A stretch of DNA of 64,000 nt from Gammaproteobacteria bacterium (GCA_965222155.1 CBDCTH010000012.1:160001-224000), one strand, 5' to 3'; shown: positions 1 through 64,000, counted from the stretch's first letter. Numbers and translations are program-made. The notes: generated by a model from the letters alone, not told the origin.

Positions 1-1412
1 AATGGGGAGCCATGGCCGGTGGATTCCGCCGCACAATCGCGATTGATGACCAGCAGGCGTCCATGCCAGGCGGCCGTATCAAGGATAAATTTTTTCGCTT
101 CCACGTCATTACCGGTAAACACCGAACCGACCAGGCTGCCCCTGCCTTTTTTTGCCAGCAGGATAGCCTCGCCGATATCCCGGTAGGGCATGATCGTACT
201 GACCGGGCCGAATGCTTCGACTGCATGGGGTTCGGCGGCAGTCAGGGGCTGGTCGCAATACAGCAGGGTAGAGGGGAAGAACGCGCCTTTATCTTTGTCT
301 CCTCCCCGGATTTCGAACTCCCTGGCGCCACCGTAGAGGATTTCACAGGAACTGGCCAACCGGTTCACGTTTTCCCATACGTCCCGCATCTGGGCGCGCC
401 CGACCAGGGGACCCATTTTAACGCCATCAATGGACGGGTCGCCGAGGGGGAACCTGTCCAGCCTTTGCTTCAGGGCGGCGACAACAGCCTCAACCCTGCC
501 TGCGGGTACGATGGCCCGCCTGATAGCGGTGCATTTCTGGCCTGCCTTGACCGTCATCTCTTTCGCTACTTCCTTGATGAACAGTTCAAACTCGACGGAA
601 TCCGGTTCAACCGTCTCTCCCAGTAGTGATAAATTCAGGGAATCCGCCTCCATGTTGAACGGGATGGAATTGGCAATCACGTTGGGGTGGGATTTCAGTT
701 TCCTTCCGGTGGCGGCCGACCCGGTGAAGGTGACGACGTCCTGTTCCATCAGGTGCTCGAACAGGTCTCCGGTGCCGCCGCAGAGCAACTGGAACGCGCC
801 TTCCGGCAGGAGCCCGGATTGCACGATTTCCCTGGCCATTTTCTCGGTCAGGTACGAGGAAACGGTGGCCGGTTTAACCAGCACCGGCATCCCTGCGCAC
901 AAGCTGGGTGCGATCTTCTCCAGCATGCCCCAGCAGGGAAAATTAAAGGCATTGATATGAACGGCCACGCCTTCCCTGGGGACCAGTATATGGCGGCCGG
1001 TAAATGTCCCCTGTTTCGACAGGCGTTCCTGCTCGCCTTCCAGCAGGAACGTCTCATTGGGAAATTCACGCCGGACCAGGCTGCTGTAACTGAACAGCGT
1101 GCCGATACCGCCTTCTATATCAATCCAGCTATCTGCCCGGGTCGCCCCGGTCCAGCCTGATACCTGATAAAACTCGTCCTTATGCTCCAGCAGGTGTTGC
1201 GCCAGCGCTTTCAGGCGCAAGGCACGCTCGTGCAACGTCATCCTGCGTAACGCAGGACCGCCGACTTCCCTGGCATGACGCAGTGCCTCTTTGAAATCCA
1301 CCCCGTCACTGGAGACGTTCCCTATGAAATTGCCGTTGACGGCATTGACAACCTCTACGCCGTTACCTCGGCCGCTGATCCACTCACCGTTTACATAGCT
1401 TTGTATATTCAT
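1..1412 (-). CDS. paaZ: Phenylacetate degradation bifunctional aldehyde dehydrogenase/ring-opening enzyme PaaZ (5' part; runs off the left edge)
   Basis: Missing from the ORF track because it is open at the edge. Manual minus-strand translation from ATG 1412 (RBS GAGGA upstream) gives MNIQSYVNGEWISGRGNGVEVVNAVNG...GGPALRRMTLHERALRLKALAQHL..., later AVHINAFNFPCWGMLEKIAP, typical of the PaaZ ALDH domain. Confidence 0.9.
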   Translation of the reverse strand, partial: MNIQSYVNGEWISGRGNGVEVVNAVNGNFIGNVSSDGVDFKEALRHAREVGGPALRRMTLHERALRLKALAQHLLEHKDEFYQVSGWTGATRADSWIDIEGGIGTLFSYSSLVRREFPNETFLLEGEQERLSKQGTFTGRHILVPREGVAVHINAFNFPCWGMLEKIAPSLCAGMPVLVKPATVSSYLTEKMAREIVQSGLLPEGAFQLLCGGTGDLFEHLMEQDVVTFTGSAATGRKLKSHPNVIANSIPFNMEADSLNLSLLGETVEPDSVEFELFIKEVAKEMTVKAGQKCTAIRRAIVPAGRVEAVVAALKQRLDRFPLGDPSIDGVKMGPLVGRAQMRDVWENVNRLASSCEILYGGAREFEIRGGDKDKGAFFPSTLLYCDQPLTAAEPHAVEAFGPVSTIMPYRDIGEAILLAKKGRGSLVGSVFTGNDVEAKKFILDTAAWHGRLLVINRDCAAESTGHGSP

Positions 1413-1838
1413 GTCAATTCCTCACTGTTCAGATTATGCTGTTCCACCGGATTCCAGTGTCCTGTCTCACAAATAACAGGGAATAATTATATCCTCAATT
1501 TCGATTCAGCTCACTTCAGACGTCGGTGGGATGTTGTTGCGTGAATTGAACCAACAGCTTGACTTACTGCGTCAGGTTGCATGATGTTTCGTTGATTATC
1601 GATACCTGGGGAGGGTGGAACACTTGGTGACAGCGTGGGTAGCGCAACGCATCCGGCGGGACCGGCTGCGCGTCGGTTTCGTGAGTGTCGTTATCGTACC
1701 CGGCAGACATGGCGTTGCACTCGGCGGGTGGCAGGCAAGGCAGATCACCTGGAACGGCGCCAACCCGCGTTCCGTGGCGACCAACCTGGACCTGGCGACC
1801 GTCGGCGCACAATCCTTGTATATAGAATTTCCTGTCCC

Positions 1839-2258
1839 TTATTGATCACAATTCGAACCTGGTTGTTGACAACAAGCCCACCAGCGAGGATAATCATTAT
1901 ACTCATCACCCTGCTTCGAAATCAGCCTGTTGTTTGTTCTTTTTTGTCCGGGTTGGAGCGTAAATATATCGTCTGAGCTGCCGTCAATAACAACTCTTAC
2001 CCTCACCGCTTGAGGACAGTTATTCGTGGCTACATAACCCCCGGAACCAGGAGAGCAATCGGTCGTTTTGGGATGAGCGCAACGCTGGGCAAAGCCTATC
2101 CCTGGAAACCAAAGTTCATAACAAGACGGTGGTTCCCTGAATTGCTTGCGAATGCAATCAGCTGAACTCGTCCCTGCAAAAACCAGGGTAGCCAGGAAAG
2201 CCATGGAAAGAATAAAAGCTTTTTTGTACACACGTTCCGGTAAATAACGAGTCATCAT
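1839..2258 (-). CDS. Secreted cysteine-rich small protein, tendamistat-like scaffold (paralog 1)
   Basis: Signal peptide ending ..GTSSA, 8 Cys in the mature part, strong RBS (AAGGAGG). Clear paralog of 10748..11182 (shared EPPxCY, CAHP, ATNxC, VRVV, IFTLxPG, RWWACC). Confidence 0.85.
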   Translation of the reverse strand: MMTRYLPERVYKKAFILSMAFLATLVFAGTSSADCIRKQFREPPSCYELWFPGIGFAQRCAHPKTTDCSPGSGGYVATNNCPQAVRVRVVIDGSSDDIFTLQPGQKRTNNRLISKQGDEYNDYPRWWACCQQPGSNCDQ

Positions 2259-2372
2259 TTTCCCTCCTTTGTTACTTCATATACCTGTTACTTTATAGTA
2301 CTCATTATTAAGAGGATTTTCTTCAAAAGTCAAACTGTTTGTCAGGAACTGTTGACCCCAAATATCCCATAA

Positions 2373-2397
2373 GAGGACGGATTTGAAATCCGTCCCC
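2373..2397. repeat. REP-like palindrome G(A/G)GGACGGATTTGAAATCCGTCCCC
   Basis: Near-identical copy at 55806..55830; related copies at 13749, 21515, 29217, 29267 and ~39156. Confidence 0.8.
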
Positions 2398-2747
2398 GGA
2401 GAGTCACGCGCCTTACCAGGCAGACCTCGGGAACGTCGTTAATCCAGGGTAACTGGCTATTAATGAAAAGTCCTCTAAAAAAAACTACCGTTGTTTTCAC
2501 ATGAAAAATTTTCTATTGATTCGGTCGGCTGCTTTCCTGAACTTCATTACCGGGTTTGAAAGTATGATTTACGTGGACAAAACTTTGAAGGCAGTGAAAC
2601 TTAATTTATCCGAGGATCATACATCAAAGTCAGGAATGGAAAAATATCGGAGTCTTGATTGATCAGGCGTTTCCAGCCCGTCAGGGCACTAAACCGTCAA
2701 AGTCGGGAAAAAGGTAGGAAAAAAGGTATTGAACCAGGACAAAAAAT

Positions 2748-2778
2748 TTGACAGTGTCAATGCACCTTAATCTATAAT
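2748..2778 (+). promoter_or_regulatory. Putative sigma70 promoter TTGACA-N19-TATAAT with the palindrome TTGACA-G-TGTCAA over the -35 box
   Basis: Both hexamers are consensus, with a long 19-nt spacer; lies upstream of the RTX/FG-GAP gene. Confidence 0.5.
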
Positions 2779-2981
2779 CAGTCTAATGAGAATAAGCTAT
2801 CCCGCTCAAGCAATGGAGACAATCAGCATGAGCCCGACCTTGGCAAACGGGAAGGGGCTGTCTGTACCAGGTTCTTCTGACCGGTTTAACGGTGCCAGGC
2901 GGGTGATGCCGGCCTGCCGTATCCTGTCGCTGGTCCCGGTCTTCACGCTCGGCAGGCTGCCGGCGGAAGCCAATAATTCTA

Positions 2982-3001
2982 CCCCCCCCCCCCCCCCCCC
3001 C
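2982..3001. repeat. Poly-C homopolymer (20 nt)
   Basis: Seen directly; lies between the putative promoter and the RTX gene start. Confidence 0.9.
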
Positions 3002-3216
3002 AAATCAAGCTTTTTCAGCAGGTTAGAACACGCCGTCGGCATCATGCGCTGGTCTGTAACAGCGCATTTCAGCACCCATTCGCTGCTTTATAGAGGAGTC
3101 CACCAGTACGGTGGGGCGTACCTCAGCTTTCACATGACTTCCCCCTGTCAACCCAAAACATACAGGGTTTCTTTGTCCCTTGAGACCTGTAGTCTGATAA
3201 CAACGAGGAGAGCAGC

Positions 3217-6200
3217 ATGACTAGTCTAAAAGAAGACTCCCGCAGTATCACCACCCAGAATCTTGATGGCGCCTCCACCGACAGTAACCCCGGGGATACC
3301 GTCTACAGCTATGACCCCAACGCGGCCGGCGACCCGCACTTCACCGAGCGCACCGGCATTGCCAATCCTTTAGATGGCATTGATGCAGGTTATTATAACT
3401 GGCCAACCTTTGCCGACCTGGACGATGACGGCGACCTGGACCTGGTCGTGAATGCGTCCTACTACTACGAGAACACGGGCACCGGCAATCAGCCAGACTT
3501 CACAGAACGTACCGGCGATGACAATCCTCTGGATGACGTCAGGTGGTCGTCAAGTGGTCCTCCTTCTTTTGCTGACCTGGACAACGATGGCGACCTGGAC
3601 CTGGTCGTGGGTGAAGATGATGGCGCCCTGTACTACTACGAGAACACCGGCAGCCGCAGTCAGCCGGGCTTCACCGCGCGCACTGGCACTGCCAATCCCC
3701 TGGCTGGTATCGATGGGGGTGATGACAGTACCCCAACCTTTGCCGACCTGGACGATGACGGCGACCTGGACCTGGTCGTGGGTGAGGTGGACGGCGCCCT
3801 GCACTACTATGAGAATACAGGCAGCCGCAGTCAGCCGGACTTCACCGGGCACGCCGGTGCCGCCAATCCTTTGGAGGGCATCTATTTGGGTTATCCTAAT
3901 GAGGGTGCTGCGCGCTATTATCATAATAGCACGCCAACCTTTACCGACCTGGATGATGACGGTGACCTGGACCTGGTCGTGGGTGATAATCACGGTACCC
4001 TGCATTACTACGAAAACACAGGGACACGCAGCCAGCCGAGCTTCATAGAGCGCAACGGCGCCGCCAATCCATTGGATGGTCTTGATGTGGATGAGGGCGG
4101 AGTGTTGGTTTGGGTGGTTCCCGACGATAACAGCGCGCCAACCTTTGCCGACCTGGACGGCGACGGTGACCCGGACCTGGTCGTGGGTGAGCCGGGCGGC
4201 ACCCTGCACTACTATGAGAATACGGGGACACGCAATTATCTGAACCTTATAGCAGATGACTTTGCCAATCCAATGGGTGGTGTCGATGTGGGTTATTTCA
4301 GCGCACCAGCGCTTGCCGACCTGGACGACGACGGTGACCTGGACCTGGTCGTGGGTGATGTCGACGGCGCCCTGCACTACTATGAGAACACGGGCACCCG
4401 CAGTCAGCCAACCTTCACCGAGCGCCCCGTCACCGCCAATCCCCTGGCGGACGTCGCTGTGAATACTGCTGAAGACTATATTGCCGTGCCGAGCTTTGTT
4501 GACCTGGACGACGACGGCGACCTGGACCTGGTCGTGACTGAGAGGGATGGCACCCTGAATTACTTCGAGAATACCGGCACACCCAGTCAGCCAGACTTCA
4601 CGGAGCGCACCGGTGTCGACAGTCATTTTAATGGCATTGAGCCGCATAGGAGTAAATTTCCTGTCTTTGCCGATTTGGATGGCGACGGTGACCCCGACCT
4701 GCTCTTCAGTGCCGGGAAAGGGTACTCAGCAGAGGTAACCTACTACGAGAACACCGGTACACCCAGTCAGCCGAACTTCATAAGCCGCGGTGACAGCTGG
4801 GATGCCAATATCGGTAGCCTGTGGCTGTTGGATGAGGATTTTTTTGCCTTCGCTGACTTGGACGGCGATGGTGACCTGGACATAGCCGCCCGCTCTAATC
4901 GCTACTACGAGAACATCGGCACCCACAGTCAGCCGGACTTTAGAGGTCGGAATTCGAAGTCTGATTATCCCAATAATCCCTTGTACCTTCTTTCTATGAA
5001 TGATGATGAACCACTAATTTTTGGTGACCTGGACGACGACGGTGACCTGGACCTGGTCAGGGGTAATAATGATGGCACTATCCACTACTTCGAGAACACC
5101 GGTACTCCCAATCAGGCAACCTTCGTAAAACGCATCGGTGGCTCCCATCCCTTCGATGGTCCCCCCTTAGCGGGCGTCGAGATAGGGCTTTTGTATATAG
5201 AAAATCTAGAAGGTAGTAATCCTGATGAGAAATACAAGCTAAATCCTGCATCTCGTCAGATGCAGCCCAAGCCAGCCTTTGCCGACCTGGATAATGACGG
5301 CGACTTAGACCTGGCCTTGGGTGAGGAATACGGCACCCTGTACTACTACGAGAACACGGGCACACCCAGTCAACCAGACTTCATAAGGCGCGTCGATGGT
5401 GGCAATCCTTTGGTGGACATTGATGTGGATAGTTTCGATAGTGCTCCTGCCTTTGCCGACCTGGACGATGACGGCGACCTGGACCTGGTCGTGGGTGATT
5501 GGAATGGCAATAGACTACACTACTACAAGAACATCGGCACACCCAGTCAGCCGAACTTTGCAGAGACCACCGGCACTGGCAATCCCTTGGGTGGCGTCGA
5601 GGCGTATTGGCTCAGCACCCCGACCTTTGCCGACCTGGACAGCGACGGTGACCTGGACCTGGTTGTGGGTGAGGGGCACGGCAGGTTGTTCTACTACGAG
5701 AACACCGGCAGCCGCAGTCAGCCGGTCTTCACAGAGCGCGGCGGTGGTGCTGATCCGTTGTCTGATATTGAGGTGAGTGCGGACAGTACCCCAACCTTTG
5801 CCGACCTGGACAGCGACGGCGACCTGGACCTGGTCGTGGGTGAGAGGGACGGCTACCTGAATTACTTCGAGAACATCGGCAGCCGCAGTCAGCCGGACTT
5901 CGCAGGCCATATGCATAGCAGTGCTGTCAATCCCTTGGAGGGTATCGATGTGGGTCACTACAGCGCCCCAACCTTTGCCGACTTGGACAACGATGGCGAC
6001 CTGGACCTGGTCGTGGGTGAGTGGTACGGCCATTTGTACCACTTTGAGAACACCGGCAGCCGCACCGACGCGAGTTTCACCCCATTACGGCTAAGCCAAT
6101 CGGTCGCATTGACATTGCACGACACAGGTGGCAGTGACACGCTCGACCTGCGCACGGATACGGCTGACCAGCGAGTCGACTTGCGTCCTGAAGGCATCTC

Positions 6201-7581
6201 GGACGTCTACGGTCTGGTCGGCAGTCTGGTCATCGCCCGGGGGACGGTGATTGAACACTTCATCGCCGGGTCTGGCAATGACACAATCATCGGCAATGCG
6301 GCCGCGAATCACTTACAGGGACGCTCTGGTAATGACAGTCTTTGGGGCAGTAGTGGTGATGATGTACTGGAGGGAGACGCTGGCGCTGATCGGTTGGAGG
6401 GCGGCGCTGGTGTTGACCAGCTGTCTGGTGGTGCCGGTGTGGACACGGTGTCCTATCAGGGGTCGGATGCCGGGGTGACGGTGAAGTTACGGGAGGGTAC
6501 CGGCGAGCGAGGCCATGCCGAGGGAGATGTGATTGCTGGGGTGGAGAACGTGATTGGGTCTGATTACCGGGACGTACTGGGCGGTGATAGCGGCGCCAAC
6601 CACCTGGTTGGGGGTGCTGGCAACGATGGACTGTGGGGCAGCGGTGGTGATGACGTACTGGAGGGTGGCGCTGGCGCTGACCGGCTGGAAGGTGGCGCCG
6701 GTGTGGACACCGTGTCCTATCAGGGGTCGGATGCCGGGGTGGCGGTGAAGTTGCGGGAGGGTACCGGAAAAAGAGGCCATGCCGAGGGGGATGTGATCGC
6801 TGAGGTGGAGAACGTGATCGGCAGTGATTATAACGATACCCTGGTCGGCGACAGCCTTGACAACCTGCTCACCGGCAACGCCGGCAATGATCTCCTCTGG
6901 GGCAGCGCCGGCAATGACATATTAATCGGTGGGCCAGGCGCGGACCGCCTGGTTGGCAGCAGCGGGCATGACACGGCTTCCTATACACATTCCCCCACCG
7001 GTGTCACGGTGCGCCTGCACAGCCTCTCGGCCACGGGCGGCGATGCGACCGGTGATACCTTCCCTTACCGGGTTGACGTCGCCTGGACCGATAGTGACGG
7101 TGTTGAGCAGACCGAATCCCTGCCCGATGTCGAGCACCTGAGCGGCTCTGCCCACGACGACGTGCTGGCCGGGGACCGCCGGGATAACGTCATCGACGGT
7201 GGCGCCGGCCACGACACCCTGTACGGCGGCCCGGGTGGCGGCGATGACCGGCTGGACGGTGGGCCGGGCGACGACCGGCTCTACGGCGGGCAGGGGAGGG
7301 ACCGCCTCGCCGGCGCTGCGGGAGACGACCGGTTGGTGGGTGGCCCGGGCGCCGACGTGTTCGTGGTGGCCCCCGGGGAGGGGCAGGACACCGTGACGGA
7401 CTTCACCGACGGCGAAGACCGCATTGACCTGACGGCCTTCGGGCTGGCGGGCATTGATGACCTCACCGTCGCGACCACAACAGACGGTGTGGCGCTTGAC
7501 CTCACCGACAGTGGCGGTGGCACGATCCTGCTGGCGGACTTTGCTATGGCCAGCCTGGATGCGACGGACTTTATTGTTTGA
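3217..7581 (+). CDS. Large secreted FG-GAP/VCBS-repeat protein with a serralysin-type C-terminal beta-roll and RTX Ca-binding repeats
   Basis: 15 DLDxDGDxD..YYENTG repeats, then ALTLHDTGGSDTLDL..GTVIEHFIAGSGND (Peptidase_M10_C-like), GGxGxD nonapeptides and a type I secretion-like C-terminus (DTVTDFTDGEDRIDL..DFIV). RBS GAGGAG upstream. Confidence 0.9.
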   Translation: MTSLKEDSRSITTQNLDGASTDSNPGDTVYSYDPNAAGDPHFTERTGIANPLDGIDAGYYNWPTFADLDDDGDLDLVVNASYYYENTGTGNQPDFTERTGDDNPLDDVRWSSSGPPSFADLDNDGDLDLVVGEDDGALYYYENTGSRSQPGFTARTGTANPLAGIDGGDDSTPTFADLDDDGDLDLVVGEVDGALHYYENTGSRSQPDFTGHAGAANPLEGIYLGYPNEGAARYYHNSTPTFTDLDDDGDLDLVVGDNHGTLHYYENTGTRSQPSFIERNGAANPLDGLDVDEGGVLVWVVPDDNSAPTFADLDGDGDPDLVVGEPGGTLHYYENTGTRNYLNLIADDFANPMGGVDVGYFSAPALADLDDDGDLDLVVGDVDGALHYYENTGTRSQPTFTERPVTANPLADVAVNTAEDYIAVPSFVDLDDDGDLDLVVTERDGTLNYFENTGTPSQPDFTERTGVDSHFNGIEPHRSKFPVFADLDGDGDPDLLFSAGKGYSAEVTYYENTGTPSQPNFISRGDSWDANIGSLWLLDEDFFAFADLDGDGDLDIAARSNRYYENIGTHSQPDFRGRNSKSDYPNNPLYLLSMNDDEPLIFGDLDDDGDLDLVRGNNDGTIHYFENTGTPNQATFVKRIGGSHPFDGPPLAGVEIGLLYIENLEGSNPDEKYKLNPASRQMQPKPAFADLDNDGDLDLALGEEYGTLYYYENTGTPSQPDFIRRVDGGNPLVDIDVDSFDSAPAFADLDDDGDLDLVVGDWNGNRLHYYKNIGTPSQPNFAETTGTGNPLGGVEAYWLSTPTFADLDSDGDLDLVVGEGHGRLFYYENTGSRSQPVFTERGGGADPLSDIEVSADSTPTFADLDSDGDLDLVVGERDGYLNYFENIGSRSQPDFAGHMHSSAVNPLEGIDVGHYSAPTFADLDNDGDLDLVVGEWYGHLYHFENTGSRTDASFTPLRLSQSVALTLHDTGGSDTLDLRTDTADQRVDLRPEGISDVYGLVGSLVIARGTVIEHFIAGSGNDTIIGNAAANHLQGRSGNDSLWGSSGDDVLEGDAGADRLEGGAGVDQLSGGAGVDTVSYQGSDAGVTVKLREGTGERGHAEGDVIAGVENVIGSDYRDVLGGDSGANHLVGGAGNDGLWGSGGDDVLEGGAGADRLEGGAGVDTVSYQGSDAGVAVKLREGTGKRGHAEGDVIAEVENVIGSDYNDTLVGDSLDNLLTGNAGNDLLWGSAGNDILIGGPGADRLVGSSGHDTASYTHSPTGVTVRLHSLSATGGDATGDTFPYRVDVAWTDSDGVEQTESLPDVEHLSGSAHDDVLAGDRRDNVIDGGAGHDTLYGGPGGGDDRLDGGPGDDRLYGGQGRDRLAGAAGDDRLVGGPGADVFVVAPGEGQDTVTDFTDGEDRIDLTAFGLAGIDDLTVATTTDGVALDLTDSGGGTILLADFAMASLDATDFIV

Positions 7582-7739
7582 TGGGATTTCGGTCCTTGGC
7601 TACACCATGCCGGAGTTCGCCCTGAAACAACAGCGTCTTCAGGGCAGGTTCTGAATTAGCGACACCAGATGTGATCAGGACAGATGCCGGATACTCGAAT
7701 TTATAGGGGCAGGAAGGCCATTTTTAAAGAAACAGGTAG

Positions 7740-8093
7740 ATGTACAGGTTCATTATTTTGATCATGTTTACAGCACTACTATTCGGGTGTGTATCAAGGA
7801 CTACTGTCGATGAAGCGGGGCGGGTCGTAGTACACAACTTTGGCTACGTCAGGATAATCAAGCCCCCTGTTTATCCGGCCGGTAAGACAATCAACGTAAC
7901 AGGGGCCAGGTTACTGGGTTTCAGCATCGGCGATGGCTTCACTATCGGCTACAAAGCGAATGAATACATACGCTTACCTTCCGATTGTCGGGTTCTCATA
8001 GTGGTAGAAGACGAACAGCAGTTGGATCATTTGTTTAACGAAATGTCGATAATTGCAGGAGAGGAAATATGCGCAGCAGTGTCACCAAAATAA
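7740..8093 (+). CDS. Hypothetical lipoprotein
   Basis: Lipobox LLFGC after a hydrophobic signal; lower GC than the flanking DNA. Confidence 0.7.
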   Translation: MYRFIILIMFTALLFGCVSRTTVDEAGRVVVHNFGYVRIIKPPVYPAGKTINVTGARLLGFSIGDGFTIGYKANEYIRLPSDCRVLIVVEDEQQLDHLFNEMSIIAGEEICAAVSPK

Positions 8094-8112
8094 CTCATTG
8101 AGACAGGCGTAG

Positions 8113-8865
8113 TTGTTATTGGCCGGGTGTGCAAGTACCCCAGAACATACCAACACGCTGTTGTTCGGCACAACCACAAAAGTTGCACTGGATGTTTCAA
8201 GCAGCCCGGTGGCGGGTGGAACGCCAAGTTTTACGTTGGGCTACAAAAGGCATGAGGGAGTTTTACTTCCGCTTCTTGCGAATAAAGAGACTAAGGAGGA
8301 ATCTGAACCCGCGGGCTGTACCGATGGTGGGAATGCTAGCTCTACTGATACTGGTTGTCTATTTATAGGCACAAGAGGTAAGGATACCTATTCTGTTCTG
8401 GCGAGTTTCGGTCTTAGATTTGGAAGTGGCTCCAAAACATCGAAGGGCGAATTAGCACAGTTTTTTGCAACAGGCATGGCCGCACAGAAATTAGCTGAAA
8501 AAGGCGGTGCACAGTTAGTCTCATCGACAGCGGATTTGCCAGATATAGATGCAAAGCCGCCCTCTGCAAAGGAAGCCCAAAAAGCCTATGAAATTATTAG
8601 TGAGTGTGTTTTTCCTAAAAACGGAGAGTCCGAGGAGAAAAAATTCATTGAGGAAAACTGGATAAAGATTGTGGTTCATTCATCTGTAGAAAATATACAG
8701 CTTCATATAGGAGTTACACTTAAAGATAACAAAAAAAAGGAAGATAGCTTAAGGGATTGGCTTAGTACTTTGAGGGCTGCAGAAGATACCGATATTATCA
8801 AGTTAGCTATCTCGGCAGAGATGGTATGCAATTCACAACAATCAACGGAGGCTAAAAATGACTAA
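8113..8865 (+). CDS. Hypothetical lipoprotein (signal peptide appears disrupted at the 5' end)
   Basis: Lipobox LLAGC sits right at the ORF start and is preceded by an in-frame TAG. The RBS plus ATG at 8069 is out of frame. Confidence 0.6.
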   Translation: MLLAGCASTPEHTNTLLFGTTTKVALDVSSSPVAGGTPSFTLGYKRHEGVLLPLLANKETKEESEPAGCTDGGNASSTDTGCLFIGTRGKDTYSVLASFGLRFGSGSKTSKGELAQFFATGMAAQKLAEKGGAQLVSSTADLPDIDAKPPSAKEAQKAYEIISECVFPKNGESEEKKFIEENWIKIVVHSSVENIQLHIGVTLKDNKKKEDSLRDWLSTLRAAEDTDIIKLAISAEMVCNSQQSTEAKND

Positions 8866-9064
8866 TATTACTGTACATGTTTTTGACGAAGAGTCACAAG
8901 CTAAAGATAAGGAGACAACGTTGAAAGGACAAAATTACACCCTGGTTTGTGGGACTCCAAAGCAGGTCAATTTCGCATTCACGAAAAATGCAACAAACTG
9001 CACAGACACAAACTCGTATAATTTCAGCTGCCATTCGGTATGGGTTGTAATCGCGGAGAAATAA
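8858..9064 (+). CDS. Small hypothetical protein
   Basis: RBS GGAGG; overlaps the stop of the previous gene (operon-like); 68 aa with 3 Cys. Confidence 0.55.
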   Translation: MTNITVHVFDEESQAKDKETTLKGQNYTLVCGTPKQVNFAFTKNATNCTDTNSYNFSCHSVWVVIAEK

Positions 9065-9289
9065 ATCATAACAATTGCATCAACTCGTACTGGCCAAAGC
9101 TGTGCTGTTTCGCGTTGTAGCTTTGAACAATGAGTAGTAGTCAAAGCCGGTGCATAGTCAGATGGCCTGTTTGTGGTGTTGTGGAATTCCCAGGGCAGTG
9201 ACGAAAGGCTCATTCGCAAACCGGTAGGTGCCCTTCAATACTCTTCTCGAAAGTTCCTGCTACAGGCAGATGGGGGTTGTTTTTCCGCC

Positions 9290-9570
9290 TCTCTTTCATG
9301 CCAGTCAGCGGAGTACCTCGGAGCCGTGTTCGCCAGCTTTCGGCAAATCCTGCCGCAGTCCGGGTCGCTGCCCTTGCAGTTCCAATGGAATGGCCGGCAA
9401 CCGGGTTTTTTCGCCGTTCGAAGGGGTGATGTCCAATAGCCCTGAGGATTGCATCAGATACGGATCAGTGAACAGGTCCTCTGGTGTCACGATGGGGGCA
9501 AAAGGCAGGCCGGTATGTTCAAGCCAGGCTATTAACTCCTCTTTGCTGTAGGATTTAAATAGCGGTTTGA
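9290..9570 (-). pseudogene. 3' fragment of a CaiB/BaiF family III CoA-transferase
   Basis: Translation SKEELIAWLEHTGLPFAPIVTPEDLFTDPYL...LPKAGEHGSEVLR matches the family's C-terminal pattern; the 5' part is absent. Confidence 0.65.
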
Positions 9571-9606
9571 ATCAGATCGTGCATGATGGCGCTATCCAAA
9601 CATCAT

Positions 9607-9725
9607 TAGAACCTATCCCAAAATTGTCTGAGCAGGATACCGATGGATACGAACTGGATGAATCCGAGAAAATTCTATGCGTAGTACTCCCATCGAGTGA
9701 GAAGACGACGCTGCCGCTTCATCCA
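9607..9725. mobile_element. Possible IS5/IS4-type terminal remnant
   Basis: End-like TAGAACCTATCCCAAAA followed by a sequence resembling IS termini; no transposase. Confidence 0.3.
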
Positions 9726-9921
9726 GTGTGGCTGCTAACCTGTTGTCCGGAACAGGTGAAATGATCTCGGTGCAACTGTCAACCTTTGGGGTCCAATCGG
9801 GAAACAATTTGTCAAATGTATTCATTGGTTAGACCTACTTCTAATCGACTGCGATACTATCATCATTTGGACTTGGACCGGCGCAGCATCGAGTCATTGG
9901 ACAAGAGGCCTATGGCTGAAT

Positions 9922-10330
9922 TCAGGGCTGCCGCGCAAGAAAATCTTCAATTGATATGGCGACTGAAGGGAATGAGGCAAGGACTTTTTTGTCTTGAGTG
10001 ACCAGGGGACAATCAAGATATTCAGCGAGCGCAACTAATTCGCAATCATAAGATGAGCAAGCGCTTCTCTCCAGGTGGGTAAATACTTGTGAGGAAGCAA
10101 TATCAAATTCGTTGTTGAGCATAATGGATTCGGCAACCTCTTGTAGTTGTAATGCTTTTCCAGGAGTAATCAGTTTTTTCTTGAATAAAGCGCCAGAACA
10201 TTGCGAAATTTACTCTTCCAGAGAATGGGTGCCGCCCAGTGTGGATCAATCCGATATAGTTTATCTGCGAAATCGAGTGGGATGCAGGAAGCAACAAATA
10301 GGAAATAATATTTGTATCAGCGATAATCAC
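9922..10330 (-). pseudogene. vapC: Frameshifted PIN-domain (VapC/FitB) toxin
   Basis: N-terminal MIIADTNIISYLL and C-terminal SSYDCELVALAEYLDCPLVTQDKKVL lie in different frames. Confidence 0.8.
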
Positions 10331-10545
10331 GGCCGCCCTTCGTTAATGGCACAGGTAATATCCTCAGTTGTAACAATATCGGGACGGATCTGTGAGCGAA
10401 GCATCCGGATATATTTGAGTCTGTCTTCCGGATTGATTTTTTCAGGCTGCAAAGTACGCTTGAGGCAAACGATCACTTCACTGTTAATACTTCTATGATG
10501 TTGTTCGGCAGTAAGTTTGAGTCGGTGACAAAATATCCGTGTTAT
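10327..10545 (-). pseudogene. Arc/RHH-type (FitA-like) antitoxin, start lost
   Basis: HRLKLTAEQHHRSINSEVIVCL...AINEGRP* overlaps the vapC start; an upstream in-frame stop and no start codon. Confidence 0.7.
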
Positions 10546-10598
10546 GTTCTAAGGGCCTGCTTCGCCGGCATGACAAAAATACGGCACGACAAAAACAC

Positions 10599-10626
10599 TT
10601 GACAAACCCTCAGGAGAGGCTATACT
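10599..10626 (+). promoter_or_regulatory. Putative sigma70 promoter TTGACA-N16-TATACT
   Basis: Near-consensus hexamers upstream of 10748..11182. Confidence 0.55.
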
Positions 10627-10747
10627 GGTGAGCAGTGCCATTGTGCATCGTCGCTGGTGCCTGAGGGGGCGTCGCAGGAGAACAAATCTATCTCTTGACA
10701 GGAAATACTGTTGTCACTATGCAATATAACTACAGGAGACTATCATC

Positions 10748-11182
10748 ATGCACATAACTCAACTTCTCACCTCCCGCTCAGTTACATTGGCGAGCACGTT
10801 TATGGTGTTGTGTCTGCTTACCTCAGTGAGCGTTGCAGAGTGTTCCAGGTCCTCGTTCTGGGAACCACCCGCTTGTTATCAGCTTGATTTCGTTCAATAT
10901 CCAGGAGGCCCCCCTGTTGACTCCAGGGAATGTGCTCATCCGAGCGGAAAGAACTGCTATTACCCCAAGGAACTCCGTGCTACGAACAGCTGTAATTACG
11001 AGGTGAAGGTGAGAGTCGTCGTCAATAAAGGTGAAGACGAGATATTTACGCTCAAACCTGGGGGGACACGGTCTTCGAAGGCTTTTCAATCCGATTACCA
11101 TGATGGTTCAGAAAAAAGTTCAAAATCTGCTTACTACCGCTGGTGGGCTTGTTGTCGCGAGGGTAACGCGCAGTGTAAGTAG
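10748..11182 (+). CDS. Secreted cysteine-rich small protein, tendamistat-like scaffold (paralog 2)
   Basis: Signal peptide ..VSVA, 8 mature Cys collinear with paralog 1; RBS AGGAG. Confidence 0.85.
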   Translation: MHITQLLTSRSVTLASTFMVLCLLTSVSVAECSRSSFWEPPACYQLDFVQYPGGPPVDSRECAHPSGKNCYYPKELRATNSCNYEVKVRVVVNKGEDEIFTLKPGGTRSSKAFQSDYHDGSEKSSKSAYYRWWACCREGNAQCK

Positions 11183-11458
11183 ACGGGCAGGTGATTTTGA
11201 TGCCGGCCTCTGTTTATCGCACTACGGCACTTTATTTATCTGGTAATAATCTCCTACAAGTTGTAGGAGATTATTACCACCCACGAAACAAACAAGACAA
11301 CCAACAAATCGTTCACGTCACGGAACAATTCAATGGCCCTATCCCTCCCCGGACGTACTCGAACGATATAATCAGGTAGCTCGCGGAACCAACTCAGCCC
11401 CCTACTGTTCCGGAGGTACGTTAACTGGTTCCGCCCCTGTTCCCTGGAAGCCTCTGGC

Positions 11459-11890
11459 CTATTCGCAAGTCTCGAATTGACCCGGATTGGAATTATTATC
11501 CAGGTAGTCGCGACAACACTGCACTCTCGTAAATTCCAGTCTTTTGTCGGCGATGTCGTCGGAGGAGACAACGTCTGTCAGCATTAGCGTCTCGGTATCG
11601 CCGCGATTAAGGAATATATGGATGCTCTGCTCCCGGGTCTGCACCGTGGCTTTCCGGCTCAAGACATCCGACGTGACGATAACACGTTTTGTACAGGCGC
11701 TCGTAGCCGAAATGCGGGTTTCCGATTCCTGCACCGTCACGCAAGCAGGCGGCCTTTTACGCTCGGCATCCGGGCAAAGCTCGTAGGGCGTTATCTTCAC
11801 CCCGGCCTGCGTACTGATGGAAGTCATCAAGACCACCAACACAAATAGCGCCAGAGTCCTGAAACGTATGCTGGTATAATCAATATTCAT
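11459..11890 (-). CDS. Secreted cysteine-rich small protein, tendamistat-like scaffold (divergent paralog 3)
   Basis: Signal peptide ..STQA; C..PPAC-x15-C..CC..C pattern (6 Cys); RBS AAGGAGG. Confidence 0.75.
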   Translation of the reverse strand: MNIDYTSIRFRTLALFVLVVLMTSISTQAGVKITPYELCPDAERKRPPACVTVQESETRISATSACTKRVIVTSDVLSRKATVQTREQSIHIFLNRGDTETLMLTDVVSSDDIADKRLEFTRVQCCRDYLDNNSNPGQFETCE

Positions 11891-12425
11891 GGTTGCGCCT
11901 CCTTTGAATTCGAGTTTTGTACCTTTCGCATCGAACGACTCGGCCCTCGGACAGCTTATATGTGAAACCCAGGATAACTGACAGGTCCCACGACTGAGCT
12001 TACGAGTAGCTTACCACCGAAGTTTATCACGTGTCAATCCCATCCCTCCCTTTACCCCTCCCTTTACCCCTAACCCGATTTAGAATGGGGCGGAATAGAA
12101 AAAGCCTTGTCTGTATAACAGTTTGCTCGAACAACAACCTTCACCCAATGGGTGCGCAGACAAGGCGTATGCAGAGAATACCGTATCAGATAGAGGACAC
12201 TTTCTGCGCCGGATTTGGAGCGCTCTGCTGATTTGCGCTACGGATACGCCGGATTGGAGAGCGCCGGCAACGGTATCCGCCGTTCTTGCAAAACTCGGGG
12301 CCGGGAATTGGAATCCGGGCGTCGGTTAAACAGGGCTTGTCCGGTCTGACCATGATATGATACGAGAATCAGGTGATAACAGATATTTCTGTAATGATTT
12401 AAAACGCTATCAGCAGGTGCATGGT

Positions 12426-13727
12426 ATGACCGAACCCGGCGCATTAGACACCCTGGAATCCATCGAAAAGGCCAGTACGGATGAATTACAGGATTTACAA
12501 CTGAGGCGACTCAAGTGGAGCCTGGAACATACATATACCAATGTCGAGTGTTACAGGAAGAAATTTGATGAGGCCGGCGTGTACCCGTCAGACCTGAAGG
12601 AGTTGAGCGATCTCTCCAAATTCCCGCTGACGGACAAGCATGACTTGCGGGACAACTATCCCTTCGGCATGTTTGCCGTACCCATGGACGGGGTAGTGCG
12701 GATACATGCATCCAGCGGCACTACGGGCAAGCCTGTGGTCGTGGGTTATACCAGGAATGACATCGACACCTGGAGCCGGGTTGTGGCCCGGTCAATCCGG
12801 GCGGCCGGCGGAACCCACAAAGACAAAATCCACGTGGCTTATGGCTACGGGTTGTTTACCGGTGGTCTCGGCGCTCATTACGGCGCTGAACTGATGGGTT
12901 GTACTGTGATACCCATGTCCGGCGGACAGACGGAAAAACAGGCGCAACTCATCCGGGACTTTGACCCCGATATCATTATGGTGACGCCGTCATACATGTT
13001 GAGCATCGCGGATGAACTGGAGCGGCAGGGCGTCGATTGCTGCAAACTTAAATTGCGGGTGGGAATATTCGGCGCGGAACCCTGGACGGATTCCATGCGC
13101 GCCAACCTGGAACGGAGACTGGCCATTGACGCGCTGGATATTTACGGGTTATCCGAGGTGATGGGCCCCGGCGTCGCCCAGGAATGTGTGGAGACAAAGG
13201 ACGGCCCCACGATCTGGGAAGATCACTTCTATCCGGAAATCATCAATCCGGAGACCGGAGAGGCGCTGGCGGATGGGGAAAAAGGCGAACTGGTGTTTAC
13301 CAGTCTCACCAAGGAAGCCTTGCCGGTGATACGATACAGGACCCGGGATTTAACCAGACTGTTGCCGGGAACGGCCCGCACCATGCGCCGGATGGACAAG
13401 ATAACCGGTCGCAGCGACGACATGCTGATCATCCGTGGCGTGAACGTGTTTCCCACCCAGGTGGAAGAGCAGGTACTCAAGGTCGACAGCCTGGCGCCCC
13501 ACTATCAGATCGAGATAACCCGAAGTGAAAATCTGGATGAAATGACGATCAACGTGGAATTGTCGCCCGGCGCCGCTGCCACAGCGAAACAGTCGGCGGC
13601 TGCCGAACTGCAGAGACATATTAAAGACCTCATCGGAGTTTCAACAAGGGTCAACGTGCTTGATGAGGGTGGCGTCGCCCGCTCGGAAGGCAAGGCCAAG
13701 CGCGTGATCGACAAGCGGAAATTATAA
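12426..13727 (+). CDS. paaK: Phenylacetate-CoA ligase
   Basis: IHASSGTTGKP, GYGLFTGGLG, DIYGLSE, IRYRTRD and GRSDDMLIIRGVNVFP motifs. Confidence 0.95.
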   Translation: MTEPGALDTLESIEKASTDELQDLQLRRLKWSLEHTYTNVECYRKKFDEAGVYPSDLKELSDLSKFPLTDKHDLRDNYPFGMFAVPMDGVVRIHASSGTTGKPVVVGYTRNDIDTWSRVVARSIRAAGGTHKDKIHVAYGYGLFTGGLGAHYGAELMGCTVIPMSGGQTEKQAQLIRDFDPDIIMVTPSYMLSIADELERQGVDCCKLKLRVGIFGAEPWTDSMRANLERRLAIDALDIYGLSEVMGPGVAQECVETKDGPTIWEDHFYPEIINPETGEALADGEKGELVFTSLTKEALPVIRYRTRDLTRLLPGTARTMRRMDKITGRSDDMLIIRGVNVFPTQVEEQVLKVDSLAPHYQIEITRSENLDEMTINVELSPGAAATAKQSAAAELQRHIKDLIGVSTRVNVLDEGGVARSEGKAKRVIDKRKL

Positions 13728-13748
13728 CTGGTAAAGAGGATGAAGTAC

Positions 13749-13773
13749 GGGGACGGAATTGAATTCCGTCCCC
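13749..13773. terminator. REP-like perfect hairpin between convergent genes
   Basis: GGGGACGGAATT-G-AATTCCGTCCCC between the paaK and cytochrome c stop codons. Confidence 0.6.
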
Positions 13774-13778
13774 TGGCA

Positions 13779-14219
13779 TTATTTCCCCAGCTTGTCTTTG
13801 ATTTGGTTGAGTAACTCTTCCCGGTGCTGGTGCATCTCGATGAGCGGTTCTTTGCGCAGTTTACCGATTTCCTCAGCGCTATAGGGGACAAACGGATCCG
13901 GCAGTTCGTTTTTGCTGAAATTCAACAGTATCCAGTTCATCACGTCGCCCAGTTCCTGATCTGAGATGGGGGCGCCGGCCGCGCCCGGCACCTGCACGAG
14001 AAATTCCCTGCCGCCGGGTACGTGCAGGAAATATCCCACAAAATCATTCATCTTCGGTACGCTGCCCTCGGAACCGGAACCGTCGGGCAGGTGGCAGCCC
14101 TGGCAGTTCAGGATATAATTCTGTCTTGCCAGTACCTCATTGGCGCTGGCGGTTGCGCTGTGACATGACAACAGGAGGAGCAGGACGACAACGCGCATAC
14201 GGAATATGTCAGCTCTCAT
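13779..14219 (-). CDS. Monoheme class I cytochrome c, probable electron acceptor of the amine dehydrogenase
   Basis: Signal peptide, NYILNCQGCHLPDG (CxxCH) and GGREFLVQVPG. Start uncertain (14198-14288). Confidence 0.8.
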   Translation of the reverse strand: MRADIFRMRVVVLLLLLSCHSATASANEVLARQNYILNCQGCHLPDGSGSEGSVPKMNDFVGYFLHVPGGREFLVQVPGAAGAPISDQELGDVMNWILLNFSKNELPDPFVPYSAEEIGKLRKEPLIEMHQHREELLNQIKDKLGK

Positions 14220-14301
14220 ATCTACACTTCTCACAAATTCAGATCTGCAGGATAAAAACCCTTCCGCTATCCTGTAAATCCTGTTCATCCATGTTAACCC
14301 T

Positions 14302-14820
14302 TTATTTTATCGCCACGCCCAAAATGAGGTTCACGGTACAATGATATGCTGAACTCTTTGTCCCGATACACCAGTTGTAATCATTCGACGTATGCGGCCG
14401 GTAAGTCGGTCTGTCCCCTTCGTTCCTGTTGCAGAAACAGTTGCCGCAGGATCCCTTACCACAGCAGTCGTTATAGGAGATGATATAGTCTTTCCCGTCT
14501 CCCGGGTTTTTGCAGGTACCAATCCAGGTGACCGATGACATTTCCGTACCGGGCGGGCAACTGTTGACGGTCCCGCCGCAGCAGGAGCACAGGTAGCCGT
14601 CAATGGCGCAGTTACGCCAGTAATCACAGGTTGCCGGGTCCCCCGGGTCTGCCGTGGGCGGGCCGGGTTGATCGGTCTCTGCGGCGCGGGCAACAGGCAA
14701 TAAGGGCATGAGTGAAACGCCGGCGACCATCCCCCCCAGTCCGCCGAGGAAACCCCTGCGTGAAGACGTTTTGGCTACGTTTCTTGAAATATTTTCCGTG
14801 AGTTTGTCTAACCAGTTCAT
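14302..14820 (-). CDS. aauA: TTQ amine dehydrogenase small subunit (aromatic amine dehydrogenase-like)
   Basis: Tat signal SRRGFL; CDYWRNCAIDGYLCSCCGG; TTQ-forming Trp residues in TWIGTC and NDYNWC. Closer to the AADH pattern than to MADH. Confidence 0.9.
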   Translation of the reverse strand: MNWLDKLTENISRNVAKTSSRRGFLGGLGGMVAGVSLMPLLPVARAAETDQPGPPTADPGDPATCDYWRNCAIDGYLCSCCGGTVNSCPPGTEMSSVTWIGTCKNPGDGKDYIISYNDCCGKGSCGNCFCNRNEGDRPTYRPHTSNDYNWCIGTKSSAYHCTVNLILGVAIK

Positions 14821-14842
14821 TCTTTTCTTCTCCGGATGACGC

Positions 14843-15997
14843 CTATTGTGAAGCATAAACCAGCAACGGCCAGGTATGGTAGAAATCGGCAATAGTGTTA
14901 ATATGCTCGCCCGACAGGGCATCATAGATTTCCAGGTTCATTTCAATATTGGTGGTCACGATCCTGGGTGAAGCGCCGCCGGTGATATCAAAGGCTATGG
15001 CCGGCAGGGTCAGGGGGATGCGCTGCACCCGCGTTTTATTGCCGGTGTCAAATACCCAGATTTCCGAGCCTGGGTCATCATGGGAGCCTTCCCTGCCGTT
15101 TTCATGCATCATCACGTACAACCGCCGGGAACTGTCCGTTGCCGCCAGCCAGGCGCCGCCGGGACGCCAGTTCTGTTTTTTCTCCTCAGCAGTCAGCAGG
15201 CTCCATTTCTCTCCCGGTTTGGCCCCAGCGCCGCTCAAATCGATTTCCTGAACGTTGCCGGTAAAGGTCGGAAAATAACCTGTGCCGTCAATGATCGCCG
15301 GTCTTTCAAACAAAGCATCTTTATCTATATCGAAGAAAGGTTCGATTTTGCTTTGCTCTGTGACTTTGCCGTTTCCATCAAGCTGGTAGCTGACCATCGA
15401 GGCGTTGCTGCACAGCGAACTGAACCCGCGTGTCCCGGTTGGGAAAATACCGGCGCAGGTCGGCAACGGCACTTCGTTGACAACCGCGCGTTTTTCCAGG
15501 TCGATCACCGTGACGAAGGTGCCGGGGGTAAAGTTATACAGCAACAGGAACCTTTCGTCGTTAATGAGAGAAATAACGAACTTGCTGACCAGCAACTCTG
15601 CCCGTTTCGGACCGGTGAGGACGACTTCACCAATGGGACTTAAGGTTGCCTTGTCATAAATGGTCACCACGTCGGTACGGTTCCCGCGGGTGCCGCGATC
15701 ATAAAAATGTTCAAGCACGTACATCTCGGGTTTATTCAGGGCCTGGGCAAAGGCTGCAATATTGGCGCCGTTAAAACTCCCCTTGAAAAAATCCCTGATA
15801 TTTCCGCCGCTGATGTCCATCAACAGGAACCGGCCCAGGCTCATCTGGTCGAATGCGAGGTCGTGTACGATCACCCAGTCATTGGGGTAGGGAACGGGCA
15901 GGCTTTCTACCTTGCCCAGGTTATCATTCGGCAAGTCCGCCGCGGCGGAATGCACAATACTCAAAAACAGCACTAATCGAAGGAATTGTCTAAACAT
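14843..15997 (-). CDS. aauB: TTQ amine dehydrogenase large (beta-propeller) subunit
   Basis: Signal peptide, RGTRGNRTDVVTIYD, NFTPGT, NWRPGG, EGSHDDPGSEIWV; adjacent to the small subunit. Confidence 0.88.
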   Translation of the reverse strand: MFRQFLRLVLFLSIVHSAAADLPNDNLGKVESLPVPYPNDWVIVHDLAFDQMSLGRFLLMDISGGNIRDFFKGSFNGANIAAFAQALNKPEMYVLEHFYDRGTRGNRTDVVTIYDKATLSPIGEVVLTGPKRAELLVSKFVISLINDERFLLLYNFTPGTFVTVIDLEKRAVVNEVPLPTCAGIFPTGTRGFSSLCSNASMVSYQLDGNGKVTEQSKIEPFFDIDKDALFERPAIIDGTGYFPTFTGNVQEIDLSGAGAKPGEKWSLLTAEEKKQNWRPGGAWLAATDSSRRLYVMMHENGREGSHDDPGSEIWVFDTGNKTRVQRIPLTLPAIAFDITGGASPRIVTTNIEMNLEIYDALSGEHINTIADFYHTWPLLVYASQ

Positions 15998-16222
15998 TAC
16001 AGTATCTCAACAGATTTTCAAACGGGCTACATGCATTCTACCCGTCTCAGTGGAGTTCTGTCAGATTTTTCGTACCAGCCGGGGGGAAAACCGTTGGCTT
16101 CCAGTCAGTCATGGCACAATCCGGAAATATTCGGTTACCCTGTGGTACGATTAGATTGACATGGATGTTATTCGGAGAATGATAATACTATTCTGAAAAT
16201 TCACACACGTAAGGAGTCTGAC

Positions 16223-17320
16223 ATGGCGACAGGTTTTGTTTACCACGAACTTTATACGTGGCATGAGAACGGCAACTTTGCCGGCTTCATGCCTTATGGA
16301 AACCCGGTACAGCCGTTTGTGCATTCGGAGCACCAGGAAACCAAGCGGCGCATACGTAACCTGCTGGATGTCAGCGGCCTGTTAAAGGAACTGGTCCACA
16401 TCGAACCCCGGGAGGCGGAGAAACAGGAGATCTGCCGGTTTCACACCCCGGATTATTACGAGAAGATCAAGGCGCAGAATGACCAGTACCTGGCTGAGAC
16501 GGGCTTTTTCACTGCGATGGGGCGAGGCAGCTTCGAGATCTGTTGCCTGGCCGCCGGCGGTGTGATTGAGGCAGTCGACGCGGTGCTGGACGGCAAGGTG
16601 GACAACGCTTATGCCCTGGTCAGACCGCCGGGACATCACGCCCTGGCCGATATGGGTATGGGGTTTTGCATATTCGGTAACGCGGCCATTGCCGGCATGC
16701 ACTTGCTCCGGGCCCGTAAACTTGAGCGTATCGCTATTGTTGACTGGGACGTGCATCACGGCAACGGCACCCAGGCTGCCTTCTGGAATAACCCTGCCGC
16801 CCTGACCATATCGATACACCAGGATAATTGTTTTCCCCCGGATTCCGGCCATATCAGTGAAACGGGCGAGGGCGCCGGCGCGGGGTTTAACATCAATGTG
16901 CCGTTACCGCCGGGTTCGGGCACAGGCGCCTACGAGGCGGTTTATGAGCGGGTCGTCATCCCTGCACTGCAAAAATTCAAACCGGACTTTATCATCATCC
17001 CGTCCGGGTTTGACGCCGGCGCACACGACCCCCTGGGCCGGCAGATGCTGACCAGTGAAGCCTATCGCAGCCTGACGGGAAACATGATGGAGGTTGCGGA
17101 TGAGGTCTGTGACGGCCGCCTGGTCTTATGCCATGAAGGCGGGTACAGCGGCTACACGGTGCCGTTCTTCGGTCTTGCCGTCCTTGAGCAGTTATCCGGC
17201 ATCAGCAGCGCTATTGAAGATCCCTTCGAACCCATACTGGCAGGGTTGGGAGGCCACCCTTTGCAACCGCATCAGGATGCACTGATCAAAGAGGTTGAAT
17301 CCCTGCTGGAAATACTTTAG
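16223..17320 (+). CDS. Class II histone deacetylase-family amidohydrolase
   Basis: RPPGHHA, GFC, DWDVHHGNGTQ, SGFDA..DPLG and HEGGY motifs. Confidence 0.93.
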   Translation: MATGFVYHELYTWHENGNFAGFMPYGNPVQPFVHSEHQETKRRIRNLLDVSGLLKELVHIEPREAEKQEICRFHTPDYYEKIKAQNDQYLAETGFFTAMGRGSFEICCLAAGGVIEAVDAVLDGKVDNAYALVRPPGHHALADMGMGFCIFGNAAIAGMHLLRARKLERIAIVDWDVHHGNGTQAAFWNNPAALTISIHQDNCFPPDSGHISETGEGAGAGFNINVPLPPGSGTGAYEAVYERVVIPALQKFKPDFIIIPSGFDAGAHDPLGRQMLTSEAYRSLTGNMMEVADEVCDGRLVLCHEGGYSGYTVPFFGLAVLEQLSGISSAIEDPFEPILAGLGGHPLQPHQDALIKEVESLLEIL

Positions 17321-17360
17321 GATGCCATTAACCATCAGGATACTTGAGGAGAATAAAGAA

Positions 17361-19715
17361 ATGTCCGCCACGAAGAATACGATTTTCAAAGGTGTTGCCG
17401 CTTTTCTTGCATCTGTATTTATCATTTCACCCGATGTTGCCCAGGCTCAGCAGGCTGAAGGCGCGGCAGTACTGGAAGAAATCATCGTCACTGCGCAAAA
17501 GCGGGAGCAGTCTGTCCAGGACGTCGGGTTGACCATTTCGGCCTTTAGCGGAGACAGGTACAGGGAGTTATCGAGAGGCACCCTTGACGGTCTGGCGGCG
17601 CAAATTCCCAACGTGCAGGCTTATGCAGGTAATTCTTACCTGGAAAGTGTGCATATCCGCGGCATCGGCCTGAATGAATTTCAGGGGCAATATGATTCTC
17701 CCATCGCCCAGCACTTCGATGAGGTCTACATCGCAAAACCGTGGATGAAGGCGCGCCGCCATTACGATATCGGCAGGGTTGAGGTGCTGAAAGGACCTCA
17801 AGGCACATTATTCGGCAGGAACACCACCGGCGGTTCGCTGAACTTCTATACCAAAGCGCCGGTTGGCAGTTTCGAGGCTGAACTGGAGGCCGGCATTGAC
17901 GAGCATGAACGTTACCGGGTTACCGGTATGATCAACAGTCCGCTTTCCGACCAGTTGAGCGGGCGCTTTTCATTCAATACGGAACTCGGTAGTGGAGGCC
18001 CGCAGAAGAACCTGTTTTCCGGTGATGAACACGGCAAGCCGGACCTGCTGGATTTTCGCGGGCAGTTACTCTGGACCGGTGAAAAACTGACTGTTCGCGC
18101 CCTCGCCCATGGTGGTGCCAATAAAGGCGAAAAGATCGCCTGGAAATCGCCGGGGATTTTTAACCTGGGGGTACCGGGCTTGTGTCCGGAACTGCTCGCC
18201 GGGAAACTAACGAAAAACCCATCGGCTTGTGCCAAGACTGCCGGCTTTGCCACGCTGAACGGTTACCCGCAGGGCGAGTTCGAGCCGGAGGGCATCCATA
18301 CCATCAATCAGAACAAACCGCCGACGGTGGATGATACCTTCTATGGCGGCTTTTTTCGTTTCGATTACGAAGTGGGCAATGCGATACTGACATCCATCAC
18401 CGCCTACGAATATTACGAACGAATCCATACTGATGACAGCCAGGCTGACATTTTCAACTCGACCAGCACCCATTATTACAACCAGATGAACCAGGTCAGC
18501 CAGGAACTCAGGCTGACCGGTGAACTGGACAGTCGATGGCGCTATATACTGGGGTTTTTCTATGAAAATGATGACCTGGACCAGGTTGATGGTTCCGACC
18601 TGAGCCAGCAGCAGATCCCGGGTATCGCGCCCCCCTTTGCAGATCAGTTCTTTGCCCAATTTGGTATGGATACGGAATCCATTGCTGTATTTCTACACAA
18701 TGAATTCGATTTTACCGAAAACGTGACCCTGAACCTGGGGCTTCGTTATACGGATGATACTATCGAAGTCAGTGATGCGTTGCTCGGTATCGGTCTGTTA
18801 CCCCAGACCGGGAAGGAAAAATTTGTGACCCCCTGTTTTACCACTACCTACCCTGGTGGCCCCGTGGGAGCGCCGGCCTGTCCCTTCCTGGGACCGGTTG
18901 CGCCGCCGTTTAACGACAGTCGCAGCGACCAGGACTTTTCCTGGCGGGTCGGCATCGAATGGAAAGCGACCGACGACCTGCTGGTGTATTCCAATGTCAC
19001 GACGGGTTATCGCAGCGGTGGTTACAGCCTGCCTTTTGCAGGGGCGGCCACGGAGTTTGACCCGGAAGAACTGTTGGCCATGGAGTTGGGTTTCAAGTAT
19101 CAGCTGCTGGACAACAGGTTGCAACTCAACGCAGCGGCATTCAGGTACGTGTACGACGACGTCCAGGTCAATGTGGATGACCCGGTGTCACCGCTGGTGC
19201 CGATTACCCGCAACATCGGTGAGCAGTTGAATACGGGATTCGAAGCCGAGGTCACCTGGCAGCCTGTCAATAGCCTGTACCTGAAACAGAGCGTTGGTTA
19301 CCTTGATGCGGAATATAACGATACGCCGCGTATGGTAACCACCTACCTGGGTCCCATCGCCCTGGATGGAAAGCCCCCGGTGAATTCTCCCGAGTGGACC
19401 TATAATGGCGCAGTTCGTTACCAGCAACAGGTGGCGAATGGCTGGGATGTTATCGTCGGTGTGGATTATCGCTGGATTGATGAGCGCTACCTGGAAGCGA
19501 CAGCCCAGTTATTCGACAGGGCTGAAGACTACTGGGTAGCCAATATGCGCGTTGCCCTGGCCTCCCAGGATGATAAATGGGAGGTCGCCGTGTATGGAAC
19601 GAACCTGTTTGATGAAGAGTACCTGACATATATCAATAATATCCCTTTCATCAAACTGCATGTCTTCGGGGAAAGGCAAACCTTTGGCGCGACTGTTCGC
19701 TATCGTTACCATTAA
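17361..19715 (+). CDS. TonB-dependent receptor
   Basis: LEEIIVTAQKREQ TonB-box region, VEVLKGPQGTLFGRNTTGG plug, aromatic C-terminus. Confidence 0.93.
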   Translation: MSATKNTIFKGVAAFLASVFIISPDVAQAQQAEGAAVLEEIIVTAQKREQSVQDVGLTISAFSGDRYRELSRGTLDGLAAQIPNVQAYAGNSYLESVHIRGIGLNEFQGQYDSPIAQHFDEVYIAKPWMKARRHYDIGRVEVLKGPQGTLFGRNTTGGSLNFYTKAPVGSFEAELEAGIDEHERYRVTGMINSPLSDQLSGRFSFNTELGSGGPQKNLFSGDEHGKPDLLDFRGQLLWTGEKLTVRALAHGGANKGEKIAWKSPGIFNLGVPGLCPELLAGKLTKNPSACAKTAGFATLNGYPQGEFEPEGIHTINQNKPPTVDDTFYGGFFRFDYEVGNAILTSITAYEYYERIHTDDSQADIFNSTSTHYYNQMNQVSQELRLTGELDSRWRYILGFFYENDDLDQVDGSDLSQQQIPGIAPPFADQFFAQFGMDTESIAVFLHNEFDFTENVTLNLGLRYTDDTIEVSDALLGIGLLPQTGKEKFVTPCFTTTYPGGPVGAPACPFLGPVAPPFNDSRSDQDFSWRVGIEWKATDDLLVYSNVTTGYRSGGYSLPFAGAATEFDPEELLAMELGFKYQLLDNRLQLNAAAFRYVYDDVQVNVDDPVSPLVPITRNIGEQLNTGFEAEVTWQPVNSLYLKQSVGYLDAEYNDTPRMVTTYLGPIALDGKPPVNSPEWTYNGAVRYQQQVANGWDVIVGVDYRWIDERYLEATAQLFDRAEDYWVANMRVALASQDDKWEVAVYGTNLFDEEYLTYINNIPFIKLHVFGERQTFGATVRYRYH

Positions 19716-19764
19716 GACCTGGAGGGGCGTGCATTAAAACAGGCCGCCTTTAATTACGCCAGCT

Positions 19765-19795
19765 CAGGTGCTCCCGCTGAATCGAGGTCAATACA
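19765..19795. mobile_element. Truncated left end of MITE family A
   Basis: CAGGTGCTCCCGCTGAATCGAGGTCAATACA matches the left ends at 21466 and 39117. Confidence 0.7.
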
Positions 19796-19898
19796 GTGAT
19801 TTTCGATAACAAGCTACTGCCACTTGCCAAACTGACTGTATTTTTACTCTGACCCCAAATATCACCCAGGAGATAAGGGGGCATGTTTCTCTACCGCT

Positions 19899-21377
19899 AT
19901 GTCAAAAATAAAACTTGCCGCAAGCGTTATCCTGACCCGCGGACCTGCCGATAATTCCGAAGTGTACCTGGCGAGGCGCGCCCCGGAATTGAAATTCTTT
20001 GGCGGTTACTGGGTTTTTCCCGGAGGTAACGTTAACAAGGTCGATTATCATGAGGAGGGCGACCCCGAGGAGCTGGTCTTGAAACGTTGCGCTATCCGGG
20101 AAGTCCTGGAAGAAACGAACGTCCTGTCCGCCACTCTGGGCGAGGAATTCAGCCGGGAGCAGAAGCAGGCGTTAAAGAAACAGATAAAGGAGGCGCCCGA
20201 ACGATGGCAGCATTTCCTGGCGCGGTCTGACTCCGGTTTTGCACTGGTTACACCGCTGTTCCGCATTACCACGCCGCCATTTTTCCCCGTTCGTTTCGAT
20301 ACCCGGTTCTTGCACGTGCGCTGCCCGGAAAATGAAACGCCTGTCGTGGATAATTACGAACTGGTGGAAGGCCGGTTTGTCAAACCGCAGGAGGTTGTCA
20401 ATGCCTGGGACAGGGGAGAACTGGAAATCGCCCCACCTGCGCTGTTCCTGTTGCGGCTCATGGCGTCAGGTGGCCTGGAAGCGAGCATTGCCCGGGCCAG
20501 GCTTGAGACGGAACGCCTGGCGCGGGGCGGTTTACACCCGGCTTATTTCTCTCCGGGCATCTTCGTGGCGCCGTTGTCAACCCCGACGCTGCCACCGGCT
20601 ACCACCACCAATACCCTGATCGCAGGTACGGACAAACTGTATATCATCGACCCGGCGACTCCGGACCAGGCGGAACAACAACGCCTGTTCAACAAGATGG
20701 ACGAGATGATCAGCGAGGGTAAAACGTTTGCGGCCATCCTGTTGACGCACCACCACATTGATCACGTCGGCGCGGTCAATGCCGTCAGCCGGCATTACCA
20801 CCTGCCGGTCCGGGCCCACGCAGAGACATACCACAGGATTGACGCCGGATATATAAAAGGAGAACCGTTAACAGACGGCGACCGCCTGGAACTGGGTACT
20901 GCCCCCGATGGCGCCGGCGACTGGCATCTCAAAGTGATGCACACGCCCGGTCACGCGGTCGATCACCTGTGCTATATCGACAGCCGTTACCATGCTGCGA
21001 TAGTGGGTGACATGCTGTCTACCGTATCCACCATCCTGATTGACCCGCCGGAGGGGCACCTGCGCACTTATCTGGACAGCCTGAACAGGTTGCTCAGCAT
21101 TCCCATGCGTGCCTTGTACCCCGCCCATGGGCCGCCCCATCGTGACGGTCACAGCCTGCTCCGGCACTTTCTGAAACACAGACAGAAACGGGAAAATGCC
21201 GTTAAGGCCGCACTGACCGGTGCGCCGCGCAGTATTGATCAACTACTGCCGGACGTTTACACCGACGTATCTGAAAGCGTCTACCCAATCGCTTCCCGTT
21301 CCCTGTTAGCCGGCCTGATCAAACTGGAGGAAGATGGCTTCAGCAAACAACAGGGAGCCGAATGGCTCCTGGCCTGA
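19899..21377 (+). CDS. NUDIX hydrolase / LACTB2-like metallo-beta-lactamase fold fusion protein
   Basis: N-terminal FPGG..AIREVLEET Nudix box; THHHIDH, HTPGH, GD and PAHG MBL motifs. Confidence 0.85.
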   Translation: MSKIKLAASVILTRGPADNSEVYLARRAPELKFFGGYWVFPGGNVNKVDYHEEGDPEELVLKRCAIREVLEETNVLSATLGEEFSREQKQALKKQIKEAPERWQHFLARSDSGFALVTPLFRITTPPFFPVRFDTRFLHVRCPENETPVVDNYELVEGRFVKPQEVVNAWDRGELEIAPPALFLLRLMASGGLEASIARARLETERLARGGLHPAYFSPGIFVAPLSTPTLPPATTTNTLIAGTDKLYIIDPATPDQAEQQRLFNKMDEMISEGKTFAAILLTHHHIDHVGAVNAVSRHYHLPVRAHAETYHRIDAGYIKGEPLTDGDRLELGTAPDGAGDWHLKVMHTPGHAVDHLCYIDSRYHAAIVGDMLSTVSTILIDPPEGHLRTYLDSLNRLLSIPMRALYPAHGPPHRDGHSLLRHFLKHRQKRENAVKAALTGAPRSIDQLLPDVYTDVSESVYPIASRSLLAGLIKLEEDGFSKQQGAEWLLA

Positions 21378-21465
21378 GCTGCATACCCGCAGGTCTCACG
21401 ACCCGGCAGGGTAACGTCCGGGTCGGTGATAACAACCAGTTTCCCTGAATGCATGATCCTTCATG

Positions 21466-21634
21466 CAGGTGCTCCCGCTAAATCGAGGTCAATACAGAAG
21501 ACGGGGGGACCGGGGGGGACAGATTTAAAATCTGTCCCCTGGGAGTCACGGGGCATGTTTCCCTGGGAGAGAGGGCGTCTCGCCCTCCACGATGGCAGGA
21601 TGCCCTCGGTCCCGGGAGTTAGCGGGAACTGCTG
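21466..21634. mobile_element. MITE family A with 9-bp TSD, carrying REP-like hairpins
   Basis: Ends CAGGTGCTCCCGCTAA / TTAGCGGGAACTGCTG; flanks TCCTTCATG / TCCTTCACG. Confidence 0.85.
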
Positions 21635-21654
21635 TCCTTCACGCAATTCCAGGG

Positions 21655-21963
21655 TTACATCAGTTGTTCTTCAACCTGCACAACAGGGTTGATATTGGTG
21701 AAGTTGGGAATGTCTCCCATGATCTCCTGGGCATGGGCCTCCAGCGCCTGTTGAAACGCCTCCACACTGTCGAATTTAAGGCTGGCAACGGTGACGTAAG
21801 GTTCAGCAGCGCCGCCCGCGCCACTTAAACCCCGATAAACTTCCATGCCACGCAGCACGTCAGCCCATCTTTCCCCCACCAGGGGCATGTGAGTTTCCAG
21901 GTAGTAGTCATAGTCAAAATTACCGTTGTCTTGTTTGGGGTACATCACGTTGACTCTAATCAT
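21655..21963 (-). CDS. EthD-family protein
   Basis: MIRVNVMYP..FDYDYYLETHMPL..IMGDIPNFTN pattern. Confidence 0.88.
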   Translation of the reverse strand: MIRVNVMYPKQDNGNFDYDYYLETHMPLVGERWADVLRGMEVYRGLSGAGGAAEPYVTVASLKFDSVEAFQQALEAHAQEIMGDIPNFTNINPVVQVEEQLM

Positions 21964-21988
21964 TTTATTTCTCCATAACTGTTATAAG

Positions 21989-23575
21989 CTACAAGCTGTT
22001 TGCAACCAGGTAGCCGGAACCACCGCCCAGGCCCGGGCCGGGGTGGGTGGATGCGCCGATATGGTACAGGTTTTTTACCGGAGTGGCGTGGTTTTTCAGT
22101 GCCCGCAAGGGTCGCCACAGGAAGAACTGGTCCAGCGAACAGGCGCCACCGTAGGGGTCTCCTCCTACAAGGTTGATGTTGATAGCCTCCAGGTCGGCAG
22201 GAGACAGCACCGTTCTTGCAATGATGCTGTCTTTCAGGTTTGGAATATAGTGGGCCAATCTTTCAATGATCCTGTCGGCATAGGCCTCGCGTACCGCCTC
22301 GGTCCAGGCGCCATTTTCAGGTATATTGATTCCACCGGCAGCGGCGCCGCTGATATGTCGCGGGCATTCCTGCAATTGTATCCACAACAGACCTTTACCT
22401 GTGGGTACGCGGCTTGGGTCCAACGCCGCCGGCTGTCCGACAACGATGGTTGCCGTACTCGGTAACAGCCCGCAGTTTGCCTCATTTATTGAACGCGACA
22501 CAGCGTCCACGCCGGCCGTGATATGGGTGATCGCTACTTTTTCCAATCCGGGTGCGCACCATTGAGGCGCTTCCGACAAGGCCAGGTGGACCTGCATGTC
22601 GCTGTTGCCATAGCGGAAGGCCCGGGTCTGCGCAGCCACCGTCTCCGGTACCTCGGTCGGATCCAGTAGCCGTTCGTAGAGCTGGTTCGGAGTGACACTG
22701 CATATCACCTTGTGTGCGGTATATTCGGTCCCTGCCCGGGTTTTTACGCCTGTTGCACGGCCATTTTCCGTCATGACCCTGGTGACGTCCGCATCCACCT
22801 GTAGATCGCCGCCGTTGGCCTCAATTACCTGCTGAAAGGCCCGCACGATATTGTAGTTTCCACCCTTGACTACCGGGCAACCGACCATCTCCAGGGTGAA
22901 GGCGATTACCCTGGCCATTTGTGCGGAGGCCGGCGCATCCGGACCGATCCCGGCATGGGACGGCCAGCCGGCCAGGCAGGCGCTGACGGCGTTGGAAGTA
23001 AAGGTGGTATCCAGCCAGGCGCGTGCGGTTTGCAAGCTATGACCAAAATACTGCGCCAGTTTGAAGGGTCCCATTTTCACCAGGGACGACAGGATGACCT
23101 TCAGTGTGGACCAACGCCATAACTCGCTGCCCAGCAAGGTAAACGTCAGTCCCAGAGTTTGTTCCAGTTCCGCCATGGCCGCCCCATAGCGGTCACCGTC
23201 CCCGTTCGACAGGGCATTCATGTTATTGATGTTCTCCTCCCGTGAATTCTTCAGGATAAAAGCAGTATGGTCCGGTAATACCACTGCGGTAGGGCTGTCG
23301 GAATTACAGTATTCAAGGCCGTATTTTTCCAGGTCGTCTTTCAACTCGGCATAACCCGGGGACGTGACGAACAGGGGGTGCCAACTGGACAACACGTCGT
23401 GGATAAAGCCCGGCGCGGTGATCTCGTCAGTACGAATACAGCCACCCAGCCGGTCGTTGCGCTCCAGTACCAGTACCTTGTTGCCCTTCTTGCTCAATAA
23501 TGCTGCACAGACCAGGGCGTTGATACCGCTTCCCACAACGATGCAGTCGTATTTATTCACCTGATCCTTCCCCAT
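21989..23575 (-). CDS. Phytoene dehydrogenase-like FAD-dependent oxidoreductase
   Basis: VVGSGINAL..LERNDRLGG FAD-binding motif; C-terminal GASTHPGPGLGGGSG. Confidence 0.85.
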   Translation of the reverse strand: MGKDQVNKYDCIVVGSGINALVCAALLSKKGNKVLVLERNDRLGGCIRTDEITAPGFIHDVLSSWHPLFVTSPGYAELKDDLEKYGLEYCNSDSPTAVVLPDHTAFILKNSREENINNMNALSNGDGDRYGAAMAELEQTLGLTFTLLGSELWRWSTLKVILSSLVKMGPFKLAQYFGHSLQTARAWLDTTFTSNAVSACLAGWPSHAGIGPDAPASAQMARVIAFTLEMVGCPVVKGGNYNIVRAFQQVIEANGGDLQVDADVTRVMTENGRATGVKTRAGTEYTAHKVICSVTPNQLYERLLDPTEVPETVAAQTRAFRYGNSDMQVHLALSEAPQWCAPGLEKVAITHITAGVDAVSRSINEANCGLLPSTATIVVGQPAALDPSRVPTGKGLLWIQLQECPRHISGAAAGGINIPENGAWTEAVREAYADRIIERLAHYIPNLKDSIIARTVLSPADLEAININLVGGDPYGGACSLDQFFLWRPLRALKNHATPVKNLYHIGASTHPGPGLGGGSGYLVANSL

Positions 23576-24772
23576 TCCACGGCGCCCACATTGCTTTCAG
23601 GTCTTCCCAGGCAGGTTCCTGTTCGCCACCGGGCTGAAAACGGCAGCCCTCATGTTCATAAAACGGTCTGGTCCAGGTCCCCCGCTCAACCAGGGATTCG
23701 ATATTCCGGCGATAGATCTCGTCCACCTGTGCGTGGCGTTGCGGGTCCTGCTCCAGCCAGAGATTTTTCGGGTGTATGGGTTTATCGTACATACGCTGGA
23801 ATAATTCGGTGCGCAGGTCCTTCAGCCAGTTACTGTTCAGGTTCATCATACGGAATTGCCGCAAGGCTTCAATATCGATGGTGGCGCAGACCAGGGTGTT
23901 ATTGGCCGACGGGCTGTAAGACATGATCTCGCCGCGATAATCGACGATGTGGGCGTGCCCGCCGGTGATGTCTATGGCGTGTTTGGATGTGGCCGACAGG
24001 TAAATCGGACCGGCATTGGGACACAGCATGTACACCGAATTGAATTCCGCGTGCCCCCGGTTCTGGATCATCCAGGAACCGCCGCCGGGATAGCCGGAAC
24101 CGGTCATGGGCATGGCCTCACTGGGCCGGTACACCACTTCGGCGCCGCTGAAAGCCAATGCCCTTACCGCTTCCGGGTATTCGCCGTCGCTGCAGCAGAT
24201 GGTGCCTATGTTGCCGATGTCAGCGGTTTTCAGGACGGGGTAAAAGGCATCGATGTCATCGCCGAACGACTTGCTACCCAGCGGTCGTAGACATCGTGTG
24301 GGGTACAGGAACGTTCCCGGCACCAGATATGGTTTTTTGCCGCCTTGTGTACTACGTTGCCGCTGGGGCCAATTACGAACAAGGTGTTGAAAAACCGATC
24401 ATCCATGATCTCGGGCCAGCGCGCCTTGCACTGGCCGATGACGTAAGTGTCATAGAGTTTTGCCAGACGTCCCAGCCATGCGGTTTCCTCACCGGGGATA
24501 TCGATGAACAACTCCTTAGCCGCCAGGGTGTGGGGCAGGTCGAAGATCTCGTCGGTGAACCCCGTTAACGCGCCCTCCGCCAGAGCGATGATTTTCACCG
24601 GCATATTGATATTCACCATAGAGACGGCAGCGTGAATCACCTCCTCGATGTTTTCCAGGTTATGGCGGATATGTTTGCGGTCGGCTATCCCCGTGATGGC
24701 CGTAGACAGGCCGACAGCCATGTAGGGAGCGACAGGCTGGTTCTGTTGTTCAGTAGTCATTTTCTGGTTCAT
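23553..24772 (-). pseudogene. Nitrilase/amidase (carbon-nitrogen hydrolase) family gene with one frameshift near 24272
   Basis: Catalytic E (LAEG) and K (AAKNH) are in the upstream frame; C (ICCSDGEYPE) is in the downstream frame. The join reads ..VYDRWV / KSFGDDIDAFYPV. Confidence 0.8.
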
Positions 24773-24820
24773 CTATAGGTTATCATTATATTGATGTGAT
24801 CGGCAGGGCTGGATTTGTTG

Positions 24821-26017
24821 TCAGTATACGGATTTCCAGTCATCTCCCGGCATGATACGCTGCATAAACCCGTCAAACAGCGGCACCGTAAACGCCGTAT
24901 CACCGTGACTTGGACTCCAGATCATTCCTTTTGCAATAAGTTGGCTGCGTACAGGGGCAAGAGACGTTACCTCTCGCTTGAGCACATCAGCGATTAACCC
25001 TGAACGGTGAGGACCAGGGCCAAGTTCCGCCATGGCGCGTAGGTACCGCTTTTCAAATGGAGTCAATCGGTCAAAGCGCACGCGGAAGAATCCTTCATCC
25101 AGTGCAGCGATGACACTTTGTGAACTGGTTTTCACGTCTTCCAGAGTGATCGGCGATGAGGTAGCGGTATCCCATGCCTGTTTGCCCCATTCCTGCAAAA
25201 AATACGGGTAACCCTGTGTCTCAGAGATGATGTAATCCAACGCATCCGCATCAATGCTTTCACCTTCGGCGTCAGCAGGACCGATAATGGCAATACGCGC
25301 GGCTGTCGGGGATAATGGACCTACTTCAGGAAAATCGAACAACCGCTCAGCATAAGATTTAGCTCTGCCCATGCGGCCGCGTAATTGTGGCAGACCTGCG
25401 CCGGCGAGAACCACGGGCAAACGGCGCTGAGCCGAGCGGTGCAGCGCCATAATCAAGGCAGCCAGTTCGTCTTCACCTACGTATTGCAACTCATCGATAA
25501 ATAGCGCCAGACCTGTCCCGGCGCCACCGGCTGCCTGACCGGATACTTCGAGCAATGCCTGTAAATCCAATTCCAGGTCACCATTGTCCGCAAGTCCCGG
25601 TTCCGAGTCGAAGTCCAGCCCTACCTCAATGTCGTTGTATTTCAACTTTAAAGCAGTGACAAAACCAGTTAACCCGCGCAGGGCTTTGTGAGCCAGATTC
25701 TTTGCCTGCTCAATACGGGACAGGCGCAGTAGTGCCTGACGCAGTTGTGGGGCCAGAATTGCGGGGAGTGAGCGCCCTTCAGGCGCCTCTATGCGCAGAG
25801 TCTGAATAGCGGCTGCTTCTGCATAATCACACATCCTGTCAAGCAAAACGGTTTTTCCGACACCGCGTAAACCCACCATCAATACACTCTTGACCGGCCG
25901 GCCAAGACGCATACGTTCCAAGACGATACGCATACGTTCCAGCAATTCATCGCGGCCGGCTAATTGCAATGGTGGAGCGCCGGCGCCCGGCGTATAGGGA
26001 TTTCTGATAGGGTCCAT
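24821..26017 (-). CDS. AAA+ ATPase with C-terminal winged-HTH
   Basis: NPYTPGAG, Walker A GLRGVGKT, Walker B FIDELQ, GYPYFLQEWG, C-terminal wHTH. Confidence 0.88.
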   Translation of the reverse strand: MDPIRNPYTPGAGAPPLQLAGRDELLERMRIVLERMRLGRPVKSVLMVGLRGVGKTVLLDRMCDYAEAAAIQTLRIEAPEGRSLPAILAPQLRQALLRLSRIEQAKNLAHKALRGLTGFVTALKLKYNDIEVGLDFDSEPGLADNGDLELDLQALLEVSGQAAGGAGTGLALFIDELQYVGEDELAALIMALHRSAQRRLPVVLAGAGLPQLRGRMGRAKSYAERLFDFPEVGPLSPTAARIAIIGPADAEGESIDADALDYIISETQGYPYFLQEWGKQAWDTATSSPITLEDVKTSSQSVIAALDEGFFRVRFDRLTPFEKRYLRAMAELGPGPHRSGLIADVLKREVTSLAPVRSQLIAKGMIWSPSHGDTAFTVPLFDGFMQRIMPGDDWKSVY

Positions 26018-26032
26018 GAGCAAATTATAACT

Positions 26033-26073
26033 AAATTATCGAGTTTATAAAAATAACATAAACTCGATAATTT
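26033..26073. promoter_or_regulatory. Perfect 16-bp inverted repeat, putative operator
   Basis: AAATTATCGAGTTTAT-N9-ATAAACTCGATAATTT, 15 nt upstream of the ATPase-wHTH start. Confidence 0.65.
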
Positions 26074-26393
26074 TGATCAAATCAGTTTGTATAGGTATCC
26101 CGAAAAATAAATCTGTCCCTTTATGGCACAAGATGGTTACACAGAATATCTACAAAATAATTGTCAGTATCCTTTTTACTTGCTCGGTAATGGGTAGAAG
26201 AAGTACGTGCCAGTATCACAGCGAGTCCCTTATCCATTCCCAACTAACTGAAAAACTCCAAGGATACGGACTTTGCCGCATCCCCGGACCGGACCAACCG
26301 GACCGGACCAACCTTGTCGTGCCCGAAGGCCTGGGATATACTAAAAGTTACACAGCAAATACTACTATGTGCAGGGCAACGGTAAACTTTTCT

Positions 26394-28784
26394 TTATTGC
26401 CAGGTATAACGGACGGAGCCGCCGAACCAGCGCGGTTTGCCGTAGTGCAACTGGTTGAAACCGCCCGGGCCGGTAAAATCGAAGGTGTAGGTTAAGTATT
26501 CCTCGTTGGCAATATTGTTGACGAAGGCCGAGGCTGTCAAAGCCTCATTGGCGGACGTCCATTTCAACCTGAAGTTTCCCACGATATAATCATCAGCGAG
26601 CGAGATATCGTAATTCTGTATATCGTAGTAGGTTTCATCCTGGTAATAAAAACTGGCTACCAGCGCCATGGATCCGTTCCACGCCGGCCATTCATAGCGG
26701 ACCATGCCGTTTGCCGTAAAGTCGGGCGCCGCCACCATCGTCCTGTCTGTCGGGGTACGGGTAGCAGTAGTCTCAATATCCTTTGCCGTGGCGTCCAGGA
26801 ACGAGGCGCCCAGGATAAAGTCCCAGCCCTCCGCAGGGCTGGCCTGCAGCTCGATTTCGCCGCCGTATATTTCCGCATCGGAATTGAAAATAACCGCGTT
26901 GAAGGTAACAAACCGGAAGGTCTGAAAATCATTGTAGTCATAATAAAAGGCGGCAGCATTCAAGCGGGCGGCACCGCCCAGAATGGTAGCCTTGAAGCCG
27001 ACCTCATAGCTGGACAGCGTCTCATCATCGAACGGGACATCCTCCGGCGCATCCAGTCCGAAATTAGCGCTGGCATCAATAAATGTGCCGTTGAAGCCGG
27101 CCGACTTCACCCCCCTGGAATATTTGGCATAAACCAGGAGGTCATCATTGGGTTTCCAGTCCAGTTCCGCCAGTGCGGTGATATTGTTCTTGTCATGTTT
27201 TGCAATATCGCCGACGGTAGAAGTATTGAACAGCATCATCTGGTCGGGCGTCGGCCTGATGGCGCTGGGGTAATTGGGTAGTACGCCGACACCAGCACCG
27301 GCCCCAAGGTCCACCTCAGGAGGAGGCGCCGTCAGGAATCCGGTCAGGCCGCCTGCTATGTCCATGCTGCTGTAGTTCATGTCTTTCTCTTCTTGCGTGT
27401 ACCTCAGCCCGCCTATTACGGTCAGTTGTTCGGTCAAATCGAACTCAAACTGGCCGAAAGCCGACCAGGACTCCGTATCCTGTTGTGCATCAACGTCAAT
27501 GACAAAGAAATCGGGGATCAGGACCAGGCCATAGTCAGCCTCTACGTCCCAGTTGAAATAATACAGCCCGGTCTGCCAGCGCACCCGGTCAGACTCGCCG
27601 GCCAGACGCAGTTCCTGGGTAAACTGTTCCGTTATGGCGTAAAACTCAACCCGGACGAAATTGATGGGGGTGGAGTCGGTGTCTTCCTCCTGGGTACGGT
27701 CCACGTGGTCGAAGGCCGTTATAGACGTGAGAGTCAGGCCATCTCTCAGGTCCCAGTCGATGGCTGCCGATACGCCCGCGGCGGTGACCGCCGTATCACC
27801 GTCCCGGTCGAAGCTGCCTTTATGCGGATCGCCGTCCGTATCCCGGTAACCTAAACAGTCCGTGCCGACGACCTCGTAGGATATACCCGCGCCCGGGTCA
27901 AAACAATTGGGATTCGATTCGTTCGGCCCCAGGTTTACGCGATTATCGAAGTCATATCCACCTCCTGGAGCAGGAGCAAATCCGGTCGCCTGGTTTTGCC
28001 AACCACCCACCTGGCCCCGGTTGTGGGAATAATGGGCCTTGACCAGGGCTTCAACGTCATCGGAAGGCGTAACCAGCAACTGGATACGCCCGGCTTTGGC
28101 GTTGGTCTCGTTGAAATCGCCCGGTGACGTGCCCCTGATCGGATCTACGCCGTCATAGGTGTTCTCCACGTAACCCCCGTTCTTGTTGGTCGCAAAGGAA
28201 ACCCGCGCGGCCATGTTGTCACCGATAGGGCCGTTCACCATGCCTTCGGTCTTGAACGTACCGTAGGACTCAAGGCCTGCTTCCAGGTAGGCTTCAAACT
28301 CCCGGGTCGGTTTCCTGGAAATGAAATGCACCAGGCCACCGGACGTGTTGCGGCCGAACAGTGTTCCTTGGGGACCGCGCAGTACTTCCGCCCTATCCAC
28401 GTCGAAATTCTGCAGGTGCAGACCACCGATCGCGGCGCGGTAGACACCGTCAAAATAAACGGCTACCGGGTTCTCGTTAAAATCGGATACTTCATTCAGA
28501 CCGACGCCTCTCAGGAAGAAATTGACCTGGCTGCCTTCGGCATTGGGCACCGTATATTGCAGGCCGGGGGTCATGGTCGTGAGATCAACGGTATCAGCCA
28601 GGCCCAGTTCCTTGATCTGCTCACCGGAGTAAGCGGTTACGGAAATGCCTACATCCTGCAGGTTCTGTTCCCGTTTTTGCGCGGTAACGATTATTTCTTC
28701 CAGAACCTGTGCGCCTGTGTTGATAGGAACGAGCAGTGGCAGGATTAAAATAATGCTTAAAAGATAAAGGTCAGACGATCTCAT
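26394..28784 (-). CDS. TonB-dependent receptor
   Basis: Signal peptide from MRSSDL, LEEIIVTAQKREQ, EVLRGPQGTLFGRNTSGG, C-terminal VRYTWQ. Confidence 0.93.
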   Translation of the reverse strand: MRSSDLYLLSIILILPLLVPINTGAQVLEEIIVTAQKREQNLQDVGISVTAYSGEQIKELGLADTVDLTTMTPGLQYTVPNAEGSQVNFFLRGVGLNEVSDFNENPVAVYFDGVYRAAIGGLHLQNFDVDRAEVLRGPQGTLFGRNTSGGLVHFISRKPTREFEAYLEAGLESYGTFKTEGMVNGPIGDNMAARVSFATNKNGGYVENTYDGVDPIRGTSPGDFNETNAKAGRIQLLVTPSDDVEALVKAHYSHNRGQVGGWQNQATGFAPAPGGGYDFDNRVNLGPNESNPNCFDPGAGISYEVVGTDCLGYRDTDGDPHKGSFDRDGDTAVTAAGVSAAIDWDLRDGLTLTSITAFDHVDRTQEEDTDSTPINFVRVEFYAITEQFTQELRLAGESDRVRWQTGLYYFNWDVEADYGLVLIPDFFVIDVDAQQDTESWSAFGQFEFDLTEQLTVIGGLRYTQEEKDMNYSSMDIAGGLTGFLTAPPPEVDLGAGAGVGVLPNYPSAIRPTPDQMMLFNTSTVGDIAKHDKNNITALAELDWKPNDDLLVYAKYSRGVKSAGFNGTFIDASANFGLDAPEDVPFDDETLSSYEVGFKATILGGAARLNAAAFYYDYNDFQTFRFVTFNAVIFNSDAEIYGGEIELQASPAEGWDFILGASFLDATAKDIETTATRTPTDRTMVAAPDFTANGMVRYEWPAWNGSMALVASFYYQDETYYDIQNYDISLADDYIVGNFRLKWTSANEALTASAFVNNIANEEYLTYTFDFTGPGGFNQLHYGKPRWFGGSVRYTWQ

Positions 28785-28919
28785 TATGTGCCCCCGATAG
28801 TAGAATGACTCGATTTTCATTATCCTTGTGTCGCTTATGCAACAACGGGTCAGACTAACAAGTATAGTCCGATAAAATCCAAATTGTAAGTATAATCTGG
28901 TGAGATTCAAAATAAAACA

Positions 28920-29125
28920 CAGGGCAACCGCATACTTTTGAATTCAGACGTTTTTGCCCGATTCCGTCATTCTGGCGCAGGCCGGAATCCAGTGAATAAC
29001 CCTTCATTACCCTGATCATGCGCTGTTGTTTGACTGGATGCTGGCATTCGCCAGCATGACGGGCGGCGTTGTCCGGTTGGTTTCCTGTCGTCTGCAACAG
29101 AATCCAAAAGTATGCGGTTGCCCTG
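28920..29125. mobile_element. MITE family B with 21-bp TIRs and 10-bp TSD
   Basis: CAGGGCAACCGCATACTTTTG...CAAAAGTATGCGGTTGCCCTG, flanked by AAATAAAACA on both sides. Confidence 0.92.
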
Positions 29126-29216
29126 AAATAAAACAGGCGAGAGCGTGATATTCATGTTACCGGTTCAGCCGCTTGATGTAGTCAATATACAACAAAGAAC
29201 CGGATTAAACAGAAAA

Positions 29217-29290
29217 GGGGACAGAATTAATTCCGTCCCCAATCTCCGCTCAGCATTAAACAGAAAGGGGACGGACTTAAGTCCGTCCCC
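29217..29290. repeat. Tandem pair of GGGGAC..GTCCCC REP-like hairpins
   Basis: Two hairpins, each preceded by ATTAAACAGAAA, just downstream of the Rieske gene stop. Confidence 0.75.
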
Positions 29291-29296
29291 TTTTCC

Positions 29297-30331
29297 TCAA
29301 ATATGCTCAGCATCTGATAGTTTTTTAAGGTGCCTGCGCATGGCGACGCCGGGACGGTCCGCCGGCACGTCAATCTCGTAGAAGTCCGGTGTCTGGTCGG
29401 TATCCTGCATCCGGTTGATGTGTTCGATGGCGAATACATCTTCACTGAACGCCGCCTGGTTGGCCTTCAGCATGAAGGCGCCCATCTCATTGTCATCGAT
29501 ACAGAAATTGCGGCACTGGGCGTAATAATAAATGGTGGAAGTATTTGTTTCCGGCGTGATCAACTGGGCCACCTTGACCGTGGGTTGCAGCTTTTCCATT
29601 TTCTCCGGCTTATCCAGGTTTTTCAGGATACCCGTATTGACATGCAGGCCGGGGCTGACATACAGGGAACCGGAACTGCGCAGGGCTTTTTCGTTCTCCC
29701 AGCCCAGGGGCTTGGAATAAATGGGCGGCAACGCGCACTCCACGTGGCGCCATACCTCGAAATGTTCATCCTCAACCTTCGCTTCGATGGGCGCCCTGGC
29801 GTACTCCGGGGTGCCGAACGTCTTGTCATGCAGGAAGCTCAGGTGAGACAGGTCCAGCAGGTTCTCGTGCAGGTGTACGTAACTGCCCTTGATATTGAGA
29901 AAACCGATGTTTACCGCCCAGTCGGGGTGGTCGAAGTATTCCTGGTGGGGCAACAGGGCTGCGTCGGCCTGGTCCGGGTCACCCGGCCAGATCCAGATGA
30001 AGGGTCTTTTCTCGATAACGGGAAAAGCGCGTACACCGATATTATCTGGGGGTCTGCCCTGGGACGGAACAGCGATACAGCGGCCGGCGCTGTTGTACCT
30101 GAACCCGTGGTAACCGCATTCCAGGATATCACCGTGCAGCTTGCCTTCGGACAGGGGAAAAGAGCGGTGGCAGCAGCGATTCTGCAAAGCCACCGGGGCG
30201 CCGTCTTCCTTGCGGAACAACACGGTGCTGATGCCCAGGTATTGCCGGGAAAACAGTTTGCGGCCGATCTCGTTACTGCGCGCGGCCACGTACCAGGCAT
30301 TGCGAATAAGCGGGGTATCACGATTGGCCAT
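29297..30331 (-). CDS. Rieske non-heme iron oxygenase, VanA/O-demethylase-like
   Basis: Rieske CCHR..CGYHG and mononuclear Fe site ENLLDLSHLSFLH..ED. No reductase gene adjacent. Confidence 0.9.
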   Translation of the reverse strand: MANRDTPLIRNAWYVAARSNEIGRKLFSRQYLGISTVLFRKEDGAPVALQNRCCHRSFPLSEGKLHGDILECGYHGFRYNSAGRCIAVPSQGRPPDNIGVRAFPVIEKRPFIWIWPGDPDQADAALLPHQEYFDHPDWAVNIGFLNIKGSYVHLHENLLDLSHLSFLHDKTFGTPEYARAPIEAKVEDEHFEVWRHVECALPPIYSKPLGWENEKALRSSGSLYVSPGLHVNTGILKNLDKPEKMEKLQPTVKVAQLITPETNTSTIYYYAQCRNFCIDDNEMGAFMLKANQAAFSEDVFAIEHINRMQDTDQTPDFYEIDVPADRPGVAMRRHLKKLSDAEHI

Positions 30332-30368
30332 GCTCGCCGCCGAGACGGAAGCGAGTTTTTGCCGTCTT

Positions 30369-30947
30369 TCAGCTCGCAACGGATCCTATGCCTAAATGGG
30401 TTTCTATTCTGACAATACCTTCGCGCAGACTTGATATTTCGCGGCGTATGGCCATGTGCTCCGCCTGCATATCAGACCTTAACCCCTCAATCTGTGCCTG
30501 CATATCAGACCTTAACCCCTCAATCTGTGCCTGCATATCAGACCTTAACCCCTCAATCTGTGCCTCCATATCAGACCTTAACCCCTCAATCTGTGCCTCC
30601 ATATCAGTCCGTAACTGAGCAATCTGTACCCCCATGTCAGTCCGTAACTGAGCGTGTTCTTCTGCCATGGTTACCCGTAATTCGACGTGTTCCTCAACTA
30701 TGGCTACCCGCAGGTCCATGATCACCGTGTACAAGAACGTCATACCTCCGAGAACGGCTGTCAGGGCAAATGCTCCCATCCATAGCAACAAGCGAAATTC
30801 GCCACGATGAACTACGTCTTCGCGTCGACGTTCAGGAGTCGCATCTTCGAGGCGGGATGGCGCACTCGACTGCTCTGTCCCAGCACGGGTGGCGGTTCTG
30901 TCAGGGTTCATTGTATTCATTGTCGTTTCCATACGAGTCATCTCCAT
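30369..30947 (-). CDS. Membrane-anchored coiled-coil protein with 11-aa tandem repeats
   Basis: One TM helix, then (LRSDMQAQIEG)n encoded by 33-bp tandem repeats at ~30465-30660. Confidence 0.7.
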   Translation of the reverse strand: MEMTRMETTMNTMNPDRTATRAGTEQSSAPSRLEDATPERRREDVVHRGEFRLLLWMGAFALTAVLGGMTFLYTVIMDLRVAIVEEHVELRVTMAEEHAQLRTDMGVQIAQLRTDMEAQIEGLRSDMEAQIEGLRSDMQAQIEGLRSDMQAQIEGLRSDMQAEHMAIRREISSLREGIVRIETHLGIGSVAS

Positions 30948-31291
30948 GGCGTCATTAAAATATCAGCAACTTGCTCTATTATACATAATTCTGGTCGGGG
31001 GGACGGCATAAATTCCAACACATAAATTCCAACACATAAATTCCACATATATTCCATTTACGACGCCGTTAGCTTGCCCATGCTAATTCTGACAACTGTT
31101 TCACGGTAATACTGTATTGAGCGTGCCAATAGACATCCTGTTTTCTAGCAGACTGCCGGACTTTAGCAATGCATAACTTGTAACTATCTGATTTATAAGA
31201 ATATTAATAAATGATATATCTATTTGCCGGTATGACCGCTGGCGCCGTAAACGACGACCTGGTAATCAGTGCTCATCAGGTACTCCTTTTA

Positions 31292-32896
31292 TTAAGCTTG
31301 TTCGGTATAGATGTTGTTGGCGTCCGCTGCAAAAGCGTCCAGCAGAAAGCGTTCCTGTGGTTTTTCCGAAGCAGTCTTGGGGATCTCATCCACCACTTGC
31401 AGATAGCTCGGAATGAAATTGGCTTCGAGCTTGTCACGGCACAGTGCAAAAACGCTCTGGGCGTCGAAGGCTGTACCTTTTTCTGCGACAACTGCGGCCA
31501 CCACGTCTTTTTCTCCGGGCGCACCGGATGCGGCTTTAACGCCGTACACAAAGACATCGGCCACCAGCGGACTTTCCGCAACGGCTTTTTCGACAAAGCC
31601 GGGATTGATGAAGTCACCATTGTGCCGGATGCTACCGCCGGCGCGATATTCGAAGAAAAGCCAACCATCTTCATCGCAGTGACCGATATCGCCACTGCGC
31701 AACCACCCGCCGCGGGTCTTTTTCTCCGAGGCTTCGGGGCTTTTCAGGTAGTCGACGACTGGCGCCGAGCCGTCTGCGAACCGAAAGATAATCTCGCCCG
31801 ACTCATTCGGTGCACATACGTTGTCGTCCGCGTCGACGATCCGCATCTCCAGTCCCGGTGCCGGTTTACCACAGCTGCCTATCGGCCCCTCGTCGATGGG
31901 CTTGATGGTGAGCCCACCTTCGCTGGCTCCGTAGAATTCCATGACCCGCAGGTCGAAGCGGCGTTCGAAGTTCTCCCAGATCGCTTCCGGCATGCCGGCA
32001 CTCACTACACAGCGTACGGGATTGTCGGCGTCGTTCGGCTTAAGTGGTTCGCTGTAGAACTCCATCATCATGCCGCCGAGCAAGTTGAAGGTGGTACAGC
32101 CGTAGTGCCTGGTAATATCCCACAGGCGTGACTTGGTGAACTTGCGGCTGAATACGGCGCGTATGCCAAGCTTGAGCGCTGCCGCCAGTGTCAGCACCTG
32201 GGCACTACCGTGTGTCAAAGACAGTCCGGTATAGAGGCAATCGTCGGGTCGGTAACCCAACAGTCCGTGCCAGCTGGCAGCCGTTCCAAACCGTACGTGC
32301 GGGAAAACGACTCCTTTGGGATCGCCGGTGGTGCCCGAGGTGTAGATTATCTGCATGATGTCGAGCGGATCCGATACCTGAATCTCCAGGTCCGGCACGT
32401 CGCCGCTCAATACCGCTTCCAGAGCCGACACGCCGGAAAATTTGCCCGATGGTTTACCCGCTGCCTGATCGGTAGTGATCGCATTGACCCAGTTAAGGTC
32501 CGGTAAGCGCTCGCGCACGGCCTCGAGATTTTCCAGGATGTAGTCGGCGCATACGACGCCGCGGCACTCGGAATGCGACAGCATGTAGGCGAGCTTATCT
32601 CCCTTGGTGCGGGGATCGATGGGCACGAATACGGTACCGGTAATGGATGCGGCCACCATGGCCTCGACAAATTCCGGATGGTTCTGCATGACGATTGCGA
32701 AGCGATCGCCTTTTTGCATGCCCTGATCCAGCAGCGCGCCGGCAATGCGGCGGCCGTTGTCCCACAGTGCGGCATAAGTGCGCACTTCATCTTCACGCAC
32801 CCCGCCGCCCTCGAAGGTCAACACATCGAGGGCGGGGGCGGATTCGGCACGGTTGGCGATCAGGTTCGCCAGGATCAACTCATCTCTGTCCGGCAT
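31292..32896 (-). CDS. AMP-dependent acyl-CoA ligase (CaiC-like)
   Basis: YTSGTTGDPKG, FYGASEGG, RSGD and IPKTASEK motifs. Confidence 0.9.
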   Translation of the reverse strand: MPDRDELILANLIANRAESAPALDVLTFEGGGVREDEVRTYAALWDNGRRIAGALLDQGMQKGDRFAIVMQNHPEFVEAMVAASITGTVFVPIDPRTKGDKLAYMLSHSECRGVVCADYILENLEAVRERLPDLNWVNAITTDQAAGKPSGKFSGVSALEAVLSGDVPDLEIQVSDPLDIMQIIYTSGTTGDPKGVVFPHVRFGTAASWHGLLGYRPDDCLYTGLSLTHGSAQVLTLAAALKLGIRAVFSRKFTKSRLWDITRHYGCTTFNLLGGMMMEFYSEPLKPNDADNPVRCVVSAGMPEAIWENFERRFDLRVMEFYGASEGGLTIKPIDEGPIGSCGKPAPGLEMRIVDADDNVCAPNESGEIIFRFADGSAPVVDYLKSPEASEKKTRGGWLRSGDIGHCDEDGWLFFEYRAGGSIRHNGDFINPGFVEKAVAESPLVADVFVYGVKAASGAPGEKDVVAAVVAEKGTAFDAQSVFALCRDKLEANFIPSYLQVVDEIPKTASEKPQERFLLDAFAADANNIYTEQA

Positions 32897-32905
32897 GACG
32901 ATGTA

Positions 32906-33020
32906 CTAGATGAGTTTGTCGTCAATCAGGTAGGTGCCACCCTTGATCGCGAGTAGCTCGTTACAGCTGTCCTCGATCATTGACGCACGGGCATCGCGCA
33001 GCATTTTCTCGATCCGTGCG
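32906..33020 (-). pseudogene. C-terminal remnant of an acyl-CoA dehydrogenase
   Basis: IEKMLRDARASMIEDSCNELLAIKGG is the ACAD C-terminal signature; the upstream part is replaced by unrelated sequence. Confidence 0.7.
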
Positions 33021-33232
33021 ACCTCACTCAGCGGCGGCTGGGCGCCGAGCATATCGAGCTTGACCTTGGGGCTACTGGGCCAGCCGTAGATGGGGGAGAT
33101 CTCCTCTCTGTTCAGTTCTGCTGCTGCTTCTGCTTCTGGTATTGCCATGACCGTTCACATCTAAGTGTCCTTATCACCATATGTGGTTCGCCCCGGTATT
33201 GCAAGCACAATGTTCGCATTGACAAAGTGCAT

Positions 33233-33314
33233 CCAATTCCGGGGACACGATACTTAATTCACACCAATTCCGGGGACACGATACTTAATTCACGTAATTA
33301 AGTATCGTGTCCCC
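33233..33314. repeat. Direct plus inverted copies of GGGGACACGATACTTAATT
   Basis: Two 30-bp direct repeats followed by an inverted copy AATTAAGTATCGTGTCCCC. Confidence 0.8.
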
Positions 33315-33323
33315 AAAATTCCC

Positions 33324-34161
33324 ACAGACAAGCCAGGCCGCTACCTTGCAGGTATCGAATGTGATGGCGCTATGTACCATAGCTCTGCCTTTGCACGTGA
33401 GCGCGACAAAATCCGACAGTCAGTGCTGGAAAACCTTGGCTGGACGATTTTTCGAATCTGGTCAACAGACTGGTGGACGAATAAGGAGGGTGCGCTTAAG
33501 AAAATAAACGATGCTCTCCATCAATGCCTTAATGAAGCGCGAAGTAAAGAGGTCGAGCAGCAGTATGTCGATGATCCTGGTGGAGACTACACCTACCAAC
33601 AGCTATCACGCTCCGTATTCCGGATTTGAAGGCCAAGCAGGTCCAGATCCACGGAACGCAACCATTGCCCAAGTGACAGAAGGGCTGTGTAGAATAATTC
33701 AGGAAGAAGGGCCGATACTTGCCAAAAGAGCGTACGATACATATCTACGCGGATGCGGTATCCGCAGGATGGGCGGCGAACTGAAACGCATGATGAATAA
33801 AGCGCTAAGTGAGACTATACGGAAAGGTCTTATAGTTAAGCAAGATGAATGGGGTAAAGGTGGCTTAATTTACTCTATAGTTCGTTTGCCTGATACACCG
33901 CCTGTTGTTGTCAGGGAACGAGGTTCCCGCAGTTTTGACGAGATTCCACCAAGTGAACTTCAACTCGTTGCTCGTCAACTGTTCCAAGATCACAATGGTG
34001 AATTAGAACCCGACTCTAAGGCTCATTTGAGGGCTGTACTTGGAGCGTTTGACTTACGCCGGCTTACGACTCCGGTTGGTGCAAAGCTTCTCGACATTTT
34101 GCAACGTGAGTATTCTTATGTGGATGACGTTATAGATCAAAAAGAGACCCAACATCAATAA
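33324..34161 (+). pseudogene. 3' remnant of a DUF4011/SF1 helicase-Vsr-like nuclease (Hhe-type defence protein), frameshifted
   Basis: PGRYLAGIECDGAMYHSSAFARERDKIRQSVLENLGWTIFRIWSTDWW, followed in another frame by a wHTH-like tail. Confidence 0.7.
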
Positions 34162-34240
34162 AGGAACCTCTGATTAAGTCAGAGTTTCCTAAAATCATAC
34201 CTGGGAAATTTTAGCTATAAACTGGGGTTCAGTCTAAGGC

Positions 34241-36496
34241 TTAGAACGTAAATGTCACCTCGCCCCCTATAACACGGCCCTTGGCCAGGGGTGCGTAGGC
34301 GCCCCCCAAGGGGATGGGGCCGAGCCTGGATGGAAGCGGGGTATCGCCACCGTGCTTGACTTCATTCAGCAGGTTCTTGCCGTAGACTGAAAACACCCAG
34401 CGTTCGTCTCCGGAGTGAAAGTCCAGGCCAGCATCGAGGATCTTCTGTGACAGGAGATAGCCCAGGTTATTATCGGTGAAGCTCGATTCATCCCGGTAGG
34501 AGTAACTGACCCGTGAGGCGATACTACCCCAGTCGCCGACCCGCAGATGGTGCCTGAGGCCCAGGCTCCAGGTCCACTCCGCGGCGCGGGGCAGGCCCAG
34601 GTCCTTGTCCCGGCCGTCAATCACACCGTCGCTGTTGAGATCGAATCTTACTTTCCTGTACTCAGCATCCAGCCAGCCTGCTGAAGCGGTAGCCTGGAGA
34701 GCCTCCGATAGGCTGAAGGCGCCGTCCAGTTCAATGCCGAGAATCTCAGCGTCCGCGGTATTCTTGATGACCTGTACCACACCGGAGATGGGATCGGCCA
34801 GGTTGACTTCCCGCTGCATGTCTTCGATATCGTTGAAAAACAGCGCGCCGTTCAGGTAGCCTTGCCCGAAACTGAGCTTGAAGCCGATTTCATAGTTGTC
34901 AACGGTTTCCTCGTCAAACGGCCCCGGTCCGAGGTTAACGGTATCCAGGGCAGTGTTACGCAGGTTGTAGCCCCCGGACCGGAAGCCTCGAGTCCAGTGC
35001 GCGTAGAGGCGCGCCGTATCTGAGAAGTGGTAAGTCATACCCACCTTGGGCGACCAGTTGTTCCAATCTTCACTGTCAGTGAAATCGAATTGGCAGGTAC
35101 CGTCCAGCACGTTACAGGGTGAGTTTATGTTCCTGATCAGGGAAGCTATGCCGGCCTCTTTCTGTTCCGATGTGTAGCGCAATCCGGCGCTGAGCGTTAT
35201 GGACTCGCTGAGGTCATAGTCCACGGCCGCGAACACCCCGATAGTTTCCACCTCGTATTCGCCGCCGCCATCCTGGGTCAGCGCCGGTGAACCGTCCGGG
35301 GTCAACAGCCCCAGCAGGTCGCGCCGCTCATGGTAATCAATGTCGTTGTTGAAATAGTAAATCCCCGTGGTCAGGTTGAAGCGCCCGGCGAATACCCCGT
35401 GATAGCGCAGTTCATTGCTCACCTGCTCGGCCTCGGTGTACCCGCCTCCGTAGAACAGGCTGACGGGTTGGGCATCGATATCGCTCAGAAACGCCGATTC
35501 ACTGTTTCGATAGCCGAAAATGTTGGTTATGACGCCATTTTCGCCTATTTTCAAGCGCATCTCTGCAGTAACAAAATGGGTTTTCTCATTCTGCATGCCT
35601 TCCTCATTGATGGAAAAGTCATGACTGTCACGGTCAAAGTTTGCCGGTGTCCCGTTTATCCCGAGGCCATTGGTATGTGCCTGCGAAGCGGAACCGTCAC
35701 CTTCGTTTTCGAGGTATTGATAGCGCACAACCAGTTCCAGATTTTCACCGGGTTTCCAGACCACTACGGGGCGAATCATGATCTGTTCCAGTGCGCCGAA
35801 GTCATCACCGGAAAATTTATTCTCGAACCAGCCGTCATCATCGTTATAGTACCCTGTGACCCCGACGCTCAGCGTGTCACTGACCGGTCCCCCCATACTG
35901 CCCATCAGGTACTTGTTCAGACCGCCGTCGCCGCCACCGTCCAGCGCGGTGCGCACGCGGGCCTTGAACTCGTCACCGGGTTTCCTGGTATTCACCAGGA
36001 TGGCGCCGCCGGTCACGTTACGCCCGAACAGGATGCCCTGGGGGCCGCGCAGGACCTGGATGCTTTCCAGGTCAAACAGGTCGAAAGCGGCACCGCTGTT
36101 CGTCCCCAGATAAACGCCGTCCACAAATACGCCGACGGTGGGGTCGATGGACGGGATGGAACTGTTGACTCCAAGGCCGCGTATGGAAAAGTTGGCTATT
36201 CCCCTGGCGGTGCCCACCTCATCCAGGGCCACGTTGGGCATGCTTACGGCCAGGTCGGTCAGCCCGCGTATTTTTCGTGCCTCGATCTGGCTGGCCCCCA
36301 GCGCGCTGACCGAAAGCGGCACATCGAACACCGTTTCCTCCCGCTTGCGCGCGGTCACCACCACCTCTTCCAGCATGGGGAGCATATCGCTATGTTGCTG
36401 GCTTTCCTGTGCCTGCGCAGCCGGTGCGGCGACAGCGCCGCTCAAAATCATGAACACGGCTGACAGCGTTGGGAGACAACAGTTATGACTGACCAT
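34241..36496 (-). CDS. TonB-dependent receptor
   Basis: LEEVVVTARKREE, QVLRGPQGILFGRNVTGG, terminal Phe. Confidence 0.93.
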   Translation of the reverse strand: MVSHNCCLPTLSAVFMILSGAVAAPAAQAQESQQHSDMLPMLEEVVVTARKREETVFDVPLSVSALGASQIEARKIRGLTDLAVSMPNVALDEVGTARGIANFSIRGLGVNSSIPSIDPTVGVFVDGVYLGTNSGAAFDLFDLESIQVLRGPQGILFGRNVTGGAILVNTRKPGDEFKARVRTALDGGGDGGLNKYLMGSMGGPVSDTLSVGVTGYYNDDDGWFENKFSGDDFGALEQIMIRPVVVWKPGENLELVVRYQYLENEGDGSASQAHTNGLGINGTPANFDRDSHDFSINEEGMQNEKTHFVTAEMRLKIGENGVITNIFGYRNSESAFLSDIDAQPVSLFYGGGYTEAEQVSNELRYHGVFAGRFNLTTGIYYFNNDIDYHERRDLLGLLTPDGSPALTQDGGGEYEVETIGVFAAVDYDLSESITLSAGLRYTSEQKEAGIASLIRNINSPCNVLDGTCQFDFTDSEDWNNWSPKVGMTYHFSDTARLYAHWTRGFRSGGYNLRNTALDTVNLGPGPFDEETVDNYEIGFKLSFGQGYLNGALFFNDIEDMQREVNLADPISGVVQVIKNTADAEILGIELDGAFSLSEALQATASAGWLDAEYRKVRFDLNSDGVIDGRDKDLGLPRAAEWTWSLGLRHHLRVGDWGSIASRVSYSYRDESSFTDNNLGYLLSQKILDAGLDFHSGDERWVFSVYGKNLLNEVKHGGDTPLPSRLGPIPLGGAYAPLAKGRVIGGEVTFTF

Positions 36497-36700
36497 CTCA
36501 TCTACCCTCCTCCACTACCTGGGGAAATCGGTACAAATAATAGTTATAGGTCATACCTTCAACATACGTTATAGGCTACCCGATGAAACACATGCCAACA
36601 TTATATTACTTTCCTGGATGGCTTACAGGTTATTTGTTGACAACACCCATGATATAATATCTGTGCCTGATTTCAATACTCACGTTGGTATGGAGACGCC

Positions 36701-37505
36701 ATGAAGACACAAGATCTGTTCGGTTCCTTCTTTGACCCCCAAGACAAATGGTTGGCTAAACTGGGCGATCCGTTGCAGCGCAACACGCGGGCGGAGAATG
36801 CGTTGATTAAGGGGGGTGAGACAGCGACGGACTGGCGTGAGGTGAAGCAGCGCCAGAAGGATACGCAGGCGCGTTGGACGAAGCAGCACGGCAAAGCGTA
36901 TTTTGGCTATAAGAATCACGTGAATGTGGACCGGGCGCACAAGCTGATACGGACCTATGAGGTGACGGCGGCGAATGTGCATGACTCGCAGAAGTTGGAT
37001 GCGTTACTGGATGCAGGTAACAGCAGCAAGGCCGTGTGGGCGGACAGCGCCTGGCGTTCGGCAGAGCAGGCGGGACGCTTACGGGATAAGAGGTATCGCA
37101 GTCACATCCAGCGCAAGGGGACGCGCACCCGGCCGTTGACGGCCCGGGAGAAACAAGGCAATCGCACCCGGGCGAAGGTGCGGGCTCGGGTGGAGCATGT
37201 ATTTGGCGCGCAGTGCATGTTACGGGCGAAGGCGCTACGTTGTATCGGGCCGGCGCGCAGTGAGTTAGCCATTGGGATGATGAATCTGGTGTACAACATG
37301 CGGCGCTTGTGTTGTCTGCAAGGGGTCCATGCACCGGCCTGACGGAGACAACGCCTGACCGGTGTCAAACCGACACCTGAAGGCCGCAAACAGGCCCCAT
37401 TAACGGGTGGATGAAGGCGCATTCGGCAGCCCATTGCATATATTTGGAACCCGCTGGCCTTCTCATACAGTACAGCATCTGGAAACGTCAATTAATAGAG
37501 GTTCC
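36701..37505 (+). mobile_element. IS5-family element remnant; transposase 36701..37342 has an internal deletion
   Basis: The N-terminus (FFD..KLGDPL) is fused directly to KDTQARWTKQHGKAYFGYKNH..ADSA..RARVEHVF. Right end AGAGGTTCC at 37497-37505; no left end seen. Confidence 0.85.
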
Positions 37506-37543
37506 CTCTACAATGTGTTCTTTCCAGGAAAATACCATTAATC

Positions 37544-39103
37544 ATGCACAATAACCGGAACCTGTTTTCATATTGCCTGCAAGGTAAGGAGAATAATCAC
37601 GACAAAGTCGCTGTTTATGCCGGGGACAAGACTCACAGCTATGCTGACCTGGCAAAGGCTTCCGCGTGCTATGCCAATACACTGATGGATCTGGGTGTCA
37701 GGCCGGGCGACAGGCTCTGCGCCTGTATCGATAAATCAATCGACAATATATTTCTGTACCTGGCTTGCCTGCGGGCGGGGATTGTCTATCAGCCGTTAAA
37801 TCCTGCATTTCGACCTGCCGAGGTTGATTATTACCTGGCAGATGCGAGTCCGGCTATGGTGGTCTGCTCAACGCTGAATGAAGACTGGGTAAGGGCTGCG
37901 GCAAAGCGTGCCGATATCGAACGGGTGCTGACCCTTGATCGGGACGGGACCGGTACCCTGGCTGCCGGCGCCAACAGAGCGGCAAGTGATTTTTCGACCT
38001 GGCGCTGCAATGGTCCCGAGCTTGCCTGCCTGCTGTATTCTTCCGGCACCACGGGGAAACCCAAGGGCATAAAACTCAGTCACGATAATCTCGCTGCCAA
38101 CGTCAGAACACTGGTTGACCTGTGGGGTTTCACAACCACTGACGTGTTGATACATGCCTTACCCCTGTTCCACGTTCACGGCTTGTTCGTTGCATTGGGT
38201 TGTGTCCTTACCGCAGGCGCCTCTCTCCACCTGCTGGATAAATTCGACGCAGGGGAAATAATCGGCCTGTTGCCCGAGGCTACGGTGTTGATGGGAGTCC
38301 CCACCTTTTACACTCGCTTACTGCAATGCCCCGGATTAACCGCAGGCGCGTGCAGTTCCATGCGTCTGTTCATCTGCGGCTCAGCGCCGCTGCACGAGAA
38401 TACGTTTAATCAATTCAGACAACAAACAGGTCATGCCATCCTCGAACGTTATGGCACGTCGGAGACCGGCATGAGTACCTCGAACCCGTTCAATGGGGAA
38501 CGCAAGGCCGGCGCGGTCGGCAAACCCCTGCCTGATGTCCTGGTCAAAATAGTTGATGATGACGGTAATCAGGTAGCGGAAGATGGTATCGGTGAGATAT
38601 TGGTGAAAGGCCCCAATGTTTTCTCCGGTTACTGGAACCTGGATAGCGCAAACAAGAGCGCTTTCACCGCTGACGGTTATTACCGTACCGGGGACCTGGC
38701 AAAACGGGGCGTCGATGGATATATCCGCATAGTCGGTCGCGCCAAAGACATGATTATCAGCGGTGGCGAGAATATCTATCCGAAAGAGATTGAGCAATGC
38801 CTGGACCGCATCGAAGGTGTCAGTGAGTCGGCCGTCGTCGGTCTTGATGATGCGGACCTGGGTGAAAGAGTGGTCGCCGTTCTGGTGACGAACCCGGATT
38901 GCCGGTTGGATGAAGCAGGAATTATTGCCGGGCTGAAAACGCAACTGGCCGGGTTCAAGGTTCCCAAACAAATTTGTTTGGTGGACGAACTGCCGCGTAA
39001 TACAATGGGCAAAGTACAAAAGAATAAGTTGAGGGAAACTCTGACCGAGTGCATTCCCGTATCAGGTACGGGACGGGTTCGGTACTTGTCAGAGGTTCCT
39101 TAA
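37544..39103 (+). CDS. matB: Malonyl-CoA synthetase-like acyl-CoA ligase
   Basis: YSSGTTGKPKG, HALPLFHVHGL, ERYGTSET and LPRNTMGKVQKN motifs. Confidence 0.85.
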   Translation: MHNNRNLFSYCLQGKENNHDKVAVYAGDKTHSYADLAKASACYANTLMDLGVRPGDRLCACIDKSIDNIFLYLACLRAGIVYQPLNPAFRPAEVDYYLADASPAMVVCSTLNEDWVRAAAKRADIERVLTLDRDGTGTLAAGANRAASDFSTWRCNGPELACLLYSSGTTGKPKGIKLSHDNLAANVRTLVDLWGFTTTDVLIHALPLFHVHGLFVALGCVLTAGASLHLLDKFDAGEIIGLLPEATVLMGVPTFYTRLLQCPGLTAGACSSMRLFICGSAPLHENTFNQFRQQTGHAILERYGTSETGMSTSNPFNGERKAGAVGKPLPDVLVKIVDDDGNQVAEDGIGEILVKGPNVFSGYWNLDSANKSAFTADGYYRTGDLAKRGVDGYIRIVGRAKDMIISGGENIYPKEIEQCLDRIEGVSESAVVGLDDADLGERVVAVLVTNPDCRLDEAGIIAGLKTQLAGFKVPKQICLVDELPRNTMGKVQKNKLRETLTECIPVSGTGRVRYLSEVP

Positions 39104-39116
39104 GGGATACCTGGAA

Positions 39117-39280
39117 CAGGTGCTCCCGCTAACTCGAGGTCAATACAGGGCAAGGGTGGACAGATTTAAATCTGTCCCCAAGGGGTCTCCCCAAGGGGGC
39201 ATGTTTCCCTGGAAGGGAGGGCGTCTCGTCCTCCATGAGGGCAGGATGCCCTCGATCCCGGGAGTTAGCGGGAATTGCTG
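39117..39280. mobile_element. MITE family A with 9-bp TSD
   Basis: Same ends and internal hairpins as 21466..21634; flanks TACCTGGAA / TACCTGGAG. Confidence 0.85.
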
Positions 39281-39324
39281 TACCTGGAGCAGTACCACAA
39301 AAACGAGCAGGAGTAATACCGGCT

Positions 39325-39648
39325 TTGAAATTAAAGGAGCAACTCAGGCGATTATCCGCGTCAGAAAAATACCGCGCGCATGCCAATAAGCACAGGCGGG
39401 TAATCTACCTGTTAACGGGAGTCGCTGTTTTTCAATACAGTCTTTATTTCCTTGTCATAGCCTGGGCGACAGGACTGGCGGGGACGCTCTGGCCGACCGG
39501 CAGCGCCGTCAGCGTGATCATCTGGCTGACTGTACTCATTATTTTGCTGAGCGTCGTCATTTCGTGGGGGTATATATGGTGGACCGGCCGTTACCATGAC
39601 CCGGAGAGAGAGGCGATTATGAGGGAACTGGGGCTCCGACATGAATAG
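39325..39648 (+). CDS. DUF485 (YjcH-like) small membrane protein, ActP partner
   Basis: Two TM helices, YIWW..YHDP C-terminus, overlaps the actP start. TTG start inferred from AGGAG. Confidence 0.75.
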   Translation: MKLKEQLRRLSASEKYRAHANKHRRVIYLLTGVAVFQYSLYFLVIAWATGLAGTLWPTGSAVSVIIWLTVLIILLSVVISWGYIWWTGRYHDPEREAIMRELGLRHE

Positions 39649-41299
39649 ATTATTCCCCTTGTGTTTGTTCATTCTGTCGTTTTATCCGATTTTTGCTTGT
39701 GCCGGCACGCCAACCGACACCGGCGCCGAACAACCTGTGAACGTGACGGCGATCATCACGTTTGTCCTGTTTGTTCTGAGTACCTTGTTGATTACCTGGT
39801 GGGCAGCCCGGCACACCCATTCCCGCAAAGAGTTTTATGTAGCCGGCGGCGGTATTCCCGCGTGGCAGAACGGGATTGCCATTTCCGGCGACTTTATGTC
39901 GGCGGCGACTTTCCTGGGATTGACAAGTCTGTTGTTTTTTGCCGGCACGGACGGGTTGATGCTGGCAGTCGGCGCGGTCGCCAGTTGGCCGGTCATTTTA
40001 TTCCTGGTCGCCGAGCGGCTGCGTAATCTCGGTCGTTATACGTTTATCGACGTCATCTCTTTTCGTCTTGATCAGCGCCCGATCACACAGGTTGCCGCCC
40101 TGGGTTCTCTGGCCACCGTGATCTTTTATCTTATCTCGCAACTCGTGGGCGCGGGAAAACTGATCCAGCTGTTATTCGGCCTGGATTATATCTGGGCCGT
40201 GAGCAGTATCAGCGCTCTGATGATCGCCTACGTAACCTTCGGCGGCATGCTTGCCACGACCTGGGTGCAGATCATTAAGGCATTCCTGCTGGTAATCGGT
40301 GGCACGATCATCACCCTGTTAATGTTGCAGTATTACCGGTTTGACCTGAATGCGGTGTTTCACAGCGCCGTCATGACTCATCCGAGGGGCTGGGACCTGG
40401 TTGCGCCGGGTGGCTGGCTGGACGACCCGGTATCGGTGCTCTCCCTGGGGCTGACGGCCCTGCTGGGGTTCATCGGACTGCCGCATATCCTGATGCGTAT
40501 CTTTACCGTGAAGGACGCAAAAACAGCAAGAAAGTCGGCATTTTACGCCATATTAATCATCGGCTACTTCAATCTCCTGATGCTCATCGTCGGTTTCGGC
40601 GCGGTGTCACTCATCATGTTCAATCCGGACTACCTGGATGCTGCCGGCAGTCTGACAGGAGGACTTAACATGGTGGTGTTGCATGCAGCACAATTCCTGG
40701 GCGGCGACATTTTGCTGGGATTTGTCTCTGCCGTTGCTTTTGCCACCATTCTTGCAGTCGTATCAGGGTTGACCATCTCCGCGGCTGCCACCATCGCCCA
40801 TGACCTGTATGCGAAATCGATTAAACGGGGCAGGGCATCGGAAAAATCCGAATTACTGGTCTCCCGCTACGCTGTGATCGGCATAGGTATCCTGGCAATC
40901 CTGTTCGGCATCGCGTTTGAACACCAAAACGTCATCTTCATTACCAATATGGCCCTGGCGGTTGCCGGCAGCGCCAATGCGCCGGTATTATTGCTTTCGA
41001 TGTATTGGCAGGGGTTGACGACCCGGGGCGCCGTCTACGGTTGTCTGGCCGGCCTGGTCTCTTCCGTCTGTCTGATTATCCTGGGGCCGCAGGTATGGGT
41101 GGACGTGATCGGAATGGAAAAACCGCTGTTTCCTTATGTTTACCCGACCATCATCTCGGCTCCCCTGGCGTTTGTTACGGCCTGGTTGTTGTCAGGCCTT
41201 GATAAAAGCGCACGGGCGGATAAGGAAAGAGCGGCATTTGCCGAACAATACATCTGTTCGGAAACCGGTATCGGTACTTCGGAAGCGGCAAGCCATTGA
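39641..41299 (+). CDS. actP: Cation/monocarboxylate symporter, ActP/PaaL family
   Basis: FYVAGGGI..QNGIAISGDFMSAA, GLPHILMR, AVAFATILAVVSGL, SETGIG..AASH. Confidence 0.92.
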   Translation: MNRLFPLCLFILSFYPIFACAGTPTDTGAEQPVNVTAIITFVLFVLSTLLITWWAARHTHSRKEFYVAGGGIPAWQNGIAISGDFMSAATFLGLTSLLFFAGTDGLMLAVGAVASWPVILFLVAERLRNLGRYTFIDVISFRLDQRPITQVAALGSLATVIFYLISQLVGAGKLIQLLFGLDYIWAVSSISALMIAYVTFGGMLATTWVQIIKAFLLVIGGTIITLLMLQYYRFDLNAVFHSAVMTHPRGWDLVAPGGWLDDPVSVLSLGLTALLGFIGLPHILMRIFTVKDAKTARKSAFYAILIIGYFNLLMLIVGFGAVSLIMFNPDYLDAAGSLTGGLNMVVLHAAQFLGGDILLGFVSAVAFATILAVVSGLTISAAATIAHDLYAKSIKRGRASEKSELLVSRYAVIGIGILAILFGIAFEHQNVIFITNMALAVAGSANAPVLLLSMYWQGLTTRGAVYGCLAGLVSSVCLIILGPQVWVDVIGMEKPLFPYVYPTIISAPLAFVTAWLLSGLDKSARADKERAAFAEQYICSETGIGTSEAASH

Positions 41300-41543
41300 C
41301 AACAAAACCGTTGAGGTGCTGCAATGATCCCTGTCATGGAAGCATCTTGATGTCCCGTATAGTTTCGTTTATATTGGATTCGTAATCCATAATTAACGAG
41401 AATTAGCGATGTGTGCGATGTATCGGCGAACACTGGCGGGCACAATTAAAAACATAAGCAGCAGCTTTCCTGTTCTTTTGGTAACCGGCCCGCATCGTGT
41501 TTGTGACATAATGACCGGAGGTTAGCTGCCAGGGGATAAGCGT

Positions 41544-43745
41544 ATGATTTTCTTCTCTAACAAGAACCGGCCCTTTCACTACGGTCCCTATCCCCTTGAG
41601 AGATTGGCCCGGGATAAACACGTGATTGAGCACGAACGCCAGGCGGGACGAGGTGTTCAATCCATTATCGACAACGGCGTATCTTCAAACTATGCCGCCG
41701 CGTTGGAGAAGTATCACGCCATCTTCAAGCAATTCTGTAAAGGTACGGTCGCACCGGCCAAAGCGCCGGTGCCTGACGATCTGGAGAGGCGGTCGATAGA
41801 CGTCAAGGGGGCCGGTTATTTCCTCGACGCCGGCCAGATCGGTATATGCAAGTTGACCGATTCCTGCTGGTATCAAGGCGTAACGCCGGAAAATCACAGT
41901 CACGGGATAGTCGTACTGGCCGAATACAGTCGCTTACCGGAAGAGGACAACCTGGCCCGGCGCTGGCTTGAGGGGTCCATCCATGCCACCGCGCAGATGC
42001 GCGCCTTTGAGGTGGCGGTGGGTATTGCCAACCATATCCGGGCAATGGGGTTTAATGCTACGGCTTACGATGATCGGAATGATCAAATAGATGTCAACCG
42101 GTTGACCGTACTGGCCGGTCTGGGGGCTCGGGATAACGGACAGGTCGTCAATCCTTACCTGGGTGCCGACTTCTCGGTCGCAGTAGTGACCACGGATTAT
42201 GCACTCGCAACGCACAAACCGCTGGCCGCCAACGCAAAAAACGGCAGAAACCTGACGTACTGGCTGGGCATCGGCGGCGCCACGTCCGGCCTGGAGAGAT
42301 GGCGCCGCGCCAACCGGCAGACCCACCTCAGCAACTACCCGATGGAACAGGTGAAACGCGTAGACAGGCCCACAACGCTGATCCTGGATGATGAAGTCCC
42401 GCGGGTGCCGAAACGGGCTGGTTTCTTCGAAAGGGCAATTCATGGCGACCTGGATAAGAAAGCGCAGGTGGAACGCCAGCGTTTTTCCTTCAAACACCCG
42501 TTTGCCGCAGCCATGCTGAAGCAGATTCGCGGGATGGTGCCGCACCAGGATGGACCCGTGGCAACGACGCAGGCAAGTGACATAAATGATCCCGAGGCCA
42601 ATACAAAAGCGCTCAAATCATTGTCATACGCCCTGGGGTCGGAGATAACCGGTATTTGTGAGATACCCGAGTATGCCTGGTATTCGCATAAGGAAGACGG
42701 TTCCGAGATCAAACCGTACCATAAATACGCCGTCGTGTGCTTGATCGATCAGGGCTTTGATACCATGGAAGGGGCCTCCGGTGATGATTTCATTTCCGGG
42801 GCGCAATCCATGCGCGCCTACATGCGCGGGGCCTTGATTGCCGGCATCATGGCTGAACATATACGCTCACTTGGTTATCCCGCCCGGCCGCAAACCAACG
42901 CGGACTCCCATGTGCTGCATATTCCCCTGGTCATGTGGGCGGGGCTGGGGGAACTCAGCCGTATCGGTGAACTGGTACTCAACCCGTTTATCGGCCCGCG
43001 TTTCAAGACGGTCGTCATGACCACCGATTTGCCGCTGGTTCCCGATAAACCCGTTGACTTCGGTTTACAGTATTTTTGCTCCAACTGCCTTAAATGCGCG
43101 CGGGAATGTCCCTGCGATGCCATACCCTTCGGTGATAAGGTGATGTTTAACGGTTATGAGATATGGAAGCCGGACGTCGAGCGTTGCACCCGTTATCGCC
43201 TGACCAATCAACGCGGGCTTGCCTGCGGCCGTTGCATGAAGACCTGTCCGCTGAACAAGGTTATCAACTGGGACGGCCCCATCGCCACACAGATAGCAAG
43301 CTGGTGTGGAGTAAACGCATTCTGGCTGAAGCCCTTGCTGGTACCGATAGCGGTAAAGCTGGATGATTTGCTGGGTCACGGCGTGCGCAACCCGGCAAAG
43401 AAGTGGTGGCTGGACCTGGAGATAGTCGATGACGTCTGTATCCACCCGCGTAAAGGCGTGAATCAACGGGACCTGGACGTCAACCGTAAAATTGACGTAA
43501 AAAAACATAAAGTCGCTTACTATCACGCCGATATGATGCCGCCACCGAACAGTTCAGGCATCGCCATGATGGTGAAAAGAAAAGACGGTCTTACCGCCGC
43601 GATCAAAGTCGAAACAGTCGAACAGGCCCTGGCGCGTAAAGCCAGCGGCGGTCCCGTTCCGGAACATTACATCCCTACGCCCCCCATGGACACTAACGAT
43701 ACACCGAAGGAGGATGTTTCCACGTTCAACCCTTATCATAATTGA
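41544..43745 (+). CDS. rdhA: Catabolic (non-respiratory) B12-dependent reductive dehalogenase
   Basis: RPFHYGPYPLERL N-terminus with a duplicated vestigial domain, AGLGELSRIG, GPRFK, two 4Fe-4S motifs (FCSNCLKCARECP; C..CGRCMKTCP). No Tat signal and no rdhB. Confidence 0.9.
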   Translation: MIFFSNKNRPFHYGPYPLERLARDKHVIEHERQAGRGVQSIIDNGVSSNYAAALEKYHAIFKQFCKGTVAPAKAPVPDDLERRSIDVKGAGYFLDAGQIGICKLTDSCWYQGVTPENHSHGIVVLAEYSRLPEEDNLARRWLEGSIHATAQMRAFEVAVGIANHIRAMGFNATAYDDRNDQIDVNRLTVLAGLGARDNGQVVNPYLGADFSVAVVTTDYALATHKPLAANAKNGRNLTYWLGIGGATSGLERWRRANRQTHLSNYPMEQVKRVDRPTTLILDDEVPRVPKRAGFFERAIHGDLDKKAQVERQRFSFKHPFAAAMLKQIRGMVPHQDGPVATTQASDINDPEANTKALKSLSYALGSEITGICEIPEYAWYSHKEDGSEIKPYHKYAVVCLIDQGFDTMEGASGDDFISGAQSMRAYMRGALIAGIMAEHIRSLGYPARPQTNADSHVLHIPLVMWAGLGELSRIGELVLNPFIGPRFKTVVMTTDLPLVPDKPVDFGLQYFCSNCLKCARECPCDAIPFGDKVMFNGYEIWKPDVERCTRYRLTNQRGLACGRCMKTCPLNKVINWDGPIATQIASWCGVNAFWLKPLLVPIAVKLDDLLGHGVRNPAKKWWLDLEIVDDVCIHPRKGVNQRDLDVNRKIDVKKHKVAYYHADMMPPPNSSGIAMMVKRKDGLTAAIKVETVEQALARKASGGPVPEHYIPTPPMDTNDTPKEDVSTFNPYHN

Positions 43746-43762
43746 GCCTGTATAATAAACTG

Positions 43763-43952
43763 CAGGTGCTTCTGCTAACTCATAAAACCCATTAAAATCA
43801 ATTGGTTATACTGAAAAATATTTCTCGTAAACTTTTCGGTATTTGAGGTGATCTCAAAAGGCTGCGGCAAACTGAAAAACCTGTTATTAATTAATGCAGT
43901 TACAAGCAATTCGCGGTTGACGGCAGACATTGAAAATTAGCGGGAGCACCTG
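43763..43952. mobile_element. MITE family A variant with perfect 9-bp TSD and AT-rich core
   Basis: CAGGTGCTTCTGCTAA...TTAGCGGGAGCACCTG, flanked by AATAAACTG on both sides. Confidence 0.9.
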
Positions 43953-43964
43953 AATAAACTGTAG

Positions 43965-44062
43965 GGAACCTCTATTTATTCACAAATTGATATATTAGCG
44001 GTCAATGATTTCAATAAGTTAGCGACCCTGTGTATCGAAAAATGTCAATTATTAGAGGTTCC
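43965..44062. mobile_element. IS5-derived MITE with 6-bp flanking duplication
   Basis: GGAACCTCT...AGAGGTTCC flanked by CTGTAG; the right end matches the IS5 end at 37483-37505. Confidence 0.85.
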
Positions 44063-44138
44063 CTGTAGACTTTGGGACAAAAGATTTTTATGCTTATCCT
44101 GGAAATAGTAAACTGGGCTGGCTACAGGTTTAATTGCA

Positions 44139-45467
44139 ATGGACTCGAATAACACCCCTCTCCTGAATAACGGACAATATCTCAATTTGTTGCAGGATGC
44201 ATTGCGTACTGATTTGGATTTTCATGGCACAAGCGGCAAACACTCGACCCATGGCTGGCATCCTTTTCCAGCAAAGTTTCCACCACAACTGCCACAGTTC
44301 TTTATTGAAAATCTTTCAAATAAGAATGAGGTAGTCTTTGATCCCATGTATGGTTCAGGCACCACGCTGGTGGAGGCTACTCGTTTGGGGCGGCGTGCAA
44401 TTGGCTGTGACATTGACCCTTTGGCACAGATGATCACAGAAGCGAAGTTAGTTGCGCTTAACCCGGTGAAAACACTGGAGACCGGATACCAAATCCTCGC
44501 TTCGGCACAGCGTGACTTTCATTATGACCGGGATCAATTGGAACTGGAATTAAATCAACGCTTTAACACAAAAACACGGGAATTTATTGATTACTGGTTT
44601 TTACCCCAGCAGCAATTGGAATTGCTTGCGCTTTTGCAGGGTATAGAAGCAATACAGCAGGATGAAATGCAGAAATTCTTCAAAATGATTTTTTCAGCAA
44701 CAATCATTGCGAAATCCGGAGGAGTCTCCCTGGCGCGTGATTTAGCCCATACTCGCCCACATAAGGTATCTGAGAAAAAACCAAACTCGGCGTTCGTCGA
44801 ATTTATCAAGCGATTAAAATATAATCTGGCTTGTTATACAAAAGATTCAACTGGTTATCCTCTTCAGGATCTGATAGCAAGACAACAAGTTGAGCTCCGG
44901 GCCGCAAACGCGGATAAAACCGGCATACCTTCTTCAAGTGTTGATTTGATAGTTACGTCTCCTCCTTATGCGAATAATGCGATTGACTACATGCGCGCGC
45001 ATAAATTTTCCCTGGTTTGGTTTGGTTGGAAAATCGAGGACCTTACAAAGATTCGAGCGCGATACCTGGGACATGATGCCACTAACGGTGCTCGGTTTGA
45101 GCATTTGCCCCGGCAATGTGAAAAAACTCTTACCAGACTTACTAAGCTTGATTATAAAAAAGCTGCGGCTTTACGCCGGTATTTTGGCGAGATGTCGGCC
45201 GTGATTAATGAGATGAAGCGAGTTTTGAAAAGTGGCAGAGCAGCCGTCATTGTAGTTGGGACTTCCAATTTAAGAGGCATAGACGTTGAGACTCAGAAAG
45301 GACTTGCTGCTATTGGTGAAAATGTCGGTTTCAATTTGGTGGGGACCGGTGTTCGTCGTCTGGACCGGGACAGGCGGATGATGCCGGCACGCTGGGGTAA
45401 AGAGCAACGTTCACAAATTGAGAAAAGGATGCATGAAGAATATGTAATTGGTTTGATAAAACCATGA
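44139..45467 (+). CDS. Amino-DNA methyltransferase, probably N4-cytosine
   Basis: HPFPAKFP, motif I DPMYGSGTT, motif IV TSPPY. Confidence 0.88.
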   Translation: MDSNNTPLLNNGQYLNLLQDALRTDLDFHGTSGKHSTHGWHPFPAKFPPQLPQFFIENLSNKNEVVFDPMYGSGTTLVEATRLGRRAIGCDIDPLAQMITEAKLVALNPVKTLETGYQILASAQRDFHYDRDQLELELNQRFNTKTREFIDYWFLPQQQLELLALLQGIEAIQQDEMQKFFKMIFSATIIAKSGGVSLARDLAHTRPHKVSEKKPNSAFVEFIKRLKYNLACYTKDSTGYPLQDLIARQQVELRAANADKTGIPSSSVDLIVTSPPYANNAIDYMRAHKFSLVWFGWKIEDLTKIRARYLGHDATNGARFEHLPRQCEKTLTRLTKLDYKKAAALRRYFGEMSAVINEMKRVLKSGRAAVIVVGTSNLRGIDVETQKGLAAIGENVGFNLVGTGVRRLDRDRRMMPARWGKEQRSQIEKRMHEEYVIGLIKP

Positions 45468-46312
45468 CTCCAGGAAAGATCGAAGAATTGCGACGCGAGT
45501 ATCATCGCCGGATTTGCACTGAAGTGTTGCACAAAAGCGAAACTGGGGTCCCGAACAATGCAGATAGAGCAAGTGCTGCAAGTGTTGAAATTGGTAAGGG
45601 TATTGTGGACCACATCGGAATTGATGTACAAACTGGCAGTCTGCCTGGACAAACAGCTGGGAGACGCTTCGAGAACGCCACCATGAATTTTTTGCGAAAT
45701 GCGTTCAAGTTATTACACCATTTACGCCCGGGGAAGTGGGAATTTTCTGTAGGTGGTAAGATCCGCGAGTACGAACAATATCAGCACTTATCCGATGTAT
45801 CGCGAGCAATTAAAGAAAATGAAGCATTGCGGACTGTTTTTGGAGATTATATCGTTACTCCAGACATTGTGGTTGGTCGCAAACCAGACAAGGATGAGAC
45901 AATCAATCAGAACGATATTTTATTAAGCGGCGACGAAATTGCTGCTTATACGCCACTACGCTGGGCGAATTCACGATTGGATATATTGCATGCCAGCATT
46001 TCTTGCAAATGGACGATTCGTAGCGATCGATCACAAAATGCACGTACAGAAGGATTAAATTTGATACGCAATCGCAAGGGCAAAACACCGCACATTGCTG
46101 TCGTTACTGGCGAACCTTTACCTGGACGAATCGCCTCGCTCGCTTATGGTATTGGTGATATAGATTGTGTTTACCATTTCGCGTTACGCGAGTTGATAGA
46201 AGCAACCAAAGATAATGCTTCAGGCTCCGATTCGGAGGATACACTGAATACACTGGTGTCTGGCAAACGCCTACGAGATATTAGCGATTTACCGTTCGAT
46301 TTGGCAATTTAG
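45464..46312 (+). CDS. NgoMIV-family type II restriction endonuclease
   Basis: PDIVV..ASISCKWTIRSDRSQNARTEGLNLIRNRKG..GDIDCVYH..RLRDISDLPFDLAI; ATGA overlap with the methylase. Confidence 0.9.
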   Translation: MTPGKIEELRREYHRRICTEVLHKSETGVPNNADRASAASVEIGKGIVDHIGIDVQTGSLPGQTAGRRFENATMNFLRNAFKLLHHLRPGKWEFSVGGKIREYEQYQHLSDVSRAIKENEALRTVFGDYIVTPDIVVGRKPDKDETINQNDILLSGDEIAAYTPLRWANSRLDILHASISCKWTIRSDRSQNARTEGLNLIRNRKGKTPHIAVVTGEPLPGRIASLAYGIGDIDCVYHFALRELIEATKDNASGSDSEDTLNTLVSGKRLRDISDLPFDLAI

Positions 46313-46389
46313 TTGTAAAAGCCTTGATTTGATCTGCTATCGCACTTGGAAAAATGGATGAGGCTTCGGCTTTTCCATGTTGATAATCT

Positions 46390-46427
46390 GATACAAAAAT
46401 ATTGATATTCTTGATAAATATTGTATC
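46390..46427. promoter_or_regulatory. PaaX-type operator GATACA-N26-TGTATC
   Basis: Exact palindromic arms with a 26-nt spacer, 34 nt upstream of paaA. Confidence 0.7.
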
Positions 46428-46461
46428 ATTAAATACAGGATAACACCAAGGTGAAAAACAG

Positions 46462-47412
46462 ATGACCAATACGGCGACGTTGTCAGAGGTCTTTCAGGCC
46501 CGGATAGATGCCGAGGAGAAAATCGAACCCCGGGACTGGATGCCGGATTCCTACCGGAAAACCCTGATCAGGCAGATATCGCAACATGCCCACTCGGAAA
46601 TAGTCGGCCAGTTGCCGGAGGGGAACTGGATCACGCGGGCGCCGTCGTTGCGGCGTAAGGCAATCCTGCTGGCCAAGGTACAGGATGAAGCCGGCCATGG
46701 CCTGTATTTATACTGTGCGGCGGAAACTCTGGGTATCTCCAGGGAGCGGATGCTTGAACAACTGCATTCCGGCAAGGCCAGGTATTCCAGCATTTTTAAT
46801 TATCCGACCCTGACCTGGGCGGATATAGGCGCCATTGGCTGGCTGGTTGATTCAGCTGCCATCATCAACCAGATTCCCTTGTGCCGTTGTTCTTACGGGC
46901 CGTATGCCCGGGCCATGGTGCGGATTTGCAAGGAAGAGAGTTTTCACATGCGTCAGGGTTATGAATTGCTGATGGCGCTTTGTCAGGGAGCTGAGGAGCA
47001 AAAAGCGATGGCGCAGGATGCAGTGAACAGGTGGTGGTGGCCGTCGTTGATGATGTTCGGTCCCAGTGACGCTGATTCCATACATTCCGCCCAATCCATG
47101 CAATGGAAAATCAAGCGCAACAGTAATGATGAGTTGCGCCAGAAGTTCGTGGATCAATCCGTTCCCCAGGCCGAATACCTGGACCTGACACTGCCTGACC
47201 CCGCTCTGAAGTGGAATGCAGAGCGCGGGCATTATGATTTCGGTGAAATCAACTGGGGCGAATTTTACCAGGTCATTAACGGCAACGGCCCTTGTAATCA
47301 TGAGCGTTTGAGCGTCCGTATCCGGGCCCATGAAGACGGCGCCTGGGTACGGGAAGCTGCCCTGGCCTATGCGGATAAGCAACGGCAACGAACCAATAAA
47401 GTCGCAGCATAG
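46462..47412 (+). CDS. paaA: Phenylacetyl-CoA epoxidase subunit A
   Basis: [23 protein letters not shown] and CKEESFH motifs. Confidence 0.97.
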
Positions 47413-47422
47413 GAGGGAATCA

Positions 47423-47716
47423 ATGGTGGATAAAGCCCGACGTTTACCCCTCTGGGAGGTTTTCATTCGCAGCAAGCGGGGACTGGACCACAAACATGCC
47501 GGCAGCATTCACGCGGCCGACGCTGAACAGGCCCTGCAATACGCTCGAGACACCTATACCCGTCGGAATGAAGGGTGCAGCATCTGGGTGGTGAAGTCGG
47601 CAGATATCATCGCCAGCCAGTTCGAGGACAATAGCAGTTTTTTTGATCCTGCGGCAGATAAGATGATCTATCGCCATCCTACCTTTTATGACGTGCCCGA
47701 GGATCTCAAGCTGTGA
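47423..47716 (+). CDS. paaB: Phenylacetyl-CoA epoxidase subunit B
   Basis: PLWEVFIRSKRGLDHKHAGS, YTRRNEG and YRHPTFY motifs. Confidence 0.95.
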   Translation: MVDKARRLPLWEVFIRSKRGLDHKHAGSIHAADAEQALQYARDTYTRRNEGCSIWVVKSADIIASQFEDNSSFFDPAADKMIYRHPTFYDVPEDLKL

Positions 47717-47742
47717 ACACAGGCAGGACAGGTACACATTTT

Positions 47743-47875
47743 GTCATTCCAGCGTTTCCCGGCAGTCCGGCTTTTCGCGTCATTCTGGCGCAAGCCGGAA
47801 CCCAGTTAAATAATCCGGTAATCATAAGGGACTGGATTCCGGCATTCGCCGGAAGGGTGGAGGAACCAGAATGAC
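47743..47875. repeat. GTCATTC..GAATGAC-type REP-like composite palindrome between paaB and paaC
   Basis: GTCATTCTGGCGCAAGCCGGAACCCAG...CTGGATTCCGGCATTCGCCGGAA; related to the core of MITE family B. Confidence 0.7.
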
Positions 47876-47895
47876 GGCGGAGCGGGGATGGCGCC

Positions 47896-48663
47896 ATGGG
47901 TAGGGAAACTACACAACAGGGTTTATTCCAGTACGTCATAAGACTTGGGGATAATGCCCTGATTAATGGCCAGCGCCTGGCCGAATGGTGTGGTTACGGA
48001 CCCTTTGTGGAACAGGATATAGCCATGACCAATATCGCGCTGGACCTCATTGGACGCGCCCGCATGCTGCTGACTTACGCCGCTGAGGTGGAAGGCGAGG
48101 GGAGAACGGAAGATGATCTTGCTTATTTTCGCAATGAACGGAAATTCCGGAATTTTCTTATCATGGAACTACCAGTGGGTGATTTTGCCTTCACTATGTC
48201 CAGGCAGTTCTTCGTTGACGCGTATGATTATTTCTACTACCAGGCGCTGCAATATTCTGCGGATTCTACCCTGGCCGGCATCGCGGCAAAGACCCTGAAA
48301 GAGTGTGAGTATCATCTGCGCCATAGCGGCGAATGGATGGTTCGTCTGGGTGACGGAACCGAGGAGAGTCATGCAAAAATCAGCAAGGCCATGGCCGAGG
48401 TGATGCCGTTTACTTTCGAGTTTTTCGACGCGGACGAAATCGATCAAACCATGCAGGTAAATCAAATAGGCGTGGACCTGAAAACCGTCGAGACGTTGTG
48501 GAATGAAAAAGTGAATAGCGTACTCAAGGGAGCCACGCTGGAACGGCCGGACATAAAGTTTACTCGCAGCGGCGGACGGCAAGGTTTGCATTCGGAACAT
48601 ATCGGCTACCTGTTGGCTGAAATGCAGTCCCTGCAAAGAGCCTATCCCGGTTTGCAGTGGTAG
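47896..48663 (+). CDS. paaC: Phenylacetyl-CoA epoxidase subunit C
   Basis: LGDNALINGQRLAEWCG, RLGDGTEES and LLAEMQSLQRAYPG motifs. Confidence 0.96.
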   Translation: MGRETTQQGLFQYVIRLGDNALINGQRLAEWCGYGPFVEQDIAMTNIALDLIGRARMLLTYAAEVEGEGRTEDDLAYFRNERKFRNFLIMELPVGDFAFTMSRQFFVDAYDYFYYQALQYSADSTLAGIAAKTLKECEYHLRHSGEWMVRLGDGTEESHAKISKAMAEVMPFTFEFFDADEIDQTMQVNQIGVDLKTVETLWNEKVNSVLKGATLERPDIKFTRSGGRQGLHSEHIGYLLAEMQSLQRAYPGLQW

Positions 48664-48713
48664 AGAAGTTATCATATATGCTTTTACACTGACCCCGAAT
48701 GTGATACTACGCT

Positions 48714-49241
48714 ATGAGTTCCACCTTGGAAACAGTCTCTTTCTCACCTGGTAACGACGTCGAAGACACCGTAAAAGACGCAAGGCACGTTCTTGAGCAC
48801 ATCGTCGATCCCGAAATTCCCGTCCTGACTATTGCGGATTTGGGCATATTACAGGATGTAAGATGGAATGAAGGCAGACTGGAGGTGGTGATTACACCCA
48901 CCTACAGCGGTTGTCCCGCCATGCAGACCATAGAGCATGATATCCTGGAAACCTTGAAGGAAAACGGCTATGGCAACGTCGAAGTGAAAACCCGACTTTT
49001 GCCGGTATGGACGACGGACTGGTTGAGCGAGGCAGGCAGGGAAAAACTGTTGCAATACGGCATTGTCCCGCCGCTGGGTTCGACTGATAAGCAAAGTTTA
49101 CGCACCACCACACGCCTTGAGTGCCCGCGCTGCCGTTCCGGTAACACGGAGAAAATCAGCGAGTTCGGCTCAACCCCGTGCAAGGCCCTGTACCGGTGCA
49201 ACGATTGCCTGGAACCCTTCGACTATTTCAAATGTATATAG
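48714..49241 (+). CDS. paaD: Phenylacetyl-CoA epoxidase subunit D
   Basis: DPEIPVLTI, ITPTYSGCPAM, WTTDW and CPRC..EFGSTPCKALYRC..CLEPFDYFKCI motifs. Confidence 0.95.
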   Translation: MSSTLETVSFSPGNDVEDTVKDARHVLEHIVDPEIPVLTIADLGILQDVRWNEGRLEVVITPTYSGCPAMQTIEHDILETLKENGYGNVEVKTRLLPVWTTDWLSEAGREKLLQYGIVPPLGSTDKQSLRTTTRLECPRCRSGNTEKISEFGSTPCKALYRCNDCLEPFDYFKCI

Positions 49242-49242
49242 A

Positions 49243-49407
49243 CAGGGCAAACGCATACTTTTGAATTCAGATGTTTTTGCCCGATTCCGTCATTCTGGCG
49301 CAGGCCAGAATCCAGTGAATAACCCTTCATTACCCTGAGCATGCGCTGTTGTTTGACTGGATGCTGGCATTCGCCAGCATGACGGGCGGTGTTTTCCGGT
49401 TGCCCTG
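49243..49407. mobile_element. MITE family B copy (internally deleted) with 10-bp TSD
   Basis: Near-identical to 28920..29125; flanked by TGTATATAGA on both sides, and the TSD includes the paaD stop. Confidence 0.92.
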
Positions 49408-49581
49408 TGTATATAGAAGCCACTGGAATTGGCTTACTGCCTCCGCTGGCGTATTATAAGCAACTCACACAAGATGTCTGATTTTGTCTCGCATATATTG
49501 AACCTGGATACACGATTGGTTTTGCTCCTCTCTGCCGGATGGACTGCACATCCTGCGCGACCAGGTCTTGCGGGCTAGCGC

Positions 49582-50613
49582 TTATATAATGATCTCCAAC
49601 GCTCTTCGAAATTCCAGAGGTGACAGACCGGTCCATTCTTTAAATGCCCGCGTAAAGGCGCTGGCTTCGGTGTAGCCAACCTTTTCAGCGATGTTTTCGA
49701 TACTGCTATGGTCATGACTTAAATGGTGCACTGCTATATCTCGCCTGACTTGTAATTTTATATCGTGATAACTGGTTCTTTCCTCATGCAAGCGTCGCCG
49801 TAAAGTTTGTGGAGCAAAGTCCAGTAATGACGCCAGGTGTTCCAATGTGGGTAAACTTCTATCTTTCGTTAAGCTCGCGTGTACCTGTTTTCTAACCGCA
49901 CGGGTTAACTCGCCGGAGAGATCCTGTGGCAGAAACACATCCAGGGGTGCACGGCGAACATAGTTCTCCACACTTGCTTCATTCTGAATGATGGGGTTAT
50001 TGAGATAATCCGCACTAAAGCCCATACTGCTTTTTGACTGATTGTACAGTACGGGTGCGCCATAATAGAGGTAATGATGTTCATCGCGATAGTCTGGTGG
50101 TGGAAAACCCAGTTTTATTTGGTCCAGTGGAACATAGTCACCGCACAGCCAACCAATAAAGCGATGCGCCACAGTCAGGTGCATGTCAGTCATTGAGCAG
50201 TCGGCGATCTTTTGTCCTGGGAGCTGAGTAATCTCAACATTTGCACTTCGCCCAGTTATGTGTAACTCAAGCCTGATACTATTTTTACGCACGTTGACAT
50301 GTTCGAGGAAGCGTTGCAGGGCGCGCCCCAGAGTCCGCAGGTGAACTGTGGCCAATGCCGTGAGTCGAAAACTCCCCAAATCGACTGGTCGATCCAACTT
50401 GCCATGTGTTTCATCCTGCAGCGCCAGCCTGCAGTAGTTCAGCAACCTGGCCGCCTTTTCCACCGGCAGGCGTGTTCCCGCGCGCTCCAGTTCGCTGCGA
50501 CTGATGCCGGATTTAAGTAACAAGGGCTCCAGGTCTAAACCAGTATCCTGTGCGTCACGCAGCAAGCAATGAATATAGCGAGAAGCAATAGTCGGCGTAG
50601 TGTTTGTTTGCAT
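49582..50613 (-). CDS. AraC-family transcriptional regulator
   Basis: C-terminal double HTH (QTLRRRL..IAEKVGYTEASAFTRAFKEWTGLSP); divergent from the beta-oxidation operon. Confidence 0.92.
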   Translation of the reverse strand: MQTNTTPTIASRYIHCLLRDAQDTGLDLEPLLLKSGISRSELERAGTRLPVEKAARLLNYCRLALQDETHGKLDRPVDLGSFRLTALATVHLRTLGRALQRFLEHVNVRKNSIRLELHITGRSANVEITQLPGQKIADCSMTDMHLTVAHRFIGWLCGDYVPLDQIKLGFPPPDYRDEHHYLYYGAPVLYNQSKSSMGFSADYLNNPIIQNEASVENYVRRAPLDVFLPQDLSGELTRAVRKQVHASLTKDRSLPTLEHLASLLDFAPQTLRRRLHEERTSYHDIKLQVRRDIAVHHLSHDHSSIENIAEKVGYTEASAFTRAFKEWTGLSPLEFRRALEIII

Positions 50614-51016
50614 ATGGATTTACAGCTGTATCAGCCCCAAATTCTCATTAAAGAGTTAAATAAGACCGCGTCTCCTGGCATCGATGTTGTGTGATCAATC
50701 AGCTACAACAGCTGGGGACAGCGACCTTATGCACATAGAGTATACCAAAAAATTGTCTGAACTTGGACAGTAACGTGAATTTCACGGACTGAAACGGCGT
50801 GACGTGGTCGAAGGAGCGCCATTGCCGGACCTTCAAGAGTTGGTCCTGCGAACGGCGCGTGGAAAGCGCAAGGATTGTCAATTTTTGCTAAATATGACAG
50901 GTATTTTCGTCATGGTTTACATCGGGTCGCTTAAATGATAATAACTCCCTGTTCACTTTCGAATGCCATAATTGCGTTCCCTGACTGAATTAGCACATAA
51001 CGAACAGGAGTAAAAC

Positions 51017-52225
51017 ATGAGCAATCAAGCCTACGTATACGATGCCGTCCGCACGCCGCGCAGCAAGGGTAAAAAAGACGGAAAACTTCACGAAGTCAAA
51101 CCCCTTGAGCTGGGGGCGGGTTTGTTGCGTGCGTTGCAGTCCCGTCACGACCTGGACACGGCGTATGTGGACGATGTCATGCTGGGCTGTGTAACCCCGG
51201 TGGGTGAGCAGGGTTCCAATATTGCCAAATTGGTGGCGCAGCAGGCGGGTTGGGACGAGAGCATCCCCGGTGTCAGCATGGATCGCTACTGTGCCTCGGG
51301 CCTGGAAGCGGTCAACTCTGCGGCGCAAAACGTCATGTCAGGCTGGAACCGGCTGATGGTCGCCGGTGGGGTGGAGAGCATGTCGCGAGTGCCCATTGGC
51401 TCCAATGGCGGCGCTTTCCTGATGGACCCTGAGTTTGTCACCACTCAGCGCATGACCAATCAAGGTGTAGCCGGTGATATGGTGGCAACGATGGAAGGTT
51501 TTAGCCGCGCAGACGTGGATGCCTATGCACTTGAGTCGCAGAAGCGTGCTTATCATGCCCAGTCCAATGGTTATTTTGACGAGTCAGTCGTGCCGGTCGT
51601 TGACAGTCTTGGGATGACCATTCTGGACAAGGATGACTACCTGAAGCCCCACACCACTATGGAAGGCCTGGCCGCGCTCAAACCGTCGTTTGAAATGGCC
51701 GGCGCCATGGGAATGGATAACACCGCGCTCAGTAAATACCCTGAATACAACGCGGTGAATCACGTACACACAGCGGGCAACTCCTCCGGCATTGTCGACG
51801 GCGCCAGCGCCGTACTGGTTGGTAACGAACAGGCCGGTAAAGATCTGGGCTTGACCCCGCGCGCGCGCATGGTCGCCGGCGCGGTGACCAGCTCCTGCCC
51901 GACGCTCATGATGGTGGGCCCGGGGCCCGCCGCGAAAAAGTGTCTGAATATTGCCGGCCTGACCCCCAAGGACATCGACCTGTGGGAAATGAACGAGGCC
52001 TTCGCTGCCGCGGCCATGCGCTTTATGCGCGATCTGGATATCAGCCACGAAGTGACCAATGTCAACGGTGGCGCTATTGCCATGGGTCACCCGCTGGGGG
52101 CCACCGGCGCCATACTGCTCGGTACCATGCTTGATGAACTGGAACGTAGCGGCAGGAAGCGCGCGCTGATCACTCTGTGTGCGGGCGCCGGCATTGGTAT
52201 CGCCAGCATCATCGAACGTATGTAA
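51017..52225 (+). CDS. fadA: Acetyl-CoA C-acyltransferase (thiolase)
   Basis: [20 protein letters not shown] and CAGAG motifs. Confidence 0.92.
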
Positions 52226-52294
52226 ATCGACTGTTCATTAACACGTTAACAGCTACTCCACAACAGCCAAGCACAGAATTCGAGGGTAAGAAAA

Positions 52295-54454
52295 ATGAGT
52301 GGATTTCATTATGAAAAAGATAGTGATGACATAGTTACTATCACAATGGACCTGCCCGGGCCGGTCAACGCCATGGGCAAGCAGTTTGACGCAGCGTTTC
52401 AAGCGACGATGGCGGCACTGGAGGCGGAAACCAGCCTGACGGGTATTGTTTTCGCCTCTGCTAAAAAGACCTTTGTCGTTGGGGCTGATCTGGACATGAT
52501 CATCAGCCTGCAGCCAGGCGATGAAGCCGGGTTTTTTGATTTTGTCGAGAGGCATAAGAGATATTTCCGCCGTCTGGAACAATTACCGGTGCCCGTTGTA
52601 GCGGCAATCAACGGTGCGGCAATGGGTGGCGGTTTTGAGTGCTGTTTGGCCTGCAACCACCGCATTGCCTGGGATGATAAGTCGGTGCAGATTGCCCTGC
52701 CGGAGGTTAAATTTGGTCTGCTGCCTGGCGCCGGTGGCGTAGTACGTCTGACCCATATGTTGGGCTTCGAAAAGGCCCTGGCCATGCCCTACTTGCTGCG
52801 AGGTAAACAAGTGCCACCCGCACAGGCGCTGGCTGATGGCCTGATTCATCAGACCGTTGAGGATCTTGATGAACTGGTGCCCCGTGCCAGGGCCTGGATT
52901 TTGGAAAACAAGGATAATCCCGAAGCTGCCACCCAACCCTGGGACCGCAAAGGCTATAAGATCCCTGGTGGTGATATCAATCACCCCAGGGTTGCTCCGC
53001 TGGTGATCGCGGCTCCGCAAGGCTTACTGAAGGAAACTCGTGGCTTGATACCGGCGGCAGAACGTATTCTGGAAATTATGGTTGAGGCTATCACCACAGA
53101 TATCGATACTGCTCTGCTGGTGGAGACGCGCAAATTTTTGACGCTATTGACCTCGCCAGTCGCCAGAAACATGCTTACTGCGTTTTTTTTCAATTTACAT
53201 GCGGTGAAAGGTGGCATAAGTCGTCCTGAAGGAGTGCCGGCTACCCGGGTTACCAAAGTAGGCATTATCGGTGCCGGTATGATGGGTCAGGGTATTGCTT
53301 ATGTCTCTGCCAAAGCCGATTGTCGGGTGGTGCTGAAAGACATCTCCATGGCAGCGGCTGCAAAGGGCAAGGGCTACAGTGCCATGTTGATGGACAAAGC
53401 TATCAGGCGTGGTCGTGCCGACGAAGCCAAAAAGCAGGCCTTGCTGGGTCTCATCAAGACCACCGACAAAGATGCGGACCTGGCCGGTTGTGATTTGATT
53501 GTTGAAGCCGTGTTCGAGGATATAGACCTGAAAAACAGGGTGCTGCAGAGCGCCGAAGCACAGCTGGCCGAGGGGGGCACCTGGGGCTCCAACACCTCCA
53601 CGCTACCCATTACCCGTTTGGCCGAATCCAGCGCCAACCCCGGGAACTTTATCGGACTTCACTTCGCCTCGCCGGTGGATAAAATGCCGGCAGTAGAAAT
53701 TATCTGTGGTGAGAAGACCAGCGCTGAAACCCTGGCCAAAGCCTTTGACTATGTGACCAGGATCGGTAAGGTGCCTATCGTGGTCAACGACGGTGTGGGT
53801 TTCTATACCTCACGTGTCATTATTGGACAATTGAAGGAAGGCGCGCAGATGGTGGCTGAAGGCGTGCATCCGCTCCGCATCGATAATCTGGCTAAAGCCC
53901 TCGGCATGCCGGTTGGTCCGCTGACCCTGTACGATGAAGTCAGTCTGAAAACCACCAACCAGATCCGTGAAACCCAGCTGGAAATGGGGCTGGTCAAAGA
54001 GGAAGATGACCCGCGTCCGGAGGCTACCGCGCTGCTGCGATCGCTGGAAAATGAGCACGGTCGTGGAGGTCGTCACTACAACGGTGGTTTTTACGAATAC
54101 AGTGAGCACGGCAAACAGATCTGGCCGCAGTTGCTGGAGACCTGTTACAAGCCTGAGGCAAACGCAGCGATCAGCGACCAGGACATCAAAGATCGCCTGC
54201 TTTTCTCCAATGTCATTCCGGCGCTGGAGTGTCTGCAGGAAGGCATACTGCGCTCAGTTGCCGAAGGCAACATCGGTTCTATTATGGTGACTGGCGCGCC
54301 GGCGTGGACCGGTGGTTACCTGCAATTTGTCAACACATATGGTCTGCAGCGCTTTATAACCAGGTGTGACGAATTGGCCGCGCGCTATGGTGATCGTTTT
54401 AAAGCGCCGGCCGTTGTAGCTGAGAAATTGGCTGCTGGTGAGACTTTTCAGTAA
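52295..54454 (+). CDS. fadB: Fatty-acid oxidation multifunctional enzyme (enoyl-CoA hydratase / 3-hydroxyacyl-CoA dehydrogenase)
   Basis: GGGFE, PEVKFGLLPG, GAGMMG, EAVFE, SNTSTL and GLHF motifs. Confidence 0.92.
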   Translation: MSGFHYEKDSDDIVTITMDLPGPVNAMGKQFDAAFQATMAALEAETSLTGIVFASAKKTFVVGADLDMIISLQPGDEAGFFDFVERHKRYFRRLEQLPVPVVAAINGAAMGGGFECCLACNHRIAWDDKSVQIALPEVKFGLLPGAGGVVRLTHMLGFEKALAMPYLLRGKQVPPAQALADGLIHQTVEDLDELVPRARAWILENKDNPEAATQPWDRKGYKIPGGDINHPRVAPLVIAAPQGLLKETRGLIPAAERILEIMVEAITTDIDTALLVETRKFLTLLTSPVARNMLTAFFFNLHAVKGGISRPEGVPATRVTKVGIIGAGMMGQGIAYVSAKADCRVVLKDISMAAAAKGKGYSAMLMDKAIRRGRADEAKKQALLGLIKTTDKDADLAGCDLIVEAVFEDIDLKNRVLQSAEAQLAEGGTWGSNTSTLPITRLAESSANPGNFIGLHFASPVDKMPAVEIICGEKTSAETLAKAFDYVTRIGKVPIVVNDGVGFYTSRVIIGQLKEGAQMVAEGVHPLRIDNLAKALGMPVGPLTLYDEVSLKTTNQIRETQLEMGLVKEEDDPRPEATALLRSLENEHGRGGRHYNGGFYEYSEHGKQIWPQLLETCYKPEANAAISDQDIKDRLLFSNVIPALECLQEGILRSVAEGNIGSIMVTGAPAWTGGYLQFVNTYGLQRFITRCDELAARYGDRFKAPAVVAEKLAAGETFQ

Positions 54455-54553
54455 TGCATAGCGTGACACGTCAACATTCAGCGGGAACTACTGAACAGTT
54501 AGCGTTCGACTCACTGAACTGACCTGAAATAAACTGACGATGTAGGAGTAGCC

Positions 54554-55702
54554 ATGATTCCAAGAACGATATTTGAGCCTGAACATGAACAGTTTCGGGA
54601 CAGCGTGCGCAAGTTTTTACGAACCGAAGCGGTGCCCCATTACCGGCAGTGGGAAAAAGACGGGCAAGTTGACCCGGCAATCTGGCTAAAGGCGGGTGAG
54701 CAGGGTTATTTGTGTCCACAAATGCCGGAAGAATACGGTGGCTGCGGCGCTGACTTTCGCTATAACGTGGTGGTGACTGAAGAAATTGCCAACAATGATT
54801 TAACCGGCTTGGCGTTTATGCTCCATTCAGATATTGTAGTGCCCTATATTCTCGATAGTGGGACTGAAGAACAGAAGCTCAAATACCTGCCCCGCTGCGT
54901 GACGGGTGAGACCATTACCGGCTTGGCCATTACTGAACCGGGTACCGGTTCCGATGTCCAGGCAATCAAAACCAGCGCGGTTCCTGATGGTGATGCCTAC
55001 ATAATTAACGGCTCCAAAACCTTTATCAGCAATGGCCAGGTAGGACACCTGTTTGTGGTCGCTGCCAAAACCGATCCGGGCGCCGGCGCCAAAGGCATCA
55101 GCCTGTTTCTTGTGGAAGCGGATACTCCAGGTTTTCAACGGGGGAAAAAACTGGAAAAAATCGGTCTCAAAGCCCAGGACACGTCGGAGCTGTTTTTTCA
55201 GGATATGCGCGTACCCAAAGAGAACCTTATGGGTGGCGTCGAGGGCGCAGGGTTTGGGCAGATAATGAAGGGCCTGGCGCAGGAACGCCTGAGTGTGTCA
55301 GTGGGTTTCCTGGCGGGTGCGATCACTGTTATGAATCACACACTTGCATACGTTAAGGAACGCACAGCGTTTGGTAAGCCCATAGCGGGTTTCCAGAATA
55401 CGCAGTTCAAGCTGGCCGGGATGGACGCCGAACTGACGGCCATGCAGGTGTTTGTGGACCGTTGTCTGGAATTGCAGCTGGCGGGGCAACTGGATGAGGT
55501 GATAGCCGCCAAGGCCAAGTTACTGGTCACTGAGCTGAGTGGCCGCGTTGTGGATGAGTGTGTGCAGTTGCACGGCGGTTATGGCTACATGTGGGAATAC
55601 CCGGTGGCCCGTGCCTATGCGGATGTCCGTATCCAGCGCATCTATGGCGGTAGCAGTGAGATTATGAAGCTGATTATCAGCCGGAAATTATTAGCAGGTT
55701 GA
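54554..55702 (+). CDS. Acyl-CoA dehydrogenase (LCAD-like)
   Basis: AITEPGTGSD, NGSKTFISNG, QLHGGYGY and RIYGGSSEIM motifs. Confidence 0.93.
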   Translation: MIPRTIFEPEHEQFRDSVRKFLRTEAVPHYRQWEKDGQVDPAIWLKAGEQGYLCPQMPEEYGGCGADFRYNVVVTEEIANNDLTGLAFMLHSDIVVPYILDSGTEEQKLKYLPRCVTGETITGLAITEPGTGSDVQAIKTSAVPDGDAYIINGSKTFISNGQVGHLFVVAAKTDPGAGAKGISLFLVEADTPGFQRGKKLEKIGLKAQDTSELFFQDMRVPKENLMGGVEGAGFGQIMKGLAQERLSVSVGFLAGAITVMNHTLAYVKERTAFGKPIAGFQNTQFKLAGMDAELTAMQVFVDRCLELQLAGQLDEVIAAKAKLLVTELSGRVVDECVQLHGGYGYMWEYPVARAYADVRIQRIYGGSSEIMKLIISRKLLAG

Positions 55703-55706
55703 CGCT

Positions 55707-56030
55707 AGCCCGGATTTCTCACCAGGCCGCTTATTGCCATCGGATATAGGTTTAATTTCATTGAGTTATGATAATGTGTTCATCATCCAGCCATAACAGA
55801 CTGAAGGGGACGGATTTGAAATCCGTCCCCGGAGAGTTCAGGCACCCGCTGGCGCAAAAAATCCGGCGCATTCATTGCGCCCATCCCCCTGCTCAACTCC
55901 ATACAGAGCTTGCCCCTGCGGTTGTAAGCAGGGGGGCAGGCTCTGGGCGCAACCCTACGGGCGGCTGTCGCCGTGCAAATCGGCTATCCTGCCGATTTGT
56001 CATCGCATCACCTGGTGAGAAATCCGGGCT
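55707..56030. mobile_element. MITE with 20-bp TIRs carrying nested REP-like hairpins
   Basis: AGCCCGGATTTCTCACCAGG...CCTGGTGAGAAATCCGGGCT; internal GGGGACGGATTTGAAATCCGTCCCC at 55806. Confidence 0.8.
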
Positions 56031-56063
56031 TGTGTTTTAGACTCCAATTTATAGAGGTATGTC

Positions 56064-56837
56064 ATGAATATTATCGGAAAAGTAGCCGTTGTCACCGGCG
56101 GCGCCTCGGGCTTGGGCGAAGGCACTGTCAGAGCTTATGTGGAAAAAGGCGCCAAGGTGGCCATCTTTGACCTGAACGCCGAGCGCGCAGAAAACATGGT
56201 CACTGAGTTGGGTGCGGACAAGGTCGCTTTCTTCAACGTTAATGTGGCCGATGAAGCGTCGGTGATGACAGGGATTGCCGGAGTGATGGAAACATTTGGC
56301 GCCATTCACATTTGTAATAACTTCGCCGGTTACGGTATTGCAGTCAAAACCTATGGTAAAAAGGGTACGCATCCCTTGGACGCCTACAAAAATATTGTGG
56401 ATGTTAACCTGACCGGGACCTTTAATGTGGCACGCCTTGCCGCAGAACAAATGGCGCAGAACAAACCCTATGATGAGGACGCCGGTCGCGGTGTCATTAT
56501 CAATACCTCGTCTGTTGCAGCCTACGAGGGCCAGGTCGGCCAGGTGGCGTACAGCGCTACCAAAGGCGGTGTTGTCGGCATGACCCTGCCTATGGCGCGT
56601 GATTTGGCCTCGGTTGGCATTCGCGTGAACACGATTGTTCCGGGTTTGATTTATACGCCGTTGGCAGAAGGAATACCGGAAAACGTCTATAAGGCGCTTG
56701 AGGCCTCGGTGCTGTACCCACAACGTCTGGGTCGTCCGTCAGAAATTGCTCATCTATCAATAATGATAGTTGAAAACGACTATTTGAACGGTGAATGTAT
56801 TCGCTTGGATGGCGGCATTCGTATGCAACCCAGATGA
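56064..56837 (+). CDS. Type II 3-hydroxyacyl-CoA dehydrogenase (HSD10-like SDR)
   Basis: TGGASGLG, YSATKGG and LNGECIRLDGGIRM motifs. Confidence 0.92.
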   Translation: MNIIGKVAVVTGGASGLGEGTVRAYVEKGAKVAIFDLNAERAENMVTELGADKVAFFNVNVADEASVMTGIAGVMETFGAIHICNNFAGYGIAVKTYGKKGTHPLDAYKNIVDVNLTGTFNVARLAAEQMAQNKPYDEDAGRGVIINTSSVAAYEGQVGQVAYSATKGGVVGMTLPMARDLASVGIRVNTIVPGLIYTPLAEGIPENVYKALEASVLYPQRLGRPSEIAHLSIMIVENDYLNGECIRLDGGIRMQPR

Positions 56838-56914
56838 CGAAAATTACTTTTGCTCTACGTTAATCTGAGACGGATTCAAGTCATAAGCGCAACAAGTGGT
56901 TTGGTTTTGGTAAA

Positions 56915-57397
56915 ATGAGTATGTCAAAAGATGAGACTCGCCAGGTCGTCGAACGCTGGCTGGAAGAAATTTTTAACAAACACCGGCTTGATGCCGTGGA
57001 TGAACTACTGGCCGAGGATTTCAAACGTTACGATGGACATAGCTGGACCTACGGACGTGAAAACTACAAACGTCTGTTAAGCTCGTTTTTCCACGCCTTG
57101 CCTGATGTGAAGCATACGGCCACACATATCGCCATCGACGGGGATCTTGTGATGATGCGCTGGGAGGCAACCGGCACTTTCACTGGCGATTTTCTCGCCC
57201 CGGACGGTTCAGTGGCTTTCCCGGCAACCAATCAGCCTGTCGCTTTCACCGGGACCGACACCGTCGTCCTGAGGGACGGGCTGGTGACGGAAACCTACTC
57301 TTCTGCAGATAAACTGGCGTTATTTGGTCAGCTTGTCCCGACTATCGGGGCGACCGTTATGCAGGAGTTCAGTAAGTTGGCTCCATCTTCGAATTAG
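56915..57397 (+). CDS. SnoaL-like ester cyclase (NTF2 fold)
   Basis: ALPDVKH..IDGDLV..WEATGTFTG..PATNQPV pattern. Confidence 0.8.
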   Translation: MSMSKDETRQVVERWLEEIFNKHRLDAVDELLAEDFKRYDGHSWTYGRENYKRLLSSFFHALPDVKHTATHIAIDGDLVMMRWEATGTFTGDFLAPDGSVAFPATNQPVAFTGTDTVVLRDGLVTETYSSADKLALFGQLVPTIGATVMQEFSKLAPSSN

Positions 57398-57488
57398 AGA
57401 ACGGCTATCACAGAAGTCTTATCAAAATCGCTCTTGTCAGTTCACCATTATTAAACCACCGCAAACACTGAGAGCTTGCCCGGCGTGT

Positions 57489-58418
57489 TTAAGTCTGTAA
57501 GGTCAACTCAAACCGTACCCTTGGAAAATGCACGTGAACGGGCTTGCCTGCATCACTTTCCCGAGCCAGAATCCAGCGCGTGTCATCTTCACCCACCAAC
57601 ATGCCCCGGGTTGGGACAGGCATGGTTTCCGTAGGTTTTATTTCAACCTGACTGCCTGTCAACGGGCTTTTCGTCATGGCGGCAGGGATGGGTCGTGGTG
57701 TGGAATTTTTAGCTGTGTCCAGCGCTTTGACAGTATTAATCCTGATCATGTTGCCGTGACCCAAAGCCATCATACGGCCATACCAGGCTGTTAAGCGCTC
57801 AAGGCCCGCCAGCATGGATTGTCCCTCCATATCCAAGCGCCACCAGACAAACTGTACGGCGGTAAAATCCGCAATCGTGGGGACGCTGGAACCAAACAGG
57901 TAGTCACCATCGGCAAGACGCTCATCCAGGTCACGTAAATGCGCCTGCCAGACAGCCCGTGCGCCTGCGCGCGCAGGAAGCTTAAAGGGGCTTATTTCTG
58001 CAATATGTTTCTTGTCTTGCAAATAGGAAAACCAATGCCGGACCGGCACCTTCCTGGCCATCACCTTCAGCGCCCCAACTACGGGTACTGAGCTGAGCAT
58101 GTGGTAGTAGACCCGTGTTTCCACGTCTTCCACAAAATCCTGACTGGTTTGCGGCTGAGCAGCAGCGGAGAGCTCCGGGTGGTTGGTCATGCGGGCAATC
58201 TCTTCACAGATTATGCGCGAATCACAGAACACGTCGGCCCCTACCTGTGCCACCGGAATACGGCGATAGCCACCTGCCAGAGGGTCAATTGACGGACGTG
58301 GCGGGTAGAAGGTTGCGTGAACAGATTGCCAGGTGGTATTGGTATAACCCAGCATCAGACGGACTTTTTCCGAATAGGGTGATGTGTAACGATGGTGAAC
58401 AATCAGTGTATCGGTCAT
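57489..58418 (-). CDS. Glutathione S-transferase family protein
   Basis: SPYSEKVR, GYRRIPV..DS, PTIADF and C-terminal VHVHFPR. Confidence 0.88.
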   Translation of the reverse strand: MTDTLIVHHRYTSPYSEKVRLMLGYTNTTWQSVHATFYPPRPSIDPLAGGYRRIPVAQVGADVFCDSRIICEEIARMTNHPELSAAAQPQTSQDFVEDVETRVYYHMLSSVPVVGALKVMARKVPVRHWFSYLQDKKHIAEISPFKLPARAGARAVWQAHLRDLDERLADGDYLFGSSVPTIADFTAVQFVWWRLDMEGQSMLAGLERLTAWYGRMMALGHGNMIRINTVKALDTAKNSTPRPIPAAMTKSPLTGSQVEIKPTETMPVPTRGMLVGEDDTRWILARESDAGKPVHVHFPRVRFELTLQT

Positions 58419-58487
58419 GTATCAGTTACCTGTCGATAATTATAGTGTAATTCCTTCCATACCGCCGCCGCTGAAGATGCGCTCTGT

Positions 58488-59357
58488 TTATTGCTTTTTG
58501 ATACGCATCAGTGCTTCTTGCGCAGTAGAGGCAACCAGTTCGCCTTTGCCGTTAAAAAAGCTCCCCCTGGAAAGGCCGCGCGCCCCAATGGCTCGGGGGC
58601 TGTCGCAAGCATAAGCCACCCACTGATCGACACGGTGGGGCAGGTGAAACCACATAGCGTGGTCCAGGCTGGCGCCCTGTAAGTTTGGCGCATGGAAATT
58701 AATGGGGTGTGGAATAGTGGCTGTTAATGCCAGGCCTAAATCGGAAATATAGGCAAGCAGAGTTTGGTGGAGTATCGGATCGTCAGGTAGTTCACCCATC
58801 AGCTTGAACCAAATTCCGTAGCTTGCGTCGAGCTCGGTAGGTTCAGGATGCTGGAAGTCGGGAAACAATGTGTGGCGTATGTCCCAGACCGCAAAGAGTT
58901 CAGGATTGTCCAGCGCGCGCGTCGAATGATCATTACCTGTGCGAATCAGGTAGTCTCTTAAGGATTCCAATTGTTCAGGACGCGGCATGTCCGGCATGGG
59001 TATCTGGTGTTCAAAACCCTGTTCGATGATCTGAAAGGACAGTGAGCAGTTAAAGATTGCCTCGCCATTTTGTAGGGCGACCACACGCCGGGTGGTAAAG
59101 CTGCCACCGTCGCGTATTGGGTCGACCTCATAAAGAACAGGACGGTCCGGATCACCCGGGCGCAGGAAATAAGCATGCAGGGAGTGGATAACCCGCTCAC
59201 GGCTGACTGTGCGCAGTGCGGCATTCAATGACTGAGCAATAACCTGACCTCCGTAGATACGCGGCAGGGTGGGTCGAGGCGTAGTTCCTCGGTAAAGGTA
59301 TTTGTCAATTGTTTCAACCTTCAGGCTGTCGATCAAATTGCTGAGTGCGTCATTCAT
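58488..59357 (-). CDS. tesB: Acyl-CoA thioesterase II
   Basis: RIYGGQV, HSLHAYFLRPG, RDGGSFTTRRV, SLDHAMWFH and QE motifs. Confidence 0.93.
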   Translation of the reverse strand: MNDALSNLIDSLKVETIDKYLYRGTTPRPTLPRIYGGQVIAQSLNAALRTVSRERVIHSLHAYFLRPGDPDRPVLYEVDPIRDGGSFTTRRVVALQNGEAIFNCSLSFQIIEQGFEHQIPMPDMPRPEQLESLRDYLIRTGNDHSTRALDNPELFAVWDIRHTLFPDFQHPEPTELDASYGIWFKLMGELPDDPILHQTLLAYISDLGLALTATIPHPINFHAPNLQGASLDHAMWFHLPHRVDQWVAYACDSPRAIGARGLSRGSFFNGKGELVASTAQEALMRIKKQ

Positions 59358-59636
59358 AGAAACAACTAATTAATCGGGTGTCTCCGCCGTCACGATAATC
59401 CCATCGGCGTCAAAGCGCAATTCGGCGGTATTCTCCAGTGTGAATTCTGAGCGATTTTCAAACAACATCAGCGGGTTGCATTTTATCACAGAATTCACCA
59501 GATCAGGCAGGCTCTTTGGACATGGGCTTTTCTCCCCGTCTCAGGGTGTTATACCACGAGCTGATGGATACTTTCAGCGAGCTTTTCAGGCATAGAAAAA
59601 AATGGCGAGTGGTCGGATTCAAGAGTTATCACATCG

Positions 59637-60695
59637 TTAATCCGATTCCATATTGACGACAGTGATGCCGAAGTTTTCTCCTCGCATCATCCCGATTAGT
59701 GTTTGAGGCAGCTTTTCAAAACCTACGGTAACGTCTTCCTTGTATTTGAGCTTTCCTTCAGCATAGAGTTTTGCCAACCTGTTAGTGGCTTCGGGTATCT
59801 TGTCTTCATGATCAAAAACATACAAACCTTCCATAGTGCCCCTGAAATACACGAGGTTGAAGTAGTTTTTCGGGCCAACCTGTCCGACGCCGCTGGCTTC
59901 ACCCGCCTTACCCTGAATACCGTCTTCGACTTGCGAGGTTTCACCACAAACCACAATACGCCCACGCACAGCCATATTCAACAAGGCATCGTCCAGCATT
60001 TCGCCACCAATATTGTCGAAATAGATATCCATGCCGCCGGGGCACAGCTCAGCAAACTTCCCGGCAACCTTGTCTGTTTTGTAATTGATGGTTGCATCAA
60101 TACCTAAGTCATCAGTCAGCCACTTACACTTTTCATCTGAACCGGCAATACCAATAACTCTGCAACCAGAGAGTTTGCCAAGCTGGCAGACCAGCGAGCC
60201 TACGGTACCTGCTGCACCCGACACGACCAAGGTGTCTCCAACTCTGGGACGACCGTGTTCAAACAAGCCGAAATAGGCAGTCATTCCGGAGTAACCAAGT
60301 ATGTGGAGACGAGTCTGAATTGGCAGGCCTTCAAGTGGCTCAACTTTTTTCATGGGAATGATGTTGGCCAGTTTGACGGAACCACCCAAGCCCGCGCGGC
60401 GTTGGGAGGACACCATATACTCGGTCCAGCCACTGACACCGGTCACATAATCACCAACAGGAAAATCCGGGTTTTTTGATTCAATAACTCGGGAAAGAGT
60501 GCCTCCAAAAACAGGGTTATCGGGCACCCAGTGCTTGCGCGTGGCCGGAGATAATGCAAAGCACACCGCTCTGGCCAGGAACTCGCCCTCCTTGATTTCC
60601 GGTACTGGTGTTTCACTAAAAATAAAATTCGATTCATCAACGCGCGCTGTCGGTCGGGGGCCGCAGAGCCACTGGCGGTTCATATGCTGAGTCAT
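59637..60695 (-). CDS. NADP-dependent alkenal/one oxidoreductase (PTGR/CurA-like MDR)
   Basis: GMTAYFGL, VSGAAGTVGS, GIAGSDEKC and YFDNIGG motifs. Confidence 0.9.
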   Translation of the reverse strand: MTQHMNRQWLCGPRPTARVDESNFIFSETPVPEIKEGEFLARAVCFALSPATRKHWVPDNPVFGGTLSRVIESKNPDFPVGDYVTGVSGWTEYMVSSQRRAGLGGSVKLANIIPMKKVEPLEGLPIQTRLHILGYSGMTAYFGLFEHGRPRVGDTLVVSGAAGTVGSLVCQLGKLSGCRVIGIAGSDEKCKWLTDDLGIDATINYKTDKVAGKFAELCPGGMDIYFDNIGGEMLDDALLNMAVRGRIVVCGETSQVEDGIQGKAGEASGVGQVGPKNYFNLVYFRGTMEGLYVFDHEDKIPEATNRLAKLYAEGKLKYKEDVTVGFEKLPQTLIGMMRGENFGITVVNMESD

Positions 60696-60855
60696 GCTGT
60701 ATCTCCAAAATGTATAGTTTTCTGTATCTTTTCAAGTTGCTTCCCCCTTTGTAGAACGATACAAAAGGAGAGATGATATTTAACCTCTGACTTAATCAGG
60801 TTTCTTAAGGTAATTATATCCATCAGCGGCGCTGATAGTGATGGAATAGTTTTAC

Positions 60856-62037
60856 TCAGTGGCCTTTGTACATAGTGACAACAACACCGCCACCCACACC
60901 CAGATTGTGCTGCAGGCCAATTTTTGCGCCCTGCACCTGACGCTGGTCTGCCGTGCCGCGCATCTGGTGGACCAGCTCGAAACACTGGGCTACACCCGTT
61001 GCGCCAATGGGATGCCCTTTGGACATCAAGCCACCAGACGGATTGACCACATGGCTGCCGCCGTATGTGTTATCGCCATTGGCGATAAACTCGGTCGCGC
61101 AGCCTTCAGGGCACAATTGCAGGGCTTCATAGCTAATCACTTCGTTGGTGGTAAAACAATCGTGCAATTCCACCACGTCCACGTCTTCGGGGCCAATGCC
61201 GGTTTGTTCGTACACCTGCGCCGCCGCCCGACCGGCCATTTCCGCGCCGACCAGATTCATCGGACTGGTAAAGCTTTCCGGAATGTCGGTGGCCATCGCT
61301 TGACCGGCAATTTCAATGCCGTGCGTAATACCCTGTTTTTTAGCAAAATCAGGGCTACAGATTAGCGCCGCAGCGGCGCCACAAGTAGGAGGGCAGCACA
61401 TATAGCGCGTCAGGTAATCCAGATACACCACCGGAGACTCGACAACCTCTGCTTCGGTCAAGGGAGTGGTAAATACCGCATGGGGGTTTAATGCGGCATG
61501 GTTGCGGCTCTTCACGGCGACTTTGGCAAAAATATCCGGCTTGGCATCGTACTTTTCCATATAGTCATGCCCCGCGGCGCCAAAACTCATCCCCGCAGGA
61601 AAATTGCCGACCGGGTAACCGAATTCGGTATGCAGGCGCTCATAGACGCTTTTCATTGTAGGCATTTCACGGTCATCCCAATGGCTTTTTAATGCGCCGG
61701 TCTGCATCTGCTCAAAACCAAAGGCCAAGGCACATTCCACGCCGCCACCCTCTACAGCCTGACGCGCCAGATAGATGGCGTTAGATCCGGAGGCACAGTT
61801 ATTGTTAACGTTAAATACCGGAATACCAGTCATAAAAGCGTCATAAAGCGCATGTTCACCACTGGTGGAATCCCCGTAGATATAGGCGGCGTAAGCCTGC
61901 TCAATCAATGTGTAATCGATACCTGCATCAGCGATCGCTGCTTTAATGGCATTGGCGGCCATTACGCGATAAGGCACTTGCTGGCTGGGCTTGGTAAATT
62001 TCACCATGCCGACGCCGGTGACAATTGCTTTAGTCAT
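60856..62037 (-). CDS. SCP2-thiolase-like lipid-transfer protein
   Basis: NVNNNCASGS, ELHDCF, GHPIGATG and QHNLGVGG motifs. Confidence 0.9.
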   Translation of the reverse strand: MTKAIVTGVGMVKFTKPSQQVPYRVMAANAIKAAIADAGIDYTLIEQAYAAYIYGDSTSGEHALYDAFMTGIPVFNVNNNCASGSNAIYLARQAVEGGGVECALAFGFEQMQTGALKSHWDDREMPTMKSVYERLHTEFGYPVGNFPAGMSFGAAGHDYMEKYDAKPDIFAKVAVKSRNHAALNPHAVFTTPLTEAEVVESPVVYLDYLTRYMCCPPTCGAAAALICSPDFAKKQGITHGIEIAGQAMATDIPESFTSPMNLVGAEMAGRAAAQVYEQTGIGPEDVDVVELHDCFTTNEVISYEALQLCPEGCATEFIANGDNTYGGSHVVNPSGGLMSKGHPIGATGVAQCFELVHQMRGTADQRQVQGAKIGLQHNLGVGGGVVVTMYKGH

Positions 62038-62075
62038 TGTAACCTCCTGACTGTTTCATGTTCATCAATAAATCA

Positions 62076-63737
62076 CTAAACGAATTCCACCAGAACTTTT
62101 CCCTGCTGCGCCGCTGCGCGGGCCCGGCGCTCGCCCAGCTCAGCAAAGCGTTTATCGATCTCAGCGCGCTTGACTTTCATTGTCACGGTCAGCATACCGT
62201 TATCAATGTTCCAAGGCTCCCGATCAACAATCACCACGCCGATGCGCGCGTGTTTTTCAACCGAGTTGTTGATTTCAGTGACAGTCGCCTTAAGCGCCGT
62301 CGCTATTTCATCCGGAGATTTACCTTCTGCTTCCGACGCCAACACACAAACCATCACCGTCTTTGAAAAACCCCTCCCGATAAGGCATTGCTGTTGCGCC
62401 AGCGGATTTTTTGAAAAAGTTTGTTCAAGGGGCAGCGGCGCTACATATTTGCCATGGATAGTTTTGAAATAATCCTTAATCCGGCCGGTGATGTAATAGT
62501 AGCCGTTTTCGTCAACCCGCACTTTGTCACCGGTGTGCAGCCAGCCGTCGACAAAAGTCTCCGCTGTCTCTTCCGGCATTTTGTAATACCCTGGAGACAG
62601 GCCATTCATACGGACCAGCATTTCACCCGCTTCACTGATGCGGACTTCTACACCAGGCAGGGGCTTGCCCACTGAGCCCACAGGTGGTCGGCCATCCACG
62701 TTACCAAGCAGACCATTGGCTTCTGTCATGCCCATCATTTCCGTGATATGAATACCCAGGTTGTCATACCAATCCAACAACGCCGCCGAGATCGGCGCGC
62801 CACCACTGATTGCTGCGTCCAAATCCTCAAAACCCAGTATGCCGCGCGCTTTGAGGATGGCGCCTTCCCGATCCTCTAGCAGACCTTTCTCCAATGCCTC
62901 CTGACCCTCAAAGATGCCGATTACGATATGACTCAATATTTCCCAGACGCGGGGCACTGCCAAAAACAATGTCGGCCTGGCATCAGCCAGATCCCGAATC
63001 AGGGTATCCATCGATTCGCAAAACGTTACTTCCCCACATTTTAACAGGCTGGGCATCCAAACCAGGCAACGCTCACCGGCATGAGCGAGGGGCAGATAAG
63101 AGAGAAGGCGAGGGAAGTCGCGGCATTCAATCGCCTTGCCGAGACCGAGCAGTTTATTGACGGGTATCAGCATACTGTTATGGGTCTGCATAACGCCTTT
63201 CGGCAAACCCGTGGTGCCCGAAGTAAAGGTCAGGGCGATCAGTTCATCGGGCTTGCTCTGGTGAGCAGGCTTTTGCCCACGATACTCGTCTGACAGCGCT
63301 TCCCAGCTATACGACGCCGGTGCGCACTGTACCCCGGGGAAAGTGATAATTTCCACGTCTGCGGGAACGATTGCGCGAACCTTTTCCCAGTTGTCCGCCT
63401 CCCCCAGGAACAGGGCCTTGGTCTCTGTAAACGCCAACAGGTATTTGACAATGTCATCCTTTTGCGTGGTAAACAAGGGCACCGTACAGTTACCAGAGGC
63501 GTTGATGGCCGCATCGGCCAGTATCCAGTGGGCGCGGTTGCGAGACAAGAGCGCAATGTTATTGGCCTGGCCCTCAAAACGTTGTTCCAGCCACGTTCCG
63601 ACCGCGTGAACCTCTTCTGCTGCCTGGCGCCAGCTCCATTCGGTAAACTCATCACCCTTGCGATCACGCAACCAAACGCGATCTGGCTCTTCCTGAGCCC
63701 AATGAGTAAGATAGCCAGTGACCGTATTTATTGTCAT
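62076..63737 (-). CDS. Long-chain acyl-CoA synthetase (AMP-binding)
   Basis: FTSGTTGLPKG, SYLPLAH, GMTE, HTGD and ITGRIKD motifs. Confidence 0.9.
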   Translation of the reverse strand: MTINTVTGYLTHWAQEEPDRVWLRDRKGDEFTEWSWRQAAEEVHAVGTWLEQRFEGQANNIALLSRNRAHWILADAAINASGNCTVPLFTTQKDDIVKYLLAFTETKALFLGEADNWEKVRAIVPADVEIITFPGVQCAPASYSWEALSDEYRGQKPAHQSKPDELIALTFTSGTTGLPKGVMQTHNSMLIPVNKLLGLGKAIECRDFPRLLSYLPLAHAGERCLVWMPSLLKCGEVTFCESMDTLIRDLADARPTLFLAVPRVWEILSHIVIGIFEGQEALEKGLLEDREGAILKARGILGFEDLDAAISGGAPISAALLDWYDNLGIHITEMMGMTEANGLLGNVDGRPPVGSVGKPLPGVEVRISEAGEMLVRMNGLSPGYYKMPEETAETFVDGWLHTGDKVRVDENGYYYITGRIKDYFKTIHGKYVAPLPLEQTFSKNPLAQQQCLIGRGFSKTVMVCVLASEAEGKSPDEIATALKATVTEINNSVEKHARIGVVIVDREPWNIDNGMLTVTMKVKRAEIDKRFAELGERRARAAAQQGKVLVEFV

Positions 63738-63759
63738 AATAATTTCCCGTTTTTTAACT

Positions 63760-63939
63760 TCACATAATAAGGTAGCGCATGATGTCGCAGGATTCGTGCA
63801 TGGCCTTGCCGTTGTGAACGATCGCGGGGACTTCGCCTTTGGGGTTGATGCGAAGATACTCTTCGGTTAACTGCTCACTCTTTAACAGATTGACCTCGTG
63901 CATTTCCGCTTCAATACCTTTTTCAGCAAGCAGCAACAT
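63760..63939 (-). pseudogene. Fragment of a glutathione S-transferase N-terminal domain
   Basis: LAEKGIEAEMHEVNLLKSEQLTEEYLRINPKGEVPAIVHNGKAMHESCDIMRYL, then a stop; no C-terminal domain. Confidence 0.75.
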
Positions 63940-64000
63940 GATAAAGAACTACATCCTCTCAATAATAATGGCCGGGGCCATGCCGCCACCGGTGCACATG

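What the first reader, a model, noticed from the sequence alone, without database searches (positions are those of the whole stretch)
1839..11890. Family of three secreted, disulfide-stapled tendamistat-like proteins: candidate undescribed inhibitor/binder system
Seen: ORFs 1839-2258(-), 10748-11182(+) and 11459-11890(-) each have their own RBS, a signal peptide and a shared skeleton C..PP[S/A]C...AT[N/S]xC..VxV....CC..C; paralogs 1 and 2 also share FTLxPG. Recalled knowledge: Streptomyces tendamistat reads EPAPSCVTLYQSWRYSQADNGCAETVTVKVV...AVAPGQ. Paralog 3 (PPACVTVQESETRISATSAC) has the same 15-residue spacing between these two Cys, and paralogs 1 and 2 keep NxC..VRVV and (L)xPG. None has the amylase-binding WRY, and all add an N-terminal Cys and a C-terminal CC..C clamp. 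Inference: a small beta-sandwich scaffold best known from actinomycetes has expanded in a proteobacterium as standalone secreted effectors that bind other targets, such as host or competitor hydrolases.
Basis: partly seen in the sequence, partly recalled or inferred. Interest (0 to 1): 0.82.

Follow-up and report, generated by a model that had tools for sequence, protein, structure and literature searches.

The report
Rare exported tendamistat-like cysteine-stapled proteins
A Gram-negative bacterium carries seven genes for small exported, disulfide-stapled beta-sandwich proteins found almost nowhere else; five of them probably share the fold of the Streptomyces amylase inhibitor tendamistat but lack its amylase-binding motif, so their target is unknown.

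Summary
The three ORFs are real, each with a Shine-Dalgarno site and an AxA-type signal peptide. They belong to two families, not one.

Family A (window 1839-2258 and 10748-11182) has 5 genes in this genome. They are clear paralogs (33% identity, E 3e-26), with 8 Cys in most members. Family B (11459-11890) has 2 genes and 6 Cys. B shows no significant sequence similarity to A, only a topologically equivalent Cys framework and the same general Ig-like sandwich.

B gives only generic Ig-like matches.

Both families are near-orphans: a profile of A found two outside proteins among 1.84 billion representatives. Three of the genes lie in a 10.9-kb island that relatives lack.

Most likely these are exported binders or inhibitors of a non-amylase target. 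That function is inferred, not shown.

The parts
1839..2258 (-). Family A gene 1 (P0001, 139 aa). The signal peptide is residues 1-33. The mature protein is 106 aa with 8 Cys.
   Evidence: ORF, translation. Paralog of P0002 at E 3e-26. AF2 model of the mature part has pLDDT 77 and pTM 0.73. Tendamistat is the top structural hit.
10748..11182 (+). Family A gene 2 (P0002, 144 aa). The signal peptide is residues 1-30, and the mature protein has 8 Cys.
   Evidence: It is 72% identical in DNA over about 485 bp to the two P0005 copies elsewhere in the genome.
11459..11890 (-). Family B gene 1 (P0003, 143 aa). The signal peptide is residues 1-29. The mature protein is 114 aa with 6 Cys. It is convergent with gene A2, with 276 bp between the two stop codons.
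   Evidence: There is a second copy elsewhere in the genome at 63% identity. AF2 model has pLDDT 75 and pTM 0.65 and predicts seven strands. Structural matches are generic Ig-like.
2160..2258 (-). Signal-peptide coding part of P0001, ending TSSA|DC.
   Evidence: Read from the sequence. The AxA-type end is shared by all family A members in the alignment. No signal-peptide predictor was run.
10748..10837 (+). Signal-peptide coding part of P0002, ending VSVA|EC.
   Evidence: Read from the sequence.
11804..11890 (-). Signal-peptide coding part of P0003, ending STQA|GV.
   Evidence: Read from the sequence.
2304..2333 (-). Sigma-70-like site (TTGACT-18-AATAAT, 10 of 12 matches) 46 nt upstream of the P0001 start codon.
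   Evidence: The number of such sites in the region is not above the shuffles (4 found against a mean of 2.1), so this is only a consensus match.
10599..10626 (+). Sigma-70-like site (TTGACA-16-TATACT, 11 of 12 matches) about 120 nt upstream of the P0002 start codon.
   Evidence: The region has 3 such sites against a mean of 1.9 in shuffles, which is not significant.
1432..12340 (.). A species-specific insertion of about 10.9 kb that carries all three genes. It also holds a 1454-aa FG-GAP/RTX protein, two lipoprotein-like ORFs and small ORFs. It sits between a divergent aldehyde dehydrogenase gene and a phenylacetate-CoA ligase gene.
   Evidence: In 10 of 11 same-genus loci examined the two flanking genes are adjacent. 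Homology to relatives stops at window position 1431 and resumes at about 12341-12354. A diverged contig in run X1 joins 668-1424 directly to 12424-13106.

Best explanation
These are two lineage-restricted families of small proteins. They are exported by the Sec pathway, lose a signal peptide, and are then locked by disulfides formed outside the cytoplasm.

Family A has 5 genes in this genome, 2 of them in the window. It adopts a six-stranded tendamistat-type beta-sandwich and is probably a very distant relative of that scaffold. It keeps a Cys pair at the sites of tendamistat's first disulfide (PPxC before strand 1 and NxC after strand 2). It lacks tendamistat's second disulfide and its Trp-Arg-Tyr warhead. 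In place of the tight warhead hairpin it has a 23-27-residue loop with its own Cys pair and a nearly invariant C-A-H-P. It also has an N-terminal Cys and a C-terminal CC...C clamp.

By inference, all the staples except the loop one sit at one pole. The opposite pole carries the CAHP loop, the strand 3-4 turn and a hypervariable strand 5-6 loop (10-23 residues, 12% mean pairwise identity). The most likely mode of action is a rigid, protease-resistant binder. It would plug or cover a target protein with that loop-bearing pole, most probably an enzyme other than alpha-amylase. It could act in the periplasm, or outside the cell via the type II secretion system.

Family B (2 genes, 1 in the window) is a seven-stranded Ig-like sandwich. 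Its six Cys occupy topologically equivalent places. It may be a remote relative of A or may merely resemble it.

Shown: the genes, the paralogy within each family, rarity, the island, and the model-based fold similarity. Inferred: the disulfide pairing, the binding pole, the inhibitor function, the location, and any link between A and B.
For: Real, selected genes.
- All 7 genes have open frames, and most have strong Shine-Dalgarno sites.
- The two P0005 copies differ by 3 substitutions in 435 nt, all synonymous. Their flanks diverge (61 mismatches in 230 ungapped upstream nt).

Fold.
- The AF2 model of mature P0001, from a 6-sequence alignment, has pLDDT 77 and pTM 0.73 with six strands.
- Foldseek against PDB ranks tendamistat entries 1 and 2 (1hoe, E 0.01, TM 0.60 normalised to the target; 1bvn_T, TM 0.64) and parvulustat 5.

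Sequence.
- A family A profile against 177,635 PDB sequences returns 2 hits at E<=10. The best is tendamistat (E 0.79), with the family's NxC aligned to tendamistat Cys27, then VxVxVV and PG.
- PF01356 is the only Pfam hit of P0006 (E 0.012, 16 bits).
- The best PF01356 hit in the whole six-frame genome falls in that same gene (E 0.038).

Disulfide inference. P0006 lacks exactly two Cys, the first of the CC pair and the last Cys. This suggests that those two pair with each other.

Binder-like variation.
- Strands 3, 4 and 6 are 60-78% conserved. Strand 5 and the strand 5-6 loop are 12-15% conserved, with length changes.
- dN/dS between paralogs is 0.59-0.67 where dS is not saturated.

Export route. 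A GspD secretin scores above its cut-off, and TonB-dependent receptors show an outer membrane.

Not an amylase system. There is no WRY in the sequences, and no GH13 domain was found in this genome (100% complete by marker genes) while 13 of 14 control genomes ring.

Link between A and B.
- The six Cys of B sit at the same places relative to predicted strands as six of A's eight.
- The two models share many structural neighbours: 7skp, 7skn, 8yk5, 8oxv, 4kty, 4be5, 3o0l, 1zld.
- The same three unnamed ESM Atlas clusters are nearest to both.
Against: Every tendamistat signal is weak on its own.
- Foldseek's E is 0.01, above its 0.001 line.
- The PDB profile hit has E 0.79. The family B profile gets equally good chance hits (E 0.8), and P0001 alone gets an unrelated dehydratase at E 0.13.
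- Single-sequence PDB searches with P0006, P0009 and P0001 do not find tendamistat.
- PF01356 scores 16 bits against a cut-off of 25. It is seen for 1 of the 6 family A proteins scanned.

The lines of evidence are not independent. They rest largely on one segment (NxC..VxVxVV...FTLxPG). AlphaFold, working from only 6 sequences, may have been drawn to a memorised structure by that same segment. The segment also matches a divergent InlB B-repeat protein (7 stretches, E 9e-8), so it may be a generic hairpin motif.

I had no model coordinates, so Cys-Cys distances and the binding-pole geometry were not measured.

P0009 has 7 Cys, an odd number.

No target, no conserved neighbouring gene and no expression data exist.

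A and B show no significant sequence similarity.
Confidence: 0.5

Rival explanations
1. Convergent small Ig-like sandwiches with no evolutionary link to tendamistat and no inhibitor role. They could instead be matrix or adhesion modules, or small secreted toxin- or effector-like proteins.
Against: Three different methods all put the same tiny family first: Foldseek, VIA-align without Foldseek, and HMM searches of PDB and Pfam. The structural alignment is 27-28% identical to tendamistat, against mostly 4-16% for the other rows, and it covers 69 of 71 residues. A Cys aligns with tendamistat Cys27. The other copies of A and B have no adhesin neighbour.
Confidence: 0.3
2. Periplasmic immunity-type inhibitors. 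On this reading the proteins stay in the periplasm and neutralise incoming cell-wall or membrane-degrading toxins from competitors, and the multiple diverged copies are a collection of orphan immunity genes.
For: There is only a Sec signal, with no dedicated exporter gene beside any copy. The 7 stand-alone genes are scattered next to mobile or addiction elements: transposase fragments, an XRE-type antitoxin-like gene and a REP-type transposase-like gene. Those neighbour names were assigned by eye from the ORF translations and rest on recall. dN/dS is high and one loop is hypervariable. Three of the genes lie in an island that relatives lack.
Against: No toxin or effector gene is adjacent to any copy. 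No TssC sheath gene was found in this genome, although orphan immunity genes do not need one. No PADLOC or immunity-family search was run. Nothing ties the fold to known immunity proteins.
Confidence: 0.12
3. Canonical tendamistat-type alpha-amylase inhibitors.
For: The fold and local sequence resemble tendamistat.
Against: There is no Trp-Arg-Tyr in the strand 1-2 connection of any member. That hairpin is replaced by a 23-27-residue loop. The second disulfide is not conserved: tendamistat Cys45 aligns with a non-Cys residue. The proteins score below the Pfam cut-off. No GH13 gene was found in the genome.
Confidence: 0.03
4. Family B (paralog 3) is unrelated to family A. On this reading the shared cysteine pattern and the adjacency of the two genes are coincidence.
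For: No sequence method links them. The other B copy has no A gene nearby, and the other A copies have no B gene nearby. B has an extra N-terminal strand and two short helices. Tendamistat is not among the rows shown for B.
Against: All six Cys of B map to equivalent positions relative to strands in A, including C-x10-C with PPxC and a CC at the end of the last strand. The two models share structural neighbours. The same three ESM Atlas clusters are nearest to both. Both families are near-orphans confined to this genome.
Confidence: 0.45

Closest known systems
Tendamistat / parvulustat family of Streptomyces alpha-amylase inhibitors (Pfam PF01356 A_amylase_inhib, SMART00783; PDB 1HOE, 1BVN chain T, 2KER)
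   Same: Both are small secreted six-stranded beta-sandwiches. Family A has a Cys just before strand 1 (after a Pro-rich PPxC) and a Cys after strand 2 (NxC). It then has a VxVxVV strand and an xPG turn. Tendamistat is the top structural hit for family A, and there are sub-threshold HMM matches.
   Different: Family A is below the Pfam cut-off. It has no WRY triad, and the warhead hairpin is replaced by a long loop with its own Cys pair and a CAHP motif. It lacks the equivalent of the second disulfide (Cys45). It has three extra presumed disulfides, including N- and C-terminal clamps. The mature protein is about 105 aa rather than 74. The host is a diderm bacterium without GH13 genes, whereas passages of PMC13240717 report the family in 38 of 295 Streptomyces species, correlating with higher amylase gene numbers. 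Family B shows none of the specific signals.
Generic small Ig-like / ToxA-like beta-sandwiches (de novo Ig domains 7SKP/7SKN, RbmA 4BE5, ToxA 1ZLD, Avr2 5OD4, DUF1425 3O0L)
   Different: Sequence identity is 5-16%. These proteins have no shared Cys framework. The functions of these neighbours are heterogeneous, so they predict nothing specific.
Periplasmic proteinaceous enzyme inhibitors of Gram-negative bacteria, such as ecotin, Ivy/PliC/MliC lysozyme inhibitors and the serralysin inhibitor Inh (recalled; not searched here)
   Same: The concept is the same: a Sec-exported small stable protein that blocks a hydrolase.
   Different: No sequence or fold link was seen. None of these appeared among the listed structural matches.

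Membership tests
Tendamistat family (Pfam PF01356 / SMART00783) | Score above the Pfam gathering cut-off (25 bits) | tested here: not met
   P0006 scores 16 bits, E 0.012. P0001, P0002, P0005, P0008 and P0009 show no PF01356 row at E<=10, and neither do P0003 and P0007. The best six-frame hit in the genome scores 16.4 bits.
Tendamistat family (Pfam PF01356 / SMART00783) | Six-stranded two-sheet beta-sandwith of tendamistat topology | tested here: met
Tendamistat family (Pfam PF01356 / SMART00783) | The same fold in family B (P0003) | tested here: inconclusive
   Tendamistat is not among the rows shown in the Foldseek, VIA-wide or VIA second-look searches of the B model. The fold is a seven-stranded Ig-like sandwich.
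Tendamistat family (Pfam PF01356 / SMART00783) | First disulfide (Cys11-Cys27; numbering partly recalled) | tested here: inconclusive
   The HMM alignment puts the family's NxC Cys on tendamistat Cys27. The PPxC Cys lies just before strand 1 in the model. Bonding itself could not be checked because no model coordinates were available.
Tendamistat family (Pfam PF01356 / SMART00783) | Second disulfide (Cys45-Cys73; partner recalled) | tested here: not met
   In the HMM alignment tendamistat Cys45 faces a non-Cys column of family A. Family A instead has CC at the end of the last strand, plus N-terminal and tail Cys.
Tendamistat family (Pfam PF01356 / SMART00783) | Trp-Arg-Tyr triad in the strand 1-2 turn (position recalled as 18-20) | tested here: not met
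   No WRY occurs in any of the 6 family A or 3 family B sequences. The turn is replaced by a 23-27-residue loop.
Tendamistat family (Pfam PF01356 / SMART00783) | Tight inhibition of alpha-amylase | not testable with these tools
   This needs purified protein and enzyme assays.
   BLASTP gives E 27 and 0.024. hhalign gives probability 0.65%. Shuffle tests give z from -1.1 to 1.6 in 24 of 24 comparisons.
   The six Cys of B correspond to six of A's eight relative to predicted strands. The two models share structural neighbours. This shows resemblance, not homology.

The most novel reading that the evidence does not exclude
Families A and B together are an undescribed, horizontally moving superfamily of tendamistat-fold mini-binders in Gram-negative bacteria. 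One pole of the sandwich is riveted by three disulfides. The other pole carries a disulfide-locked CAHP loop and a hypervariable loop, which diversify between paralogs to hit different foreign enzymes. This would be a small repertoire of protein inhibitors comparable in logic to antibody CDRs. It would also be the first tendamistat-type scaffold outside actinomycetes with a new warhead.
Probability: 0.2. Interest if true: 0.7.

Novelty: new variant of a known kind. Interest (0 to 1): 0.45.

Why it matters
If the fold assignment holds, the tendamistat scaffold would no longer be a Streptomyces amylase-inhibitor speciality. Tendamistat is a classic model for protein folding and inhibitor design. 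Here the scaffold would appear in a diderm bacterium with a different disulfide architecture and a different binding loop, which implies other targets. Such hyper-stapled 100-residue domains are attractive as stable binder scaffolds. A new natural target would add a class of proteinaceous enzyme inhibitor.

The finding has clear limits. The families are almost confined to one genome. The fold rests on a shallow-alignment model and weak scores. No function is shown.

Tried and rejected
**Wider relatives**
- The word-indexed search of 5.8 billion proteins found only the queries themselves, plus a near-copy of the second B gene.
- The genome contigs and metagenome-contig scans with the YxRWWxCC pattern each gave one locus. 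The metagenome locus (L023) overlaps a 180-aa ORF that I read by eye as a pseudouridine-synthase-like gene. The Saccharicrinis locus (L016) is a 14-residue match that I did not open. I treat both as not related.
- tblastn of P0002 and P0003 against 72,556 plasmids gave no match.
- The G032 hit (E 0.0084, a 66-aa frame with 2 TGA) was not opened and is treated as chance. The G005 hit lies in a 322-aa repeat protein with a signal peptide, beta-propeller-like by eye, and is also treated as chance.

**Annotation and look-ups**
- NCBIfam found no family for any of 6 proteins.
- The ESM Atlas gave no named family. The scores were 0.90 for A and 0.81 for B, to unnamed clusters.

**Expression**
- No RNA holder was listed among 9 runs.
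- The laid runs are DNA contigs and say nothing on expression.

**Tendamistat in family B and elsewhere**
- Tendamistat was not among the rows shown for the family B model in Foldseek, VIA-wide or the VIA second look.
- PF01356 found no match at E<=0.01 in a sample of 400 other genomes of the phylum or in G000 itself. Nothing rang in the controls either, so this says little.

**Other checks**
- Promoter and terminator scans did not exceed shuffles.
- A 'formosin' literature search, meant to identify the structural neighbour 9HKJ, returned only unrelated papers.
- Literature searches for 'tendamistat-like', for 'tendamistat' with 'fold', 'secreted' and 'effector', for 'tendamistat' with 'proteobacteria', and for 'PF01356' found no report of a non-actinobacterial tendamistat-like family. 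I read only listings, except for passages of PMC13240717.
- I did not run complex prediction, because I make no claim that specific proteins bind each other.
- I could not obtain natural tendamistat-family sequences through the tools, so no profile-profile (hhalign) test of A against that family was made.
Full report
**1. What is there**

Each is preceded by a GGAGG/AGGAG-type site 5-10 nt before the ATG. Each starts with a hydrophobic leader ending in a small-x-small cleavage motif (SSA|D, SVA|E, TQA|G; read from the sequences, no predictor run).

Sigma-70-like hexamers lie upstream of the first two genes. Such sites are not more frequent there than in shuffled sequence.

**2. Two families, and more than three genes**

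P0001 and P0002 are clear paralogs: 33% identity, E 3e-26. A search of the window's own genome (4.55 Mb, 12 contigs) found five genes of this family, which I call A. Two are in the window. Two more encode an identical 144-aa protein (P0005). The fifth encodes a 125-aa form that lacks the C-terminal clamp (P0006).

P0003 has one paralog at 63% identity (P0007, 161 aa). These two form family B.

Nothing significant links A and B at sequence level:
- BLASTP gives E 27 and 0.024, the latter over the signal peptide plus PPAC.
- hhalign gives probability 0.65%, E 0.088.
- 24 of 24 local and global alignments scored within -1.1 to +1.6 sd of 500 shuffles each.

**3. Evidence that the genes are real and under selection**

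The two P0005 copies differ at 3 of 435 ORF positions, and all 3 changes are synonymous. Their flanks have diverged: 95% identity over 679 bp overall, with 61 mismatches in 230 ungapped upstream nt.

Between paralogs with unsaturated dS, dN/dS is 0.59-0.67 for A and 0.65 for B. P0001 against P0002 gives 0.27 with dS 2.4, which is saturated.

Within family A the core strands 3, 4 and 6 show 60-78% mean pairwise identity. Strand 5 and the strand 5-6 loop show 12-15%, and the loop varies from 10 to 23 residues.

**4. Rarity**

- No Pfam or NCBIfam family passes its cut-off.
- A family A profile was run with HMMER over 1.84 billion cluster representatives and found 6 proteins at E<=0.001. Three are the genome's own. 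One is P0008 (145 aa), close to P0002. One is P0009 (146 aa, E 1.9e-19, 7 Cys). The last is a 1051-aa protein whose divergent InlB B-repeats match only the 21-residue strand 3-4 hairpin.
- With profile A1, family A was not found in 22 other species of the genus or in 24 other genomes of the class. It gave one dubious hit among 14 other genera of the family (E 0.0084, two in-frame TGA).
- With profile A3, family A was not found in 399 other scored genomes of the class.
- Family B was found only in this genome among 61 genomes. One further hit was treated as chance.
- The word-indexed search found only a near-copy of P0007.
- Plasmid, genome-contig and metagenome-contig scans added nothing.

**5. 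Genomic setting**

The three window genes lie in an insertion of about 10.9 kb. In 10 of 11 same-genus loci examined, the aldehyde dehydrogenase gene (window 3-1412, minus strand) and the phenylacetate-CoA ligase gene (12357-13727) are adjacent and divergent. Similarity to relatives ends at window position 1431 and resumes at about 12341-12354. A roughly 12%-diverged low-depth contig in one public run joins 1424 to 12424 directly.

The insertion also carries these features:
- a 1454-aa FG-GAP/RTX protein;
- two lipoprotein-like ORFs without a family;
- small ORFs;
- a G+C content of 46-48% between 8 and 12 kb, against about 53-55% around it.

The other copies of A and B sit beside unrelated genes, and several are next to transposase-like or antitoxin-like genes. 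Those neighbours were named by eye from the translations. No neighbouring gene is conserved.

**6. Fold**

AlphaFold2 on mature P0001 with the 6-sequence alignment gave pLDDT 77 and pTM 0.73, with six strands. Mature P0003 with 3 sequences gave pLDDT 75 and pTM 0.65, with seven strands and two short helices.

For the A model the results are:
- Foldseek over 350,542 PDB chains ranks tendamistat first and second (1hoe, E 0.01; 1bvn_T, E 0.064) and parvulustat fifth.

Sequence methods point the same way, but weakly:
- The A profile has only two PDB hits at E<=10. The best is tendamistat at E 0.79. It aligns the family's NxC Cys with Cys27, then VxVxVV, then PG.
- PF01356 is the only Pfam row for P0006, at E 0.012 and 16 bits against a cut-off of 25.
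- The best PF01356 hit in the whole six-frame genome is in that same gene.

**7. Caveats on the fold assignment**

- Chance hits at E 0.1-1 are common in these searches. The B profile gets one at 0.8, and P0001 alone gets one at 0.13 to a dehydratase.
- Single-sequence searches with three A members do not find tendamistat.
- Only 1 of the 6 A proteins scanned shows the Pfam row.
- All signals share one sequence segment. That segment also matches InlB B-repeats, and it may have steered AlphaFold.

I therefore rate a tendamistat-type fold for A at roughly 75-80%, with true homology somewhat lower. I do not file A as a member of PF01356.

**8. How A differs from tendamistat**

There is no WRY. 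The tight strand 1-2 hairpin that carries WRY in tendamistat (position recalled) is replaced by a 23-27-residue connection. This connection has its own Cys pair and a C-A-H-P motif, which is invariant in 5 of 6 members and reads C-S-H-R in P0009.

Tendamistat Cys45 aligns with a non-Cys residue. In its place A has an N-terminal Cys, a CC at the end of the last strand and a tail Cys.

P0006 has lost exactly the first C of the CC pair and the tail Cys. I infer from this that those two pair with each other and that the N-terminal Cys pairs with the second C of the CC. This is inference, because I had no coordinates.

The genome has no detectable GH13 alpha-amylase domain, while 13 of 14 control genomes ring.

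**9. Family B**

Even so, its six Cys sit where six of A's eight sit relative to the strands. The shared layout is C-x10-C with PPxC before strand 1, a Cys after strand 2, CC at the end of the last strand, and a tail Cys. The two models share many structural neighbours. The same three unnamed ESM Atlas clusters are nearest to both: 0.90, 0.87 and 0.86 for A, and 0.81, 0.80 and 0.78 for B. Those scores are leads only.

I put A-B homology at about even odds.

**10. Mechanism**

What is shown: the proteins have export signals, many Cys, a conserved core and hypervariable loops. The cell is diderm, as TonB-dependent receptors show. It has a GspD secretin above its cut-off. It has no TssC.

What is inferred: the proteins are oxidised in the periplasm into very rigid sandwiches. 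One pole carries three staples. The other pole exposes the CAHP loop, the strand 3-4 turn and the hypervariable strand 5-6 loop. These loops form a binding face, as the corresponding pole does in tendamistat. The proteins act as tight binders or inhibitors of a non-amylase protein, either in the periplasm (defensive) or outside the cell via the type II system (offensive).

The rivals are convergent Ig-like modules with adhesive or toxin-like roles, periplasmic immunity proteins, and, improbably, true amylase inhibitors.

**11. Known literature**

Passages of PMC13240717 describe tendamistat-like peptides as a Streptomyces feature. They were found in 38 of 295 species, some lie inside acarbose-type clusters, and their presence correlates with higher amylase gene numbers. 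[quoted passage not shown]

Four full-text searches found no report of a tendamistat-like family in Gram-negative bacteria (listings only).

**12. Verdict**

The families are new and nearly unique to one genome, and their function is open.

Noticed in passing
window 1432-12340: A roughly 10.9-kb species-specific insertion splits an otherwise adjacent divergent gene pair, an aldehyde dehydrogenase and a phenylacetate-CoA ligase. Ten of 11 same-genus loci have the pair adjacent. No integrase or tRNA was looked for at its ends.
   Followed up: partly
window 3217-7581 (+): A 1454-aa protein with at least 9 FG-GAP-like repeats, at least 9 RTX nonapeptide stretches and a serralysin-type C-terminal region, but no peptidase domain. 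It looks like a type I-secreted adhesin and lies next to family A gene 1.
   Followed up: no
window 7740-8093 (+), 8113-8865 (+), 8858-9064 (+): Two ORFs have lipobox-like leaders (LFGC, LAGC; read by eye), and a third is a 68-aa ORF. None has a Pfam family. They sit in the lowest-G+C part of the insertion (46%).
   Followed up: no
window 9922-10330 (-): Two short overlapping ORFs of 66 and 75 aa. The second begins MIIADTNI..., which recalls VapC/PIN toxins (from recall; no Pfam hit at E<=0.001). This may be a broken toxin gene.
   Followed up: no
G000:C12:1900893-1901327 and 3255318-3255752: Two copies encode the identical family A protein P0005. They differ by only 3 synonymous changes, and the duplicated stretch is only about 680 bp with unrelated flanks. 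One copy lies beside ORFs that look like transposase fragments (named by eye).
   Followed up: partly
P0005 and P0009, strand 5-6 loop: The hypervariable loop of P0005 reads ...KWRHG... and that of P0009 reads ...TWRSRHGG.... These are Trp-Arg-containing strings faintly reminiscent of tendamistat's Trp-Arg-Tyr, but in a different loop. They are not conserved in the other members.
   Followed up: no
window 44139-46309 (+): A DNA methylase plus an NgoMIV-type restriction enzyme lie in a 44.6% G+C stretch. They are wedged between catabolic genes and the paaA/paaC/paaD genes.
   Followed up: no
window 23556-24772 (-): A carbon-nitrogen hydrolase is split into two overlapping ORFs: profile positions 14-115 in one and 128-255 in the other. 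This is probably a frameshift or a pseudogene.
   Followed up: no
window 36701-37339 (+): A DDE_Tnp_1 transposase ORF of 213 aa lies between a TonB-dependent receptor gene and an acyl-CoA synthetase gene.
   Followed up: no
window 13779-15997 (-): Light- and heavy-chain genes of a methylamine/aromatic-amine dehydrogenase type quinoprotein, followed by a 169-aa ORF with a CxxCH motif (read by eye, probably a c-type cytochrome). They lie directly after the phenylacetate-CoA ligase gene.
   Followed up: no
ESM Atlas look-ups for mature P0001 and mature P0003: Both queries return the same three unnamed clusters of 80-96-aa hypothetical proteins, in the same order (77, 52 and 138 members; Pseudomonadota and Myxococcota). 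Their sequences could not be retrieved here. They may be the nearest wider relatives of both families.
   Followed up: no
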